A DNA stretch of 64,000 bases from NCBI GenBank assembly GCA_973895155.1, contig OZ316894.1, positions 1,876,457 to 1,940,456 of the forward strand. Direction: 5' to 3'. Every line of letters starts with the position of its first letter. The first letter of the stretch is position 1. This document shows positions 1 through 64,000 of the stretch, piece by piece. The translations under genes were made by a program, and so were the position numbers. The DNA is from Marsupella aquatica (lineage: Eukaryota; Plantae; Marchantiophyta). Under the pieces are notes generated by a model. The model was not told the origin of the DNA and made no database searches. It worked only from the letters and a program-made list of their open reading frames with translations.

Positions 1-3000
1 AACTGGCCAAGTCGAGAACAACGCTCAGAAAGATCAGGTCTCGTCCATACTGCAAGGTACATGAGAGAGCCAATCATGGCTTGATACAACTGCTTCTGAT
101 CATGTGTAGCAGGGATTTCACTTGGGAGCAGGCGATCAGTGCCGCTAGAAGGAGCAGACAAAGGAAGAGCCGACTCCATATGAAAACGAGAAAGAACCTT
201 AAGAGCATATTTCTGTTGGGCAAGGTAAAGGACACCTTGGCTACGATCACGATAGATGGCAAGCCCTAAATACTCAGTCAGATCTCCGAGCTCATGAACC
301 TCATACTTGGAGGAGAGGATGGACTTCATAGACGCACTGCCGCTAAGAGTTTTTGAAACGGTAATAATATCATCCACCCATAAGACAATAAGATCGCCAT
401 CAGAATTCTTAAGAACACAAGGATCTGAGGGTAAAGGAAAGAAGCCCTGCAAAGCTAAGTATGCGGTGATTTCGATGTACCAAAGGCGTGGAGACTGGCG
501 CAAGCCATACAAAGCTCGTAAAAGCAGCCAAACAAGAAGCTGGCCAAGATGATCATAGGTTTCGTAGCCAGGAGGTGGTCGAACATAGATTGGAGCTTGA
601 CCAGCCATTAGAGCATTCAAAAAAGCCGTAACAATATCATAACACTTAGCCTCAAGATTTAATGCAGCAACATTAGCCATGATAGCACGGAAAGTCTCAG
701 GATGGACCACTGATGCAAAAGTATCCCCGTAATCCTCCCCTGGTCGTTGTTTATCTCCACGAGCTATGAAACGTGCCTTGTAGATGCCCGCTGCTTTCTG
801 TGTGTACACCCATTTTGATGGGAGAAGACGTGCACCAACAGGTAAAGGGATTAAACGTGCAACATTCAACTTCGTAAGTTGATTAAACTCTCTCTTCTCT
901 GCAGCTTGCCATAAATCAGCATCCAGCCTAGACATGGCCTCCTTGTGTGTCTTAGGCACCTCAGAGGAGGCTGAAAATAGTGCGGCCAAATAAGAATAAA
1001 GCAGCGTGGATGGAATGCGTGTCAGCAAAGAAGTAGAAAATCAAGGCGGAGGGATTCCCCGCGTAGATCGCTCAGAACGTCGAGGAGCTGAAGGTATATT
1101 AGATATTGCAGCTGTGAGGTCTGCTGTCAATTCTTGTGGCGAGATTGCACCCAAAGGGGGAAAGATAGAAGGAATTAAATTGTTATTGTCAAAACATTCC
1201 ACAGAGTCGAGAGTATTGGCCGTAGACGAAGGGCCAGATTGTGACTGGCCATCAATGAGAGATGGAACAAATGGAGTGCTCGGCAGAATAGAACCCCCAA
1301 TTGCAAGTGGAGGAATAAGAGAAGTAATATCATATGGGACGTCGAGATGAATGAAACTTGAATCAGAAGATGTACTCGCCTCTAATGGAGAGGTGGTGCG
1401 TGGCGTTTCATCAATGGAAACGTATGCAGATACCGCAAACTCATTTGTATCCGGAAACCATATACGGTAATTCAAGCCATCACCGTATCCAACCAAGTAT
1501 CCCTTCTTAGCTCGAGCAGCAAACTTCTCACCACGAGGTCGAGTCTCTGGGGGTATATGAACGTAAGCAAGTGCTCCAAAGACGCGTAGATGAGAAATAT
1601 TTGAATTGAACTGGCGATGAAATGGTTCATTCAAGGCAGCAACTGGGGATAAAGAAAGCGTGTTTGCAGTTGTCGGCAAACGATTGGTCACGTACACTGC
1701 AGCATTAATAGCCTCTGGCCAGAGTCAGGGTGGAAGATGAGAGTCAAGCAGCATCGCACGAGCCCGCTCTGTAATGACACCATTAGATCGTTCAGCAATA
1801 CCATTCTGAGTATGGTGGTATGGAGCCGAATGGGTCATGGTACACCCTTGGGTTGATAAGAAAGTCAGAAACTGCTGACTGCCAAACTCAGTGCCATTGT
1901 CGCAATGAAGAGATGCAATGATGGTGGCATAGTGAGTTTGAATGGCCGTACAAAATTGTTGGACAATAGGGACAGCTTGACTCTTACTCTGAATAGAGTA
2001 GACCCAACGAAAACGTGAGTGATCATCAGTAAGAAGAAGAAAATACTTCTGATTTCGAATGCCAACAGTAGCGATGGGACCACACAGGTCAAGATGGATT
2101 TTCTGAAAAGGAGCAGAAGCCCGAGTGTGAGTTTCGCGAGAAATCACACGAGAAGATTTGGCCAAAGCGCATACTTCACAGGATGGCAAAGTGTGAGAAC
2201 CAGAAAGCGTAATGTGTTCCTGTTGGATGATTTTCTGGAGGCCATCAGAATGAAGATGTGCAAATCTTCGATGAAGGAGAGGCAGAGTAACTGTTTGGGT
2301 GTAAAAATGGCTCTTATCAGGGACACAAGAAGATGTAGATTGAATCGTCAAGACCTTAAGACCATCAAGCCATTTTGCGGTGGCAAATTCGTGACCAGTA
2401 ACCTGTATGATAAAGCGGGACTCCCAGCCATGCCAATAGACTCCCTTCTTTTCAAGAAGATGCTCTGAGATAGTATTCAATTCGCTGCTAGGCATGTATC
2501 GAACATTGTGTAAACGAATATGTCGAAAGGATTGGTCAGTGCATCGTAATGAGAGATCAACAATGCCATATCCAGGAGAAATGATTTGACCAGCACCCGT
2601 ATTGATGGAAAGCGGATCGGCAGTGTAGTCATGAAAAAGCTTCTGGTTATTACAGAAGTGATGATTGGCGCCTGAATCTGCAATCCATGTGCCCGTATCA
2701 ACTGCTTGAAGCTCTGTCAATTGTGCCGAATGAGAGCACTACACAAAATTAAAGAGATCAAGATCTGGAGAAGAGTCGTGTACAGGAGCAGAAGAAGGAG
2801 AAGCCTGAACATTATTGGTACCCTGAAGACGCTGTTGAATGCGCTCCATAACAAGTGTATTTGGTTGCCAACCCGGACGTCGCAAGTGTAAATGTTTGTA
2901 GTAGCAGGTCTCCTCCTTGTGACGAGGTAAACGACAATACTTGCAAATTTCCTTGGAGAGCGACGTCGAAGGAGGCCGGGGATTGGACGTTGTCACATTG

Positions 3001-3638
3001 AGCTGCATCGGAGTGGGAGCAATCACAGCAAGATGATATTCGTCCTTGGCTTCTTGTAACAAAGAATCAAGAGATGGAGAAGCGGTTGGATTGCGCCGAA
3101 GGTGATCTCGGACATTGGCTGTCCAATGCTCATAATGCTTATCCAAACTGTGTATGAATTGCATGGTTTGGACAGCAGAATCAACAACAATTCCAACGGC
3201 AGCACACCGATCAAGAGCATCTCGGTATTTTGTAGTAAAAATCTCCATATCTTCACCACGGTATTGAAGTTTGACGAAAGTCACCCAAGTGTTGTGCTTC
3301 TGAATGATGCCTTGAGGCTGGTATGTCTGCTTCAACTTATCCCAGCAAGCGGCCGCAGTGAGCACAGATGCTAGCGTACTTTGAATGTGTGGTTTGCACG
3401 TAGAGAGAATAATCATACGAGCATGTGCAGCTTGAGCATTGTAAGATTCTAAACGAGCTTGAAACTGATAGGCCTTCTCGTCCACTTCTTGTACCGGAGG
3501 AACTGCAGTACCATCAACAAATTTCCACCCGCCTGAAGATGCAAGACTAGAGGAGACAAGTAAATTCCACTGCTCATAGTTCGAGCCTCCTTCAAGTTTA
3601 GGCAACAGATGACTAGAATCGCGATATGTGAATGCCAT
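1..3638 (-). pseudogene. copia gag-pol polyprotein, one reading frame broken by three in-frame stops
   Basis: ORFs 2739-3770 (likely start MAFTYRD at 3638), 1725-2720 and 1041-1697 and the RT region below 1040 are all in the same frame. They are separated only by TAG (2739-2741), TGA (1725-1727) and TGA (1041-1043). Confidence 0.85.
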
Positions 3639-3699
3639 GAGAAACCTCAAAAGAAGGAAGCCGGGAGAGGTAAAATGATGAGAGTATTGATCAAATAAA

Positions 3700-3710
3700 G
3701 GCCCGTAACC
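3700..3710 (-). other. primer binding site, GGTTACGGGCC (half-tRNA-iMet type)
   Basis: The minus strand reads CA-TA-GGTTACGGGCC, closely matching the GGTTATGGGCCC PBS of copia-type elements, ~60 bp upstream of the gag ATG. Confidence 0.65.
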
Positions 3711-3712
3711 TA

Positions 3713-4169
3713 TGATCAGGAGTATCAAAACGAGGTAAAGTGCACACGGAAGTACGTGAAGAGAATACACGTGAGGAACTCAATGCTGTGAGAATTGGAG
3801 ACAGAAAATAGTAAACATCGAGTCCATGAGTTCCAGTGAAAAAGCTTCGAATCCTCTATTGAATATTGAACTCTGAGTACCCCGAGAATCAAACCGGACA
3901 TAAGTACTTCAACCAAGAGCATTGCTCGCCCGGGGAGAAAAGCTAGTTTGAATTCTTAACAGGATAAACATGAGGATCGAGCATCCACTAGACAGGAGCG
4001 GGGAGAGCAGAGCACAACACGTGTTGAGTCCCCGCTGTCAAAACACCCCGCGTCCTTTTACATGTAAGGACAGTAAGCGGTGCAGGAAAATTCACAAAAC
4101 TACAGAAAGAACGTCGAGACAAAGAACAGTAAAGGGAGAAAATCCCTTTCACAAAGAGCATCCTTAACA
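3713..4169 (-). repeat. putative 5' LTR of the copia element (TG...CA)
   Basis: Ends ...TCA just before a PBS-like sequence and starts TGTTAAGG. The partner LTR is outside the window, so the outer end is unverified. Confidence 0.5.
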
Positions 4170-4719
4170 CACTTGTACAAACTGTGGTTGGGTAATTGAC
4201 ATCTCCCTCCCTCATTATCAAGGGCGAGGCTGATGCCAATGTCACCAGCAGATGCACTCCCAACCCTAGCCCCTTCCTGATCTCTCCTAATCCTGTTGGC
4301 TCTGCCTCCCCCTCTTTGGAGGCATCTAAGTTAGCAGACTTGGCATTGGGTTTGCACCATGGACCCCATTGCAGCCTACCATCTTGGGTACATTTTTTAT
4401 TAAAATATTTTTAGAATTTTAATAAAAATCCTCAAAGCTGGCTAGTTTGCCTGTAGACCCTTGTATTAAAAAAAACATATAGTTTGGTTTTGATTAAATT
4501 TTTCCATATCATTTGAAACAAGTTCAGTTTTTTTTTAAAGATACATCTTTGGATTCCTTGAGTTGAGAGGTAAAAGATTTGAGTAGGCTAAAATGAAATT
4601 TCATATGGTGAATTGGATATAACGTCATTATAAGGAATTATAAACTTGCCTTAAGTATAAAAAGGGGTTGGCATACCCGGGCTTTAGCGTTTATAAAAAG
4701 GGGAGTTGCATACCCACGC

Positions 4720-4975
4720 TAGCTCCCCTAGAGTACATTCCTGTTCCCCCGCCTGTCCCACTTGCTGATTTGGTTAGGACATTCAGTGTAGCCCATTTTA
4801 GCTCTTGTTACATTTTCCAATGTAGACACTAGTCCTTCAGTTTTGCACTCATGTACAGTGTTTCACTTTGACATTTTCTCTTGACAAAGTTTACGCTTGC
4901 TTTTGTTTTTTTCTGGTTAGGTGTTTGTCCCCTTTGGTAGAATTTTTATTCCTTCATTGTACTTTGTTTTTCCCT
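4720..4975. repeat. dispersed repeat, with an inverted copy at ~53890-54145
   Basis: cctgtcccacttgctgatttggttaggacatt (~4753-4784) matches the reverse complement of aatgtcctaaccaaatcagcaagtgggacagg (~54092-54123), and the similarity extends on both sides. Confidence 0.7.
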
Positions 4976-5779
4976 AATTTCTAAATGTTGCTAGAAGATT
5001 CAAAACAATAAGGCAAACAATAACACCGTAAACAGAAGAGAGCCCCAAAACTTGATTCCAAACAAACAATAAGACCCCAGAACTTGATTCCAAACACACA
5101 ATAAGACAAACATCCGTAAACATGCTTGTCACCTTAAACAGAAGAGAGCCCCAAAACTTTACCAAACAAACAGTAAGACAACCATCCATAAAACATGCTC
5201 CCCTTAAACAGCAGAGAACCCCAAAACTTTCATGGAATGCGGAGGGGTAAGTTCTAATAGATTAATTTTTATTGTGTTAATATGAAGTCTTAGGGTTTGG
5301 GTTTTTTCATATCTACCCTCCTTCTCTAGTTCCTCTGGAAATGAAGAACTAAATTAAACATATCTTACTAGTCATAATCATCAAGTCATAAGCCCAGAAC
5401 TCCCATGGACCACCAATTGTGGTCTATGGGAGCACTATGTCCGACATAAAGGTCCATCCTGGCTTCACTTTCAACTCTATGGAGAAACAAAATAACATAA
5501 AGCGAAAGCTTGCAATCAATATTGATTTGGCCACCGACATGGTCCCTTGTAGACAAAAGTGGTGTAAAAGTAAATGACAAGCCAAGGTACTTTTTAGACA
5601 AAAGTATATATTACAGGGACCCAGGGAGACAAGGTCACAAAGGCTAAGCATCGCAACAAAAAGAAAGTGGTGATATAAGAGGATATTTTTGGATAGAAGT
5701 GTAAAAGAATAATATCCTGGCATATCTACTTTAGTGCCGTAAGTCCAAATTTCACATGTCCATTGTATTACTTTGATTT

Positions 5780-6625
5780 AGTTCATCCAAACTTGACTTG
5801 TCTGTGGGGTTCATAGGCAAAAAAGTACTGTTGGAGAAATATAAATCCAAAGTTCACTTGTTCTGTGGAGTTCATAGGCAAAGAAGTACTGTTGGAAAAG
5901 TATAAATCCAAAGTTTACTTGTTCTGTGCGGTTCATCTAGGCAAAAAAGTACTGTTGGAGAAATATAAATCCCAAGTTCACTTGTTCTGCGGGGTTCATC
6001 TAGGCAAAGAAGTACTGGTGGAGAAATATAAAATCCACAGTTGACTTGTTCTGTGGGGTTCATGTAGGCAAAGAAGCACTGTTTTCTGCTTTGAATACCT
6101 AACTTAGTTGACCCATCCAACACTGGATAGACTATCAACTCTAGAGCATGCATTTTTGCTTTGAATAGTGACTGAAAGCTGACCCATCCAACACAAGATA
6201 ATTAGACTATCAACTCCAGAGCATGCACCCTCTGTAGGGGTAGCCCACAAGGGGGGTCATACCCAGTACCAACAGGGAGAGAGGGTTGGACCATGCACCT
6301 CCCTACCGTAGCCCACAAAGGGGGGTCATTACCTAGTACCAGGAAGGAGAGAGGGTTGGACAAGAGCCCAAAAGTGGACTAGCTAGGGGATGAAGAGAAA
6401 CCAAGATTCCCCTACTACACCTCACCCACACACACACTCACCCTTCACAACCCTTGCATGTGGAACGGGGATTGTGGAACGGGGATTGAACCTAGGACTC
6501 TTGGTTCTAGGCTTATCCCCTGGCCAACCATTGCCATTTAGTTGAATTACTTTTGGAGAAATATAAATCCAAAGTTGACTTGTTCTGTGGGGTTCATCTA
6601 GGCGAGTAGTACTGACGGAGAAATG
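5780..6625. repeat. ~60-bp minisatellite (about 5 units at 5780-6080 plus one detached unit at 6550-6625)
   Basis: The unit atccaaagtt(c/g)acttgttctgtggggttcat(c)taggcaaagaagtactgttggagaaatata is repeated. Confidence 0.85.
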
Positions 6626-6971
6626 TAAAGAATACTATTCATTAACACGCAAAGTAGTACTAAAATAGTATCCAAGCAGAGTCCACCTGCCTTGTCACGA
6701 CTAAACAAATGGGTTTTGCTAAAATTTTGTCACGAAAACGCAATATTCCTGAAGAAAACCACCGAATCAATCATGAATACAAAAAGGGACTTAGAGGGAC
6801 AAGTGCACTCTGCAGATCAGTGCAGGAAGCTGACGATGACGATGTTGTAAGACTACTTCGATCATGCTCTTTGTCTCGAGAGTATTGTACTTTTGAAGTG
6901 TTCTCCAAGAGACCTGCACACCGTTCCTGATCGAACTGCAATCGGATGTGAGCTTTAGCAATAGGATTTTC

Positions 6972-9731
6972 ATGGAACATTTTCATTTTCACTTCCGTGG
7001 TCAGGAGATAGATTTGCTGGAGGTGTTCCTGTCTTCTGCCATAGCCGTTTCGGTGGTGCTGGTACTCTACTACAAACTGAAACGCCGACGTAGAAGCCTG
7101 GAAAATGATCGTCGATTGCCTCCCGGACCGCGTCCATGGCCCATCATCGGGAATCTGGGGCTGCTGGGACGTCTTCCCCATCTGGACTTTGCCAAGCTTG
7201 CGAAGGAGTATGGACCTATCGTGTACTTGCGCCTTGGCTCCGTCCCCACTGTCGTCGTCACTTCCCCCAAAATCGCTGAAGTGATCCTCAAAACAAAGGA
7301 CCACATCTTTGCCTCGAGACCAAACTTCGTTCAGGGTGTAATTATGGGGTACAATAGGCACACTATAGGCAGCGCGACCTACGGACCGTACTGGCGCTAC
7401 GCGCGTAAGTTGCTCACATTGGAATTGCTGACCGACAAACGAATCCAACAGTTTCAGGTTCAGCTCTAGGCTACAACATCAGTTTTTACTTGACGGCCAT
7501 GGTTCACTCGACTGACAGATCTGTCACGTTGCATTTTCTATAATCAAATGAGACCCTGTATTTCATTGCTGTGTGAATATGTTCCTTCTTGGACTCTGAA
7601 GTTTTATTGGCTGCGGTTCATTTTGAAGTCTGTTGTGCTGCTAGTCTGTAAAATAAATTCTGTCATCTCCGTCATTCGTTGGAATCGATGACATTGCTGT
7701 GGTCTCTTCTGCCATAAGAGAAGAGAACACTCATCGACATTCATTTGGCTACATGTTCTCGTGGGATAGAAATGATAACAACAGTGTAGAGTGCCTACAG
7801 CTAACTTGCTTCTCTGTCATTTTTTGTCCAGAGCCTGCGGAAAAAGCTGGTCATGCGTACACTACATTCTATACTTGAAGAATGCAAAATGGGGAAAGAT
7901 GTGAGTTTGCACGTAAAATTCGGGCTGATGACGAAGAACAATATCACCCAAATGATGATCAACGAGAGCTTTTTCGGGCCCAATTCAAGCGCATCCAATT
8001 TGAAAGAAGCCGCCGAGTACCAAGGAGTCATAAATGATCTCGCTAGGTTGATGGGCGTTTTCGACTATGGAGATTACGTCCCATTCCTTCAGAATTTTGA
8101 TCTACAAGGCTACCAAAAGGAAATGCTAAAAGTGCAACGAACGAATGACGTCTTCTTTGGTAAAGTAATCGACGAGCATCGGCAGGTATCTCGCTCTAAT
8201 TGTTCTGAGGAGCTCACCAAGAGTGACAGACAGGATTTTATCGACGTGCTGTTGACTCGTCCCAGCGAAGTCGATGACAAGCCTCTTACTGAGGATCAAA
8301 TCAGGGCCATCTTGCTGGTACAGTGAATTACTTGACACAAATAACTTGCAACTATACTCACCAGTACCTCTATGGTTCAGTTGACGCTCATTTAATTTCT
8401 CTCTGAACAATATGTCACAAAGCTTACTACATTCTGCCTATGTTTATCCATCCTTTAAGGTGCTCGCAAACTTTCGTTTCTAGCTAATTGTGTGCAAGAT
8501 TCATACTGTAACTCCTCACAAAAGATAAGTGACCGAATGATCAAATTTGCGATTGTAGGCATGATTATGTAGATGCAAGCTATTCATATACGTACGGTAA
8601 GCTTTAATTACAGAACCCACGCAATCCAATTAATGGCAGTACGTTGAGGCTTTCAGAAACTGGCAATGCAAGACCATTACGGCTAGAAATGATCCTGGTC
8701 GAAACTCCAGGGAGCTATGCGCTTTCTTTGCTCTCATCGAAACAAGATTCGATTCCATAGGCCGTCGGGTTGAAAGTGGTTCATGGCTGGAGCTTCTCAT
8801 CGGAATAAGCCATGGGTTTATGGTTTGGTGTCGGGTAGAAACTGTCTGTTTCATGGCTGGTTGAAGTGCGGAGTATTCACCGAGAGGCGTTGAAAGTATT
8901 TCATGGCCAGGAGAGGGTGCCCTCAAAGCTTGTCTACAATTGTTAAATGAACACAATTGTGTGGTCTTAAGTCGAAGGAACTAATGTGGTCCGGGGAAAT
9001 TAATTAATTATGCAGTCCAGCATCGAGGCTGATGCGTTGTTGATGTCCAATTATGCATCTTAAGTTTGCCTGTGGAAGTGCAGGGCTCCGTCGTGGCAGG
9101 GACGGTCACATCAAATAATACTCTGGAGTGGGCAATGACGGAGCTTTTGAAACACCCTGCGGCTCTGAAAAGAGCCCAAGAGGAGCTGGATACCGTCGTG
9201 GGGTCAAACCGACTTGCGCAGGAGACCGACATTCCCAACCTTAAGTACCTTCGCGCTGTAGTAAAGGAGACCTTTCGACTGCACCCCGTCCTTCCTATCC
9301 TGCTTCCCCACTACAGCATGGAATCATGTGAGGTAGCCGGGTACCACATACCGGTTAATTGTCAAGTGTTCGTCAACGTCTGGGCTATTGGGAGGGACCC
9401 TGAAGTTTGGGAACGTCCTTTGGAATTTGATCCGGAGAGGTTCTTGAAGAATAATATGGATTCCCTTGGGTGGGACTTCGAGCTTCTACCTTTCGGCTCA
9501 GGCAGGAGAATTTGCCCTGGAAGGAACATTGGCCTCCTCATGGTGGAGTACACACTGGCGGTTCTACTCCACGCTTGCAACTGGCAGCTTCCTCCAGGAG
9601 TCAGCCCCGAGGATGTCGACCTTGGAGAGGCGGAGGGGTTGACTTGTCCTAAAGCTATTCCTCTTGAAGCTACCGCATCTCCACGCCTGCGCGTCCAGAT
9701 CATCTATGCTGACGAGAAAGACCCCTCCTAG
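6972..9731 (+). CDS. cytochrome P450, CYP71 clan (A-type), copy 1; exons 6972-7457, 7832-8317, 9084-9731 (~539 aa)
   Basis: TM anchor, LPPGPRPWPIIGNL, I-helix AGTVTS, KETFRLHP (ExxR), DPERF and PFGSGRRICPG heme motif. Both introns are phase-0 GT-AG and the spliced frame is open. Confidence 0.95.
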
Positions 9732-12700
9732 ATGTTCCTAACCAGGGGCTATGTTACTCGCATGGATACTTCGAATCTATACAATCTCAATGTATGGCAC
9801 ATCATGTGTCAATAACTAAAAACCAACAAGTTTGAGACTCAAGATTGGTGAAAGACATTCAGTGTATTGTGGCTCTGAGCTGTCTTTATTATATAGGTGA
9901 GTGAAATTAGTCCAATAGTCCCGGTTGAGTGATCTTGCATGGTCTGAGCTTGACTTTCTAGTCGAGGCTCAGCCACCCTTTGAACTCTCAGATTGAGAGG
10001 CTGTTGTTTGACTTAGCTTCATGTACTCTCAAATTAAGATTTCTTTAGTTGGCTCAGTTTAGCCCAAGAGTCAATCTAGACAGGAAGGAGTGGTCTGGGT
10101 CTGAGCCTTAGCTCAGTCCAGCAGACCATGAGTAGTCATATTCTTAGTTTCAAACTTCATTGTGGCTTTCTATATAGACCCAAAGGAGTGGTTGGGTCTG
10201 AGTGAACTACTTCAATTTTGTAGATCTACGTTGATTTTATTTTTGACTACAACATGATATTCCCCCTACTTTGATTGCAACATGATTTTCCCAAGTGCCG
10301 TGTAATTAATGAGGCGAGAGTTCAGCAATCGGGTACGTTCACTGATAAATAGTAGTGGATAGCAAACAAATATATTTTATAGTACGTATGGAAGAACTGG
10401 TGGACAACATCATGTATGAAGAGAGTATGTGGCCTGTGTTTGAGAATGTTTGCTTCTATCGACGTGTTAGTATATGCTTTTTTTCTAGCGATGTGTTAGT
10501 GCTTGGATGTGTAACTTGGAGGGCGACGAGGCGAAGTTGTCGCCCTCCCACCTTGACAAGTTTCACACTTCAGAGTGAAAATTCTCCGGATCCCGAGGTT
10601 GAGTAGTATGACACTTCCCTACTTTTGCGCAAAGAAAGCTAACGAATGCAGAAAAAATTTCGATGCGGTTGAAACCAATCGAACCTGAGAGCATCTGATA
10701 TGAGCTTACGCCCTGGACTTAATCAGATGATCTTATTTGTGTCCATCTACCGTCTACACGCATTGCTGAGAATGAGAAATACATTCGAAAAAGGAGTATA
10801 GAAAACTCCAATTTCGGCCAAAATCTTGGAGAACGGACAGTCCAGACATAAACTCCCATATCTGGCCACCTCAAAGGTAGGCTGGGAAATTAGTCCCACA
10901 TTCACTAAGGAAATTTCCCCATTTCGCCTAGTTCACACTGGGGGATGCCACAATTCCAACCTGGGTGTCGGACAGTTTTGCCCCTGTGATGCTGCACTCT
11001 GTGACTACTTCCTCGTCAAGATTTGCACTTTGTTTTAACTGCCGCACGTCTTTGCACTTAAAACTTCTACAGGATAATGGTGCAAAGTCACTATGAGTCA
11101 TTTCTGCACTTATCGTTAAGTGCATTTTATCCTTCTCACTTCTGCGCATGAGCTGACGGTGCATTTCTCAAAAGTCATCTGTGCAAAGCAGGAAAGTTTT
11201 CCTGTATATCTGATTATCTATGTGTAAATCGAACTCTCAGTGTACAATTGACACAGTCATCACAGGAATATAATTGAAGAGATTTCTTCTAATTAAGCTT
11301 GGCAAAACTTTGGGACTTTTGACAGCATATTAATTTTAATTACTACATGATAGGCAAGGATGGCAGAGATACCAGGGCGGCCTCTAAAATTTATATAGCC
11401 ACCTCTCACAAAATAATTGGCAGAACTAATAAAGTAATTAAGGAGAACCATTGTTCTTACAATTAAGGGTCTAATTATTTGTCTTTGCCTTGTCTCAAAC
11501 AGAAATAGTCAAATTGGGTTCTGTTTGCACAACTAATGGTTCTTGTTTATGGCAAATCATGTTGATGTGGCTGCACATGCATCCAGGAATTTTGGAAGAA
11601 ATCTCCTATGCGAGTCAGTACTAATATAATCCATGCTGGTATTTTCATTCGTTCTAGGTTATTGCCCTGGGGAATCACTCGTTGGATTATTAGAACTGAG
11701 TGCGAACATCCAAAAGTTGTTTTAAACTTTGCCAGGCTAATAATTATTATCAAAGACTTACTAAAGGCATTTTAAAATCCAATTTTGGTAAAAATATTAT
11801 TTTATATATTTAACAAGGTATTTAACAATTTGTCAAAAGCTGTACAATAAAGGGCACAAGGGTTTTCTTAATTGAATTTATTTTTTCAAATTTTATTAGT
11901 TTGTGCTCATGTGTTTTAGGGGTTTTTACACTAAGTGATTCCCCAGGGGGGCTATTGAAGAAACTAAAGACTGTGCAGGTGGGATTGAGGCAAGCTTTAA
12001 AACATGAAGAGATGGAAGCTTCCAAACACGAAGTCAGAGATAGAGGGAGGACTGAGGTAAAAATGTAATATGCTAGGTGGACCGTGGAATCAGAAGTGTT
12101 AGATGTTGGCTTAGGGCATCAATTATGCAGATGCTCACAAAAGTACAAGACTAAGTTGAGTGTAATTAAATTTAATCCACTTGGGTATATTTGTCTCAAT
12201 ATAGGTGTGTATGATCCATTCTTAAATTTATTTTCATGTCTGATAAGACATTCAGTAAATGTTTTTGTTTTAAGAGCACTGCCTAAAGCTACTTACAGTA
12301 GTTTGTGAATACTATTGAATGTCCTCTAAATGTATTCTTTGAGGGTGGAACTGCATTGAACATTGGAGAAGATCCAAGAAAGACAAACCAGGTGTGAATA
12401 AATGAACTTCTCATTTAGTAGACTTACATAAAGACCATGGTGGAAACGATTACAACAAGAAGGTTTTTGCAAATTTACAGGCCAACTAAGGACGGATTTG
12501 AATAGAATAATTATGAAAGCATCATGGAAAGCAAGGTATCTTTTTCCATCTTAGTTTCCCGCTTAGTTGCTTGTGGTTAAATTCTGCCCCTGCTGTAACT
12601 GATGATGGGGATAATTGTGTATACACGTGCATTCATTAGTAAGATACTATTGTAAATTAATCAATATTGCAAGGAACTGGCGATTTCATTAGGTCATCAA

Positions 12701-13635
12701 TAGGTCACCAAAGTTTATATACCAGGAAAAAAAGCAAAGTACAATGAAAGGCAAGAAAAAGTGGTCCAAAGAAAAAGAGATTCAATCAGTCACCAAAGTT
12801 TATATATATACCAGGAAAAAAACAAACTACAATGAAAGGCAAGAAAAAGTGGTCCCAAGAAAAAGAGGTCCAAAGAGGACACCCAAACCTATGTTCAACG
12901 TTGATTTCCAGGTAGATTTGGTTTCTGTAGAAATATTGATTAATTTGTCTGGCATCTATCTACTGTAGCTTGCAATCGAACAATGCATGCACTTAAGGGC
13001 TGAAAGATATTTGATTCGTAGATCAGACATTAATTGATCAATATTTCTGTGGACGTTTTTATCTGTTCGGTCTATCCAGCTTGTGAGTTACTTCAGCCTT
13101 AGATCCATGGATGACTCATTCCGGCATGCACGAACATTTGTATGGCAGGGAGTAGATCTATCATCAATATCCATTAAAACCAACTTACACGTAAGCACTT
13201 ATACTAAGCAGCAGCCTCAACCGCAGATCCCACTTACGATATCAGGGTGTATTATTTATAAGGACTTCATACTTTTGCACTGAATATTTTTACACCTGTG
13301 TTTTTCTGTTTTGTACCGGAGCTTGATTTTGCACTCAATTTGAGTGCATTGGTCCACGCTGGAACTTTTGCACTTTAGATACGAATAGCGGCATAAAACG
13401 CCTACTTCTGAACCTCAGGCAAAAGGAAACAAAGCATCCTGTGCGCCTGCCTGTGCGCCGCGCCACGTGATTTTCATCAGCTTCAACATCGTAATGGCGA
13501 ATCAGTTCAGTTTCCAGTTGTGCTTCTAATTCAGCTAATAAATTTTCCGGGGAGGAGATCTCGAATGTGTTCCAGCTGCCTAGAGCGATCCCCTCGCATT
13601 CTCGGAGGAGTGACTTTCTTCAGTTGTACGTTCTC

Positions 13636-13860
13636 ATGACCCCTCCCGCGATTGAACAGACTAACGGATCGGTGAATGGACACGAGAAACCAAGAGCTCC
13701 ACGACGGCATCAGAGTGCTCAAGGTCCTGCAACAATATTGGATATTGGCACGGGGGAACCCGCCAACTGTGTAGAAGACGGTCAAATTCACAGACTTGTA
13801 CTTCACCATTACAAACAGCAACCACGAGACATAGCTGAGACGCAAGATGATTCGAAATGC
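13636..13860 (+). pseudogene. type III polyketide synthase (chalcone/stilbene synthase family) exon-1 remnant
   Basis: MTPPAIEQ...RRHQSAQGPATILDIGTGEPANCVE, then after a frameshift KFTDLYFTITNSNHET*LRRKM. This matches the CHS N-terminus (RAxGPATILAIGTAxPxNCV..YPDYYFRITNSEH.TELKEKF). No exon 2 is visible. Confidence 0.8.
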
Positions 13861-14015
13861 CAGCTCCAGCTATAACGCTTCTCTCAAAATTGAAGTTAAT
13901 TATGTACTTTAGTTTTCAGGTAAGGATCTGGCGAAATTTTGCCATAATTGAAATCGCTGTCACTCACCATCTTGTCTCTTGCAGAATACAACTTTCTACA
14001 GAACTTTATAGAAGC

Positions 14016-15035
14016 TTGGGTGTGATTTGTCACCTTGTGCTCTTAACAACAACTTACGCGGCAAGCTTCAAGGTCTCTCTCAAAGTGAAGCCCTCAATTC
14101 GTCCTCCCAGAGTCTACAAACTATCGGAATGGCTTTTCAAAGTTAGGATGAGTCCATGAGGGTGCACCCTTCCTTTCAAGAAGAAAGTAAAGAAATATCA
14201 CCTTCCTGAACCAATCAGCTCAGGAGAAACCGTCACGTACACATGCATGCACCTACTGTCGAATCAGAATTGTTAATAATGCCCTCCGTCCCACTTTGTT
14301 TCCCGTGATGATCTCACTTCCACTGTCATACTTGTACAGTCTATATGATTGTTAATAATGCCCTCCGTCCCACTTTGTTTCCCGTGATGATCTCACTTCC
14401 ACTGTTATACTTGTACAGTCTATACGATTGTCAATTATGCCCTTTATCCCACTCTGTTTCCCGTGATGATCTCACTTACTCTGTTATACTTGTGTAGTCT
14501 ATATGATTACAATCGGTAGATTTCTAGGAGATTTTCTAAATAGGGAGGTTTATGTTTTAGTAGTTCTGCTTTGCGAACCTTCTAGAACATCTAGAATTAA
14601 AAATTACAACACTGGATGTGCCTTGTCATCACAAAACAAATGGGTTTTTATTTTATTTTGTTGGATGTGCCGTTTCATAACAAACAGTGCGTTTTTCTTT
14701 CATGATCTTAGTTATCTTGTTGGATATGCCTTCAGTTGTCATGATGAACAAATGGGTGTGGTTTGTCACCTTGTGCTCTTAACAACAACTTACGCGCCTT
14801 CAAGGTCTGTCTCAAAAGTGAAGCTCTTTGTCCTCCCAGAGTCTCAAAAATATCCGAATGGCATTTCAATTTGAAGATAAGTCCATGAGGGTGGAACCCA
14901 TTTTTTCAGGAAAAACAAAAATATCACCTGCCTGAACCTTCTCAGCTCAGGAGAAACCGTCAATATATAATAAAAACGTGCGCCTATTAGTGTAGATTAA
15001 CTGTTAATTGTTCCCTCCGTCCCACTTTGCTTCCC
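14016..15035. repeat. local duplication (14016-14240 ~ 14752-14965) enclosing a 79-bp tandem repeat (x3, 14270-14510)
   Basis: gggtgtg.tttgtcaccttgtgctcttaacaacaacttacgcg occurs twice; tgttaataatgccctccgtcccactttgtttcccgtgatgatctcac recurs with a 79-bp period. Confidence 0.85.
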
Positions 15036-18000
15036 AGAATCATCCTCATTTATTTGTCCTAGTTTGTTCCAGGATGTTAAAATTGTTCTTTAAATAAACT
15101 GGTTTGCCCTGGTTTTACAGGGTGAGGTGTAAAGTTGACAGTAAGCAGTAAGTCTCCCAAAGTGCCCATATATGTATATCTTACCCTTGCTCGCACTTAC
15201 AACTGAGTAATTTATATGATTACAATAGGTACGGGAATAGGTAAGATTCTAAGAAATCTTCTAAACATGGGACTGTGGTTTATGTTTTAGAAGTCCTGCA
15301 GTGCGAATATTCTAGAACAACTAATTAAAAGATAAAAATTAAATCAGTCAATGTGCCTTGTCATGACAAACAACTGAATGGGTTAATTCATCTATTTTTT
15401 CATATTGTGGGATATGCCTTTTAATGACAAACAAATGATCTATTTTATTTTATTTTATTTTGTTTGGAAAGTGGAATAATCCTCAAGCAAAACACCCAAA
15501 TAATTCTGAAAACAAAATCATGGGATTATTAAGGGGAACAAGTTGCACCAGTGCATGCACTATCAATCCAAGGTAAGCAACCCAGCCTGGTATAATAGGC
15601 AAAGGTATACATTTTTATAGAAACTAAAAGGTTGGCTATATTCAAAATTAACTCCTATAATAAAGGGTTGCGCCACTTTTTGAAGTGGTCGTCATTCAAA
15701 TTTGGAGAGGCTTTTTGAGTGAAAGAAAAGTGAACTGGAAAAAGAGAAAGGAATAAGAAGAAAATGGTTATATTTTGTGTGAACATGTTTTTCTAAGCAA
15801 GAAAAGTACAAAGTCTTCCCCTTTAATGTCCATGCTACCCCATGCTCCTCCCTCTACCATCCATGCCATACAATGCCCCATGCCATATCATGCAAAGGAA
15901 GTGCTGCATCGTGATCATCAGAGTCATTAAGAAAATAGTGCACACTCTAATCAATGAGACAAAGATAAGTAAAGTAAAATAGTGAAAAAGAAGGAAAAAT
16001 AAAAGGAGGGGGGGGGGGGGAGGATATTAAGGTTTTAAAAGATATAAATTACAAAAACAATTTAAAAAATCATTCTCATTTTGTTTTACTTTGGTGGTGG
16101 TTGTCGCCTCTCTTTGTGTCATGACATCTTTCACTCGACAGTTTTTTTTAACTCAATGAGATCTTTCTAACAAAGATATATTTTGCATCATGATATTTTT
16201 TCAACCACATCTTTAGTACAACGTCATCTATTATGCATTGATGTCTTTCACCATTTGAAATGATATCCGGGATGATATCTTTTAGTAAACTACATGATCT
16301 TTATATTTTACTTAACAAAACCTTTTATTCAACAATATTGTAAATGCAACAATTTACGCAACATCTTTTGTGCAACGGAGACTTGACAACATATATAATT
16401 AACAACATCACTTTACTTATGGACCATTTGTACTTAGCAACAACTTTATATTTAACAACATCTTTTCTCTTAACTACATCTTGAATGGGCATAGTGACAT
16501 CTTTTGTCTCAACGACATCGCAACATGACATCTTTTCTCTTAACTATGTCTTTTCTCTTAACAACATCTTGGGTGACATAACATCTTTTCTCTCAACAAC
16601 ATCTTGGGCGTCCTGACATCTTTTCTCTTAAAGATATCTTGGGCGTCACGGCATCTTTTGTGCAATGCACGGGTATTGAGCTTGTTAAGCTATAATGCAA
16701 AGTTGCACCTTCATCTATTGTGGTCATCTTACAATTTTTACGGGTCTAGTTAGAGACTCATGTAATTCAATCTGGAAATTCTGTGAAAAATACACATCAG
16801 CTCATAACTTCTAAACCATTGGATCTGTGTAATTGGACCATCTAGATTATTTTCATGTGTGAGCACTTGTGTGAACACTCGTGTGGGACAAAACTGAAAT
16901 CTTGATTCTTAACCATTGGATTTTTCTTACTGAAGCATCTAGATGCCTTGCATCATGTGGGAACATTTATATGCATAATCACCAACCTCACCTAAGCTGC
17001 CAACCTCACCTAAGCTGATTTAACCTAGGAGGACTTAAAGGAAAACAATTTTCATTGTGGGAGTGCTATTTAACCCTCTATTTCACTTTATTCTTGAACA
17101 AAAGGGTTTCCCGAGAAAAAATAAGAAAACAATTCAATCAATCTATGAATTGACAATGTGGCATGGAGCAATTTAGAAAGAAAAAAAAAACCTAATAACT
17201 CTTTCCAGGACATGTGAAGGGTTGTGAAGTGAATAACTTTTTTCATATGGATGGACAACCTCAATATTGCTAGTTGTGTTAAGATACATGTGTTGAGAAA
17301 CCAATGTACCTTGACTTAGAGACCTTTGGTTCACCCAGTTTAGGGTGTGTCCATGACCAAAAGAAATAATTTCACTATATATATTAACACCATACATTAA
17401 TTGGCCATAGCTTTGGCAAGTCACAACCTGAGCTCCATGACACAAATGAATACTCTTCTCTCTTCACCCTCCAACTCTTGACCATTGATATCTAGTGTGA
17501 GCACAATGAAGTGTAGGTTCCTCCAAGGTATAGGCTCTCTCCACTAGTTTAACCTCAGAAGCACTTAACCATGGTTAAGTTGTGCCTAGACAGTTAACCT
17601 ATTTAACCACTTGCTGGAGTTAAAGTATCAACAGGTTATTAACCGTTGCTACTCTCAACAATGCTGTAATGGATTGGGCAATTGTAAAAGAACCCTACAC
17701 GTACCCTAATACACCCCGCACCCATTGAGGGCAAAAACAAAAGCTTGATCCCGTGTATTGTTTTTCAAATTTAATGTTAACTATGTTTTCTTCACTTTGT
17801 ACATTATAATCTCCTTTGCATAAATTTGGTATACAATGACATGATGTACGTTTTTTGCATGTGACATCTTTCAAGAAACATCTTTTGAGCAGCTAGCATT
17901 TAATGAAAATTTGTGCGCAAGGACATCTTTTGCACAAAGCAAGATATTGAGCTATCAAAATCTATAAAATATTAATGTTCTTGTGGCTTTTACACTGGTT

Positions 18001-19379
18001 GCCAACATCTTCAACGAACTGAGATCTTTTTACACTGACAAACAATATCTTTAGTTACAGAAGGACATCCTTTTCACAATAACATCTTTAACTTGCACAT
18101 GTCATCCTTACACATACTAGAGATTGTTTAATTTGCACAATGTCATCTTTCACTTAACAACATCTGCTGTGTAACAACATTTCTACACACAATGTCTTTT
18201 GCGCAACAACATCATTTACTTAACAATATATGTTGTTCATGTGGGAGTTCATGCAATGACATCTTTCACGCAAAGATGTTGCACAAATCAAACTTGTAAG
18301 AAAAACTCGGATTTGCTCTCGGAAAAAAAATCTGGGTTGTCCACTTTCAAAATGATGTGAGACATGTATAAATTTTGGTTTTTCTGTGTTTTTCAAAGTA
18401 ACGTCAAGATTAAAAATTAATCCGTGGACCCCCATGTTATTTTAGAGGTTGTTATCTAGAAACTGAAGCCTAGATGGACCTCCAAATCTAATGGAAAAAA
18501 TTCAAAAATGGACAAGTCAATGTTTGACACTTGAAATAGTTGCCAAACTTACCAAGGCAACCATAATTAACATCAATCACAAAACCAGCTGCAATGTGAA
18601 CTAGTGTTTAATGTGAGGGTAATGTAATTGCCCACTTTAGCAAAACGATGCTCGATGGTTTCCTCCACGGTACCAAAGGGATGTTGGATGCACTCAAGTT
18701 GCATTGAAAGTAATTATCACTTTTCAATTCCTACACGCAGATAGACAAAAAGAGAGAAGTCATTGGTTTAGGGTCACAAACCCTTTTATGACTTTAGTAA
18801 AACTTTGCATAAATTATGACCCTAAACCAATGACTTTTGCATCACTAACTTTGCATAATTGTTTAAGACAAAAAATTTCATGGAAACAAATCTCTAATTG
18901 TGGAATTCAGATTGGATCGAAAGCTAGAGAAATTTAGAAACTCATGACCACTTTAGTACTTAATAAAATCTCCCAATGTCACACTCATTAGATAGCTAGA
19001 GAACTTTGGAAACTTATAATCTCCTCATAACTCAACTAAATCTATCAATGTTAAGTTCATTAAAAAGCTAAAGAAATTCTAACATTCATAATCTCCTTAG
19101 TACTTGATAAAATCTGTCAATTTTAGGTTCATTCTCATCGAAGGGGTCAACATTACAGGGGTTGTACAACATTGATTTTTATTCACGTTAGAGATTACAA
19201 AATCACGAGTAAAATCTATTTTTCAAATTACTTACTCAATTCTTATTGAATGGTGACAATGCTAAGCTCATTAGGACCGTCTCTTCAAGATCTTTCCAAC
19301 GCCATATTATACGTGAGTTTTCATTATGATTTGACTTAGCAATGTCAAATCAAAAATTTATGTCGGGAAAATTTTATGT

Positions 19380-19632
19380 TTTGAATAACATCAAGACCGA
19401 CACTGGGAGCAATTTTACCTCAATCTTTTTGTCTTTTGATTTATATGTCAGTTGTTTTACATTCTTTTTCACGGCATGGCATCCCAGTTTTTACAACAAA
19501 GTTGTCACAAACACGGATGCAAAAGTTAATTTTATCCAAAAACAAGTATTGTTCTGTTTGGAGCATGCCATGATGATGTGGCGCGCTGTGAAGCCAGGAA
19601 TTTTAGAAAGGACCCCTAATGGGGGTCCGTAA
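19380..19632 (+). repeat. dispersed repeat ending in a GGACCCC-TAAT-GGGGGTCC hairpin; copies at 59410-59655 and 59035-59255
   Basis: About 250 bp is collinear between 19380-19632 and 59410-59655, and the similarity stops just after the hairpin. Confidence 0.75.
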
Positions 19633-20056
19633 TAATTCCTAAACTTTCTGTAATTTTTATTCAAAGAACATTCAGAATTTTTAGAATTTTTTTATTAAAA
19701 TGAATGCTGGATAGTTTGGTTATAAACTAAAAAAACTTATATAATTTGGTTTTCATCAAACTTTTTCATACCAAAATATTCAAGTTATATTTTTGAGTTA
19801 AGAGCTACTATAAGAGTTGAGTAACAGGAAAGTAACATTTCATGGTAGGTTGGATAAAGCGATTATAAAGAATTAAAAATTTGCCTTATAAAAAGCAAGG
19901 TTGTTGCACTGTGCAGATGAGTTTGATCAGTTTACGGGTTTGATCAATCATGCTCATTGTCTCGAGAGTATTGAAGTTTTTTAGTGTTCTCTAAGAGACC
20001 TCAGACCGTTCCTGATCGACATCCAGTCGGCAGTAAGCTTTAGTAACAGGATTGTC

Positions 20057-22858
20057 ATGGAAAATTTTCAGTTTCATTTCCGTGGGCAGAAGATAGACTT
20101 GCGGGGGGTGTTTCTGTCTTCTGCCATAGCAGTTTCGGTGGTGCTGGTAATCCACTACAAACTGAAAGGCCGACGTAGAAGCCTGGAAAATGATCGTCGA
20201 TTGCCTCCTGGACCCCGTCCATGGCCCATCATCGGGAATCTGGGGCTACTGGGACGTCTTCCTCATCTGGACTTTGCCAAGCTTGCGAAGGAGTATGGAC
20301 CTATCGTTTACTTGCGCCTGGGCACGGTCCCCACTCTCGTCGTCTCTTCCCCCAAAATCGCTGAAGTGATCCTCAAAACAAAGGACCATATCTTTGCCTC
20401 AAGACCAAACTTCGTTCAGGGCGTAATTATGGGGTACAATAGGCACACTATAGGCAGCGCGAGTCACGGACCGTACTGGCGGTACGCGCGTAAGATGATC
20501 ACTGTGGAATTGCTGAACGACAAACGACTCCAACAGTTTCAGGTACATAGCTCTTGGCTACGACATCAGCTTTAATTTCACGTCCATGGTTCACTGGACT
20601 GGCAAATCTGTCACGTTGGGTTTTTATAATTTGAGACCTTCTATTTTCATTTCCTTGCTCTGTGAAATACGTTCGTTCTAGAACTCTGAAGTTTTATTGG
20701 CTGCGGTTCATTTTGACGTCTGTTGTGCTAATGCTAGTCTGTAAAATAAATTATGTGATCTGCCGTCATTCGTTGGAATCGATGACTTTGCTTTGGTCAC
20801 TTCTGGCATAAGAGAAGAGAAGAGAAAAGTTTAGTTATGTACATTCATTTGGCTACATGTCTTTTGGGGGAATAGAAATGGTAATGTACAACAGTGTAGA
20901 GTGCCTACAGCTAACCTGCTAAGTCTCTGTTATTCTGTCCAGAGCCTGCGGAAAAAGCTGGTCATGCGTACTCTACAATCTATACTTGAAGAATGCAAAA
21001 TGGGAAAAGATGTGAATTTACACATAAAATTCGGGCTGATGACAAAGAACAACATCACTCAAATGATGATCAAAGAGAGCTTCTTCGGGCCCAATTCAAG
21101 CGCATCCAATATGAAAGAAGCTGCCGAGTACGATGAAGTCATAAATGATCTCGCCCGGTTGATGGGCGTTTTCGACTACGCAGATTACGTCCCATTGCTT
21201 CAGAATTTTGATCTACAAGGCTACCAAAAGAAAATGCAAAAAGTGCAACGAACGAACGACGTCTTCATTGATAAAGTAATCGACGAGCATCGGCAGGTAG
21301 CTAGTTCCAAGTCCTCTCGGGAGCTCACCAAGAGTGACCGGCAGGATTTTATCGATGTGCTGCTGACTCGTCCCAGCGAAGTCGATGACAAGCCTCTTAC
21401 AGAAGATCAAATCAGGGCCATCTTGCTGGTACAGTGAATCAATCGATTCAAATCACCACTATACTCACCGGTACCTCTATAATTCAGTTGGCGATAACAT
21501 ATTTCGCGCTGAACAATATATATGTCACAATGCTTACTCCATTGTTTGCCTATATTTATCCATCCTTCAAGGTGCTCGCAAACTTTCGTTTCTGTCTAAT
21601 TGTGTGCAAGATTCATATATAGTGTACCTCCTCACCAAAGATAAGTTACTTAACGAATGATCGATTGTAGGCGTGATTATGTAGATGGCAGGGGCAAGCT
21701 TGCATTCATATACGTACGGTAAACTTTACATAACCAACGCAAGCGAGTTAATATATGGCAGTACGTTGAGGCTTTCAGAAACTTACTCCCAATGCAAGAT
21801 CATTACTGCTGCTAATGATCCTGGTCGAAACTCCAGGGAGCTATGCACTTCTTTGCTCTCATCAAAACAAGATCGACTCCATAGGCGGTCGGGTTGAAGT
21901 GGTTCATATATGGCTGAAGCTTCTCATCGGGATAAGCCATGGGTTTATGGTTTAGAGTCGGGTAGAAACTGTCTCATGGCTGGTTGGAGGGCGGAGTATT
22001 TCACCGAGAGGCGTTGAAAGTATTTCATGTCCAGAAGAGGGTGCCCTCAAAGCTTGTGTACAATTATTAAATGAACACAATTTGTGTGGTCTTAAGTCGA
22101 AGGAATTAATGTAGTTCGGGGAAATTAATTAATTATGCAGTCCAGGATTGAGCTGATGCGTTGTTGATGTCCAATCATGCATCTAAAGTTTGCCTGTGGA
22201 AGTGCAGGGCTCCGTCGTGGCAGGGACGGTCACGTCAAATAATACTCTGGAGTGGGCAATGACGGAGCTTTTGAAACACCCGGCGGTTCTGAAAAGAGCC
22301 CGAGAGGAGCTGGATACCGTCGTGGGGTCAAACCGACTTGCGCAGGAGACCGACATTCCCAACCTTAAGTACCTTCGCGCTGTAGTAAAGGAGATCTTTC
22401 GGCTGCACCCCGTCCTTCCAATCCTGCTTCCCCACTATAGCATGGAATCATGTGAGGTAGCCGGGTACCACATACCGGTTAATTGTCAAGTGTTCGTCAA
22501 CGTCTGGGCTATTGGGAGGGACCCTGAAGTTTGGGAACGTCCTTTGGAATTTGATCCGGAGAGGTTCTTGAAGAACAATATGGATACCCTTGGGTTGGAC
22601 TTCGAGCTCCTACCTTTCGGCTCAGGCAGGAGAAGCTGCCCAGGAAGAGGCATCGGCCTCCTCATGGTGGAGTACACACTGGCGGTGCTACTTCACGCTT
22701 GCAACTGGCAACTTCCTCCAGGAGTCAGCCCCAAGGATGTCGACCTTGGAGAGGCGGAGGGATTGACTTGTCCTAAAGCTATTTCTCTTGAAGCGACCGC
22801 ATCTCCGCGCCTGCCCGTTGAGACCATCTATGGTGACAACATTTACCCCTCCTACTAA
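20057..22858 (+). CDS. cytochrome P450, CYP71 clan, copy 2; exons 20057-20542, 20943-21428, 22208-22858 (~540 aa)
   Basis: Same exon structure as copy 1 and a near-identical protein: AGTVTS, KEIFRLHP, DPERF, PFGSGRRSCPG. Confidence 0.95.
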
Positions 22859-24958
22859 GGTCTCTTGAACCAGGGGCTACGCTACTCGCATGGATACTTC
22901 TATACAATCTCAATATATGGCACATGGTTTTCCATAGCTAGAGCCATGTAAATCATGAGGCGAGATTTCTTCGGGATCGCTGATAATTAGAACAGTAGTG
23001 GAAAGCAAAATTATAATATAGTGAGTATAGAAGGAATGGCTACCAAGTGCATTGGTGGACAACAATATAAGAATGATGCTGACGAGAGTAACTATGTGCC
23101 TGGCCTTTGTAGGAGAATGCTTGCTTATAACAACGTAGTATATAATTTATTTATTGTCGAAAGACGTGTTAGTAACTTGGACGTGATGTCTTTTCTCTAA
23201 CGACGTGTTGGTACTAGGAAGTGTAGGTTGGATGTCTGAGTAATTTGGATGTGTAACTTGGATGAGTGCATTCAGCGCTAGTTGAGTGCAGATGCAAACC
23301 TCTTGCCTTCAATTTAGGATAGAAGGTACTCTACTCAAGACTTCAAACATTGCTGTGGGTAGCAAGACGCACTCGTAATGATTTATTTTAGGGTCCATTT
23401 GTCGCTCAATTCATGCTCCTTCACACCAAGTCTCATTTTTTGCTATCACCTCTTGCTCCATCTTGTCTGCCCGGAGCACCGGCCATTGCGCCAGGATTCT
23501 TCCTCCGGTTAAAAAATTCCTTGCATGAGCAAAATTTTTGCTCACATGACCCTTAATTTTTCTATATATCCAAGTGCCCCTGGCTAACAAGAACTTGCAG
23601 GGTTGATAACATACATTTTGAGATTCATCTTAACATACATTTTTGGGACTCATCTTTTTGCTGGCTACCCATCTGGAGTTAAAAAAAACACAAAAAATAG
23701 AAAAGGCAGGAAAAAGCAAAAAAATAATTAAAACTAGTATCTCCCTAACAACACTCTCCTTAATAACCAAAATTCATGTTTGCTTGCATTATACAACACC
23801 TCCTTCAGTTGACACTCTCAGATGTCACTCTCCTGGTTAAAGGCTATTCACCCTTCTTAGAGCCAACTTGCATGCATGTCATCCGCCGTTTACATTTTGG
23901 CCCTAAACCTGACTGAAGGGCAGCATACAAATGGCTTAGAGCATCCCCACTGGATATGCTAAACAGTAGTCTGGGGGCTTTTTCGTGTACTTGTTGGTGT
24001 AAAATGTGTTACTTTTCCATTTGCCACCCGGGCCTTCGCAAAAACAAAAGCACCATTTTAAATCACCACTTTTGGGGACCCGTGCAGCATTGCTGCCGAG
24101 TTTGGCAGTGCGGGGGGTTGACCCGCTCAAAATCGCCAAATACATCTGGCCGACAGCCTTCAGGGCTCAATTGGAATTTAACATGTGGTCGGCCAGAGGG
24201 TGAGTTAATTTGCACTTCACAGTTTGGTGGTATGAGAACCTTTGACTGCAGCCAGTGTCCTGAGTGGCTTGTTGATGATGAGAGAGTGCACAGAATAGTT
24301 TTCATATAATATCCAGTTCTCCCTATCTCCAATCCACAATTTTGTGATAAGGACAACACTAGTACGGGGCTCCCACTGGATATACTTGTAAAAACCAATT
24401 TAGTGCCTGAAGAGAAAAATAGAGGAGAATGGGGAGAAGTTGAAGCACCTGCCTTCTCAACTTCATCATTTGTGATCCCCTTTGTGGTCACAGGTATTGG
24501 GCGGTCCCTTGTAGGCCCAATGTCTGGCAATTCCTCCTAATCAGCGACAAAGGGTGCTTACGTACAATGGCATCATCACTAGTAGCTACATCTTCAGTAG
24601 CCTTCCAATGTGCGTACGTCCAAGGTCGATGATGTGAGTTTATTCTCTGGATTGTCTCCACCAGGCAAGGGATTTGTTGGACGGTCGATCGATCTCATTT
24701 TGACCCATATCATTGGGATGAAGTGGAGGTAAATCCCCACCACTATACCTGCCCCGGTACCCGCCACTGTAGGAAGTAAGCTAGATCCACTACTTTTGTT
24801 CCACTATCATCTAGATTTCTGGTCATCCCATCCTATGGATCATGACATAGTTCGCCTTCAACATCATCCTCATCATTCTTCACCCAGATACACATCTTCC
24901 TTGACAACTCCTTGACAACTCCTTGACATCTTCCTTGACAACTCCTTCACCAAGGCTC

Positions 24959-25910
24959 GGGGGTCTCACTATATGGGGACCTCCCCATCACCTCCGACGT
25001 TTTTAGGCCTCGGACCCCCTAAAATGTAAGAAAAAATTATTATTTTTTAACCCCTATAAAGTTAGAATATTCTTGGAATATTCCAAAAATTGAATTTAAA
25101 AGACCCTATTGTTCTTATACAAAAATTCTTAAGTCTTCCCTTACAACCAATAAAATGACCCTATCCTTCGTCGCACGTGATATGCCATTTTTGTGGAAGT
25201 GAAACCCCCGAGCACCAAGCCCACCAATACCAGCACCAGTTGTCCAAATATGCTCAAGCATTATTGAAGGAAATCAATCATGTCGCAGAGAACCCATTCG
25301 CATGCTTGGGTGAAGCTATAATCTTCCATGGTGTCCAAAAACCCCGCCAAAAATACAAAGTGATCTCTTTAAGACGGGCTTTAAGACAACAAGGACATCT
25401 TTCAAACCTGCCTGTATAGAGAAGTGGTTGGACGAAAGGTTGGATGTATTAAAACACTAGATGGTGCTCAAAGTTAATGTGTAAATTATTGAATTACAAA
25501 AAATTCAAATTGACACCAAGTCCAGTTTTTGCATCGGGCCCCCCATCCTTTGAAGAGCAACTACATGGTGGCATCAATTCCTCACGGGGGGTCACCTCCA
25601 CGGAAGTGGCACATCACGTGCGACGAAGTATAGGCCCATTTAAATGGGTGTGGCGGAAGACTTCCAAAGTTTGGTAGAAGAACACATAGGGCATGTTTTA
25701 TTGACTGGTCGACTTTAAAGAACACATAGGCCTATTTAATTGCAAAAAATACTTTCTTTAAAGTTTTTAGGGGTTTTTTAATAAAAAATGACAAAATTTA
25801 AAGAAAGCAAGGGCTTTGCAAAAAAATGTTTTTTGAACACTTATAAATTAGGGGGGGTCAAACCCTAAAATGTCGCACGCAATGTATGGCCCTCCATATA
25901 GTGACCCCCC
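24959..25910. mobile_element. non-autonomous TIR element (MITE-like); second copy of its left end at ~55853-56125
   Basis: Left end gggggtctcactatatggggacc...cgacgtttttaggcctcggaccccc versus right end ggggggtcaaaccctaaaatgtcg...ccctccatatagtgacccccc form an imperfect ~60-bp TIR. No clear TSD. Confidence 0.65.
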
Positions 25911-26649
25911 AAGATCAATTCCAACTGAAGATAGTAAACCCGACTGTAAACTGTTCTTACTAGGTGATCATACAATAGATGAATTTGGGCATTTCAGCGT
26001 TGGGAATTGAGCCCCCTCAACCCTCAGTCTTAATTAATATGCAGAGTATGTGCAAACTCTTGAAGACTAGGTTTTAATCATTTTAAACTAGTATATATAA
26101 TAATCATCAGTAAGAAGGCAACCTTTTATAGAAAAATGGCAATAACAATGGGTGAAAGGAAATGATACGGTCACTATTGTAGGGGGTTTATTGATTTTAC
26201 TTGGAGTGAGGGCCTAGGGAAGCTAGCTTTACTCGGTTCCTAGTGAGTTTGATAAGAATCTAGACTTTATCTCTATATTACACATATTTATTATTTTACA
26301 GACCAAAATTGTGTTGTAACATCTCTAACTTCCATCAATGATTTTGTTGGCTTTGACTCAGGAAGTGTTGCTATGAAGGAAGGATTTGACCCAGGTAAAC
26401 AATTATTGGATCTAAATATGGTGCCACATTAAGAATGATAATGATCTATTTTTTTCCCTAGGAGGATTGCCCCATGATAGTCCCTCTCTACTTTGTTGTA
26501 ACAGTTCGTTATATGGACTAAAGAAATCTAATCTCAAATATTGAGAGTTTTCTTTGATAGTTATAATATCCTAAACTTTGAGTCACATTGACTAAGCTTC
26601 TTTAAAATTTTCAGACTTCACTATGATATCCCACTCTCCGATCCGATGA

Positions 26650-27121
26650 AAGCTCCTTGTTATTGACCTTAACAAGATTTGTTGGGATTTGGTTAAGACC
26701 AATGCCTAGGACAATTGCAGAAGTCCACAAGTTTATGTGGTGTGCATTGGGGGAGACATGGAAAGTTTATTTTCATGTATGTGGAACGACCCCACAAATT
26801 TTCTATAATTATGCAGCTTTCGCAAGTTTTGACGTTGCAATTTGGACTTGTGCAAGGAGGTCAAAAACAATGCCTACATTAGGCATAATGAAGCTGGAGC
26901 AACAGAAGTTCAAAATTGTTTTTATACAAACAGCTACCTTTGATAGTTGCATGCAGAGGCCAGATATAACAAATGAGAACGTCAATTTCCCGGGGTCAAT
27001 TTACTTCTTAATAACTTGCAAACCATTTGGAATCATTTTCCTGAAAAAATATGATGCTTCTAATACAGAAATTATTGACTATTCTCCAATGAAGGCATTT
27101 CTGAATTATGATGTGAATTGA
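26650..27121 (+). pseudogene. degenerate NIF/FCP1-like (CTD phosphatase-type HAD) domain
   Basis: KLLVIDLN at ~26650, then in a shifted frame LRP, FDVAIWT and YDASNTEIIDYSPMKAFLN. These resemble the NIF motifs KLLVLDLN, RP, FDVAVWS and YDxSNTLLIDDSPYKA. The sequence is frameshifted. Confidence 0.55.
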
Positions 27122-28093
27122 TTGCATGACTGTTCCCAAATCTGTTTACGCACACAACTCCAAATGACACTTTTCTGCCAGAGATACTATCTCTGCAAGT
27201 TGATCAAGAAAGGCATACAACCCAAGTTGGCAAGTTGAACACAGTCTGTATGCCTTTCACCCAAAGTGGTCAATTTATTAACAAGCAGGGAGGATCATGC
27301 TACTATCTATGCTCTTTTCAAAGAAAAAAGTGGGGAAATCATCGTTCTATCCATGAGGAATGACAAACCATTTTGGATATCACTCGCAAAGAGATTCCTT
27401 GGGACAAAAAGGAAGAGGTGCAACATCAATTACACACCACTGAAGATGCATGTGGAAGATGAGATCAAAGAAACTGTAAACGTTTCATTTTGGAGACAAT
27501 TACTCCGGCCCTCACATACAAAATAGTAGGCAATTTATTTGGAAAGTTCTCTGAACTAGGGACCTCACCCAGGACCTCACCAATAAGTTCAAGAATAATA
27601 GTCATATCTGCTATGATAAATCAGGAAGACTTCCTTGTTCAAATGAGTTTTATATTTTTTTTATTTTTTATTTTTTATTTTTAAAATTTTTTTTTTCAAA
27701 AAAGGGTCGCAGAGACCCGTCCATATCACGCAAGGGGACGAAAGCCACCCAGGCAAAAAACACACACAGGGTCCAACCCCCAAGCCAAAACACCACACAC
27801 ACCCCACAAACCAGCCCTAATCCGGCCAAGGAGGCCTGAAGCCCCCCCTGCCTGGGACCCAATCCCGTCTCCTAGTGAAAGTCTTGCTATTTTGTTGGTG
27901 TCCCCTTCTAGGGTTGATCCTATGATGTGACTGAATACTAACTCTATAGTCCAAAGAAATCCTTTGCCTACTGCCAACCTTAGTACTAAGGTTCCTAAAA
28001 AATCGTCTCCTACCTTCCTTAAAGTCCACAAGGTTGGTGCAAAGCCAGGTGCCCTGCTGTCGCCTGACAACCCTCACAATGATGAGCTTGCAA

Positions 28094-29039
28094 TCAATCT
28101 TCAGTTTCATTAGTGTTAAGGGCAAGCGGCATATCGACAGTCTCCCATGGTTTAAGTACAACCTGGAGTTGGTCAAGAGCACTACACAATTGTCTTCGTT
28201 TCTTCTCAGAACTGCAGATGTCAATCATTGCCCTGAGATGAGTTTCTGTTTGCCGAAGGACGACCCAACCGGGGAGGCGACCCAAAAACTGAGAGTAAGT
28301 AGCGTCATTCCGTTCTTTCCAAATGCTGGAGCACATCTCCATAATCAATACCATCGGGCCAGGTTTCCTTTTATGCAACTGCACAGCAGTAATGATCGCT
28401 TCGTACAAAGATCCTTGTGAAATCTTCCAATCTCCAGCTCGTTGTAGAACACGTTGGACCTCTCCCCATCTACCAGTAACAGTAGGACAGCTGAAGAACA
28501 TGTGTTCAGTGTGCTCAAAATGAGTTTTACACTTAGCACATAAGCCATCCAAAACTCCCCAGTGACTAGCCCTGCCATTGGAGAAGAATCCATGATTCAA
28601 CAGTCTCCACAGAAAGAATCTCACCTTGGGGAAAGACCAGCCTCCCCAGATTTTCTTCCAGTACTGCTGCCAGTGCTGTGAAGAGCTGACCTGTCCCCAA
28701 CGCCGGTTCAGCTTAGTGACATCAAGCTCCCTGGTTAGGGTGCATTGGCTCCAAGTCCTGGTTGAGAAAGACCAGCCTCTATTCTTCCCCCCAGTCCCAT
28801 TGCCAACCGGCACAATCCTGCAGCTCAACCATGGCAATTTCCGAAAAACATTGTAGCTTGCTATAGAAAATGCTGAAAGCTTCGTTACCAATCCTCCTAG
28901 TGCTCCGGGTCCGACAACAGATCTCATCCTCCGGGATCCACCTGCCAAGCTGAGACCTGAGATCAAGCAGAGTCCTAATTCTACGATTAGCCAGAAACCT
29001 CCTCAAGTCCGTGCCCTATTGTGTCGTGGTTTGGGTGTT
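28094..29039 (-). pseudogene. LINE ORF2, 3' part (zf-RVT domain)
   Basis: WKKIW..PKVRFFLWR..CAKC..EHMFFSC..IWKERN. It rejoins the 5' part in frame once the inserted transposon is removed. Confidence 0.88.
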
Positions 29040-29360
29040 AACAAGAAGCCTTAAGGGATGAGTCCAAAGCCTTATTTCTCTTTTCAAAATCTTCATGATA
29101 TTAAAAAGTGTATACCAAAAAACCACCAAAAAATGGTATGTATTTTCCAAACTAGACTCAAGAGAATTTTACCACCAAAATCTAAGCATATCTTATATGA
29201 TATTCTCACAATTGTATAAACCTTGAAATATGCACTTTATAAAAGTAATCAAAATCAAACTCATCGATCAGAGTTTAAGTCAAACTCAAAGTTTTACAAA
29301 ATATAACCCAACTTAAGCCCAAGTGGTTTCAAATGCTACGAGTCCCTCTATTTATCTAGT

Positions 29361-32300
29361 CTAATCCAAAGGGACCGCTTCCCCTTCCTCGGTTCCAGAA
29401 GTCCCTGTCGTCAATTCTGGAACAATTGTGGCATCGTCAACCACGCTATCCTCTCCGGCCTGAGGAATGTCTTCCTCACTCTCCTCATCCATCTCCCCCT
29501 GTCCGTCTTCCTCTTCAATGTTATCTGCAAGGTTAAGAATCCTCCCTTTCAACACACTGCTCTGTCGCTCGTCAATCTCAATGGCAACGCAATGTCTCCC
29601 CATGGCCAAGGAGGAGGTTGTCCCAGTCCCTGATCCTGAACAAATATCCAAAACCCAGTCTCCAACCTGACTAAAATGACTCACTTCCCAATCTAACAAT
29701 GCACGTGGTTTCTGATAAACATTCACTGCCTTGTTATCCCCGTTGTGTTTCAGCTTCTTAGTCACAGCTGCGCATACAACCACATTGTTCCTTGATTCAT
29801 TTGTGTCAAAATTGAAGTGCTCCAATGACCGTTTACCATCCTGGCTGTGAAAGCCAATTGTAAAGCACTCAAAGTTGCTGTTCAATCTTGGTCCACCAGC
29901 ATTCTTCACATTATCCTTAACCCTGAAAAGTCACAAAAAGTCAAGGAGTTATTTAAACTGAGAAACATGGTTCATGAAATCATGAATAACTAATAGTTGT
30001 TTTTTTCAAAAACAAATATTTCTTACCACACACAATTCTGGAACCCTCCATTACACTCCGCTTTCAAAACGGTCTTGATGGCCTCATATTGGTCAAGGTT
30101 GTGGTGAATGATAATACGCCACAACTTTGCAGTAGTAGCCACCTTGAACGATTGGACCATTTTTGTGATCTCCTCAGTTCCCCATCCAATAGTGTCTTCA
30201 TGAAGACATCCAGGCAATGCAAACCCGTAGGGAATATCCACTAAAGCTAATGTGTAAGCCCGACCCGGAACCACCTCATGTAATCGCTGAGCATCATGAG
30301 TAAAAATATCATAGTGCACATCACCAAACTCTGGATGCTCAAACGAATTTGGATGAAGTTCCCCCTCTTGGGTTTGCCGACTAGAAGTCTTCATGGATAG
30401 CCAATTTTGGGCTTGCACAATATGCGCATTGAATTTGTCCGGGAATGACTTGAGATCTTTGCCTTCCTCATCTCCCTTCTTTTTCCGGGAGGTGGTATCT
30501 TTCTACAAAAAGGAACTATAGAATTAGAAACAAGGATTCCAAATATTAAATGAATTCAAACAATCATTCGAAGAAAGGTGACAGAATCTTACCCATGTCT
30601 GGAAAACAGGTACGAAATTCTTAAGCACATTGTCTGTGCAATGCTCAGGGTACTTGGTTTTACAACCTGACCAACTCTCCTCGTGTAGACACGTGAGGAA
30701 GGCCTTCTGCACCTGCATCTGAAATTTGTGTCGAGTAAATTCGTGACCCATTTCCTGTAAAGAGAGTTCTTTAGTAAGAACTCTCTGTAACACTGGGCAA
30801 ATCATATCAGGATCTTTCAAGGCCTGCATGTGTCTCCACTCTGTTAATTTCATGTCCTCATAAGGCAATTTGGCATCTCCAGACTTAGAGACTTTCTTCT
30901 TGCCTTTGTCTCCTTTTTGACCTTTGATCTCACACATCTCCCACTTGTCACAAATCTGCCTCACAAATGACCACACAGGATCTTGTCGGAATGCCAACTG
31001 AAATAGGTTATCATTGGCATTAAGAACCTCAGCATCCTTTCGTACACCCCAATCCTTGAGATTGATTTCAGTAGCACACTCTTTCTTGAAATCCTGGTTG
31101 GACGACAATCCATTCTCAACAAATCTCATGTGAATATAATTTACTCTCTGGATTGTCGTCATCTGTTGTCGAAATTCAGAATCAATATTGTGACTCCACG
31201 CCAGGTTTCTTGCCTCTTGCACACTCAATCCCGCAAATATCCAAGATTGCACTCTCCGAAATGCCTTGTTGTTAGGGAACTCAAGAGCAAGGTCTGCTTT
31301 GGCACAGGCTGAATGGTTGCCCCCAATCACATAATAATGGTAATCAGCTTTCCTTGAAAAATCAAAGTCTTGCCTAGTAGCACACTCCTTCGGATCCACC
31401 AAGAGGACAAACGGAGCTGCAAGTGGACTGGCACCTACAGTCTTCATCCGCAAGGTCAATTGGGTCAAGAAATATGGTTGGATGTGTCGGACCTGGTAAA
31501 TGGGCAAGCCCATAGCCTTCTCTCTCACTGGAGGGTAAAGTTGACCAATGTCAACGGTCACGGTCTCCTCTTGAACACCACATCTTCCCAGAATCTCCTC
31601 CTGGTACAATACCCGTGCATCCATTGACATTGATTGAGCCTTTTGCTCCAAATGCGTTGGAATTTTCTCCAAAGTCTTCTTTTTTGACTTTGTAGCACTG
31701 GGCTCGGTAGGCTCAGGAGTCATAGCAGGTCGCTTCTTTGAAGAAATGCGAGTTCCAGTCGTACCTTGTGCCGACCCACCAGTCAAAGCCGTTCCCTGGG
31801 ATGATCTGCCAACTTGAGATCCCCCTCCAGATGCTGCTGCTTCCCGGGAGGTTGTAGGCGCTACCACGGTCAAAATATCATTGGGTAAAATGCTAGGCCT
31901 CGATCCAGAAGGAACACCGGAAGCCCCAGATTTGGGTGGACGACTTACTCCCTTCTCTGCCGACCTTTTCCGGAGAATCTCTCTTGATTTTCGGATTGCA
32001 CTCTTTAAAGTGCTAGCGTGAAATTCAAACACAAAACCGGAAATCTTTCCCGCGACGTCGTGGTAACGTTCCTCACTCGAAAGAGACTTGACAGTCTCAA
32101 TGATGCTATCGATGTCCTCATCGAGATAGCAGGTGGCAGCCGTTCCAGAAAACCTCTCCACATCCACGACAATCAAAGTTGATGTTTCCTTCGTTGTGAT
32201 CAACATGTTCACAACTTCGTCGCCCCGTCGAAATACATCGATGCGGCCGTAATTTACCCACCCTAATGCCCCCGATGGAAGCCCCTCAAATACACACAGC

Positions 32301-32422
32301 ATTAGGAAGGGCTTCTTCCATGTTTCCGTCCCTAAGGAAATCGTCCAGGATGAGTTGTGGAAGTCCGTCAAAGGATGGCGCGAAAAGATGTCATCCACCA
32401 GCTCTTCCTGCGACATTGTCAT
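29361..32422 (-). CDS. ParB/Srx-like domain + beta-class amino DNA methyltransferase (N6_N4_Mtase-like); exons 32422-30593, 30502-30027, 29922-29361 (~955 aa)
   Basis: GT-AG introns 30592-30503 (phase 0) and 30026-29923 (phase 2) join three ORFs into one open frame of 2868 nt. ParB-like motifs: YQVR, YVIGGNHS, EARNLAWSHN. MTase motifs in beta order: IV LALVDIPYG, WVK, YQKP, I VLDICSGSGT, GRHCVAIEID. Confidence 0.85.
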
Positions 32423-33201
32423 GTTTTTGCCTGATCTTCAAACCTGAGAACATACCACAAAATCAGTCCACTTCAACCCCAACCTGCGAGACAAAGTGCC
32501 ACAGAACCAAGGAATGTGCCAACAAATGGCTACTAAAACCGTGTCCTTACGGATCTAACAACGCTCTCGGCCACCCCAGGACTCCTATCATGAATTCATG
32601 AAGGGAGTCTCCCTCTCGCTCCGACCTTCATGAATTCATGAAGGGAGTCTCCTCTCTCTTTGCTTGTACACCTCGGTGATGCAGAAGGGTATTTAAAATA
32701 GGGTTCGGAGGGGGGTGACGTGAAGAAATCACCCAGGGCCTAAATTACTACCTAAAACAGGGTCGAAATGAAGTGCGACCGCGACAACTCGCGACACGTC
32801 GCCGATGAGTGCTGAAAATGGCACGAAATTGGACAGCGAGATTGTTTTTCACTCTTTTACAAAGGAAATCCAAATGACATTGAGTGAAAATGAATGGGCT
32901 GCCCCGTGTTCCTTGGTTATACATACTAATCACGGATCAGGCGCGACTTAGTAAAATTAACCCAGAATCATGATAAATCAATGTTTTTGGGCCAATTATT
33001 CATGAATATTTCGGGGTATTAACGGGAAAAAGCTTGCAAATTTCATGAATATTTGATATTTTTGAAGTTAAAAAGTCCCAACAATCCGTGAAAAACTATA
33101 AATAGGCTCATTTATTCATGACTCTTGGTCATTATTTTGAGAAGATTTGTTAGATTTTACTGATTTTCTGAGTTTCTTGTCAATTTGCACTAGTTTTTCC
33201 A
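32423..33201. promoter_or_regulatory. divergent intergenic/promoter region of the transposon with palindromic repeats
   Basis: Lies between head-to-head ATGs (32422 minus, 33202 plus). It contains a TATAAATA at 33097-33104 and a 25-bp direct repeat tcatgaattcatgaagggagtctcc at 32588 and 32628. Confidence 0.55.
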
Positions 33202-35438
33202 ATGGCGGCGTGTTACGAATCAGATGATTATTCAGATGGAGTTTCTGATGATGTTTCATTGCCGGATGGCCCCTGCACAGTGGTTGGCCCAGATATCCCT
33301 GGAATAACTACTGTTTTAGATATGCCACCCCCCACCCCTATGAGCAAGTTAAAACGTAGTCCTTTACGACTTGCAATTAGTGGGAAGAAATCATTGGTCG
33401 GTGGTAAAGAGAGGTCAGGGAGCTCCTCTGACTCCTTGGAGAGTATTGGTCCCCCTGGACGTCAAGTTGTATCTCCTTTGTCACCAACAAAGGACAAATT
33501 GGGGAGTAATCTGGAAGGTTCAATGCCTATTTGGATGTCTGGGAAACGGTCTCATGAATTCATGAAGACTGGATTTGGAAAGACGAAGAAGGCACTAAGT
33601 GGGGAAAATGACAGAGATTTTTGCAGTCTCCAAAGTGTTCAGCGGCTGAAGCAAATGCCAAAAAGTAAAACCTTTGGTAAGCCAACGTCGGAAACATTTC
33701 ACAGGGGGATGAGGGAAGAAACTAGACGACCAGTGTTATTGAACAATCCAAAGAACGTGAGAAACTCGCGAAGCATCGTAAGAAATGTTTTTCAAATTCT
33801 GATAAATATTTGGGAGTTGTCATTGATGGGATGGATCAGAAGAAGACAAGGTTGCCTCATTGGCCGCGGCCCCCAAAATCGGTGGACGAAACATGTTTGA
33901 TCCAAATGCACGTTGTCGGATGCCTGGTTTTCAATGGTGCATTATTTTCAAGAGTGTTTCTTAATTATCCTGTATTGCATAATGATGGAAACTTGACAGT
34001 CACAATCCTGCAAAGGGTGTTTCACAAATGGGAAGAAAAGCCTGGTGGCTTGCCGCCTGTTCTCTATCTTCAACTTGATAATACCAGTAGAGAAAATAAA
34101 AATAATTTACTCTTTGCCTATCTTCATATGTTGATTCGAAGAAAGGTTTTTCGGAAAATCAAACTAGGATTCTTGTTGGTTGGACACACACACGACCAAA
34201 TAGATCAAATGTTCAGTCGATTTTCTAAACGACTAGCAAGGTTTAAGGCATTCACATACGAAAGCCTATGTGATATTATTTGTGAATCATATCAACCCCA
34301 ACCAAATATCACTCTTTTAAAGGAAACATATGATTTCCGTCAATATGCCTTCTCAGATCCACCTTTAGTCATTGAAAGGATTCGAAATGTTACCTTCCAC
34401 CACCAGTACAAATTTGCATTTGACAAGTTGGAAAATCAAGTTCCAACCCAATGGGGGAAGAAGTTTTCCACGGACTCAACTTGGAAACCTGACGGAGGCG
34501 TGAAATTTTTGAGGGAAGAGGAGCCAGAAAAGGTGATGGGTTGTGCTCCCGGATTACCCCTTTTCAAAAAGGGGGATAAGAACGTTACAAGGACTCAACC
34601 AAATATGTCTAGTTCTTCAAGAATGACTTTGAAGGAGATGGATGATTCGTTAAATGAGATTCAAAAGGGAATACTTGCAGTTGAAACTTTATTCTCAGAA
34701 GAGGAAGTGAACTGGTGGAGAATGTTTTTTGAAGAGCAACGGGAATTGAATAAATCTTTGCTCCTTGATCAAAGACCATTGATTTTCCCTTTTCAATGGC
34801 CACGCTCCCAAAGGGAGATTGCTGTTGCTGCTGAAGTTCCCAGAGTCCTTGTCAATGAAGAGGAAATTGAAGAGAGAGTATACGGACCTACCAGAGATAT
34901 ATACGTGGGTCCTTATCGGAATCAAGGAAAGATAGATGCAGAGAAGGAGAATATGGAAGGAGACTTTTCGGATCTTGAAGTCAACACTTATATTTCTGTT
35001 GCTGGAGAAGAATCGGAAACATTTTGGGTGGCCAAGGTGGAAAGAATTGACCAGCGCGACGAGTTCAACATTCCAAAAATGATTTATGTTTTATGGCATG
35101 CTACAAAAACCGGGTCAGATCCTTGGAAAGCCAAGTACTTACCAGAAGTCTTAAACTACGAAAAGAAGAAAAGTGGTCGTGGGAAAGGAACTTTGAAACC
35201 AATATGGTTTCACCAAGAGCTTGATTTATCTTCAACGACTGTTTTTGCTTACAACTTCATGTTGACAAAATCTGATACATTGTACAAAAAGACAGTAGAT
35301 CGAATCAAAATCCGATTGACTGAATTTTTGGCAGAAGAGAAAGAGCAAGAACAAGAGAATGGATCAACTAGAACCCCGCTAGGAGATAAATCTAGGGATA
35401 TTTCGTTTCAAGAATTGAGGACTTCTGGATCTGAGTAA
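33202..35438 (+). CDS. Sola-like DDD/RNase H-fold transposase, with the N-terminus out of frame with the catalytic core
   Basis: The core frame is open from ~33726 to 35438 and contains YLGVVIDGMDQ, LYLQLDNTSRENKN and FLLVGHTHDQIDQMFS (three candidate catalytic Asp). The upstream ORF 33202-33900 is in another frame. It lies inside the TIRs. The superfamily assignment is by motif resemblance. Confidence 0.75.
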
Positions 35439-35997
35439 TGAAAAGTAGTTATTGTTTGTGACATTACCATTGAAAAACATGGATAACTTGAAAATTTACA
35501 AATTTTCAAAATGCCTTTACCACTTATTCATGAATTCATGGTTAAAGTTTCTTGAGAAATTTGTAGTTTAATATTATCTTAGTGGGTTGTGTTTCAATTC
35601 AATTAGATGGTGTCATTTCTATTCTCCTTGTCTTCTTTTCACAATAATGTGTATCAGGTTAAGTTGTAGTAATTTATTTTCTGGTTTTTAAATGACAATG
35701 GCTTTTGGAGGTGATTTAGTTGTTGTTTCAAAAGACACCTCGTGTAATTGTGAGACCATTGTAGATAATAGTGTTGTATTTGAGATCATTTATTGGTGGA
35801 ATGTAACTTCAGATGAATTTGGTCATTTTTAGGTGTCAAAACATAGCTAGTTTATGTCATATTTTGTTCGCTCCATATTTTTGCTCTAAAATAGGTGCTA
35901 ATTTTTGCACTTTTTTTGACTTTTCGTTGTTTTTCTGATTTTTTGGCTAGAGTTCCTAAAGTATGGGCTTGTTACTCATCATTTAAGGCTTCTTGTT

Positions 35998-38924
35998 TGT
36001 TGCGCAGGTACAGTAGCACAACTTGTTCAATGGAGAGATGGGATGGAAGCTTCCCTTGTCCAAAGTTGAAAAGAAGGTGGCTACTCGCATTGTTCCAACC
36101 CTTAAGCAGACCCCGCAGTGTAGGGGAGCCCTGGATCTTCAGCTCATCACCCTGCAGCAAGGCTTCAGTAACAGTCCACCTTCTGCGCTCCTTCTTGCCC
36201 TGTCCAGAGTTGCAGCACTTCTTAATGATCTCCTGTGCCATCTTCACCCATTCCCTGTCCGCCCCAATGATGAGTTTAGAGATATGCCTCATCTTTAGTG
36301 CTTCGGCCTGTTCTTCAAAGGGCTGAATTCCCAGTCCCCCTTGGCCCTTTGGTGTAAGCAACGACAGATTTTTTCCATCTCCATAAATCCAGTCTTGTAG
36401 AGCGACAATGTCATCAGGTGATAGGTTGGAATTGACCTCAAGACGTGCTTCATCAAAATAGCTCTCCCAACCATAGTCAGACTCCGATAAGTCCAATGGT
36501 TCAGCCGACAACGCAATTTCCCGACCAGGAAGGCAGCGGCATGAGTGGGCGCACCTTATACCCAATAGGGCACCCCAGATACTCAATGACTTCCCCTTCC
36601 TTGGCGATTCTGCATCCAGTGTTCTTCATCCACTCTGGGTAGTGCCCTTGCATAAAGTAGATCGGTATAATCTGAGATTTCTTCACATTCAAAAGAGCTC
36701 CAAAGATGTTCTCATACTGTTGCACTGTCTTCCTAGCTTCCACAAAGTCATTCTCCGTTGCTACCAAGAAGAGGCCTGTGTCATCCGCGAACAGTTGATA
36801 GCAAATGTTGTTGTTGTTGGCAACTTTCAATCCTTGTATATGCCTTGCCTCCAGTTGCTTCTTAAAGAGTGCCATCAGTGGTTGAGTCGACAGAGCAAAG
36901 AGAAGTGGGGACAAGGGGCAGCCTTGCCTCACCCCCCTCTCCAACTGAATGGGTTCTGTGAACCTCCCATTAACGTGAACTTTGGATTGAGTATTAACCA
37001 CTAGCCCCTGCACAAGCAGAATAACATGCTCATCAAAATTCATCGCCCTCAGCACCGCCCACAGGAAGGAATGAGCCACCCGATCGTAGGCTTTGGTGAA
37101 ATCCAATTTGAGGAACACAAGTGGCTGCTTGCTGAGTGGCGCATGCTCCTGGGCCATCTTGAAGGTCAACAGGTTATCCAAAATGTCACGGCCTTCCAAA
37201 AAGCCCGTCTGTTGTGGATCCACCAACTTACTTGCCACCCCCTTGAGACGATTGGCCAGCAGCTTTGCAATCAATTTCTCAGTCAGGGTAAGCATGGTAA
37301 GAGGTCTCCAATTGCTCAGCTCCTACGTGTCTCCATTCTTAGGAATCAACTTAATGACACCGGCGGAGGCCCTAGTAGTAAGCTTTCCATCCTTCCAATA
37401 TGCATGGATCATAGTGACACAGGCTGGCTTCATGAAATCCCATCCCTTAATCAACATTTCTACTGTCATACCATCCAGCCCAGGGGATTTCTCCTTGGGC
37501 AGGGTGAAGACCATCTTTTCAATTTCCTCCTCACTAGGTAGTCGCCCAATTTTCTGGTTGTCAGCTTGTGTAGCCTTAGTAGAGATCAGCCCCAACGCCT
37601 CCCCTAGAGCATCCTGATGCGTCAGAACGTGTGTGTCTGCGGTGTACAATTTTGAGTAAAATTTATGTATTTCCCCAAGGATAATGGTCTCATCTTCGGT
37701 AATTTCCCCATTCCCTCTCTTCAGCTGCTTGATGCTCTCCTTAGCATGCTTCGCTTTGAGCTGGTTGAAAAAGTACTTGGTAGGAGCTTCCCCTAGAGTT
37801 AGCCATCTCACCCGACTTTTCTGTCGCAACTTGATGGCATCCGCTTTAGCCTGTTCCCTAGTTCTATCCTCAATCCTATCCTCAATCCTGCCAAGCTCGT
37901 CCAACTGGTACTTAGAAGGATTTGCCCCCAGCTCAGTTCTGAGCTTGTTCAGCTCATCCCCTAGGTGCCCAGTGTTCCTTTTTGCCGCTCTCTTTCGCTT
38001 CTCCCCCTGGAGTAGCTGTTTAGTGGCCCCCCAACAGAGGTCCCAATTCACCCTGGGATCCCGGTTCTCCACCCAGTTTTCCTTCCATACCCGTTCAAGT
38101 TCCTGTTTCATCTCAGGAGACTCAACTAATTTTGCATCCATTTTGAAATAAGTGGCCTTCCTATGTGCATTCAAGGACAACTTTTGTCGTAACACAAAGG
38201 TGGTCACCACTGGGACATGGTCGGAGATGGTCTCCCTACCGTCATGCATACAAGATTTCACATACTCACACCATTGATTTCTATTACTGCTGTAGTTGCG
38301 ATCCAGACATGACTGGTCGTAGCGGTCAGACTTCCTAGCTTGCCTGGTGTAGTATGGACCAGTACGAGTGCCTGCACAGAGATAATTGTCCACCAAATCT
38401 AGGTGGTCCACTAATCTGTTCTAGGCTCTAGCCTCTGAGCCATGGATGAAGGCCGATGGGCCCACTGCATCATCGAATAAATCGGTCATGTTCCAATCTC
38501 CCCCAAAAATCCAATTCGACTCCTTCAGGTTGTTGCGTAGCCACTTCCAGAGAGAGGTCCTTAGACGTCTCTCGTTCGGGGCGTAAATAGAACCCACACT
38601 GATCTCTCCCACGCAAGTCTTAATAGTTGCCCACACAAAGGATCCGTCCCCTTTACACCCGTGTTCCACAATCTGGTATTGCTTGGGGATCAACAGAGCA
38701 GCTCCAACCTTTCCTTCCCCCTTCTGATCTACTAATTTAGTCCCTTCATGGTCGATGAGACCCAGTTGAAAAATAGCCCGCTGCCTCTTAACCTTAAGTT
38801 CCTGGAAACAACAGATAGCCAAACCAAGCGTGTTGTTGTGAATCCATCTGTTGATCTGTTTAACCTTCAAAGGGTCTCCTAGCCCCCTCACATTCCATTG
38901 GCAAATGGTCAATTCGTCATTCAT
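35998..38924 (-). pseudogene. LINE ORF2, 5' part (APE endonuclease + reverse transcriptase)
   Basis: WNVRGLG, FQELK, IYAPN, GGDWN, SDHVPV, KSPGLDG, LDFTKAYDRV, GVRQGCPLSP, LFADD, YLGCP. It contains stops and frameshifts. Confidence 0.92.
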
Positions 38925-40810
38925 CTAAGACCATTGTTATTTTGGCCCACTGTCTGTCTGCCTAGGCCGGTCCCCCTCTCTCCCGAAGTTGATTTGATCT
39001 CCGTCCCGTGGACTCCCTTCTCATCCACTCCTTTCCTAGGTCCCCGGTCCAAATTGTTGTTGGTGTTAAGCTTGGATTGTTCATAAGTGAGCATCCTCGG
39101 TCCAGTGCCGTCGGGTCTTTCTGTGACATGGTACGGAATTTCTTCCGGGAGAATTTCAGCCATTCTTTTATCACTGGCGAAGGTTGGGACAGCCCCAGTA
39201 TGGGTACTCTTCCTGGTTTTTTTGGGTTGTTGTCGTGCTAGTGTGCCAGTCTTTGTTGGGGATGATTCCTTGCCTGATCCCCCAACATTCGGTGGGGATT
39301 GTGCTGCTTTCCTAGAGTTCTTCACTACCTAAGTATCCATAGGTTCTGCTCCCTCAGTTTCCGAAAAGCTGACCACAAAACCCGGGGGTATCAGGTCCAT
39401 AGTCGCTGAAATATTACTGGGAATAGCAGGTTTCAAGCCTTCTTCACCTGGCTCCATACTGGCTTGCTGCCTGAGGTTGTCGGGTGGGGTTCCTGTGTGG
39501 ATCCTTAAGTTTCCTGCTTCGTTTCCCACTCCTGTCTCCATCATAGCCGGATTGGACGCTGGAGCGATCTCCCCTTCTTCCAGATCATTCAACATAGCCA
39601 GAGCACCAAAAGGGTTCTCACTCTGCCCGAGATTCGTTGCTGTTTCTCCTGCACCCTGCTTCCCTTTGTGTGAAGCCCTGGTTTTCACTATTGTGTACCC
39701 TTCTGTGTTTCTCTACTCCTGCAGGATCCCCTGTTTGTCTGTTGGTGTCGGGGGTGACAATTCTGGCTGCTGTCCTGCTGGGCTCTTTCTCAAGCTGGGC
39801 TTGTTGGGGCAGTATCTTGCAATGTGTCCTCTCTGCTTGCAAGCAAAGCAAGCGTCTGGCAACGTCCTGTATATAACATCCACCCTGTATCTACCAACTC
39901 CTGGTATTGTCAGATCAATATATTCTACTAGATCCTCATTCAGGTTGCAAAGCACACATCCACGTATATGTGAGAATTTGCTTCTAGCCCTAGCAGTCTG
40001 TGCATACAGCACCTTACCAACTCTAGCTAGCATCTGATTAGCATAGTACTCAAAGGCTGGGTTGAGCAAAGGAAGATCTACCCACACGGGTGCTTTAGTG
40101 GATCTCATTGCTTTGGCATCAAAATCAGGTGTCCACGGCATAGCAATGACCATCTTCCTGCCCATGCTAAGATAAGGCTCAAGTAGAATCGAGGTTTGGT
40201 CCTCTGGAGTGGATACCACAATCAGAAAAGTGTACCTAGCCAATACTTTGATTTGTTCAATGGCAATATTCATTCGAAGCCCAATGACCTCGTGGGCCCA
40301 TTCTTCAAAGTAGTCTCTTGATGGGTTGAAATCTACTGTATACATTATGATCCCCCTATTTTGTAAATGCAGGATACGACTCGCTACAATATTCTTTTCT
40401 ACAACCAAAATTTCTGACCTCATTCCTGGTGATGGATGCTCTGGGACCTGCGGCAGATGTGCCAGTTGCTCTCGCAGATCTTCATTGGATACATATATCC
40501 CGGCTTCTTTATCGAGGTTGTTATCGTAAGGGTTATCCTCCTCCTCCTCCTCCACTTGAAAGTCCACCAGGTCATCGTCTTCCGCTGGATCCCACACTGG
40601 GTCTTTGAACCCAAAGCTACCCCCCCTTTGTTGGCTAGTGCCAGCTGCTGCCATCGCGTACGAGCTTGCATTTTCCTCTGCCTGATGCGCCTGCCCTCTA
40701 TATGATATTCCATCCTGGCAATCATGTGTGCGTGGGCTTCCGTTGTTGTCTCTGGCTGTGCCACTAAGGGGAATAATTACCTCCGAGCACATAGTGTCCT
40801 TGCTCAGCAA
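38921..40810 (-). pseudogene. LINE ORF1 (DUF4283-like region + CCHC zinc knuckle), interrupted
   Basis: APVWVDLP and CFACKQRGHIARYC motifs. It continues through 39329-39688 and 38921-39325, and its stop overlaps the ORF2 ATG (ATGA). Confidence 0.85.
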
Positions 40811-42399
40811 TCCTTGGGCCCCATGCTCTAGTTTCTACCTTCAAGTGTACGTATATAATTATGTAAAAAGAAATGTCTTGAACATGATGTAGGATATAGT
40901 AAACACTTAATTAGAATATGCTTAGTTTGAGCCTCTCTCACTAGAGTGTACAGTCATAATTATATTAATATTCATATATCTCATTTTGACCCTTGATTAT
41001 CATTGTAGATATTATGACATTTTAAATTTATGATTTGAGTATTATTGACATCTGATTCTTGGACCAATTTAATTTTAATTTAATTTGTGCATTAGTTACA
41101 ACATATTATTTTATTTAATATTTATTGATTTTATTTTAATATCTATATTTATAAAATTTTAAGGGAAATCTGTGAAACCCCACAGAAAGGAAGAGTCGGC
41201 CACAATAATTGAACCCAACACCTATCAATCTACTCAAGTGAGTTACCACAAAGTCATGCCTCTAACCAGATTCAATTTAATATTAAATATTAAAGATTTG
41301 GGAATCAAAAAGTGTATTTATTTGGGGTGAAAAATATTCATTTGGGGGCTCATTTTAAAGAGTTTTGGGTTGAGAAAAAACAACTTTAGTCTTCATTTCC
41401 TAGACTTTTAAAAGTCAAGTTTTAATGAATACACTCCAGTGATATGTATCTACTCCTTTGGCCAAATTGTTGGTATTGGTAGAGCATCATCCCATGCCAC
41501 CTCCCAACCCTCAAAAGAAAAATGATTTATTTGGCCTCCTCAGAATCTCAACAATAAAAAAATTATTTTATATTATGTGAGGGAATGACTGTGCAGGTTA
41601 CCCTATTTCCTAGGACTCAGTTTGACTTGGTACCCTCCTTTTGGCAAAGGCAAGAGTCTGTCATACTCCATACCCCTATCAGGTAGGGCACTCTCATGCC
41701 TGCACAAGCAATCAAGAAATGAACACTGAGAGTCAAAATCTGGCCAGTGGACATAGTTTATAACTTGGGGCGCAAGATGTAGTAAGGGTTCTTCACATCA
41801 TTTAAGAGATATGCAGTTTTGCAGTCTCATTCATAAATTATCCTCAGTGGGTTATTTGTAGGGTAAGCCATTTCTTAAGGGGTTTAGTTGGGCTGTATTC
41901 CCCTAAGGAGTCACAGGCCATGGCCCCAAAGAGAGGATGGGTTACCCTTGGGGTTACTTCACCTTATGAAGTTGTTGTATGCTTTGTGTAAACACCCCTA
42001 CTAAACCACATCCTCTCAAAGGGATAGGAAGCTAAAAAAAACACATGACAAATGATGTATCCTGTGATGACATATGGCACTCTGAATGATTATCCCTTAC
42101 TTGCTTTATCGTGACTTCTAAGTACTTCCCTAATAGAACAACTCTTAATTCGTTCTCATATGATTGAGTTAATTTATGGAAGTGACCCCAGTGGTTACCT
42201 GAGTGGGATCAGATTGTGGCAGTAACACAGATATTTAAATGAAGGAATCGCGAGTCTGGTAGATGAGAGCCTTGTGCTCCATATTAACCGTTAATGAAAA
42301 TACAAACTAATGTCACAACAAAGGTGTTAGGACAATCATGGGTATATGCAAAAATCAATCAATCTCAAGTTCTAGATGTCATTCCAGAGTCCGTCGACT

Positions 42400-45300
42400 T
42401 CCTTCACTCGAGTACTTCAGACTGGCATGGGCTGGATAGCAAGCTCCACTCCAGAGGCAAATACACTCTGTACCTATACCTTGCTCTCTCAAGTTATTAA
42501 GGTCAGGTGTATCGGTGCTTACATGTAAGTCGTAGTGAGATGATGAACGCAGACGCACACAATCAGCTTGGCCATTTCAATCCCCGGACACATATGAGAC
42601 CCAGTATTGAATGGAAGGTAGGTATATGGTTTCGGGGGCACCTGCAGAAGTTTCCCCAACCGAAAGAGGTCAAGTATGCCGAGTGAAAGTCTTCAGGTCA
42701 GCTGCACGAACTCATTTAGGAAAACAAAATTTGCGTTTTAACTGTAACATAATATCTTTGAATCAAATCCTGATTGAGGAGGGAGGCAGTCCGATACTCA
42801 CATCGAATCGATCGGGGTTGAAATTAAGATCGGGATAATTGGCAGGATCCGTGTGAGTGAAAATGGTCAACGGGGCCACGATCCAACCCTTTGGTATCAG
42901 CTGACCTGCATGATGGATAGAGTTTATGGTCCGATGATAATCCATAGCTACAACATGTTCTAGTCGAAGAAAGAACCTTGTGCTGGCACAGACCCGCAGA
43001 GCTATATTCGTCTGAACGTACTGTGCCTAGATCGTATCCGAACCCAGTTATGCACAATCTGGAGCTGGCAAATTTTGGCGGCAGCGTGCGTGGACATTGA
43101 AAGTCAATTATTTCGCAATCCCACTCAAGAACAACACGCGAAGCTGTTGCAATGGTAGGATTGCACGATAATTTAACAATCTGGAAACTCAGATCACTCA
43201 CCTTCAAACTTCACGTCTTCGACTGCCTCCTTGAAAATAACAGGAAGGATTGAAAGACTTCTCTGGATTTCATTAAAAAACTGCATCCGGTAATTCAGAA
43301 GTTAATAACGCTGCCAATCGCGTGAACTTTCGAGAATTGTCACAACTCAGCATCTAAAATATATGTAGGATTGCAGCGGAATTCACCTGCCTACCAGGTT
43401 GGAACATCCGCAAGTAAGGAGCCGCTCTCTAAATAAATGATATTATACTAGTGTCAATTACAATCCAGTCGGGAATCCACTTAATTTGGATGTTCAGGGA
43501 TAATTAGTCATGCATGCTACCTTGTGAGTGTAAACCATTTTCCTCGTGTCGTCCCAAGTAAGCCTGGGCCCTTCGACGGACGGGTCTTTGTTTCTGAGAA
43601 TCTCCTGGTGCTCAGCCTGCTCACATGGTATGATGGTTAGTACTGTCAATAGATCGACGATCTGAGAAGAATGGACCAGATAAAAGCTGAGAACCACATT
43701 CCTCGTCGAGAGGCTGGGCTCTCTGTCCGGGTCTCTAGCTCTCAAAGCTAGCTGACACACATCTAATTGAGTATCGACCAACAGGCTAGGGTGAAATAGG
43801 GTGCTTTCAAAATTCTGTTACCAATTCAAGCTCCGATCCAGACCTCCGAGAGTTCCAAACGGCCATGCCGGATTCAAACGGAGAACCAAAGCATGCTCCG
43901 TACCTGGCAACGGCGAAACACCTTTGGATAGTCGATCAGATACTTAAGGACCCATACAAGAGTCGTCGCGGTATTGTCATAAGCAGCAAAGCTTAAGAAA
44001 TACATATTATCGGCAAGCGTGAGATCATCGAGATGTTTCAGCTCTTCTAGTCCTTCAGGGGTATCCCGAGCTGCCAGTAGAACTCCTAAGAAAACGTCCT
44101 TGGAAATCTTTTGGCCCTTCGTCCCGTCAATCAGAGCTCTGATATATGCGATGACATTTGCACGTGCCTGATGAAGACAACAGCCAATCAATCAAATGAA
44201 GGTGTTGAGGACAATACAAATGCAGAGATTTAATTGCCATTCTCGATCTCGCTAGCTTTCGAAAACTCTCATCCAAATTTACCATTCTCGATCTCGCTTT
44301 CGAAAACTCTGGGAAGGATTTGAGATTTGACAATCCTTCATAGTTGAAATCTATCTACCTGTATCTGACGTACTTAGACTTCAGTTTGCGGAGCAGTCAC
44401 GTTCAAGAGCCTTACTAACGGAAGATCTTAATTTCAAGTCGAAACAGTGTGCAATAGCCTCGGGTAAGATTCAGTTTCAAGTCCAAACTGCTGGCCAGAC
44501 TTCCGACAGTTGAAAGCGTACCTTCAAGCAATTGCTATAAGTTGTTCCTGGAAGATTCACTGGAATCGATCCGATCATGAGCTTCTGAAAGTTTGCGAAA
44601 TTCTTCTTGCCTTCTGGTGAGCTACTTCTGTTCTTATCTCCGAATAGAACCCAATTGCTGATATCCCACGTAATCTGCCAGTTGACATAAATGACTCACA
44701 CATCAGTACCAAAGTTAGTTTGCAAGAATGTCGAAGAGAAAAGAATGAAGACGGAAGAATTCATTTAAATAAAACCAAAGACGAACAAGAAGAGAATCGC
44801 ACAGAAGTACTAGGTACTCGAAGAAGAAGACGAATGCGCTCAAGACGACAAAAATGAATTGAAGTGAGTGATTAATGAAAGTAGGTTTAGGATTGAAATT
44901 GAACGGCCCTACCTTTTGCGTTGCATCGACTCCATCGACAGTTCCAGCGCGCACCCACGAGGCCATGTTTTCGAGAATAATGCTCTCAACAGAATGGACC
45001 TGATGCCGGAGACTGTCTGGACCAAAGAATTTCAGGACCAGCTTCCTGATAGACATATGTGGCGGACCGTCCTGGAGTAAAAACGCTTTGGGTCCTATTA
45101 TTTGCTTCAAGTTTTCGGGGAATGACCGTCGGAAGAGGTGGGGGCTGGTATTGACGAATTTGGAGAACTCCGGAGTTGTTCCACATATCGTTGGCAGTAG
45201 AAATAAGTTCGTTTTAAACGTACTTCCATACCTGCAGTGATCAACTCACAACTTTCAGATATTGTGGTAACGTACTTCCATACCTGCAGTGATCAACTCA

Positions 45301-46091
45301 CAACTTTCAGATATTGTGGTAAGCCCTGAAGATGTTCCCAACATCCCCACTTCTGTTTCCTTTTGTAATTTGCGATTTGATTCGCTGCTCCCTCTGGGCC
45401 AACGGTTTAAGATCAACCCCGGAGCTGTTAACCATTCCAATCCAACATCTCGAGCCATGTACAGATTGCTACTTAGATATTCAGAGTAGGCTTTAACGGG
45501 GGACGTGCTAGTTACCTACACTGACAGGGACATGCCCACCAAAATTCTTTCCCTTCAACTTCGCTAGTGCATTGGAAGCTTTCTCCTGGCCGAAAGTGAG
45601 TGAGTGACAAGCTAGAAGGCAGGATGCCCGAGGTACACAATCACTGTAGCAATAATTGAATTGCTTGCCGTCCCTGAATTCCCATGTATTTACCATTCTA
45701 AGCAAGACGAGATCCATAGTGATAGGTCATCATCGAGCAGTGGCCAAGCCGAGATCTGAAGGGAATTCATGAACAAGAGACTACATGCAGAAGCGAATTC
45801 AAGATCATGACTGTTCAGTTCATGACTAAACGATTACCTCCTGACGCGAGAATGAGCAAACTCTTTGGGATTACGGACAAAGTCGAGTGATTCCCCAATG
45901 ATAGGCCAGCCCAGCGAGCCTTTGGGCAGCACGGCGTCGGGCCTTCGTGACGAGTATAGAGTGTATAATCGCTGCGCCCACAGCAGAATAGCTCCGCCCA
46001 GCACCACGGCCAGCACTGCCGATAATATCGACAGCCCTGAGTCTCTCATCTCTGTGTATCTCAAGAATGTGGATAGCAATGACTCACCCAT
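42400..46091 (-). CDS. cytochrome P450, CYP85 clan (CYP707-like); exons 46091-45838, 45231-44913, 44674-44522, 44167-43904, 43616-43521, 43280-43202, 42905-42802, 42641-42523, last exon unresolved (~42400-42470)
   Basis: LPKGSLGWPIIGES, RYGSTFKT, PVNLPGT, I-helix FAAYDNTA, LTWDDTRKM, EIQR, IPKGW, FNPDRF and heme motif PFNTGSHMCPG. GT-AG introns keep the frame through exon 8. Confidence 0.85.
45217..45322. repeat. perfect 52-bp tandem duplication spanning the exon-2 splice acceptor of the CYP85-clan gene
   Basis: aacgtacttccatacctgcagtgatcaactcacaactttcagatattgtggt at 45217 and 45269. Confidence 0.95.
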
Positions 46092-46656
46092 CTCTGTGAC
46101 TTCTAGAGGTGGAGAACTTAGACTCGCCACAGGTGCTTGGACGAGCTCACTGAGATGTGTGTGCAATCTTTAATTCCACAGTTTTTGTAGCTTGCATGTG
46201 CTCTGGAAGCACAATCCTTGAAACAAAATTTGCCGCGTGCTCTACATCAGATGTGAGAGATTATGTTGTTTTCAGTGCTGTTTGTCCAAACCGATGTGTG
46301 CAATGAAGGACCCAGAAATTATAAAATTAAAGCCCCATTCCTTCATTCGCTAGTGTCATTCCTGTCCGATGGTGAAAAGGTGGAGCTCAAGCACATTTCG
46401 CTCAAGCACTGGGAGCTCAACCCCATTTGGCTAGAGCCCATTCGTAGTGAAACTGACTATATAATAAGATCGGAACATGGCCCTGTGTCGGGGAAGAGGG
46501 AAGTCATAGGAATACTATAAAAAATACAAATATAGAATCCAGAGGTGTTTCCATCCTACGCGCAGCTTTAGAAATGGAAGTTTCCTTTCAAAACATGGAC
46601 CCAGAACCGCAATTTACTTTGACACCGCTAGTGAATACAACTTTCATATTTTGTCT

Positions 46657-46774
46657 TATGCAGATTTTGGGCTCAGTATTTACGGACCCCCATGAGAGGT
46701 GTCTTGTAAATTCCCTATGCAGATTTTGGGCTCAGTATTTACTGACCCCCATGAGAGGTGTCTTGTAAATTCCC
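46657..46774. repeat. 59-bp tandem duplication
   Basis: tatgcagattttgggctcagtatttac.gacccccatgagaggtgtcttgtaaattccc occurs twice. Confidence 0.9.
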
Positions 46775-48440
46775 TGCGAGGAGGTTGTTTAGATTTTAAT
46801 ATGCCTTAACAAGATGAATCATTTATATTAATTAGATTTTGAATTAAGTTTTGGACACCTTTTAATTTTAGTTAACTTCTAGTATCTTGAATTTATTTTT
46901 GGATCCCCTCATAACTGCTTGATTTCTCCTTTTCAATCCCTCTTAGTGAATCTTATCTTTTATCATGAGAATGAGAGAAATGATTTGAACAATTTGCACA
47001 TATGTTGTACTAAGTTCCCCTAATGGTTCCTTTTACAAAATGTATGGTTTTAAAGGAGTTGATTGTCATTACCTAGAAGCAAGTGAAATCTGTACATTAT
47101 GTGCACAACACTTTCCTTGGTCATTATGTGTTTTTCTTTGCATGTATATGTATGGTTTTGTGTATTCTCTCACTCACTCTTAATTAACAGATATTATTTT
47201 CTTAATATGTACTTTGTATCTACTCTCTTCTTTTATCATCATAAATAAAATTAGATGAATTACTACACTACAAGACAAAAAAAGGATACATGTTCCAGGA
47301 TGAACATGCTATAATGGAAGTTTCCTTTCAAAACATGGACCCAGAACCGCAAGTGCTACATAAAGGAGATAAAGATTGGAGATCCTTATTCCTAAGAAGT
47401 AAGAGTGCCTCTAGGAGAAATTGGGGGCAGCAATTCCTTCTTTTTTTCTAATTGAGAGATACAATCCTAGCCATTCATATGTGTGAACTGGTCACACTTT
47501 ACATGAACTTGGGGCACTGTAATCAAGCAAAAACATTACCTGACCTAGTCACCTGGTCATCTGGCAGTGGGCCCCTTTTTTGGTTGATATGTGCAAGTTT
47601 GTTTTGTCTAAACTTAGACCTCCCCTTGAGGAGGTCGAAAAACCTGGAGCAAAAGGCAGCTGATTTTGAGTGAATTGCCTTGATTAATTACTTCCAGACT
47701 GGACGCATTTTGGCTAATGCCTTTTGATTTTCGGTAAGAAAATGGCCATCAACCTTGCTTTGGATGGAGAGACTGAGTCAAAAACTTAGACCCTCGCTTA
47801 GACCTCCCCTTGAGGTAGTTGAAAATCTGGAGCAAATGGCAGCTCATTTTGAGTGAATTGCATTGATAATTACTTCCAGACTGGACGCATTTTGGCTCAT
47901 GCAATTGTAATTTTTGGGTAAGGAAATGGCCGTCAGCTTTCCTTTGGATGGAGACACTGCCCCCACCTTCTTGTAAAGCGCCGCCCCCCCCCCCCCCCCC
48001 CCAAGAAGCACTGAGTTAACTAACAATAGCTCACCTTTGACTCAATCAGAGCCCCTGTATTGCCCTAGCAAGGTCAAAACCCTAGAGTGAAAAAGTCACA
48101 CTCCGGACTTGTGCCCCTTATAAGAGAAGAACTGTATTGCCCTAGGTCGAAAGCTTAGAGTAAGTCACACTCGGTACCTGTACCCCCTCCTATTAGATAA
48201 TAGCACAAAGTGGTGGCTCCACTTTTAAAGCTGTCCCCACATACGGTCATTGTCGAGTCATATGTCTATGGCGAACTTTTCAACCACTAAACGATTCATT
48301 GCAATCCGGGAATATACAAACTTTTTATAGAAAAGGATCAAACAGAGTACAAAAGAGCAATTGCTATCCCTTTTCAAAAGAGGTGGTGGGTCGTCTCCTC
48401 CGTACTTCCCACTAATTGAGGTTCTACAGTAACACGTAAG

Positions 48441-48636
48441 TCAATACCATAAAGCTAGGAAAGTAAAATGTGAGGAGAAATAAAAAATTTGAGTGGCTCT
48501 TAGAGCTATTCTATCTCAATACCATAAAGCTAGGAAATTAAAATGTGAGGAGAAATAAAAAATTTGAGTGGCTCTTAGAGCTATTCTATCTCAATACCAT
48601 AAAGCTAGGAAATTAAAATGTGAGGAGAAATAAAAA
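48441..48636. repeat. 75-bp tandem repeat (~2.6 units)
   Basis: tcaataccataaagctaggaaa.taaaatgtgaggagaaataaaaa at 48441, 48516 and 48591. Confidence 0.9.
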
Positions 48637-48936
48637 TATATCAGTGACTCTAGACAGTGACTCTAGGACTTTACCAAAGTATATGATTGTGAATGTAAAG
48701 AAGATGTACATAACCATGATGATATATTATGAATGACATGAACGAGAGTATCTGTGGATGCAAAAAAGATGTACATGCATAGACATGATCCACTCACTTT
48801 AATACACAATCCTATCTTTTTGTATTCATAGTCTGCTTACAAAACTCACTTTTGGAGGGAACTCATTATGACCCTTAGATTTAAACTTTACATTTTCCTG
48901 CCCATCCTTTACATTTTCCTGCCGACCTTGACTTAG

Positions 48937-49630
48937 TCGGATTTAAGTTTCGCCGTTTTTTCACTTTTTCTGCATGTTTGGCGATTTCGACGATTTCGCG
49001 ACTCAATTTGGGTCGTAACTTTCTCCAGGAGTTCGGATTTGGGAGTTCTTGACGGCTTTGGAAAGATCTTGGCGAGGCGATGAAGATCGATACGACTTGC
49101 ACCCCAAACGGTTACCGTATGAGCGAGTTACATCGGATTTAAGTTTCGCCATTTTTTCACTTTTTCTGCGCGTTTGGCGATTTGGGCGATTTCGCGACTC
49201 AATTTGGGTCATAACTTTCTCCAGGAGTTTCGGATCTGGGAGTTCTTGACGGCTTTGGAAAGCTTTCGGCGAGGCGGTGAAGATTGATACGACTTGCGCC
49301 CCAAACGGTCACCCCATGACCGAGTTACATCGGATTTAGGTTTCGTCTTTTTTCACTTTTTCTGCGCGTTTGACGATTTTGGCGATTTCGCGACTCAATT
49401 TGGGTCTTAAATTTCTCCAGGGGTTTCAGATTTGGGTGTTCTTGACTTTGGAAAGATCTTGGCGATGCGGTGAAGATCGATATGAATTGCGCCCCAAACG
49501 GTCACCAATTGAGCGAGTTACATCAGATTTAGGTTTCGCCGTTTTTTCACATTGGCTGCGCGTTTGGCGATCTTGGCGTCTTCACGACTCAATTTGGGTC
49601 AACGTATGAGCGAGTCACATCGGCCTTAGG
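48937..49630. repeat. ~196-bp tandem repeat (~3.4 units) at the 5' end of the CRE-like element
   Basis: cggattta.gtttcg restarts at 48938, 49134, 49331 and 49524; the units are CpG-rich. Confidence 0.9.
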
Positions 49631-50622
49631 CCATCGCTTTCTCCTCCAATTGGTTGTCGCCTTCGGGAGCTGTAGCCGCACGCTCAATCCAGAGGATGAA
49701 TCTTCACTCGCGTCGACTCCCCAGCGGACAGCTAGACGGGTGCTTCAGCTTTGTTTCTTACAGTTCCTGCACCTGCTCAACGGTTTCCTAGGCTAGCGGT
49801 GGCGCCGTTTCTCGGCCTGATGCGGTGGGCTCTCTCCATCGCCTCCCCTTTCTTTTCACCTGCCTCGGTTGGGCCTTTTGTCGCTTCTTGATGCGTTTTT
49901 GCTTTCATCGGATTGCGACCTATCATGTCTGCGTTGAGAGTGTTGGCGCGGGGCAAGCGCCCAGCCCCACCCCACACTTCTCCCCCATCCTCCCCTCCCC
50001 CTCGTGGTCGTCTTCGTGTTTGCTCTTCTTCATTGGATCTCTCTCATCTTCATGATGACCCCATGCCCGATGCTCTGCCAGTCCCCCCGTCTACTGCCCA
50101 CCCCATCGTCGCCCTGGCTCCTCTCCCCACCCCATTCCCTCTCCACCCATTCATCATCCTCCTCCGGCCTCCTCGTCCACATCTGTTCCACCCCCACCTC
50201 TTGTCCAGTCTTTCCCTGCTCCCTCCCCGGACGAGCGTCCCCTGCATACTTGTCCTGACTGTGGATGGGTTGGCATCTCCCTCCCTCATCATCGCGGGCG
50301 GGGCCGGTGCCATCGTCGCCAGCAAGCCCAATCCCAGCCTCAGCCCCCTATTGACCCGGTTAGCTCTGCCCCTCCCTCCTTGGAGACTCCCGAGCAGGCA
50401 TGGAGTTGGGTTCGCACTCTTGACCCCCTTCCAGTCTACCATCCAAGGTACATTAGACCTCGCCTTTATAACCACATTCCTCTGGCGCTGCGCCCTTTAG
50501 TTCGGTCCTCCTTGTTATAACTCATGCAGCTTATCTTGGCGCATCCTATGGAGGTCTCCTACTGGTCTTTACTGATGCTTTTTCCATAGTGGTCTCTTAC
50601 CCTCCCTAGTCATGGTGATCGT

Positions 50623-53308
50623 GTGGGTCACCGTGAGACTGCCTCTCGTATCCATCGTTTTTTGCAGGGAGATTGGGAGCAGCTTCAGGAAGAGTACTTT
50701 CTTCGCGCCCGGTCTTTTACCGCCCGTACTTTGTCTGACCCAGCCCGCCACTCTCATCCCCCTGAGCATAGACGTCTTCGTCGCTCTTGTCGTTTAGCCC
50801 AGGCTGGTGAATATCGTCGGGCTGTCCAGGCCCTTTCTCCCACCACACCAGCCCCCCCTGGCGAGGTCACCTCATCGGCCCTTCAGGATCTCCATCCGCA
50901 GCCCCATGATCAGCTCCCTTTGTTCGTAGAGGATTTTGAGCCTGAGGAGGATCTTCAGTTTAGTAGGGACCACTTCACCTATGCCTTCCTCCATGCCCTG
51001 CGTTGCGCTGCTGGTGGCCCCTCTGGCTATGTCTTTGAGCATTTTTGGGATTTATTCCCCCCTGAGGATCCTCAGTTTGGTTTTCCAGTTTTCTTCTCCT
51101 TTTGCCAGTGTATTGCAGCCGGTCGTTTGCCTCCTCCCGTCTCTCGGCTCTTGAGTGCTTCTCGTTTATTGGCCATGGCTAAGTCTTCGGCCAATTGCTA
51201 TTGGGGAGGTTTTTCTTCGGCTTGTGTCTCGCACACTTTCCTCGCAGTTTCGCTCTGCACTATCAGATCATCTCTCTCCACATCAGTTTGCAGTTGACGT
51301 TCCTGGCGGTTGTGAGACAGTTATTGCGGGTACTCGAGCTACCTTGGACCTCCACCTTGATTGGGTTGTCCTCCAGGTTGATGTCTCTAACGCTTTTAAT
51401 ACGGTTTCTCGGGCAGCCATTTTTCGTGCTTTGAGGGCGGCGGATCCAGACATCCAGTCCCTGATCCCCTTTGTCCGTTGTTTTTATGGACTCAAGGCCC
51501 CACTCTTCTATAGTCATCACTCCTCTATAGGTGTGTATACCACTCTTTCCTCTGCAGAAGGTACTCGTCAGGGTGACCCTTTGGGTGGGCCTCTTTTTGC
51601 CATTGCCCATTTTAAAGCTTTACGGGAAGCCGCCTTGGCCCACCCCCAGTGTATCTTCCCCTCCCTTTCAGATGACACCCACATCATTGGTCCTCCTGCC
51701 GCGGTTACTTTTGCCCTCGCCACTCTTTCCACCCTTTTGATGGGCCTCGGTTTACGAGTTCAGCCTGTGAAGAGTCGTGCATGGAGTCCAGCTGGGTTAC
51801 CCTCTGATCTTGCGCTTCCCCCAGGGTTCTTACATCCAGCCGATGGTCTTTGGGTCCTTGGCTCCCCAGTCGGTACCGCCTCCTTTTGCTCCTCTTTCAT
51901 CGCTGACTCTCTACAGGCTGCCTTAGCCTCTACTCCTATGCTCCCTAAGTTAGCAGATTCTCAGGCAACATTTGGGATGTTGTTGAGGTGCATCCACCCT
52001 CGTGCGTCTTATTTGGCTAGGACGCATCCCCCTACCGAGGATCTTTGTCTCCACCTTTGAGCATTTGATGTCTCCATTCGTCAGACCCTGGCCTCTCTTT
52101 TGGGGGCCGGGTACGTTGCTCTCATCTCCGTGGCTTCATCGACAACTCAGTCTTCCTATTTTGCAGGGTGGTTTTGGGCTTACTTCCATTGAGAGCCTTG
52201 CACCTTTGGCCTTTTTGGGTGCGTGGGCGGCCACCTTCTCATTGTTGGCCGATTGTTTTCTTATTGAGGATCACCCTTTTTTACTTTCATCTCTCATGGA
52301 GGTAGAGGAGGGTTCCCTTCCGTTTCAGGTTCATTTGCGCGCAGCGCGGTCCTCATTACCAGATCCCATTCGCGCCGCGTTACCTTTTTTTCAGGAGTTT
52401 TTATCCTTGGATCCCGTTTGTCTTCAGGCAACCTCGTTGGGCGTATGCACGCTTTCACCCTTTCCAGCATCCTCTCTGAGGCACCTGACACGGACCAAGC
52501 TCGGATTCTTTCTTCCGGAGGGAAGGGCACAGGTGGATGGCTTCAGGCCAATCCAGTCATTCCTCATTTGCGGATGTCTTCAACGGAGTTCTCCACAGCC
52601 ATGCGTCTTCGTATGGGGCTGCCCCACCCACTTCTTGCAAGTTTACCCCCTTTTTGCACTTGTGGGAAGCCTTGTGATGCCACAGGTGTCCATCTTCTTC
52701 GGTGCAGTTTGGGAGGTGAAACCATTATTGTTCACGACGCTGTGCGAGATGCGACTGCTCAAGTTCTCTCTGGCTCTTTGGTATGCGTGCGGCGGGAGGT
52801 GGTACTCGAGTTACCTGGTCCTCCATCACAGCGGTTACGGGTGGATCTTACCATGGTCCGTGAGGGTCAACGTACATTGGCAGATGTAGTGGTGGCAAAC
52901 CCATTGCGCCAAGACATCATTGGGACAGTAGCAACTACGGCAGGGGCAGCAGTGTCACGTGCGGCAACAACAAAGGAGGCCAAATATGCTGCACGAGCTT
53001 CATCCGACAACTTCCTCCCCCTTGCTCTAGAGCTATTTGGGCGTCTTCATCCTTAGTTTGATGGGCTTCTTTGGCAAGTTGCCCGGGATGTTCATGGCCG
53101 CATGGGTCCCACCGGACCCCCGCTTTCTATTTTGACCACGCACTTTCGCCAACGCATTTCAGTCACCTTGCAGCGTGCTCAAGTTCGGGCCATCTATCAT
53201 CGATCTCTTACAATGGGTGCTAGTGTGCCTCCGCAGCGGCTAGCTCCCCTAGAGGATGTTCTAATCCCACTTGTCGATCTAGTTTTGACCCTTGATGTGG
53301 ACCAGTAG
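50623..53308 (+). pseudogene. RT-RLE polyprotein of the CRE-like element (frameshifted)
   Basis: ORFs 50623-51297, 51155-52060, 52002-52889, 52418-53056 and 53102-53308 tile consecutive domains. Confidence 0.82.
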
Positions 53309-54904
53309 CTTTTTGCCACATTCGCTAGGAATGATGAGGGCCTCGGTCCCCTTGGATTAGTTTTAGTCTCTCTTTCTTGGTTTTTAGGGGTTCCCTATTG
53401 CTCATTTCTTACTTTTAGTTCCTCTTTCTTGGTGTTTAGTGGTTCCCTTTTGCTCACTTCTTTTTCGATTGGTTTTGTCCACTTGGGCCCTCTTTTGTTT
53501 GTTCATTTGTACTCTGATTGGTCCCTTTGTATATAAAAAGTGTGTATATTTGTCAAATATGTGTAAAGAAGAATGAAATAGTATGTCCTAGCTTGAGGCA
53601 GAGATGGGCTTCCACCCACATCTAGACTCATACACTAACATTCAGAAAAAGGTTATTGGGAATTGCGTGTGAGTTGACAGGAAAATTTAAGTAGACCCCA
53701 CATGACATTTGGACACGTGATTGCCCCATTCACCTAGTAAAATAAAGACACAGAACAATACAAATTAAGTTGTGAGTTCAAAAGGGACTATTTATAGGAA
53801 AGTGAAAAGTATTTAAGTCTATTGGGAGTAGATCAAGAAATTTTATTTTTTTCTATTCTCTCTATTACTAGAAAAACTCACCAAAATGTATAATTCAGGG
53901 AAAAACAAACTACAATGAAAGGAAAGAAAAAGAGTTCCAAAGTGGACAAACACCTAACCAGAAAAAACAAAAGCAAGTGTAAATCTTAAAAAAATGATTA
54001 AAAAGAGAAAACTGTCAAACAGTACATGACTGCACACTCAATGTCCGGCATCTACATTGGAATATGTGATAAAAGCTAATGGGTCACATCCAATGTCCTA
54101 ACCAAATCAGCAAGTGGGACAGGAATGTTCTCTAGGGGGGCTAGTGTCTGCGGGGCACACTAACGCCCACTATGAGGGATCGACAATAAATGGCTCAAGC
54201 TTGGGCATGTTGTAAGGTCACTGAAATGTGCTGATGAAAGTGTGTGATCAAGATGGATAGTGGGGGTCTGGATGGACCCATCCGTCCATGAATATCACAA
54301 GCAGCCTATCGAAGGAGCCCATCGAACTGATGATGAAGATGCCCAAAGAGCGGGAACTCAACTAGGGAACCATAGTTTTGCATGGGGATCATTGAGAGCT
54401 TCAAAATGAATCCAAACATGACCATGTTTGGAAGAGTACGAGCGCAAAAACATCTATTTTAAGTTTCAATATTTTCTATACTTTGGTCATTCTTCCCGTT
54501 TTGCTCCTTATGTGGAGCCTCCAGCCAGCCCCCACCCATCCAAGATGCCCACACCTGGGCCTCCAAGTCCTTGGGCTGCCTTTTGGCCTCCATGTACCCC
54601 CTCAATGGCTCCATTGTCATCCATCACCACCCAACACCCCTCTCAACTTTGGCCTTCGATTGTCGCATCAATTTATTAAAACTAAAAAAAATAAAAATTT
54701 GAAAATCCAAACACTTTTGCTACACCTATTTGTCTTTCTACTTATATACACAATTTTAAGTCATCACTAAGTTACTATTGGGCTTGGGGCCCTGTCACTA
54801 GATGCTAGAAAGGGTGAAAGTGTGCATATGCTCAACAAGGTCAGCCTGAAGATAAAAACTCATGAAAAGAAGGTAACGCGCCTTGTACAAGTTCCGGTAA
54901 TGAG

Positions 54905-55050
54905 GACCGGGCATCTAAGCCGGGTATTAAATATCAAATATATTTAATATCTAAGCCGGATATTTAATAAACATGTTTTGCTTAGAACGGTGTTATAATA
55001 TTATTCACGGATTTGATATTTAATACCTGGTTATTTAATATCTAAGCAAC
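54905..55050. repeat. small foldback/inverted repeat
   Basis: ccgggtattaaatatcaaat (54919-54938) pairs with atttgatatttaatacctgg (55011-55030); tatttaatatctaagc is repeated internally. Confidence 0.65.
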
Positions 55051-58000
55051 AATGTCCTTGTTTATATTTGCAACCGATTAGAAGAGGTGAAGGGTTTTTT
55101 AAAATGTGTCCCAAAGTTAATGAACTGAAGGGCCATTTTAATACCTAATGACACGCATCACTTGTTCATTGGACACATGTCATCACACAAGTGGATTAGG
55201 GGGTTCTAATTTCAAGAAGGACAATAGTGAAGCCCAATGGGTTTGTGTTGAGTGTGGTGATTTCAGTATTTGTAATATTTGCTCTCAGTTTTCAGAAGTG
55301 GATGCTCCCATCCCATATGTATGGAGCAACATTAAGAATCTGTGGCCCAGTAAGATGTTTGGCACTTTACAGACAAAAGTAGTGGATGACTTCCTTGGCT
55401 TGTTAAGTGCAATGTAACCTCTAATGTCTTGTAGTGAGATTTTGTTGGAATCTTCTGAAGAACTTTGATATGTAGTCACGTATGTAGTTTAAATTAGATG
55501 TTTGTGTGCTAAAGCCCCAATGGCTTTCACACATTGCCAAATATTATATGGCAATATGTTTGTTTAGTGTACTTGCCACTTAATGGTACATTAAATAAAA
55601 TGTGCATTCATGATTGAATCTCTTTGCAAAAATTTTGTTTATAACAAATGAAGGGTGTTTTAAATCCCCAAATCTATCTGATTATAATAACATAGGTAAA
55701 TTTTATGTAGGACTGAAAATTCTTTTTAGAACGAACAAGATACATTTTAATGTTCTTCCAAAATATAACAAGGGGTACCTGGGGGGCCTTCGGTCACAGG
55801 TATGTTTCATTATATTTCCCTTAGTGAGGACCCAAGGGTATGTACGTACCCCTGGGGGTCTCACTATATGGGGACCTCCCCATCACATGCGACGTTTTTA
55901 GGCCTCAGACCCCCTAAAATGTAAGATTTTTTTTTAATTTTTTAATTTCTATAAAGTTGGAATATTCTTGGAATATTCCAAAAATTGGATTAAAAGACAC
56001 TAATGTTCTAATAAGTCTCAAAATTGAATTTAAAAGACCCTACTTCTTAAGTCTTCCCTTAGAAGCAATAAAATGATTCTATCCTTTGTCGTATGTGATA
56101 TGCCATTTTTGTGGAAGTGAAACCCGAGACGTACCCTCATCAGAGATGAACCATACATCTCTGTGTGTTGACTACTTGTTGGTTGGATGGTCATGTGCAT
56201 GCGATTGCAAGTCATGTCTTTGCTCAACAAGGGGTATAGGTTGGAGCCAAGCCAATGTTATATATCTCATTATTCACATAGTTACACTCTCAAGCTATGA
56301 TTTTTTATGGGTCTTTTTATTGTGGTGTCTTGTTGGTTTTGTGTACTAAGAATGAGTGCACACTCTGGATCATGTTCTGCATTTTTGTTGCCTAATCTGA
56401 GCCCTCCGGTTTCTTATTAACACTTCCTACTTGGCAGATATTTGACATAAATATATGAAATGACCCTGGCCCGGACTCTATCTGGACATGCAAAATGTCA
56501 GCCGGAATGAATTATTGCGGGAATTCCAGGGGGAATTCTGGTTGGCATTTAAAACCTCACAGTCCTAGCTTCTGCCAAGGCTTCTGCACACCCCAACCCT
56601 TCTGAAAGCTGATTTATCTTGCACACTCCTTGAAGTCCTGGTTGGAAACAATATTAATTGTTCTCTAAGAAGCACTGTCCATGCTATGACTTCATGCAAG
56701 GGTTTAATTGTTCTCCAAGAAGCACCCTCCATGTTGTGACTTATAATTAGCTTCATGCAAAGGTGTGGGACTCATGCACACTCAACCAACAAAGATCCAA
56801 GATTGGCCCCTTAATTTGATACAATTTGTGGTTTGGATCTGCAGTGTCAAATCAGTCTTTGCATATGCAAAATGATTATTTACCATTGATCAATAGTGGT
56901 ACAACATAATTCTTCCTTGAAAAATCAAAATCCTCTTGAATTGGGCACTGACTCTTTTGGGTCAACCAATAGCACAAATGGCACTGCCAAAGGACTTAAT
57001 ATGCCGACTGCTTTCATCCTTGTTGTCAACTATTTCAGAAACCTCGAAAGTGTAAAATAATGAAATCACTACACCTATGACCAAGGCAACAGCAATCTCA
57101 ACTTACTCACATTGGTATATGGCAAACCTAGTTACGTTTGCTCTCCCCCCTTTTTTCTGGAAAAAAACAAATTATTAAATAAATAAAGTTTTACAACAAG
57201 ACATTTCTTGCAAATGTCATCCAGAGGGATTTCTGCACCCTTTAAAAAAAATAAAAAAATTCTTTATCTTTAAAATCCCCCCCCCCCTTGAAAAGCATTT
57301 AAGTTTGTATCTTGCCCAAATATACAATGTCAAAAAACCTTTCCAAGACAACACCTGCAAAACGGGAGCAAGATTGCATGTGCACGAAATGCATGACAAA
57401 GTGAAAAATTGAACTCATAGCAACAACATTTTGTCAATACAGATGCAGTGGGTTTAGGGTTACTGTTTACTTATTTCCTAAAATACAATCCATAATATTT
57501 TAGGGAGACATGGCCAAGTACATGGCAAATTGCATGTACCATGCATATATATAACGCAAAGCCAAGGTTCCGAAACATGTCTCACTCATGTTTAGGCTTC
57601 CCCTCCTCAAATCTCTGAGAGGGAATTGAACAGAAAATAACCAAACTACTTCCTAGGCCTACTGTCTACAATAAATATCTAGACCATGACTCTAATTGAG
57701 GGCAGAATTTGTTCCTGGACCCCCTCACTAGATTTTTTAGGCCTTGTTTGAGTAAAAACAATGTATGTAATATAGATTTAGCTCAAGTTGTGAGAGTCTA
57801 TTATGGTCCAAAATGCTCTGGTAACACACATTATTATGATGAGATAGTTTTACAAATTTTAGTGAAAGCATAGGAGAAATTATTTCACCCAAATGTGATT
57901 TTGCAATCTTCTTCATAATGACCATGAAAATGAGGGCTTTTAGCTTGAGTTTTGAGAGTTTAATATGGTCCATAATGCTCTGCTAGCAGGCATTAAAACA

Positions 58001-60268
58001 CTTAAGATCTATGAGATATTATAACTAATTTTAGAACATTAATAAACCCAAGGCATAGGTTTTTTTTACGTTAGTTGATTTCAGCACGATGACACTACGT
58101 ACATTCAACCACTAAAGTGCCATGGGCACTCAAATTGAATTGAGAAGACTACTTTCCCAAGATCAATTGAGAAGGATGCTTTTCTCAACAACAAACCCTA
58201 AGCTTTTTAGTAGCTGAGTCCTGTTTAATTTGTAGAAGATCTGTCGTTTGATTTGTCAATATACTTGAGTGAATTAGAAGTTTATAGCATCATGACCTTG
58301 ACACAACTATTCACCAAATGGAGAAGGGCAGAGCTTAAGCTTTGAGAAGAGAGGAGCCTGATTAGGAAGGGAAGCTGGTAGTCATGTTGTGTTGGACAAA
58401 TACTAGGATAGATTTTGCATAGTTTAGATTAAATTTTCTCACAAAATCATTGTGAACCCATTTAGTGATGGGCTGAGCAGTTTGGCATTCCTTCAACTGC
58501 CATAGAAATACTTTGCTTTGCAGGCCAACAGTGTGGTTATCACAAACAGTTGTCAAAATCAAGCCTTTTTGCTACATTCAACCAAAAATCTCAAGCGAAG
58601 AGAGTCAAAATTCAATCCATGCATTTGGAACCAGATCAATATCTTATCAAATGAATTGTATCAGTTCGTTGAGTTCAAGTTTGGACCAAAGCTAGCAGTT
58701 TGCCTTAAAGCGCCAGTGTCCATGACAAAACCTGGTTCCTTCCACCAGGTTTAATCATTTTTAGTATCCTTTTCCTAAAATTGTGGAGCAAGATCTCACG
58801 CTAGAGGAACAAAATGTGAAAAAGTGAGGAGTCTTGGACACTTCTCCATTTACATGGACAGTGGTGGTTTAATTGCAAAAGGCCAAAAATCTTACTCCAT
58901 GTGCTAGTTACCCTATATTAAGTAAGTTATCAAGTTAGTTATTAGTCATTGTTTATAATATGAAAAATATTTTGTAAATCTTGGAATTAAAATTTTTTAA
59001 AGTTGGATACGTAACTAAAATGGTTACATAGTGACAGTTTTACCTATCTTGCTCTTTGCATTTCTAGTTTTTTACTTTGAATTCCTTTTTATGGCATGGC
59101 ATCCAAAAATTTACACCAAAATTGACGCAAACATGAATGGAAAGTATAAGTTTGATTCACAAAACTGACGAGTCTTGTTTGTTGTGGTTGTTGTTGACGT
59201 GACATGCTTTGGTGCCAGGAATTTTGGAAGGCCGAGACCTCTCACGGGGGTCCAAAAATAAGTACTGACCTTTAAGAGACCAAAATTAATCCATGGACCC
59301 CATGTTCATCCAAGGATTAAACCCCCTCTACCAAGACATAAAGGACGAAAAGGAGACAAAGACTTGTCCATTTTTGATTTTTTTTCTTTAGAGAATGATT
59401 TTTTTTCTGTTTTGAATAAAATCAAAATGTAATTACTGGGAGCAATTTTACCTTAATCTTTTGTCTTTTGATTTGCATGTCAGTTGTTTACATTCCCTTT
59501 TACGGCATGGCGTCCCAGTTTTTATAAAAAACTTGTCACAAATGCAGAAGTTAATTTTATAAAAGAAGGTATGTTTGTGTTTGCAGCGTGCCATGATGAT
59601 GTGGCATGCTGTGGAGCCTGGAATTTTGGAAAGGACCCCTAATGGGGGTACGTAACACATGAGCTCCAAAAGGAACCCGTCCCAGAACAGAATATGTTAG
59701 AGCTTTGAAGAACTGAGCCAAATGGACCTAAAGGAACCAAACCTAAAGAAACCAAAATGTGGCTACCACAACCCAAAATGTTAGAGACACAACAAGTGTT
59801 AGAGCCTTCAAAAACACAGCACAAGTAACCCAAAATTTGGTGAGGTTCAGAGCCTTAAGAAACCAAGCATGAGATAAAGCGGTGCACAACATTCAGAAAC
59901 AAGCACAAAATGTTGGACATAGAATGAGTGTCAGATCCTTCAGAAACTGAGCATCAATGTGGACCAAAGTGTTGGAGCACAATAAGGTTAATTTAGAGAC
60001 TTGAACCAAGAACACAATGCACAACACAAGCTTCAGAAACACGGGCAGAAACGAGCCCATACCAAAATCAGAAAGCACAACTAGCTAGCCACGAGCCCGT
60101 GCAGCCTTCAGAAACAAGTATCAGAAAGGCCAAAAATGAACATGTCAAGCAATTAATTCAAAAGCACAGAGCCGCTCTAAAAAACCTGATGCCAAATCTG
60201 AGACTCGGAGCACTGAGCACCAGTGGGAGCACCCAGCTAGTAATAAAAATGCCCACCTGGGGTCCCAA

Positions 60269-60665
60269 GGGCAAAACAACCCAACTAAAATGTACTCTCC
60301 TATATTACTATGGTTCACGTTCAAAGAAGGGGTAATCTGGGCAAACAACCCAACTAAAAGGTACTCTCCTATATTACTGTGGTTCACGTTCAAAGAAGGG
60401 GTAATCTGGGCTAGTAACAACAATGCCATACCTGGAGACAGGATCCCAAGGGCAAAGCAACCCAAATAAAAGTTGCAGTTAGTTTTACATATGAAGTGCA
60501 CCATTATTACAACTAAGCCTTTGCATATGTAGTGCACCCTTAATTACAGGTAAGCCTTTGCACATGAAGTGCACCCTTAATTACAGGTAAGCTTTTACAC
60601 ATGAAGTGCACTATTATTACAGGTAAGCTTTTTTACATATGAAGTGCACTATTATTACAGGTAAG
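60269..60665. repeat. 70-bp duplication (60269-60410) and ~38-bp minisatellite (60485-60665) upstream of NDUFB7
   Basis: ggcaaa(a)caacccaactaaaa.gtactctcctatattact.tggttcacgttcaaagaaggggtaatctggg occurs twice; atgaagtgcac..t.attacaggtaagc occurs about 5 times. Confidence 0.85.
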
Positions 60666-61215
60666 CTGGTAAGCTTACTTTGTAACGAGTACAGTAACAT
60701 CAACTTCGAAATCTACAGTAGTGTCTGAAGAGTGATGGCTTCCTCACTCATTCTCACTTTGGCCCATCGAGCTTCGAGCTTACAATCATGTCCGCTCTGT
60801 GTCTATGAGTTCAATCCGCTAGTAGTCGGCAGAGAAGCAATCGGTATGTTGCAATCCGAGTACCTTTTTCAGTTCGATCGGAATCTCGTAGATCGTAGTT
60901 TAGATTAGTTTTCAAGTCTTTCTTTGGTCCTCTCTCTGTTCTCTTTCCTCTTGTAGCATTTGCCTCTGCTGGCCCCTTCTTTTGCAAAATTGGTTTGGGT
61001 GATCGAAGACGAGGAAGGATGCAATCGGGACGGCTTTTTGGGTTGATTGAAATCTGGGAGATTGAAATTTTGTTGTGTTTTCCTTCTGTAGTTGTTCCTC
61101 TTTTTGTGTTTTGCCTGTGTCTGCCCCTTCTTTTGTAAAATGTGTTTTGTTGATTGGCAGCAATCGGGAAGAGGAAGGGGGAAGAGAGCTCGGGCAACGA
61201 TTACAATTCGGAGCG

Positions 61216-61479
61216 ATGGGTGGCGGGGCGGTGCACGGAGAAGTGCCATCGCAGGAGGAGATGATGGCGCAGCGAGTGCCAATTTCGTGCCGAGACGCGT
61301 GCGCCAACCTGTTGATCCCGCTCAACAAGTGCCGACTCGCAACCTACTATCTTCCGTGGAAGTGTGTAGACGAGAGGCACGGGTATGAGAAGTGCGAGTA
61401 CGAGCTGTTTCTGGTTCGACAGAATAAGATGAAGGAGATCCGGGAAGGCCACCTCCGTGAACCCCAGCAAGCTGGTTAG
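61216..61479 (+). CDS. NDUFB7: NADH:ubiquinone oxidoreductase subunit B18 / NDUFB7 (87 aa)
   Basis: SQEEMMAQRVPISCRDACANLLIPLNKCR..YLPWKCVDERHGYEKCEYE, the twin CX9C pattern typical of NDUFB7. A probable 5'UTR intron lies at 60844-61160. Confidence 0.93.
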   Translation: MGGGAVHGEVPSQEEMMAQRVPISCRDACANLLIPLNKCRLATYYLPWKCVDERHGYEKCEYELFLVRQNKMKEIREGHLREPQQAG

Positions 61480-64000
61480 GGCTTCGATTGAGGTTCTTCT
61501 CTCAACGGCTTCTTATTTACGCTCTCTCTGTAATGAATGGACTTTATCTTCTCCATCATTTTGTCCTTGCGACCATTTGCCTCCTCTCGAATGCTTTGTC
61601 CGTCTGGATGAAATCCACGGATCTCCTCCCGTCTGGTCAAGCCATTTTCTGCGGAAATGCCGTTTCTCTGGAAGTATCATAAAAACTATTGAGGTTTTAA
61701 TCGGTGCCCATAACCTAGATCTCCAGTCACTCTCTGGAGTGGCACTTCCATATCTTGACTGAATTATACGCTCTATTCTACTAAAATCTTTTGCTGGTAA
61801 CAACTCTGTAAACGTTATAAGCATTGTCAACCATGGAAATGAACTTCGATATATTAGTTCACTAAACTCTTCCGAAAAGTTATTTCAATGAAAAGGCCAT
61901 GCAAAGACCTGGCCTTGTAATATCTGGAAAATAATGTGTATTTTACATGTTCACCTCATGATTAGCTAGGCATTTGACTCCTGTCTTGTCGAGTCATCTT
62001 CTGTGGATGAAGAAAATGCCATTTTGTTCGTACTTTAGGGGTCCGCACTCTTCCCTGGACTAGCAACTGCAAGATCTCATTATCAAAGAACGAATTGAGT
62101 ATGCAAGTCTATGAAAATTCTGGTTTTCATGCGTGACTAATGAGCTGTGAAATACTCAGTGAATCATCTATGGCGTCTGCTAGTATTTATTATTTTTCTA
62201 AGTAGTTCGTGTATATATGTTGTTTGTTTTTTAGAATTTCCTTTTCATCGTTGGAGTTGCATTGAGCTCGTAACCAATAAGCTTGTTGTATAAGTTTAAC
62301 GATGATTGCTTTTCTATGGCAATTTTAAGTAAACAATTAGCTTTGTCGATCTCACTACCTGAACAAAGTGTACATTGGTATTATCTTTCGAGCAGATCGT
62401 TTTTCAACCTCAGTGCTCTCCCTTTCTCCTTAATCTCTGAAGACAGATCTTCTAGCAGTCGTCAGAGGGAAGCCCTGCTGACACGTTTATCTTTGGTTGT
62501 TCTTGAAGGAGGCTCGTTGTTCTGGGCAATATGTAGATTCGCTGGTGACAAGGAAAGCAGTGGTCGTTCTTGGATTAGCCCGACAAGGACAGTTTAAGCT
62601 AGCAGTGCATTAATGGCAACTCCAGCAGATCTACGTCGCGTTGAAGGTGTGGACGTTTAAGAAATGTTTGTTTCACCAGTATCGTCAGAGATTGAGGCTT
62701 CATCTGCAACAATGAGGCCCTGCTAACACGATTCATCTACATTCTTCCCCTGAATTGCATAGGCACACATCATAAGGATATCGACGCTATCATTTACTGA
62801 AGGACAAAAAAGTCCCGTTTCTCTTAATCTTTAGAAAGCAACAACGCTGTTTCTCATCAAAAAGATTTTGATGTTTATTTCTGGATGAAGGTCGTTATAT
62901 TACCTTGTGGTGGTTGAAAATTCTAATTCATGTGCACAGCTCTTGCGAGCAAATAAATTGTTGTCTCGTCTTGATATCGGACTTTACTGATGTACAGATT
63001 AAGTGTTTATACTGCCAGAGGGCAGATTTGTGGGGTTTGTTGCGAAGGCCATCACTTGCAATGTTGAGTAGAATTATCAGCCCCAGAACACCGTCTGGTT
63101 AATGTTAATCACATGCCCTTGGCGTGTGCCTTATCGCTCTGAAAAAGATTTTCAACTTTGTCACTGATGCCAGTGTCTGGAAAAACTATTCCCTGATGCA
63201 TGTCGTACTAGTTCAGCTATAACGTTTCCCTTAGATCCTGTCTGGAAGGCTTGGATTATACTATGGATAATATAAGCAACAAATGAATAAGTAGGCACCA
63301 AATGGAGATCTTCTGCAAGATGAGCCTGAAACTCGGGCATCCACGGCAATTCCTGACCAATTTTGGTGCTTTACAATTCACCGCAAGCAGTTATAGTGCT
63401 CAGAAAAGTTTCTCAACACAAAGTCGAGACTTCCGGCAGAAACAACTCACGGTCCGTATGAAGCATCACTAATACTACTGCACGTTAACACCCTGGGGCG
63501 AAATTTATTGGTTTCTCCACAGTTGTCGAGGTTAAGATATAGGATGTGGAACCCGTTGTAGGTCTGATAAAAATGAGGCAGATCTAGCAATTCCAAGAAC
63601 CATACGCCTCCAGCTGTTGCGGTACCATTTTTTTTGTGTCTGGACAGTAGTTCTCTTTTCCGCATCAGAATTAGGTGTAGAACTGAGTCATTCGCCAACT
63701 TAGTTATTCCGAAATCCCAAACCCGCACCAATTACATATGGAGGAAGCAACACTGGGCAGATTTCTAGGAGATAACTACTTTGCAATTCACGTGTTTTGG
63801 CCTCACTTAGCTCGTTTAATGTGAAGGTAGGTTCAGGGCGAGTCTGTCTTCGGATGCTACCCTTTGCTTGTCATTTGTAGCAGATCGTCTCTTCTTCAAG
63901 GTCTTCACAATTGGAAGAAGCGTGGTTCGCATTGTAACAACCCGCGCGTCTCTGTATTAAAGCCAGTGAGAGGATGTCTTGAACTCAACACTTCAGGCTC

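Follow-up and report, generated by a model that had tools for sequence, protein, structure and literature searches.

What does a predicted DNA methyltransferase gene do inside a plant transposon, and on which DNA might its product act? This question was raised by a 6,958-bp DNA element of Marsupella aquatica, which lies at 29040..35997 of the window (the whole 64-kb stretch of DNA that was analyzed) and is inserted in a LINE. Its ends and surroundings were as follows.

29036..29039, no strand: left TSD, TGTT (repeat comparison and empty site)
29040..29071, plus strand: left TIR, with the AAC... end (arm comparison)
35966..35997, minus strand: right TIR (arm comparison)
35998..36001, no strand: right TSD, TGTT (repeat comparison)
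28094..40834, minus strand: host LINE split by the element, with zf-RVT on the left and RVT_1 and the DUF4283/zf-CCHC ORF1 on the right

Terminal inverted repeats, a TSD, and an empty site were found, as in a cut-and-paste TIR transposon. A sequence-only reading had described a bounded element with imperfect TIRs of 31 bp and a TGTT TSD; these boundaries were confirmed, with TIR arms of 32 nt that were 84% complementary and perfect over the outer 15 nt. The empty site was present in two contigs of public sequencing run X2 and two contigs of run X4, with the joint running from 29035 to 35998 and four letters assignable to either side. The interrupted LINE has stops of its own. Contig depth, which does not equal copy number, served simply to indicate that copies are many.

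The same reading had placed two genes head-to-head in the element, one of them a Sola-like transposase. The layout stood, and the transposase was identified by Pfam as PF25273/DUF7869 (E 2.4e-51), but in the window copy this gene is broken.

33202..33743, plus strand: 5' part of the transposase gene, starting MAACY (same start in the related locus L001)
33743..33744, plus strand: deletion junction in the transposase (loose ends in runs X1-X4 and X6; alignment of relatives)
33744..35438, plus strand: 3' part of the transposase gene with the DUF7869 core (likely triad Asp at 33825, 34077, and 34203)

An internal deletion at 33743/33744 has removed the Cys-rich middle of the transposase and shifted the frame. 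Full-length transposase relatives align only from about 33741 onward, and other copies in the sequencing runs hold further sequence at the junction. An intact transposase is missing from the window copy, which is non-autonomous. Run X1 gave little cover in bins 33820-34863, with loose ends at 33743 and 34854; no contig of this run bridges 33743/34854, so a second deletion type is a lead only. The deletion junction and the repeated palindrome described below had both been overlooked at first reading.

When the D-N-x4-N-K-N motif that follows the second Asp was compared by eye with parts of the published HMM file, it agreed with the Sola1 consensus at 5/9 positions and with that of Sola2 at 3/9. 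The TSD of 4 bp (TGTT; one insertion seen) is as in Sola1, and Sola1-1_Ec32 also has 4 bp. An AWWT target preference is the quoted hallmark of Sola1 (PMC3845634). Because TGTT/AACA fails this preference, the element was called 'Sola1-like' and kept out of canonical Sola1.

The second gene, here termed ParB-MTase, lies on the opposite strand.

30593..32422, minus strand: exon 1, 610 aa, with the N-domain, linker, ParB/Srx core, and helical part
30503..30592, minus strand: intron 1, 90 nt, GT..AG (position common to 3/3 related loci)
30027..30502, minus strand: exon 2, with catalytic motif IV DIPY at 30238-30227 (alignment of relatives)
29923..30026, minus strand: intron 2, 104 nt, GT..AG (position common to 3/3 related loci)
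29361..29922, minus strand: exon 3, with SAM-binding motif I at 29648-29625, an acidic tail, and the stop (Pfam, motifs)

Exons 32422-30593, 30502-30027, and 29922-29361 join into 955 aa without an internal stop, the start codon presumably being 32422 or 32416. Both GT..AG introns occurred at identical positions in all three related metagenome loci, and splicing was deduced from this conservation rather than from reads. The three-exon gene of about 955 aa was thus upheld.

The ParB half was recognized by its fold alone, since exon 1 gave no match in sequence searches of Pfam, PHROGs, NCBIfam, or PDB. In the model, a weakly PH-like N-domain (aa 20-140) and a disordered linker (158-265) precede a ParB/Srx core at aa 280-412 (nt 31585-31187), which is followed by a helical KorB/Noc-like part to about aa 570; a ParB/Srx N-domain with a helical DNA-binding domain after it is thus present in the predicted fold. 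The eight best Foldseek rows were Noc/ParB chains, six of them with E<=0.001. Structural matches included PadC (Z 9.5, rmsd 2.8, 94 aligned) and KorB (Z 7.8, rmsd 14.1, 191 aligned), the latter being the second VIA row. The ParB-like part first read from the letters was therefore recovered as a fold resembling Noc/ParB and KorB, but the ParBc domain expected there was invisible to Pfam. In the Atlas, the ParB half was placed near fungal DUF3723 clusters (0.96). GGNHSA was found at the likely GERRxR-equivalent place in the window protein and in 12/12 close relatives, while some distant relatives had one Arg there; the two places are probably equivalent, as judged from the secondary structure of the model rather than from a residue-level alignment. 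According to the available text of PMC7053999, the GERRxR arginine patch is required for CTP-driven ParB spreading. CTP-dependent sliding of ParB-MTase is possible, and the GGNHSA motif gives it no support.

The C-terminal end is a predicted beta-class amino-methyltransferase, as first proposed. PF01555 was detected on exon 3 with E 1.6e-8 (35.3 bits against a cut-off of 26.7), and motif IV (DIPY, aa 699) comes ahead of motif I (aa 861), which is the beta order. The fold evidence comes from the Calypogeia relative, which is 67% identical to the window protein; its model has a pLDDT of 87.8, and the top Foldseek match of this model was CcrM (E 1e-13). Because motif IV is DIPY rather than DPPY, methyltransferase activity is not assured.

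A spaced palindrome, TCATG-N4-CATGA, was found repeatedly within the element.

29972..29985, no strand: palindrome in intron 2 (in intron 2 of 4/4 elements)
32588..32641, no strand: palindrome pair, 40 bp apart, a candidate operator (centred at -173 and -213 bp relative to the MTase start codon)
33552..33565, no strand: palindrome in the 5' coding part of the transposase (also in L001)
35528..35541, no strand: imperfect palindrome (one mismatch), 3' of the transposase (motif scan)

The exact motif occurred four times in the 64 kb, and all four sites were within the element (0.12 expected; 0/100 shuffles reached four). In an unbiased screen it was the top shared spaced palindrome, present in 4/4 elements with 12 sites against at most three in 20 shuffled sets. 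Besides the window element, these comparisons covered three loci, whose protein identities all lie at about 65-70%. The palindromes were kept where flanking DNA hardly aligns, and the upstream pair was found in all three loci that hold that region. CATG as such occurs in the element about as often as expected (O/E 1.02). A search of viral contigs (120 loci) gave no locus with two sites and none encoding a relative, and these occurrences were set aside as chance. On motif counts and position, TCATG-N4-CATGA is a likely candidate binding site of ParB-MTase, and the idea of self-marking is supported in that it gains a candidate site.

Judged on the models together with these sites, it seems slightly more likely than not that the element is a Sola1-like transposon whose predicted ParB-MTase binds its own palindromes and puts N6-methyladenine on its own copies. 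By analogy with ParB, Noc, and KorB on parS, NBS, and operators, the protein would dimerize on the palindromes, and methylation would thereby be confined to family copies. Transposase-dead copies, including the window copy, would also be marked, and would be mobilized in trans. As to purpose, we tentatively favor the view that the shared divergent promoter may be kept usable against host 5mC silencing, a logic like that of VANC; self-repression via the operator-like pair would come next and appears unlikely. The CpG O/E of the element (0.60) was close to that of the rest of the window (0.58) and above that of the LINE (0.39-0.46); no footprint of protection is claimed.

The operator-like pair, situated 173 and 213 bp upstream of the gene's own ATG in 3/3 loci holding the region, also suits a protein that acts mainly as a repressor or scaffold on the palindromes in the manner of KorB, itself a repressor and the second VIA row. 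Its methyltransferase would be weak or would only tune binding, as the non-canonical motif IV might suggest, and transposition would be limited, not promoted. We consider this improbable, though it is the best of the alternatives. Conservation does not differ between the MTase half (66-68% identity) and the ParB half (64-70%); across 30 aligned relatives, the SAM-loop Gly and, within motif IV, the Asp and the second Pro are each at least 90% conserved; and palindromes also lie in intron 2 and the transposase ORF, all of which speaks against this alternative.

The binding of the palindromes by the ParB half is a prediction. They might instead form hairpins or be recognized by a host factor or by the transposase itself, with ParB-MTase methylating elsewhere or with little site preference. 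One half-site was seen 54 bp inside the left terminus of the element, and a hairpin is predicted when the promoter pair is folded as a single strand (z -6.8), a score that means little because two palindromes pair mutually by construction. The full sites, in contrast, keep a distance of at least 930 bp to the left end and of 460 bp to the right end, with none in the TIRs, and their central 4 nt vary; with no pairing needed, this fits a dimer reading two half-sites. This alternative was rated below the repressor.

Less probable again is a protein targeted as proposed that makes N4-methylcytosine, in a family tied to the Marchantia and bdelloid 4mC enzymes. The N4C structures PvuII and N4CMT also matched the Calypogeia model in Foldseek (E 4e-10 to 6e-10), and the PF01555-type domain is described in the available text of PMC8885841 as having changed between 6mA and 4mC repeatedly. 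However, in the family profile search N6A enzymes came first (E 3e-16 to 2e-14) and N4C enzymes scored less well (7e-8, 1e-5), and motif IV began with Asp in 60 of 65 aligned relatives, with DPPY in 3/65 and SPPY in 0/65. MpDN4MT1, compared by its published description, has TSPPY and no extra domains. Since the Marchantia and bdelloid enzymes have (T)SPPY, a link to them is unlikely. The motifs and profiles make 6mA the more likely product of ParB-MTase.

Relatives of the cargo were found in Chara, two liverworts, a fern, and Ginkgo. Of 29 relatives looked up, 11 carry an organism name, and all 11 are streptophytes. In Riccia sorocarpa, each of the two MTase genes looked up has a DUF7869 gene no more than two locus tags away, on a chromosome of equal length, the loci being R1sor_010795/010796 and R1sor_020633/020635; the cargo was thus shown for two of the 40 Riccia DUF7869 genes listed. 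Locus L001 has the same head-to-head layout. Purifying selection was indicated in 6/6 comparisons (pN 0.22-0.25 against pS 0.72-0.87), with one stop within the ParB part of L001 and, under the framing used, stops in the first 160 codons of L002. Among the near-copy variants listed, the synonymous share was 11/16 for the ParB and MTase parts together and 7/14 for the linker, which is a hint only. In an unrooted tree of 40 of 150 proteins, from which prokaryotes were absent, Calypogeia was the nearest relative. A plant family that stably carries a predicted ParB-fold and beta-class amino-MTase gene opposite a Sola-like transposase is supported, in keeping with the earlier view of a plant transposon family bringing its own MTase gene; the presence of relatives in several streptophyte lineages runs against a one-off capture. 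Both domains are prokaryotic in type and phage MTases match at <30% identity among the matches listed, but an origin from prokaryotic contamination, or from a single capture of a bacterial or host gene, is already contradicted and very improbable given the two conserved spliceosomal introns, the LINE insertion with its empty site, a cargo under selection in many lineages, and scans, reaching close relatives only, that found no exon-1 relative in viral contigs (0/91 candidate stretches), prokaryote genomes (0/20), or phages. No donor is named on the basis of these scans. A sigma-70 scan gave chance level only.

The origin of 6mA signals in plant DNA is contested. If the self-marking proposal is true, an enzyme that writes a DNA mark other than 5mC is encoded by transposons in plants, and this would bear on the origin of that signal and on transposon survival under silencing. 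A wider version, in which a Sola1-like clade from charophytes to gymnosperms has parS/ParB-type self-recognition, with palindrome loading, spreading, 6mA on family copies only, and 5mC shielding, is doubtful; if true, it would give land plants their first defined site-directed source of 6mA in DNA, and would amount to a self-marking module that could be programmed.

The architecture itself has already been described. In the available text of PMC12477816, Sola1-1_Ec32 of Ectocarpus has a Sola-1 transposase (best match named Sola1-1_PPa_tp) and an opposite-strand gene of 1104 aa for a ParB-like/N4C-N6A MTase; its authors propose binding and modifying of its own element. The opposite-strand ParB-MTase fusion, the AAC...GTT termini, and the 4-bp TSD are shared with our element, the cargo proteins being likened by description and not by sequence. 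Sola1-1_Ec32 differs in its brown algal host, its length of 21.5 kb, and its 282-bp TIR, against a plant, 7 kb, a 32-nt TIR, and 955 aa here, and the available text of that paper contains no palindromic or binding site to set beside the conserved dispersed palindromes. The red-algal Plavaka elements, as far as the available text of 10.1101/2025.02.11.637652 goes, are related cassettes in which the DNA-transposon accessory genes PAG2/PAG3 have PF01555 and ParB domains, inverted-repeat arrays by the ParB gene are proposed as ParB sites, and the cassette crosses TE families. In contrast to our element, they have an EnSpm-type transposase, are 17-19 kb long, bear tandem arrays rather than single dispersed sites, and divide the functions between two genes, MTase-SET and ParB-2OG oxygenase fusions. 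No land-plant report of this architecture was found in the literature searched; the curated-TE table of the Bostrychia preprint may bear on novelty.

VANDAL/VANC of Arabidopsis is alike in its TE-encoded accessory protein, family-specific short targets, and proposed self-only logic, but VANC, as described in part of PMC5735166, removes 5mC and has its targets in tandem repeats, whereas the window element encodes a predicted writer; no homology is expected. Bacterial ParB/Noc/KorB and the beta-class N6A MTases CcrM, RsrI, and MboIIA resemble the two predicted folds and share the palindromic-site logic (available text of PMC7053999). The window protein differs from these in having no apparent arginine patch and in being fused, spliced, and eukaryotic, with 13-22% identity. 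MpDN4MT1 (10.1101/2021.02.12.428880) and bdelloid N4CMT (PMC8885841) are likewise eukaryotic beta-class PF01555 enzymes of bacterial type but, in the accessible descriptions, belong to the host, have (T)SPPY and produce 4mC, have no ParB part, and lie off transposons.

What is new here is the 14-bp candidate site, conserved in position across four diverged elements; the element also adds a compact 7-kb version, and its named relatives extend from Chara and liverworts to a fern and Ginkgo. Two 2025 algal papers, in their available text, propose self-binding and self-modifying via ParB/methylase accessory genes (PMC12477816; 10.1101/2025.02.11.637652), and the candidate site makes that proposal testable. 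With the window element, this newly reported kind has a land-plant member and a definite candidate for its target site.

The element ends proposed in the sequence-only reading, imperfect terminal inverted repeats with a TGTT target-site duplication, were borne out by the following features and by an empty site.

29040-35997: element bounded by terminal arms of 32 nt, 84% complementary, with the outermost 15 nt perfect
Both sides of the element: target-site duplication, TGTT

The element interrupts a LINE, with zf-RVT in the left flank and RVT_1 plus an ORF1 with DUF4283/zf-CCHC in the right flank. The uninterrupted site was found in public sequencing runs, where two contigs of X2 and two of X4 join 29035 to 35998 with four letters that fit either side. 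The four longest contigs on the element in run X1 had depths of 484-621, with four mismatches in about 3,260 letters and one gap; contigs of the related LINE and variants had depths of 13-21. We read this depth, which gives no copy number, and the near-identity as a young, multi-copy family. Elsewhere in the window were a broken Copia-type gag-pol (1041-3779), a segment duplicated 13.1 kb apart (about 6900-9330 and 20000-22450, 91-97% alike, one cytochrome P450 exon each), a 196-bp tandem array of 3.4 copies (48937-49601) directly before a second LINE-like RT (51155-52060), and a long nested inverted repeat (52344-54912; arms of 198, 83, 62 and 41 nt), pieces of which recur at 4716-4990 and which is likely a foldback or MITE-like element.

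The predicted three-exon protein of about 955 aa held up: the exons gave 955 aa with zero stops, and both introns had GT..AG ends at identical places in all three metagenome loci with related elements (L001, L002 and L003). Among 12 exon-1 relatives, the 11 that are unnamed stop directly past one common Trp. The closest relative with an organism name comes from a liverwort, Calypogeia fissa (67%), which points to a bryophyte as the likely host. The structure model of exon 1 (mean pLDDT 73.6) showed a beta-rich N-domain with weak PH-like matches (Z up to 4.7), then a disordered linker, followed by a part for which Noc and ParB filled the eight best Foldseek rows, six with E ≤ 0.001. The model matched PadC (Z 9.5, rmsd 2.8, 94 aligned) and KorB (Z 7.8, rmsd 14.1, 191 aligned). 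Of the expected ParBc and PF01555 domains, PF01555 was found by sequence, while ParB was detected by fold comparison alone and by none of the sequence libraries searched. The GERRxR patch, described in the available part of PMC7053999 as required for ParB spreading, seems to be replaced by GGNHSA, so that a CTP clamp is no more than possible. Atlas features placed the ParB half (30593-31600) near fungal clusters of DUF3723 (0.96), which turns up across many Starship papers and may be another ParB-like domain.

The beta-class amino-MTase assignment of the C-terminus was upheld by a PF01555 match with motif IV preceding motif I, and by CcrM as the first match of the Calypogeia relative's structure model. 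In the cargo family profile, N6A enzymes ranked higher than N4C enzymes. Motif IV was aligned in 65 of the 150 relatives examined; Asp came first in 60 of these, DPPY occurred in three and SPPY in none. If the enzyme is active, its predicted mark is probably 6mA.

A representative search gave 410 matches at E ≤ 0.001. Twenty-nine relatives, picked as closest or longest, were looked up, and 11 were recorded under a named organism: two each from Calypogeia and Riccia, five from Chara, and one each from Adiantum and Ginkgo. A Chara prediction (P0183, CBR_g41648; 1,825 aa) contains two tandem ParB-MTase units. Both Riccia MTase genes lay at most two locus tags from a DUF7869 gene (010796/010795 and 020633/020635), with a chance of about 0.6% each (40 listed DUF7869 genes, about 26,500 tags); this pairing covers two of the 40 listed genes, by tag proximity irrespective of orientation. 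In L001 the transposase start was head-to-head with the cargo gene, as in the window. Comparison with the three loci gave pN of 0.22-0.25 and pS of 0.72-0.87 in both protein halves; one stop lies within L001's own cargo gene. The five named genera, the Riccia neighbours and the L001 layout place the cargo beyond one copy, against a one-off capture, and the ParB-MTase appears to be stable cargo. An exon-1 relative (P0004) and a transposase relative (P0065) are each on an 8,829-nt Logan contig, and together are perhaps one whole related element.

The claim of a DDD transposase stood in part: this is a DUF7869 protein whose three Asp recur in 93-99% of the sequences aligned from 120 relatives. 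Its second motif, judged by eye, is closer to the Sola1 than to the Sola2 HMM consensus in the part of PMC5751038 consulted. Because the duplication differs from AWWT, the Sola1 hallmark (PMC3845634, in excerpt), we call the element Sola1-like despite the motif fit. The window copy is broken at about 33743, the one correction to an observation otherwise confirmed. The alignment with full-length relatives (860-930 aa) begins only at about 33741, this copy lacks their Cys-rich middle, and its 5' and 3' parts do not share a reading frame; other sequence continues past 33743 in contigs of X1-X4 and precedes 33742 in those of X6. Loose ends at 33743 and 34854 in runs X1 and X2, which no contig there bridges, suggest a second, internally deleted version retaining the MTase gene.

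The palindrome TCATG-N4-CATGA has four sites in the 64 kb, every one within the element, where 0.12 would be expected and none of 100 shuffles reached that number; L001, L002 and L003 hold four, three and one. Because it had first been noticed in local alignments, all spaced 5-mer palindromes were then screened without bias; it came top, with 12 sites in 4/4 elements, and the best in 20 shuffled sets had three. A pair spaced 40-42 bp lies upstream of the cargo gene in all three loci holding that region, amid DNA scarcely alignable among loci; further sites lie in intron 2 (4/4) and in the transposase 5' part (2/2). The central 4 nt vary and the arms reach 16 bp in L002, the anatomy to be expected of a dimer reading two half-sites. 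Upstream of the transposase, two TTCATGAATATTT stretches at 33000 and 33043, spaced by 43 bp, resemble a degenerate version of this pair. TCATGA occurs at 16 places in the element versus 23 in the remaining 57 kb.

We propose that the ParB-HTH part would bind the palindromes and thereby direct the MTase exclusively to copies of the family, including dead ones, where the mark written would likely be 6mA. The favoured purpose would be that the shared divergent promoter stays usable in the face of 5mC silencing; the main rival is that the cargo protein represses itself. Anti-silencing would share its end, countering 5mC silencing, with VANC, which in the available part of PMC5735166 uses other means.

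A land-plant description of such an element was not found in the literature searched, a weak blank since PMC12477816, which describes Sola1-1_Ec32 of Ectocarpus with an opposite-strand ParB-like and MTase gene, also escaped the search, nor in the accessible parts of PMC12344493, PMC12973397, PMC4455052, 10.1101/2021.09.26.461848 and 10.64898/2026.08.24.746577. The portion seen of a Bostrychia preprint reports accessory genes of the PF01555 and ParB types accompanied by arrays of inverted repeats (10.1101/2025.02.11.637652), and that of Iyer 2015 (PMC4738411) reports, for chlorophytes and chytrids, MTases that are fused to ParB-HTH but belong to a different structural group. ParB-MTase transposons are a recently described kind, to which the window element adds a plant-wide range and a candidate site.

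Follow-up and report, generated by a model that had tools for sequence, protein, structure and literature searches.

Introduction

In the brown alga Ectocarpus, the 21.5-kb transposon Sola1-1_Ec32 carries on the opposite strand a gene for a 1,104-aa protein in which a ParB-like domain is fused to an N4/N6 methyltransferase, and its authors propose that this protein both binds and modifies the transposon that encodes it (PMC12477816); the main text of that report names no binding site (no match for "palindrom"). In the Plavaka element PAG3 of Bostrychia, tandem inverted-repeat arrays adjoin a ParB-like accessory gene and have been proposed as binding sites (10.1101/2025.02.11.637652). Bacterial ParB proteins bind 7-bp half-sites and have the CTP-binding motif GxxRxxA, whose arginine mutant dimerises and binds parS without spreading (PMC10419367). 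In the VANDAL/VANC anti-silencing system of Arabidopsis, an element-encoded accessory protein associated with non-palindromic motifs in tandem arrays removes 5mC (PMC5735166). The liverwort Marchantia has a host gene, MpDN4MT1, with the motif TSPPY, responsible for 4mC at CG in sperm (10.1101/2021.02.12.428880).

Here we describe a 7-kb Sola-like transposon of Marsupella aquatica, located in a window of 64,000 bp (contig OZ316894.1; all positions are those of the window). As in Sola1-1_Ec32, the strand opposite the transposase encodes a fusion of a ParB-like domain with an N4/N6 methyltransferase; the host is, however, a land plant, the protein has 955 residues and the transposon family has a defined and conserved 14-bp site. 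The element shares with PAG3 a ParB-like accessory protein and inverted repeats, but PAG3 belongs to another transposase superfamily, its ParB domain is fused to a 2OG oxygenase with the methylase in a separate gene, and its repeats form arrays, whereas the present sites are dispersed over promoter, TATA box and intron. The likeness to ParB/parS, Noc/NBS and KorB/OB extends to the fold, a predicted dimer, palindromes and 7-bp half-sites, and for KorB to promoter regulation on a mobile element, which is proposed for ours (PMC11790492, PMC10419367); the differences are GxxSxxA in place of GxxRxxA (13 of 13 aligned sequences), the fused methylase, the eukaryotic host and the element's lack of a ParA gene. 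An accessory protein and short motifs that lie in introns and between genes, are specific to a family and diverge from one family to another recall VANDAL/VANC, but here the motifs are palindromic and the protein is a putative bacterial-type methyl writer rather than a remover of 5mC. MpDN4MT1 is likewise a bacterial-type β-class amino-methyltransferase in a liverwort; it is a host gene with TSPPY, whereas the present methylase has DIPY, is fused to ParB and is transposon-borne. A literature search (Repbase, subscription journals, algal supplements and Iyer 2011 lay outside its scope) returned no paper that treats the 14-bp motif or reports a ParB-methylase in a Sola element of land plants. 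ParB-methylase cargo in Sola and inverted repeats beside ParB cargo are known; for the defined site and the land-plant case, none was found in print.

Results and discussion

The transposon and its transposase

A 4-bp target-site duplication (TSD) is a criterion for Sola transposons (PMC10741241), and TGTT was found on both sides of the element (Table 1), with contigs of run X2 joining 29035 to 35998 as an empty site. Terminal inverted repeats (TIRs) are also present, and by its TSD, TIRs, DDD motifs and Pfam DUF7869 the element is classed as Sola-like. Contig depth over the transposon was several-fold that of the flanks. A depth peak at 32580–32659 was seen in runs X2, X4 and X6 and is consistent with conservation in diverged copies, but it carries little weight since contig depth is not copy count. 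The CpG observed/expected ratio was 0.60 for the element, 0.58 for the whole flank and 0.42–0.45 for the host LINE; as the element equals the whole flank, although it exceeds the LINE, this gives no clear sign of 5mC protection.

Table 1 Features of the transposon and its insertion site
Feature	Position	Strand	Evidence or remark
Sola-like DNA transposon, 6,958 bp, multi-copy, inside a LINE	29040..35997	.	TIRs, TGTT both sides, empty-site contigs, contig depth
Left TSD TGTT, 4 bp	29036..29039	.	
Right TSD TGTT, 4 bp	35998..36001	.	
Left TIR, 32 bp, without TCATG	29040..29071	+	84% complementary to right TIR
Right TIR, 32 bp	35966..35997	-	
Half-site, 53 bp inside left end	29093..29098	.	
ParB-methylase exon 3, QKP and SAM-binding DICSGSG	29361..29922	-	PF01555, E 1.6e-8
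ParB-methylase intron 2, 104 nt, holds one full site	29923..30026	-	Same intron and site in L001, L002
Full site TCATG-AAAT-CATGA in intron 2	29972..29985	.	Same intron and site in L001, L002
ParB-methylase exon 2, catalytic motif DIPY	30027..30502	-	
ParB-methylase exon 1: N-terminal domain, linker, ParB-like domain and helical DNA-binding part	30593..32422	-	Splice sites; Foldseek
Full site, first of promoter pair, core of imperfect palindrome 32580–32609	32588..32601	.	
Full site, second of promoter pair, 40 bp from first	32628..32641	.	
Three half-sites (32968, 33000, 33043) upstream of transposase TATA box	32968..33048	.	L001: two at similar distance
Transposase TATA-like box CTATAAATA	33096..33104	+	Identical in L001; putative role
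One-mismatch full site / half-site TCATGAC, immediately behind TATA box	33108..33121	.	L001: TCATGAC at same place
Transposase 5' coding part (MAACYE...), up to probable internal deletion	33202..33743	+	Same start in L001
Full site in transposase 5' coding part, codons HEFM	33552..33565	.	L001: HDIM twice
DUF7869 transposase catalytic part, three conserved Asp motifs	33744..35438	+	PF25273, E 2.4e-51
One-mismatch full site downstream of transposase gene	35528..35541	.	

The Asp-bearing motifs IDGMD, LQLDN and GHTHD.ID are conserved in a 17-sequence alignment of transposases, and we take them to be the catalytic DDD. The transposase of this copy appears to be internally deleted: other copies differ from it after 33743, and the Cys/His-rich region of full-length homologs is missing. 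None of 70 candidates in viral contigs was a relative of the transposase.

A conserved 14-bp palindrome

The initial annotation of this DNA had reported about 16 TCATGA hexamers where 2–3 were expected, half of them in the divergent promoter, together with a 14-bp palindrome present exactly at 32588, 32628 and 33552 and with one mismatch at 29972 (intron 2) and 35528. All of these coordinates hold, and we counted 16 hexamers in 6,958 bp (about 3 expected), 8 of them in the promoter. The copy at 32588 is, as described, the core of a 30-bp imperfect palindrome (26 of 30 positions complementary across 32580–32609), and the 16-mer at 32627 is a perfect one. Measured against the other 57,043 bp of the window, which hold 23 copies and served as background in place of the whole genome, TCATGA is clearly enriched in the element (2.8 expected, Poisson P 5e-8). 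Markov models of order 1–3 raise the expectation to 3.5–4.8, and once the doublets and a 40-bp duplication are collapsed, 11 events remain where 3.8 are expected (P 0.002). TTCATGAA occurs 9 times in the element and twice in the flank, the top 8-mer of the element, ATTCATGA, occurs 13 times against 0.64 expected, and the non-coding 27% of the element contains 12 of the 16 hexamers (P 8e-5).

Two diverged relatives, L001 (4,766 bp) and L002 (3,633 bp), were found among 124 candidate stretches. Both are partial, their contigs stopping short of the element ends, and the methylase gene, with which they had been found, is present in each; their DNA identity to the window element is about 66%. Comparison of the three showed that the hexamer, though enriched, is not the conserved unit, which is TCATG-N4-CATGA: L002 has no TCATGA but three perfect doublets. 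Exact sites number 4 in the window element, 4 in L001 and 3 in L002 (11 in total), where shuffles (500 each) average 0.01, 0.02 and 0.006, respectively. Among CATG pairs up to 20 bp apart, a 4-bp gap separates 5 of 9 in the window element, 6 of 10 in L001 and 3 of 3 in L002, as compared with 3 of 45 flank pairs. The promoter pair is present in all three elements, spaced by 40, 40 and 42 bp (window, L001, L002), as is the intron-2 site, and L001 also keeps the full site in transposase exon 1 and the half-site behind the TATA box; the window and L001 promoters are barely alignable (52.6% vs 48.6% for shuffles), yet site positions are kept.

The TCATG and CATGA arms are invariant in all 11 exact sites. 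The N4 spacer is lineage-specific (AATT; ATAT or ATTT; CTAG, the last in 3 of 3 L002 sites) and self-complementary in 8 of 11, and the preferred 7-mer likewise changes from one element to the next: the window has TCATGAA (23), L001 has TCATGAT/C/A (9/7/6) and L002 has TCATGCT (8, with no TCATGAN). Self-complementary spacers and element-specific 7-mers together point to a two-fold symmetric, element-specific reader. Among contigs of near-copies, none of the 40 variants listed (94 in total) fell in the 52 motif positions, where 3.6 were expected (P 0.019); by class, neither full sites (P 0.12) nor half-sites (P 0.17) reached significance alone on these 40 of 94.

Other candidate sites were discarded. 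The TCATGA at 30198 does lie within a perfect 16-bp palindrome (30193), but this 16-mer consists of exon 2 codons and is kept in neither L001 nor L002, which rules it out as a parS mimic; the TCATGA at 30294, also exon 2 codons, is absent at that place from both relatives, and both sequences are probably incidental. GAATTC was ruled out as a target because neither L001 nor L002 has it in its spacers.

The ParB-methylase

The gene is intact, with splice sites and no internal stop, and divergent from the transposase. Foldseek searches with the ParB part gave 12 matches at E ≤ 0.001, the 11 listed being ParB or Noc, with Noc bound to its site as the best (E 8e-6, 287 columns). VIA-align gave Z 8.8 for PadC (rmsd 3.1, 97 aligned) and Z 7.2 for KorB (rmsd 13.9, 191 aligned), and only Z 4.4 for the KorB DNA-binding domain by itself. 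By both methods a ParB N-terminal fold is followed by a helical DNA-binding domain; a sequence search of the ParB part against solved structures gave nothing useful. The helix-turn-helix is presumably where a low-identity fold match (10–14%) and the usual ParB layout place it, and conservation is highest in the block assigned to the recognition helix (0.82 identity, 12 homologs). The sequence at the CTP motif is GNHS(A/I/L)CA, the homolog from Chara having Thr or Cys, and in the absence of the arginine we do not class the protein as a CTP clamp. Homodimer prediction scored 0.50 against 0.07 for the best control, with at least 57% of contacts shared between runs and pLDDT no lower than 74. Of solved dimers, 21 of 30 attained the mark, and of monomers 0 of 23; on eukaryotes 17 of 29 did, but only 1 of 7 where no relative had been solved, and the pass may therefore reflect memory of ParB.

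The N-terminal 150-aa domain has a confidently predicted fold (pLDDT 94) and gave no clear Foldseek match (best E 0.03, with DNMT1 RFTS at TM 0.25 among those compared), a best VIA-align Z of only 4.7 (PH-like), no Pfam or Atlas match and no longer homolog among 351 candidates. None of 8 candidates in viral contigs was a relative of the ParB part, and a search of prokaryote genomes likewise gave 0 of 18. The doublet-pair pattern occurs at 20 loci in viral contigs, none of which encodes a relative (tblastn, 9 family proteins); these are unrelated phage sequences.

In the methylase domain, motif IV precedes motif I as in the β class (DIPY 699, QKP 839, DICSGSG 861), in an order alignable to M.MboIIA. 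By profile, adenine enzymes come nearest (M.MboIIA, E 2.4e-12), and the stronger matches to solved structures are mostly adenine enzymes, the named N4C enzymes being weaker (E 1.5e-5). The domain is a β-class amino-methyltransferase with intact motifs and N6-adenine as its predicted product. Its DIPY departs from DPPY.

A putative operator and its reader

We propose that TCATG-N4-CATGA is the likely operator of this transposon family, bound by a predicted ParB-methylase dimer that would methylate (probably at N6-adenine) or shield the divergent promoter. Binding would take place through the ParB-type helix-turn-helix, with single TCATGA-type 7-mers acting as half-sites. As the CTP-motif arginine is missing, the protein is probably a dimer that stays at its site and not a CTP sliding clamp, which would account for sites spread along the element. 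The outcome is the least certain part: given binding, we lean slightly towards self-marking that would keep the promoter usable against host silencing, while auto-repression through the intron site and those near the TATA box would have a little under an even chance. More doubtful is a private operator-methylase circuit of land-plant Sola, in which the dimer would read the palindrome, write N6-adenine (or N4-cytosine) and escape silencing, the spacer serving as a self/non-self code between families.

The initial annotation had offered three kinds of cognate site for a protein that the element itself encodes. Such a site is favoured by conservation of position, by arms that do not vary and by spacers specific to each lineage, and the parS-like option fits best. 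Transposase binding at the ends does not fit, the TIRs being without a site; the nearest are the half-site near the left end and the one-mismatch site some 460 bp from the right. The transposase might instead use the sites as autoregulatory or enhancer-like internal sites, which we consider unlikely. Any element-encoded reader would account equally for lineage-specific spacers, a half-site lies directly behind the transposase TATA box in both elements that reach it, plant transposases can activate cognate copies, and a transposase may itself be a sequence-specific regulator of transcription (10.64898/2026.08.24.746577). One conserved site, however, sits within the methylase intron, and ParB cargo of another transposase superfamily also has palindrome arrays (10.1101/2025.02.11.637652).

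That the sites are solely the catalytic target of the methylase (the CATG adenine, two per site) in a methylation switch, with a ParB part that does not read them, is a poorer prospect. Such a target would agree with CATG in each arm, a β-class enzyme with intact motifs and clustering in promoter and intron, but the plain TCATGA first suggested cannot be the target, given its absence from L002 beside perfect doublets, CATG by itself shows no enrichment or depletion (32 vs 35), and the constant 4-bp gap and the symmetry of the spacers suggest binding by a dimer. Methylation of the sites can nevertheless coexist with their use as an operator.

Recruitment of a transcription factor of the host, such as a plant protein reading CATG cores, is very improbable. 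Sites in promoter and intron and arms unchanged over long divergence would suit it; the 57,043-bp flank, P450 genes included, contains no exact site, however, a concerted spacer within an element (as in L002) is not required by a host factor, and the sites differ from the RY motif, CATGCA. We give still less credence to a small hairpin of RNA or DNA (5-bp stem, 4-nt loop), for example in splicing control of intron 2. The intron site ends 32–49 nt ahead of the acceptor in all three elements and the promoter palindromes extend, in L002 to 32 bp (perfect) and in the window to the imperfect 30 bp, but stems are constant in all 11 sites where hairpins tolerate compensatory change, the loops are mostly self-complementary, and L001 and all intron sites are without extended arms. 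An origin as by-products of CpG deamination (from TCGCGA/TCGTGA), local duplication or chance, to which a 25-bp direct repeat common to both members of the promoter pair and the two non-conserved coding hexamers might point, is rejected: the CG form occurs in 0 of 11 sites across three lineages, the equally likely double-decay product TTGCAA occurs twice against 16 TCATGA, enrichment persists after collapsing, and positions are maintained where flanks no longer align.

With a defined, conserved site, the self-binding idea for ParB-methylase cargo can be put directly to the test with a single oligonucleotide and a single protein domain, the natural spacer variants AATT, ATAT and CTAG offering a ready specificity test, and the 14-bp sites show where to seek non-5mC DNA methylation in land plants. 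Since homologous ParB-methylase fusions are present in Chara, in a liverwort and in Ginkgo, the system may be of old origin and widely distributed among green plants.

Results and discussion

The initial annotation had drawn attention to an excess of TCATGA hexamers in the transposon, and its coordinates were all correct when the sequence was rechecked. This hexamer was found 16 times in the 6,958-bp element and 23 times across the remaining 57,043 bp of the window, the flank that served as background; 2.8 occurrences would be expected from the flank and 3.5–4.8 from Markov models. For TTCATGAA the figures were 9 vs. 2, and CATG by itself was neutral at 32 vs. 35. When doublets and a 40-bp duplication were collapsed, 11 TCATGA events remained against 3.8 (P 0.002). 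Twelve of the 16 sites are non-coding (P 8e-5), and two coding hexamers, at 30198 and 30294, originally counted as motif sites, are unconserved in relatives and probably incidental.

A metagenome scan yielded two partial, diverged relatives among 124 candidate stretches, L001 and L002, each showing 65.7% identity to the element over ~2 kb of the methylase gene. The exact full site, TCATG-N4-CATGA, was present four times in the element, four times in L001, three times in L002 and nowhere in the flank, with shuffles giving at most 0.02. L002 contains no TCATGA hexamer because its N4 spacer is CTAG. A pair of full sites was found in the promoter of all three elements, spaced by 40, 40 and 42 bp (window, L001 and L002), as was one full site in intron 2 of each methylase gene. 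In the window element and L001, the two sequences that extend into the transposase gene, the pair lies ~550–610 bp upstream of the transposase start codon and TCATGAC immediately follows an identical TATA-like box, while full sites within the first coding part of the transposase read HEFM (window) and HDIM (L001). Outside the sites these two promoters aligned at 52.6% vs. 48.6% for shuffles. The arms are unchanged in 11 out of 11 exact sites and the spacer is self-complementary in eight; the favoured 7-mer differs from element to element. Among near copies, none of the 40 variants listed (of 94) fell within the 52 motif positions, where 3.6 were expected (P 0.019); neither full sites alone nor half-sites alone gave a significant result. 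The site is a real, selected cis-element.

Origin by CpG deamination of a TCGCGA/TCGTGA ancestor, proposed initially as an alternative, did not withstand comparison, as the CG form was found in none of the 11 sites. CpG decay was also rejected on the count of TTGCAA, an equally likely decay product, which occurs twice vs. 16 times for TCATGA.

An in-frame stop interrupts the methylase exon of L001 (2851–2853); because of this, that copy is probably dead, judging from its sequence, yet its sites are retained. Close to its promoter pair, each of the three transposons also has a TGTA(T)ACA element (window ~32665–32670, L001 1547, L002 392). In the window it falls between the pair and the transposase gene, whereas in L001 and L002 it falls on the methylase side; this is possibly an inverted module. 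Both promoter sites of L002 extend into 32-bp perfect palindromes (307–338 and 349–380) with different outer arms.

Features of the window
Feature	Position	Strand	Remarks
Decayed copia element	1041-3779	minus	
Duplicated cytochrome P450 gene	6858-9802 and 19944-22925		copies 88% identical
LINE holding the transposon insertion	28094-29002 and 35972-40834	minus	
Sola-like transposon	29040-35997		32-bp TIRs; TGTT both sides
N-terminal 150-aa domain of the ParB-methylase	31967-32422	minus	
Second reverse-transcriptase remnant	50590-53056	plus	

The transposon interrupts a LINE, and contigs of run X2 represent the empty site by joining 29035 directly to 35998. Contig depth is several-fold higher in the element than in its flanks, and the element is therefore multi-copy. 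A DUF7869 transposase (E 2.4e-51) in which three Asp motifs are conserved is encoded on the plus strand, and this transposase and the 4-bp duplication agree with the summary of Sola elements given in PMC10741241. The window copy has probably lost the central portion of its transposase gene at 33743/33744, because further copies, from runs X2 and X3, carry different sequence beyond this point and it lacks a Cys/His-rich region present in full-length homologs. On the minus strand an intact three-exon gene encodes the 955-aa ParB-methylase; with the transposase gene probably deleted internally and this gene intact, the window copy may be a non-autonomous derivative.

We consider it reasonably likely, and the most likely reading, that the ParB-methylase would bind the full sites as putative operators and, once bound, would mark or shield the divergent promoter. 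Its middle-domain model (pLDDT 76) matched Noc and ParB (best E 8e-6), with Z scores of 8.8 against PadC and 7.2 against KorB. The best conserved block (0.82) is the stretch placed at the ParB recognition helix, a placement that we assume from the general ParB layout. Modelling supports a homodimer, with a score of 0.50 against 0.07 for the best control, contact agreement of at least 57% and pLDDT of at least 74, a level attained in 21 of 30 solved dimers and in none of 23 monomers, though this pass may reflect memory of ParB. In 13 out of 13 sequences the CTP motif GxxRxxA takes the form GxxSxxA. Mutation of this Arg in Pseudomonas ParB permits dimerisation and parS binding without spreading, and that protein also binds 7-bp half-sites (PMC10419367); KorB R117A represses from near operators and not from distant ones (PMC11790492). 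Because the Arg is missing and the ParB and KorB mutants behave in this way, the ParB-methylase may by analogy act as a site-bound dimer.

The C-terminal domain belongs to the beta class of methylases, with adenine enzymes as its nearest matches. The N-terminal domain (pLDDT 94) is family-conserved with a G-R-I motif; its structural comparison gave no clear match, with weak hints of PH-like and DNMT1 RFTS folds. Related fusions are present in Chara and Ginkgo. Of the ParB-methylase relatives, P0169 is a predicted Chara braunii protein that contains two units, P0175 comes from Ginkgo biloba and P0009 from Calypogeia fissa. Named homologs include Calypogeia (62%), Riccia and ferns, and they point to a host that is probably a liverwort or a comparable seedless plant. 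Atlas look-alikes include fungal DUF3723 clusters.

The outcome of binding by the ParB-methylase may be anti-silencing, as for VANC, or auto-repression; the CpG content of the element does not discriminate between them. Reading of the sites by the transposase is unlikely, as the TIRs lack any site, although transposases can regulate transcription in a sequence-specific manner (10.64898/2026.08.24.746577). That the sites are purely a methylase target is rather doubtful, and recognition by a host factor is improbable; a hairpin is very improbable, and a mere by-product the least credible of all.

In Ectocarpus, a Sola element likewise carries a ParB-methylase on the strand opposite the transposase, proposed to bind and modify its own element (PMC12477816), and inverted-repeat arrays adjoin ParB cargo in Bostrychia Plavaka elements (10.1101/2025.02.11.637652). 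VANC motifs are family-specific and located in introns and intergenic DNA (PMC5735166). The present family is absent from the examined parts of PMC4738411, which lists ParB-linked methylases of algae and fungi, and is not described in the sections covered of PMC3627910, PMC12973397 or the Marchantia 4mC preprint. The literature searches, whose coverage stopped short of Repbase, Iyer 2011 and supplements, brought up no paper on the full site or a land-plant case. Element and site appear to be a new variant of the known Sola/ParB-methylase arrangement, and the defined site makes the proposed binding and modification of its own element directly testable.

The same pair geometry was found in 20 viral loci, none of which encodes a relative, and would be comparable to the transposon sites by analogy only. 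Of four small proteins scanned beside viral pairs, two (one sequence) reached the HTH_3 cut-off. In unrelated phage loci (L003, L006-L008, L010, L011, L013, L014, L016 and L019-L022) the pair overlaps a TTGACA promoter box, and several of these adjoin small Cro/CI-like genes. Within the window, each cytochrome P450 copy has a CATG-N4-CATG in which the outer T and A are lacking.

Follow-up and report, generated by a model that had tools for sequence, protein, structure and literature searches.

What is a methyltransferase of prokaryotic type, interrupted by spliceosomal introns, doing in the genome of the land plant Marsupella aquatica? We approached this question in a stretch of 64,000 nucleotides (the window), whose minus strand carries the gene. 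The original prediction placed the feature at 29361..30502, an interval that covers exons 2 and 3 and leaves out exon 1. The gene instead begins with an ATG at 32422 and ends with a stop at 29361, and its predicted spliced frame of 955 aa has no internal stop (Table 1). Within this frame the catalytic motif IV, DIPY (aa 699-702), lies N-terminal to the SAM-binding motif I, DICSGSGT (aa 861), which is the beta-class order, with YQKP at aa 838. The W-x-K motif between them, W-V-K at aa 769-771, is created only by splicing across intron 2. All of these elements had been proposed beforehand, and each was found.

The exon structure recurs in relatives of the gene. An independently annotated gene model from Calypogeia fissa, 62-67% identical, joins both of the same junctions and carries DIPY. 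In two distantly related metagenome loci, L001 and L002 (dN about 0.25-0.29, dS above 2), GT-AG introns occupy identical positions, with identical phases, at both places. Among 13 exon-1 homologues, 11 stop soon after W-V, as expected from read-through into intron 2, while one stops after Q-V and one ends earlier; in diverged contigs the alignment breaks off at the intron borders. The 5' part of the gene in L001, L002 and a third locus, L003, shows an apparent extra N-terminal coding intron that is absent from the window copy.

Table 1. Coordinates of the transposon, its genes, its palindromes and the surrounding LINE, counted from the first letter of the window
Feature	Position	Strand	Remarks
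Host LINE ORF2, 3' part (zf-RVT)	28094..29035	-	Continues the 5' part across the empty site; one stop
Left TSD TGTT, 4 bp	29036..29039	+	
DNA transposon, Sola-like, 6,958 bp	29040..35997		Inside the LINE; TIRs, TSD, empty sites
Left TIR, 32 nt	29040..29071	+	First 15 perfect, 27/32 matching
Exon 3 of accessory gene	29361..29922	-	YQKP 29717-29706; SAM-binding motif I DICSGSGT 29648-29625; acidic tail
Intron 2	29923..30026	-	104 nt, GT-AG, phase 2, 26% GC; splits the W of W-V-K
CATG-N4-CATG palindrome in intron 2	29973..29984		Mid-intron 2 in L001 and L002 too
Exon 2	30027..30502	-	Catalytic motif IV DIPY at 30238-30227
Intron 1	30503..30592	-	90 nt, GT-AG, phase 0, 29% GC
Exon 1	30593..32422	-	aa 1-610; N-terminal domain of unclear fold, low-complexity linker, ParB/Srx-like domain, helical region, in this order
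Helical region (exon 1)	~31165-30713	-	
ParB/Srx-like domain (exon 1), predicted	~31573-31178	-	GGNH box 31324-31313
Pair of CATG-N4-CATG palindromes	32589..32640		Between the start codons of both genes; spacing 40 nt
Transposase, N-terminal part (MAACY...)	33202..33743	+	Ends at the internal deletion point
CATG-N4-CATG palindrome	33553..33564		In the 5' coding part of the transposase
Transposase, C-terminal part, DUF7869	33744..35438	+	Pfam PF25273, E 2.4e-51; out of frame with the N-terminal part
CATG-N4-CATG palindrome	35529..35540		Downstream of the transposase
Right TIR	35966..35997	-	
Right TSD TGTT, 4 bp	35998..36001	+	Single copy in the empty paralogous LINE site
Host LINE, 5' part	35998..40834	-	ORF1 DUF4283/zf-CCHC, endonuclease, RT; stops

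We then characterized the methyltransferase domain. Exon 3 passes the Pfam N6_N4_Mtase model (PF01555; E 1.6e-8, 35.3 bits against a cut-off of 26.7), and the NCBIfam CcrM model matches it with E 3e-10 at a score far below that model's cut-off. In the family profile the D-x-P-Y column aligns on the DPPY of M.MboIIA, and across alignments of 20 and of 9 homologues W-x-K keeps its W and K with little or no variation. The pattern D[IVLAFP]PY turns up three times in a six-frame translation of the window; on its own, therefore, the motif would carry little weight. A structural model is available for the Calypogeia homologue P0014, which is 62-67% identical, rather than for the window's own joined domain; it shows the permuted methyltransferase fold (pLDDT 78.5), with CcrM as its best Foldseek match (E 1.2e-13). 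Sequence and model together support the assignment of the protein as a beta-class amino-methyltransferase.

A search with the Calypogeia protein gave 410 representatives at E <=0.001, 150 of which were taken on; 139 rows were aligned, and 72 have a complete motif IV column. Its first residue is D in 62 of these 72, N in three, E in one, S in two (SVQY and SLNY) and another residue in four. In 24 of the 72 the motif lacks the P-Y/F/W end or an acidic or amide first residue, which by alignment marks a part of the family as decayed or misaligned.

Exon 1, which the original prediction had missed, gave no match in Pfam, PHROGs or NCBIfam. Its AlphaFold model (pLDDT 70.9) nevertheless finds Noc/ParB as its best Foldseek match (E 1.6e-5). 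Structure comparison (VIA) with ParB gave Z 10.3 and rmsd 2.0 over 93 aligned residues, and with KorB Z 8.8 and rmsd 4.7 over 199 aligned residues, reaching into the helical region. The aligned part includes the region that matches the DNA-binding part of ParB/Noc/KorB. We therefore predict, from the model, that exon 1 encodes a ParB/Noc-like fold. The ParB/sulfiredoxin (Srx) box binds nucleotide, and the canonical box carries an arginine. The box reads GGNHS in the clade of the window copy and GGxH[ST]R in some relatives; without the canonical arginine, a CTP clamp in the accessory protein appears doubtful. The N-terminal 140 residues (32365-32003) were modelled confidently, and their only matches, of PH-like type (Z up to 5.1), are weak; this part was found in the closest clade only. 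One Chara braunii protein (P0018, 1,825 aa) has two ParB-like boxes and two methyltransferase-like stretches, and probably represents two fused neighbouring copies.

The original prediction had also missed what carries the gene. It lies within a DNA transposon with terminal inverted repeats and a 4-bp target site duplication, inserted into a LINE. Contigs of runs X2 and X4 represent the empty site, joining 29035 to 35998 with four letters that fit either side; run X1 has this empty site too, within a paralogous LINE. In runs X1 and X6 other flanks precede the same left end (29040/29039). Between the window and the five dominant X1 contigs there are 4 substitutions and 1 gap over 3,591 nt, and this near-identity implies that the element family is young. 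Contig depth, which is no copy number, exceeds that of the LINE flanks several-fold to more than 10-fold within the element. Runs X5 and X7 yielded largely short fragments of diverged sequence. The gene is thus accessory cargo of a recently mobile, cut-and-paste, multi-copy DNA transposon. Some contigs agree with the left end and lose the match at 29084-29099, as would be seen with related families or with non-autonomous elements that have this terminus in common.

Elsewhere the window holds two tandem cytochrome P450 genes (6900-9731 and 19985-22858), about 13.1 kb apart and 91-97% identical in their repeated parts. There are also ORFs of a Copia-like LTR retroelement (gag, integrase) with stops inside (1041-3779), a degenerate, GC-rich reverse-transcriptase element with frameshifts on the plus strand (50590-53056), a tandem array of ~196-nt units (48937-49619) and short tandem arrays at 5814-6063, 14269-14505 and 48441-48665. 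The P450 genes, the LINE and the Copia-like element, together with the closest homologues of named species, would point to a bryophyte host, probably a liverwort.

The second gene of the element encodes a DUF7869 protein. Its C-terminal part contains the motifs GMDQ, LQLDN and GHTHDQID, a putative D-D-D triad; the three Asp-bearing motifs are invariant in 13 aligned DUF7869 proteins (the window's and 12 homologues). Pfam gave no match of the transposase to KDZ, Plavaka or Zator, and DUF7869 had no mention in the literature that we searched. Sola elements are defined by a 4-bp TSD and a DDD transposase (PMC10741241). The TSD and the TIRs of the element, which we call Sola-like, fit such an assignment, and its DDD transposase is putative; the available text of PMC4455052 and PMC5751038 gives nothing on termini.

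The transposase of the window copy is internally deleted at 33743. All four aligned runs continue with other sequence behind this point, and in full-length relatives the catalytic part is preceded by a further ~250 residues that contain cysteine motifs. With no whole transposase of its own, this copy would move only in trans. Contigs of run X1 have a depth over the transposase core (33846-34847) far below that over the rest of the element, which may reflect further deletion derivatives or a filter effect. A transposase homologue from Branchiostoma (P0282) is fused to a Ulp1-type peptidase domain.

The transposase and methyltransferase genes are arranged head-to-head on opposite strands. L002 has the same pair, with the same MAACY N-terminus on the opposite strand and 56% protein identity, and in Riccia sorocarpa the ParB-methyltransferase R1sor_010796 and the DUF7869 protein R1sor_010795 bear consecutive locus tags. 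By these comparisons the linkage of the two genes is old.

A k-mer count of the window element drew our attention to the palindrome CATG-N4-CATG, which was then tested, with L001 and L002 as the independent test. The window element has five copies against 0.15 expected (200 shuffles, maximum 2), L001 three against 0.09 and L002 six against 0.145, whereas the other 57 kb of the window have three against 1.5 expected (40 shuffles). L003 (1,244 nt, outside the matching places) has none. When spacers of 0-12 were compared, enrichment appeared at 4 only. When all palindromes of the form 4-N4-4 were ranked across the three elements, the arm CATG came first. Pairs of the palindrome, 42 and 40 nt apart, lie upstream of the methyltransferase gene in L001 and L002 as well. 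Intron 2 has otherwise diverged between elements and the N4 spacer differs in sequence, yet the palindrome is kept mid-intron. Beta-class methyltransferases act as dimers (PMC10406627) and ParB proteins bind inverted repeats (bioRxiv 10.1101/2025.02.11.637652). The palindrome has the form expected of a site for a dimeric DNA-binding protein and is, on sequence grounds drawn from three elements, a candidate self-recognition site. We infer that the accessory protein binds it; the transposase is the alternative binder.

Is the gene maintained? In the three pairwise comparisons among the window, L001 and L002, dN is 0.13-0.29 and dS ranges from 2.3 to saturated. The methyltransferase part (dN 0.13-0.26, dS 2.3-2.5) is as constrained as the rest, and the L002 coding frame has one stop. 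In the X6 sister subfamily, 16 of 16 listed exon-3 differences are synonymous against 21% expected (p 1e-11); the contig has 48 differences, and these sites come from the 27 that were listed. All 13 differences listed for the transposase are likewise synonymous, and of six listed coding differences in X5 four are synonymous and two are not. These substitution patterns, with dN far below dS, support purifying selection on the methyltransferase gene.

The family is present in Chara, Calypogeia, Riccia and Ginkgo; six of 20 homologues looked up have a species name (four Chara braunii, one Ginkgo and one Riccia). Introns shared with relatives at saturated dS, and this spread across the streptophytes named, agree with the long residence in eukaryotes that had been proposed. 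The accompanying claim that the introns imply expression is not supported as worded, since the presence of introns is no evidence of it. None of the contig joints listed (15 of 89 in one set, 11 in another) is an exact splice joint, which bears on expression in neither direction. As for contamination from bacteria or phages, or a chance string of motifs, nothing more than the prokaryotic fold favours it, and it is so improbable as to be negligible. It is refuted by the conserved spliceosomal introns, the insertion into a plant LINE, the lack of any relative of exon 1 in scans of viral contigs and prokaryotic genomes, and the distance of the phage, plasmid and other prokaryotic relatives, which are at most 28% identical, over the methyltransferase part only. 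The transposase alignment found no relative in viral contigs, and P0014 had no phage match. The original prediction had likewise spoken against contamination.

Which base would the enzyme methylate? The HindIII-like group of beta-class N6-adenine enzymes has DIPY as its motif IV (PMC12294265), and the four nearest bacterial matches retrieved carry DPPY, DPPY, DMPY and DLPY. None of the 72 complete motif IVs is SPPY, whereas MpDN4MT1 of Marchantia (DN4MT1), an N4-methylcytosine (4mC) enzyme, has TSPPY (bioRxiv 2021.02.12.428880), and the predicted distinction from SPPY-type 4mC enzymes thus stands. Ranked against the PDB, the profile puts the N6-adenine enzymes ahead (MboIIA, 3e-11, then M1.HpyAVI, RsrI and CcrM, 3e-11 to 2e-9) of N4CMT (5e-5) and PvuII (0.046). 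The fold discriminates less: with the P0014 model CcrM comes first (1e-13), and the 4mC enzymes PvuII (1.9e-10) and N4CMT (2.9e-10) score close to or among the N6-methyladenine (6mA) enzymes (RsrI, 4.7e-11). This agrees with the report that the folds of 4mC and 6mA enzymes superimpose (PMC10406627). The N6_N4 domain has also switched between 6mA and 4mC repeatedly (Rodriguez et al., PMC8885841), and the authors of the Ectocarpus study discussed below leave the base open (PMC12477816). Motif IV, moreover, is not strict in this family. M.BamHI is a 4mC enzyme with an Asp motif. Weighing motif and resemblance, we consider 6mA the likelier product, as had been predicted, and find it distinctly unlikely that the enzyme writes 4mC like DN4MT1 and N4CMT despite its aspartate.

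Given these data, the explanation that we favour is that an intact Sola-like cargo gene encodes a ParB-methyltransferase that likely binds the palindromes, likely writes 6mA on or near them and would thereby help the element; taken whole, we judge it about equally apt to be right or wrong. The element would transcribe its two divergent genes, and the ParB-like part would recognize the element's own CATG-N4-CATG palindromes as a dimer. The fused methyltransferase would then deposit 6mA on or near them, and the mark might tune or protect expression of the two genes or help the element escape silencing. The ParB-like and beta-class methyltransferase folds are predicted from models; dimeric binding of the palindromes, the adenine target and the benefit to the element are what we infer beyond them. 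A more far-reaching version, in which a widespread streptophyte transposon family, active today in a land plant, uses a parS-like read-write system, reading the palindromes of its promoter region and intron and writing local 6mA that counters silencing, is tentative, and would sooner prove wrong than right.

The same cargo could instead encode a protein that acts mainly as a DNA-binding or transposition helper and transfers methyl groups weakly, not at all or to no effect; alternatively, the palindromes could be transposase sites. A helper would be in keeping with the drift of the residue that stands second in motif IV (I, V, A, F, L, P), with the altered nucleotide box of the ParB part, and with the methyltransferase domains borne by DIRS elements, for which inactivity was considered likely (PMC4738411). 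Across the Chara, liverwort and Ginkgo homologues, however, D-x-P-Y, QKP and motif I all persist, the methyltransferase part is constrained like the rest of the protein, and the palindromes sit in the promoter region and an intron, not beside the TIRs. We therefore regard this possibility as unlikely. A broad 6mA writer on host DNA, or a domesticated host writer, has precedent in liverworts, which domesticated a bacterial amino-methyltransferase as DN4MT1 (bioRxiv 2021.02.12.428880), and gene models of the family exist in Ginkgo and Chara. Against it, TIRs and a TSD enclose the window copy, which splits a LINE and has many near-identical counterparts, and major multicellular lineages are reported to have lost 6mA (bioRxiv 10.64898/2026.05.21.726589). 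We hold a host-directed writer to be very unlikely, and for this copy we reject domestication, as the gene is transposon cargo, unlike DN4MT1 or N4CMT.

A ParB-methyltransferase on a transposon has already been published for Sola1-1_Ec32 of the brown alga Ectocarpus (PMC12477816), and the window gene is a new land-plant member of this architecture. By description, the two share a ParB-like and N4C/N6A methyltransferase fusion (1,104 aa there, 955 aa here), an accessory gene on the strand opposite to the transposase, a 4-bp TSD and the termini AAC...GTT, and the authors propose self-binding and self-modification by the accessory protein. Sola1-1_Ec32, however, is 21.5 kb long with a 282-bp TIR and has two intact copies, whereas the land-plant element is 7 kb with a 32-nt TIR and many near-identical copies; the available text on Sola1-1_Ec32 names no binding site. 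The Plavaka accessory genes PAG2 and PAG3 of red algae also bring a PF01555 methylase and a ParB-like domain onto a DNA transposon, with inverted repeats proposed as ParB-like binding sites (bioRxiv 10.1101/2025.02.11.637652), but as methylase-SET and ParB-2OG oxygenase fusions in separate genes of EnSpm/Plavaka elements. Iyer et al. 2016 describe other ParB-linked clades.

Among better-known enzymes, the bacterial beta-class N6-adenine methyltransferases (CcrM, M.MboIIA, M.RsrI and the HindIII-like group) share the IV-then-I order, the fold, W-x-K, QKP and the DIPY variant, but are ~14-28% identical, whereas the window gene contains introns, is fused to ParB and has no restriction partner. 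MpDN4MT1 and N4CMT of bdelloid rotifers are likewise prokaryote-derived beta-class amino-methyltransferases in eukaryote nuclei; unlike the transposon-borne D-x-P-Y gene, they are host genes with SPPY that produce 4mC, and no ParB domain is named in the available text on them. Adenine methyltransferases of prokaryotic type are also carried by DIRS and LTR retrotransposons with DAM, where they are proposed to favour the elements' own transcription; these are class I elements with enzymes of the Dam family, and the available text does not extend to ParB, N6_N4 or land plants (bioRxiv 10.64898/2026.05.21.726589). VANC of VANDAL is, as we propose here, an accessory protein of a plant DNA transposon that acts on the element's own sequence, but it removes 5mC where the window protein would add a methyl group, and protein and transposon superfamily are unrelated. 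In the literature searched, which took in few subscription papers and no Repbase reports, we found no description of the family or of the palindrome in land plants, although an earlier description may exist.

The family thus offers an intact, young, multi-copy land-plant example under purifying selection, with a conserved candidate site, in which self-recognition and self-modification are directly testable. Should the proposed function prove wrong, many gene models labelled 'DNA methylase N-4/N-6' in Chara, liverworts and Ginkgo would still be probable transposon cargo. Should it prove right, the system would be an adenine counterpart of VANDAL anti-silencing, and would trace 6mA to a defined source within a multicellular lineage whose possession of this mark is disputed, land plants being thought to have lost it.

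Follow-up and report, generated by a model that had tools for sequence, protein, structure and literature searches.

A ParB-like DNA methyltransferase gene and a palindromic candidate site in a transposon of Marsupella aquatica

The transposon and its two divergent genes

The window analysed here is the whole 64,000-nt stretch of Marsupella aquatica DNA at positions 1,876,457-1,940,456 of the forward strand of contig OZ316894.1 (GCA_973895155.1). It contains a 6,958-bp terminal inverted repeat (TIR) DNA transposon that sits inside a LINE and carries two divergently oriented genes. The terminal arms are 32-nt inverted repeats with 84% complementarity. The empty site was found in contigs of runs X2 and X4 as a joint of 29035 to 35998 with four shared letters, and position 29040 is the point of exit into dissimilar flanks in five X2 contigs. 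The main features are as follows.

28094..29035, minus strand: 3' portion of the host LINE (zf-RVT, PF13966), severed by the insertion (empty site)
29036..29039, plus strand: left 4-bp target site duplication (TSD), TGTT (sequence; joint with four shared letters)
29040..35997, no strand: TIR DNA transposon (arms and empty-site joint)
29040..29071, plus strand: left terminal inverted repeat (inverted-repeat pair)
29361..29922, minus strand: exon 3 of the ParB-methyltransferase gene, with the motif I region DICSGSG (aa 861-867, 29648-29628) and an acidic tail (PF01555)
30027..30502, minus strand: exon 2, with the motif IV variant DIPY (aa 699-702, 30238-30227; translation)
30593..32422, minus strand: exon 1, aa 1-610 (homologues stop at the identical donor)
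33202..35438, plus strand: DUF7869 transposase-like gene, broken in this copy (PF25273, E 2e-51)
35966..35997, minus strand: right terminal inverted repeat (inverted-repeat pair)
35998..36001, plus strand: right 4-bp TSD, TGTT (sequence; joint with four shared letters)
36002..40834, minus strand: 5' portion of the host LINE (DUF4283, endonuclease, RT), which contains stops (domain reading)

TIRs and a 4-bp TSD, both features of Sola1, are present in the transposon. The AWWT target that is a hallmark of Sola1 (PMC3845634) is absent at this one insertion, where the TSD is TGTT; one other insertion flank, at a loose contig end, ends in ACAA. DUF7869 is the sole transposase family matched in Pfam. 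An internal deletion at 33743/33744 interrupts the transposase gene: in all four runs the contigs carry different letters beyond 33743, and in full-length homologues 280-395 aa precede the point where the second frame begins matching. Because its transposase is broken, this copy would move in trans. No third gene was seen inside the transposon when its translation was read by eye. The depth of X1 contigs, which is not a copy number, is about 500-600 across the transposon and 15-28 in the flanks, and suggests many young copies. The CpG observed/expected ratio is 0.60 in the transposon and 0.58 in the remainder, leaving no footprint.

The ParB-methyltransferase gene lies on the minus strand in three exons, and its spliced frame is open over 955 aa. 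Two GT-AG introns (30592-30503 and 30026-29923) are required for the join to the methyltransferase; the codon positions of both are identical in L001 and L002, two related partial copies with stop codons. The PF01555 match scores 35.3 bits against a cut-off of 26.7, and the motif order, IV (DIPY, aa 699) then I (DICSGSG, aa 861), is that of a beta-class N6/N4 methyltransferase. PF01555 is found on the same chain in 9 of the 56 homologues scanned, 8 of them above the cut-off, so that the fusion of a ParB-like module ahead of a DNA methyltransferase, claimed in the initial annotation, is borne out. The motif order is kept in homologues as far apart as those of Chara, Riccia, Ginkgo and a sea cucumber, which argues for catalysis. 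DIPY (DLPY or DIPF among homologues) departs from the canonical (D/N/S)PP(Y/F), and the motif does not distinguish 6mA from 4mC. In another member of the family, R1sor_010796 of Riccia sorocarpa, the locus tag adjoins that of a DUF7869 gene, R1sor_010795.

Predicted domains and the nucleotide pocket

Upstream of the methyltransferase, exon 1 encodes the following regions.

31952..32422, minus strand: N-domain, aa 1-157, beta strands and three helices, weakly PH-like (pLDDT 95)
31628..31951, minus strand: disordered Ser/Gly/Lys linker, aa 158-265 (pLDDT <50; unconserved)
31190..31588, minus strand: predicted ParB/Srx domain, aa 279-411 (VIA and Foldseek)
31310..31324, minus strand: Box II variant GGNHS, aa 367-371, with G368 and H370 conserved and without the catalytic Glu and the GxxR Arg
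30713..31171, minus strand: predicted ParB-type HTH DNA-binding region, aa 418-570 (VIA and profile alignment)

The AlphaFold2 model, built on a 14-row alignment (pTM 0.38), is folded over about aa 1-157, disordered over 158-265 and folded again over 266-610. This agrees with the globular N-terminal domain and Ser/Gly/Lys-rich linker described in the initial annotation, and the two basic clusters named there, KKRP (aa 229-232) and KSKKK (aa 245-249), are present and are possible nuclear localisation signals. The N-domain keeps a pLDDT of 95 when modelled by itself. Its best VIA row has Z 4.5 (rmsd 3.7, 87 residues aligned) and nearly all rows are PH/PTB/EVH1 folds; no row reaches Z 5, and there is no Pfam match, no Atlas match and no Foldseek match at E<=0.001. 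The weak Foldseek rows are RFTS domains (DNMT1, DIM-2; E 0.1, TM about 0.25), and an RFTS identity was considered and is kept as a weak lead. The domain is missing from all 19 long distant homologues tested and is limited to a close clade.

A ParB fold is strongly predicted for the following region by structure comparison. Against PadC, VIA gives Z 9.5 with an rmsd of 2.8 over 94 residues, KorB is the second match (Z 7.9), and all eight rows with Z of at least 5 among 48,161 chains are ParB/Srx-fold proteins, one of which, Atu1540, we take to have this fold. Foldseek (E 2e-5) returns seven matches at E<=0.001, every one a ParB or Noc protein. Structure search thus recovers the ParB/Srx fold proposed in the initial annotation, but sequence search does not. 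Pfam places no ParB family on the protein, its parts or its homologues (14 close and 56 more distant ones); the homologue scans gave a single weak DUF6551 row (E 0.019). NCBIfam searches of 39 homologues and PDB sequence searches with the protein likewise return no ParB. Whole-region HHalign against 24 chromosomal ParBs scores comparably to a reversed control, and the nucleotide domain reaches a probability of 1.6%, with 1 of 40 shuffles equally high. Since sequence profiles barely detect ParB, the residue mapping depends on a weak alignment plus the fold.

A ParB-type HTH region, absent from the initial annotation, is predicted with moderate strength after the ParB/Srx domain. Residues 411-568 of the model align with the KorB DNA-binding domain 1r71 (VIA Z 4.5, rmsd 4.1, 107 residues) and the region aligns with the SopB DNA-binding domain (Z 3.4). 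The profile alignment to the 24 chromosomal ParBs is colinear with a score of 22.7 that none of 40 column shuffles reaches (HHalign probability 7%). The putative recognition region is near-identical within the close clade, and the recognition-helix region 458-469 has a pLDDT <50 in the model. Helices at 555-610 follow, with no clear match to the ParB C-terminal dimerisation domain. The ParA-binding motif (L/F/I)G(K/R)G(L/F/I) was not seen in the translation by eye, and the transposon contains no parA gene.

The ParB boxes are located on the minus strand where they had been assigned: YQVRHI at aa 309-314 (31498-31481), YYVIGGNHS at aa 363-371 (31336-31310) and EARNLAWSHN at aa 403-412 (31216-31187), with QVR, GGNHS and HN in register with QPR, GERR and EN. 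The pocket residues of MxParB are described as Q52, R54, E93, R95 and N127 (PMC13229309). At the Q52 position, Q310 is Q in 31 and E in 17 of 60 rows; R312, at that of R54, is R in 54 of 61; and N412, at that of N127, is N in 84 of 87 and invariant in a 39-row alignment. The position of the catalytic glutamate E93 is N369 here and is E in 0 of 90 family rows. The GxxR arginine position (R95) is S371 and is R in 2 of 90, in line with the earlier remark that canonical arginines are missing; an Arg stands one position further on in 15 of 90. R312, G368, H370 and N412 are strongly conserved across eukaryotic homologues, an argument for a pocket that still holds some ligand. In the binders tested in one study, an R-to-A change at the GxxR arginine is described as ending NTP binding (bioRxiv 10.1101/2025.10.10.680097), and a DNA-modifying enzyme is described whose ParB-fold partner functions with its NTP residues mutated (PMC13229309).

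A conserved palindromic candidate site

The 14-bp palindrome TCATG-N4-CATGA occurs in four exact copies in the transposon and in none in the remaining 57,042 bp of the window. There are three exact copies in L001 and four in L002, and in each of the three elements 0 of 300 shuffles equal the observed count. It is the only palindrome of the form 5-N(0-12)-5 common to the three related elements that this test covers. The exact copies and near-sites in the transposon are as follows.

29972..29985, no strand: exact site in intron 2; L001 and L002 likewise have one in that intron
32588..32601, no strand: exact site upstream of the ParB-methyltransferase gene (sequence)
32628..32641, no strand: second exact upstream site; its distance to the first is 40 bp here and in L002, and 42 bp in L001
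33108..33121, no strand: one-mismatch site directly after the TATAAATA box preceding the transposase gene (sequence)
33552..33565, no strand: exact site in the 5' transposase frame (sequence)
35528..35541, no strand: site with one mismatch, about 460 bp inside the right end (sequence)

A half-site lies 53 bp from the left end of the transposon. L002 has a TCATGA half-site after its own TATAAATA box, and the corresponding part of its transposase frame holds one exact site and one with a single mismatch. Some of the sites stand beside TATA-like boxes, and they are not packed at the termini. L003 (1,244 bp), which lacks the site-bearing regions, has no site. Agreement at fourfold-degenerate sites among the three elements is 26/69, 20/76 and 33/96, so silent sites are saturated, and the 14-bp site is evidently under selection. 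The arms are fixed and the centre is variable (AATT, AAAT, CTAG, ATAT, ATTT), a pattern compatible with a two-headed DNA reader, and the palindrome is a candidate parS or operator. We discarded a reading of the palindromes as RNA hairpins, since the letters of the arms are fixed and do not covary. Outside the palindromic sites, depletion of CATG is no greater in the transposon than in a LINE control.

Proposed role and known systems

We propose that the ParB-methyltransferase serves a plant cut-and-paste transposon as an accessory protein, and that it probably binds as a dimer to the transposon's own TCATG-N4-CATGA sites. The beta-class amino-methyltransferase would put 6mA or 4mC locally on the transposon, and the marks would shield or regulate it around its two promoters. 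The ParB domain itself would act as a dimerising or bridging module with a possible ligand held through R312, H370 and N412, and a CTP-hydrolysing sliding step is probably not involved. We give this reading, local marking by a ParB-HTH-methylase dimer that recognises its own element, an even chance of being right.

The initial annotation had suggested an NTP-gated clamp that loads at palindromes, slides and spreads methylation along the transposon. The loading half of that idea has gained a candidate palindrome of parS size and a predicted HTH region placed, in ParB order, after the nucleotide domain, and the four conserved pocket residues, with the shifted arginine of some rows, also speak for it. 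The sliding half has fared poorly: the family-wide loss of the GxxR arginine and the catalytic glutamate makes a CTP-driven sliding clamp doubtful and local tethering of the methylase likelier, the former being the residue whose replacement removes NTP binding in tested ParB-fold proteins. There is moreover an insertion of about 15 residues ahead of Box II, and sliding would probably be impeded by nucleosomes and by the bulk of the fused methylase. We regard the clamp as unlikely. A broader form of it is about as unlikely, namely a nuclear parS/ParB-like self-recognition in which the protein loads at TCATG-N4-CATGA, closes through a non-canonical nucleotide switch of R312, H370 and N412 and spreads anti-silencing amino-methylation over its own transposon. 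The ParB-HTH module, with a range from Chara and the liverworts to marine invertebrates and possibly the same fold as DUF3723 of fungal Starships, would then serve eukaryotic cargo transposons in general for marking themselves. Atlas gives DUF3723 (PF12520) a feature score of 0.95-0.96 for aa 280-610, and PF12520 has no match in any of the homologues scanned (14 and 56).

The palindrome could instead be read by the transposase or a host transcription factor, leaving the ParB-methylase without sequence-specific self-recognition. The near-site towards the right end and the half-site close to the left end would suit a transposase, and the proximity of sites to both promoters, where host factors bind, would suit a host factor. 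Most sites, however, are internal (intron 2, the upstream pair, the transposase frame) and form no terminal arrays, no exact site occurs in 57 kb of flanking host DNA with several genes, and the ParB-methyltransferase itself carries the predicted HTH region, so that we find this reading improbable. Rated lower again, and quite improbable, is a KorB-like operator repressor of its own and the transposase's transcription, with a methylase that is weak, inactive or tuning binding. The position of sites shortly after the TATA-like boxes of the two divergent genes, the rank of KorB in the VIA search and the non-canonical DIPY and DICSGSG would fit a repressor, but the intron is an unusual location for a simple operator, and the methylase motif order is kept across distant hosts. 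Local marking by the ParB-methyltransferase dimer is the reading that we prefer.

If it is right, land-plant transposons own a sequence-targeted writer of 6mA or 4mC, which would bear on the disputed origin of these marks in plant DNA and on escape of elements from silencing. The family also presents a predicted ParB fold with half its nucleotide pocket retained across eukaryotes, and suggests a possible function for the Starship auxiliary gene DUF3723. A tree of the 48 of 139 homologue rows of at least 200 aa gives no supported order among deep clades, and therefore no donor or transfer is claimed.

The bacterial ParB, Noc and KorB CTPase clamps share with the Marsupella protein the nucleotide-domain fold followed by an HTH and a palindrome of similar size, whereas the latter is without the catalytic Glu, the GxxR Arg and a ParA motif or parA, has a fused methylase and resides in a nuclear host. 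VANC, an anti-silencing accessory protein of the Arabidopsis VANDAL elements, likewise binds short motifs that have accumulated in the element encoding it; it is an unrelated protein that induces loss of 5mC and carries no methylase. Phage and prophage ParB-N6_N4 fusions are described with the ParB fold ahead of PF01555 (bioRxiv 10.1101/2025.10.10.680097), and the Marsupella protein differs in the long HTH-containing region between the two domains. Pattern scans of prokaryote genomes and viral contigs found no relative of it, and a phage tblastn with exon 3 gave six weak methylase matches and nothing else. Marchantia MpDN4MT1a/b are likewise prokaryotic-type beta-class amino-methyltransferases in a bryophyte, but are described as host genes with TSPPY, producing 4mC in sperm, with no ParB in that description (bioRxiv 10.1101/2021.02.12.428880); the Marsupella protein has DIPY and is transposon-borne.

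The closest likenesses are algal. In the description of the Bostrychia Plavaka elements (bioRxiv 10.1101/2025.02.11.637652), PAG3/PAG2 include a ParB-like accessory protein with inverted-repeat arrays as proposed sites, and a PF01555 methylase is on the same element; these differ in having a ParB-2OG oxygenase, methylase-SET fusions and EnSpm-type elements, and tandem arrays beside the gene rather than dispersed single palindromes. A ParB-methylase accessory gene has been published for Ectocarpus Sola1-1_Ec32, where a ParB-like domain and an N4/N6 methyltransferase share one protein (1104 aa) on the strand opposite the transposase and are proposed to bind and modify their own element (PMC12477816). 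The Marsupella gene fits this description, within a TIR element. The Ectocarpus element is described as 21.5 kb long, against 7 kb for the land-plant element here. The Marsupella protein has in addition an N-domain specific to its clade, an HTH region that has been mapped and a degenerate Box II, and its element carries a defined, conserved candidate site; the description of Sola1-1_Ec32 names no site. As far as they are described, the two algal papers, both from 2025, put forward the binding and modification of an element by its own ParB protein as an untested proposal (PMC12477816; bioRxiv 10.1101/2025.02.11.637652). The architecture is thus known from algal transposons, and what is new is the conserved TCATG-N4-CATGA candidate site. 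With a named 14-bp candidate site, a domain predicted to read it and a land-plant gene that is compact and intact, the algal proposal becomes directly assayable.

The transposon and its surroundings

The window is plant DNA: P450 genes in tandem, part of a copia element and a DUF4283-bearing LINE. The LINE is interrupted by a 6,958 bp transposon (29040-35997) that holds the ParB-methylase gene and, as its divergent partner, a DUF7869 transposase gene.

Features of the window
1041-3779, minus strand: fragment of a Copia-type LTR retrotransposon (gag, integrase) that contains in-frame stops
6897-9731 and 19985-22858, plus strand: tandem pair of three-exon cytochrome P450 genes, 91-97% alike and ~13.1 kb apart
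24959-25900, 41170-41263 and 55854-56125: MITE-like short repeat in very high copy, its depth exceeding that of the flanks by orders of magnitude
25110-25208 and 25586-25684: inverted arms of the MITE-like repeat
29040-29071: left inverted arm of the transposon
35966-35997: right inverted arm of the transposon
32422-30593, minus strand: ParB-methylase exon 1
30502-30027, minus strand: ParB-methylase exon 2
29922-29361, minus strand: ParB-methylase exon 3
44715-45245, minus strand: ORF resembling by eye an N-terminal exon from a different P450 family; Pfam gave no match at 0.001
48937-49619: tandem repeat of ~196 bp, four copies
50590-53056, plus strand: GC-rich, frameshifted reverse-transcriptase element of another non-LTR type (RVT_1, 51155-52060)

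TGTT adjoins the element on both sides. Contigs from two runs, made on two samples of a single study, show the empty LINE site: in them 29035 is joined to 35998, and four letters are shared at the joint. Five contigs exit at 29040 into unlike DNA. Contig depth across the element is high and flat in four runs, consistent with many young copies. In all four runs, contigs continue with other letters beyond 33743, and full-length transposase homologues carry more sequence at this point; the transposase copy in the window is therefore internally deleted. The head-to-head layout of the two genes recurs in L002, a metagenome relative of the element, and in Riccia a gene of the ParB-methylase family and a DUF7869 gene have adjacent locus tags.

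A predicted ParB module fused to a methylase

Two GT-AG introns splice the three exons into an open frame of 955 amino acids, and exon 3 matches PF01555 above the cut-off, confirming the initial annotation's proposal that the ParB-like exon is fused to a methyltransferase. The motifs DIPY (aa 699) and DICSGSG (aa 861) follow each other in beta-class order. Both introns occupy identical codons in L002 and in L001, a second metagenome relative. These two relatives have an additional N-domain intron (L001 ~1009-1124, L002 ~2090-2310) that is absent from the gene in the window, and share the word GGTTGTGTGTATACAC upstream of the gene. A profile search gathered 582 proteins at E<=0.001; PF01555 lies in the same chain in 9 of 56 homologues scanned, 8 of them above the cut-off. 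The liverwort Calypogeia fissa supplies the closest named homologue of exon 1 (48% over 90%), which makes a bryophyte-like host likely. The 20 proteins looked up include members from Chara braunii, Riccia sorocarpa, Ginkgo, Ptychodera, Saccoglossus, Holothuria, Actinia and Clastostelium. In one homologue (P0050) the HTH region is joined to SAM (sterile alpha motif) domains.

Searches of Pfam, NCBIfam and PDB sequences found no ParB match for the protein or its homologues, while structure searches do see the ParB/Srx module that had been read from the sequence. On an AlphaFold2 model built from 14 alignment rows (mean pLDDT 72, pTM 0.38), each of the seven Foldseek matches at E<=0.001 is a Noc or ParB protein. 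VIA, a structure search over 48,161 chains, ranks PadC best (Z 9.5, rmsd 2.8, 94 aligned, aa 279-411); the eight rows with Z>=5 are PadC, KorB, SerK, pNOB8 ParB, two sulfiredoxins, SbnI and Atu1540, followed at Z 4.5 by the DNA-binding domain of KorB (aa 411-568). Against a profile of 24 chromosomal ParBs from parS-bearing loci, the nucleotide domain aligns weakly (score 17.2, 1 of 40 shuffles as high) with all three boxes in register, and the HTH region is colinear (score 22.7, 0 of 40 shuffles as high, probability 7%). Together, these matches and alignments predict a nucleotide domain plus an HTH region; the former agrees with the initial annotation, which had not separated the latter from its single ParB module.

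The globular-looking domain noted ahead of this module is modelled confidently on its own (pLDDT 95). No VIA row reaches Z 5, PH-fold domains coming closest at Z 4.5, and Foldseek, Pfam and Atlas, a source of feature-score neighbours, gave nothing firm. None of the 19 long, distant homologues tested has it, which points to an addition specific to the clade, whose most likely role is protein docking.

A candidate site and its possible reader

Of the 64 palindromic hexamers, TCATGA is the most over-represented in the element (16 versus 3.8 expected, 0 of 1000 shuffles), compared with 23 versus 23.9 expected in the rest of the window. The exact candidate site TCATG-N4-CATGA occurs four times in the element and nowhere in the remaining 57,042 bp. 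L001 has three copies and L002 four, and 0 of 300 shuffles attain the count in any of these three elements; none was found in the short relative L003. No other 5-N(0-12)-5 palindrome common to the element, L001 and L002 was found. In all three, a pair of sites spaced by 40-42 bp lies upstream of the ParB-methylase gene, and intron 2 holds a single copy. Further copies lie in the 5' transposase frame of the window's element and of L002, both of which also carry a site or half-site behind the TATA-like box of the transposase gene. The arms are fixed and the centres vary. Since agreement at fourfold-degenerate sites is just 26-38%, inheritance alone does not explain the kept sites, in a comparison limited to three related elements of which two are incomplete and contain stops. 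The upstream sites lie within larger palindromes of 28-32 bp, perfect or nearly so (L001 306-378; window 32580-32649), which are cruciform-prone, and CCT/AGG adjoins their arms.

We favour, with about as much doubt as confidence, a predicted dimer on the candidate sites that tethers the putative methylase to its own element. Its HTH regions would read the two arms, the ParB domain would serve as the dimer or bridging module, and the methylase, tethered in this way to its own element, would mark DNA near both promoters. The NTP-driven load-and-spread mechanism suggested initially fares worse. In MxParB, R54, R95 and N127 bind phosphate, and Q52 and E93 act in hydrolysis (PMC13229309). Here Q310 is kept, R312 is present in 54 of 61 rows, N412 in 84 of 87 and H370 in 85 of 90, and the pocket is under selection despite its Box II losses. 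N369 stands at the E93 place (E in 0 of 90 rows) and S371 at the R95 place (R in 2 of 90, with 15 of 90 carrying R one place later), which bears out the earlier caveat that Box II lacks its canonical arginine. Replacing R by A in GxxR abolished NTP binding, and sequence proved no guide to the nucleotide chosen (bioRxiv 10.1101/2025.10.10.680097). With both places lost family-wide, a canonical CTPase clamp is unlikely judging from the alignment, and we regard NTP-gated loading and sliding as improbable. Less probable still is that the transposase or a host factor reads the site, and a KorB-like autorepressor is the least probable reading.

Relation to known elements

The combination of ParB and methylase in a transposon is of an already known kind. 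Sola1-1_Ec32 of Ectocarpus encodes a 1104-aa ParB-like and N4/N6 methylase protein opposite its transposase, the same arrangement as here, and similar proteins are cited for green and red algae (PMC12477816). The 4-bp target duplication of our element fits Sola, but TGTT departs from the Sola1 hallmark AWWT (PMC3845634). ParB-HTH methylase fusions are described from chlorophytes and chytrids (PMC4738411), and in Bostrychia the ParB-oxygenase PAG3 adjoins inverted-repeat arrays (bioRxiv 10.1101/2025.02.11.637652). In Atlas, aa 280-610 adjoins fungal DUF3723 clusters (score 0.95-0.96), which suggests, as a lead, that DUF3723, a gene conserved in Starships and without an assigned function, is a ParB-HTH module. 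Our literature search found neither a land-plant element of this kind nor the TCATG-N4-CATGA site, though a land-plant example or a site may appear in the figures or supplements of the papers on ParB proteins cited above, or in the Iyer 2011 chapter to which PMC4738411 refers. New here are the land-plant member, the N-domain added to it, the absence of the Box II Glu and Arg throughout the family and, foremost, the conserved candidate site; together they make the published guess open to direct experiment.
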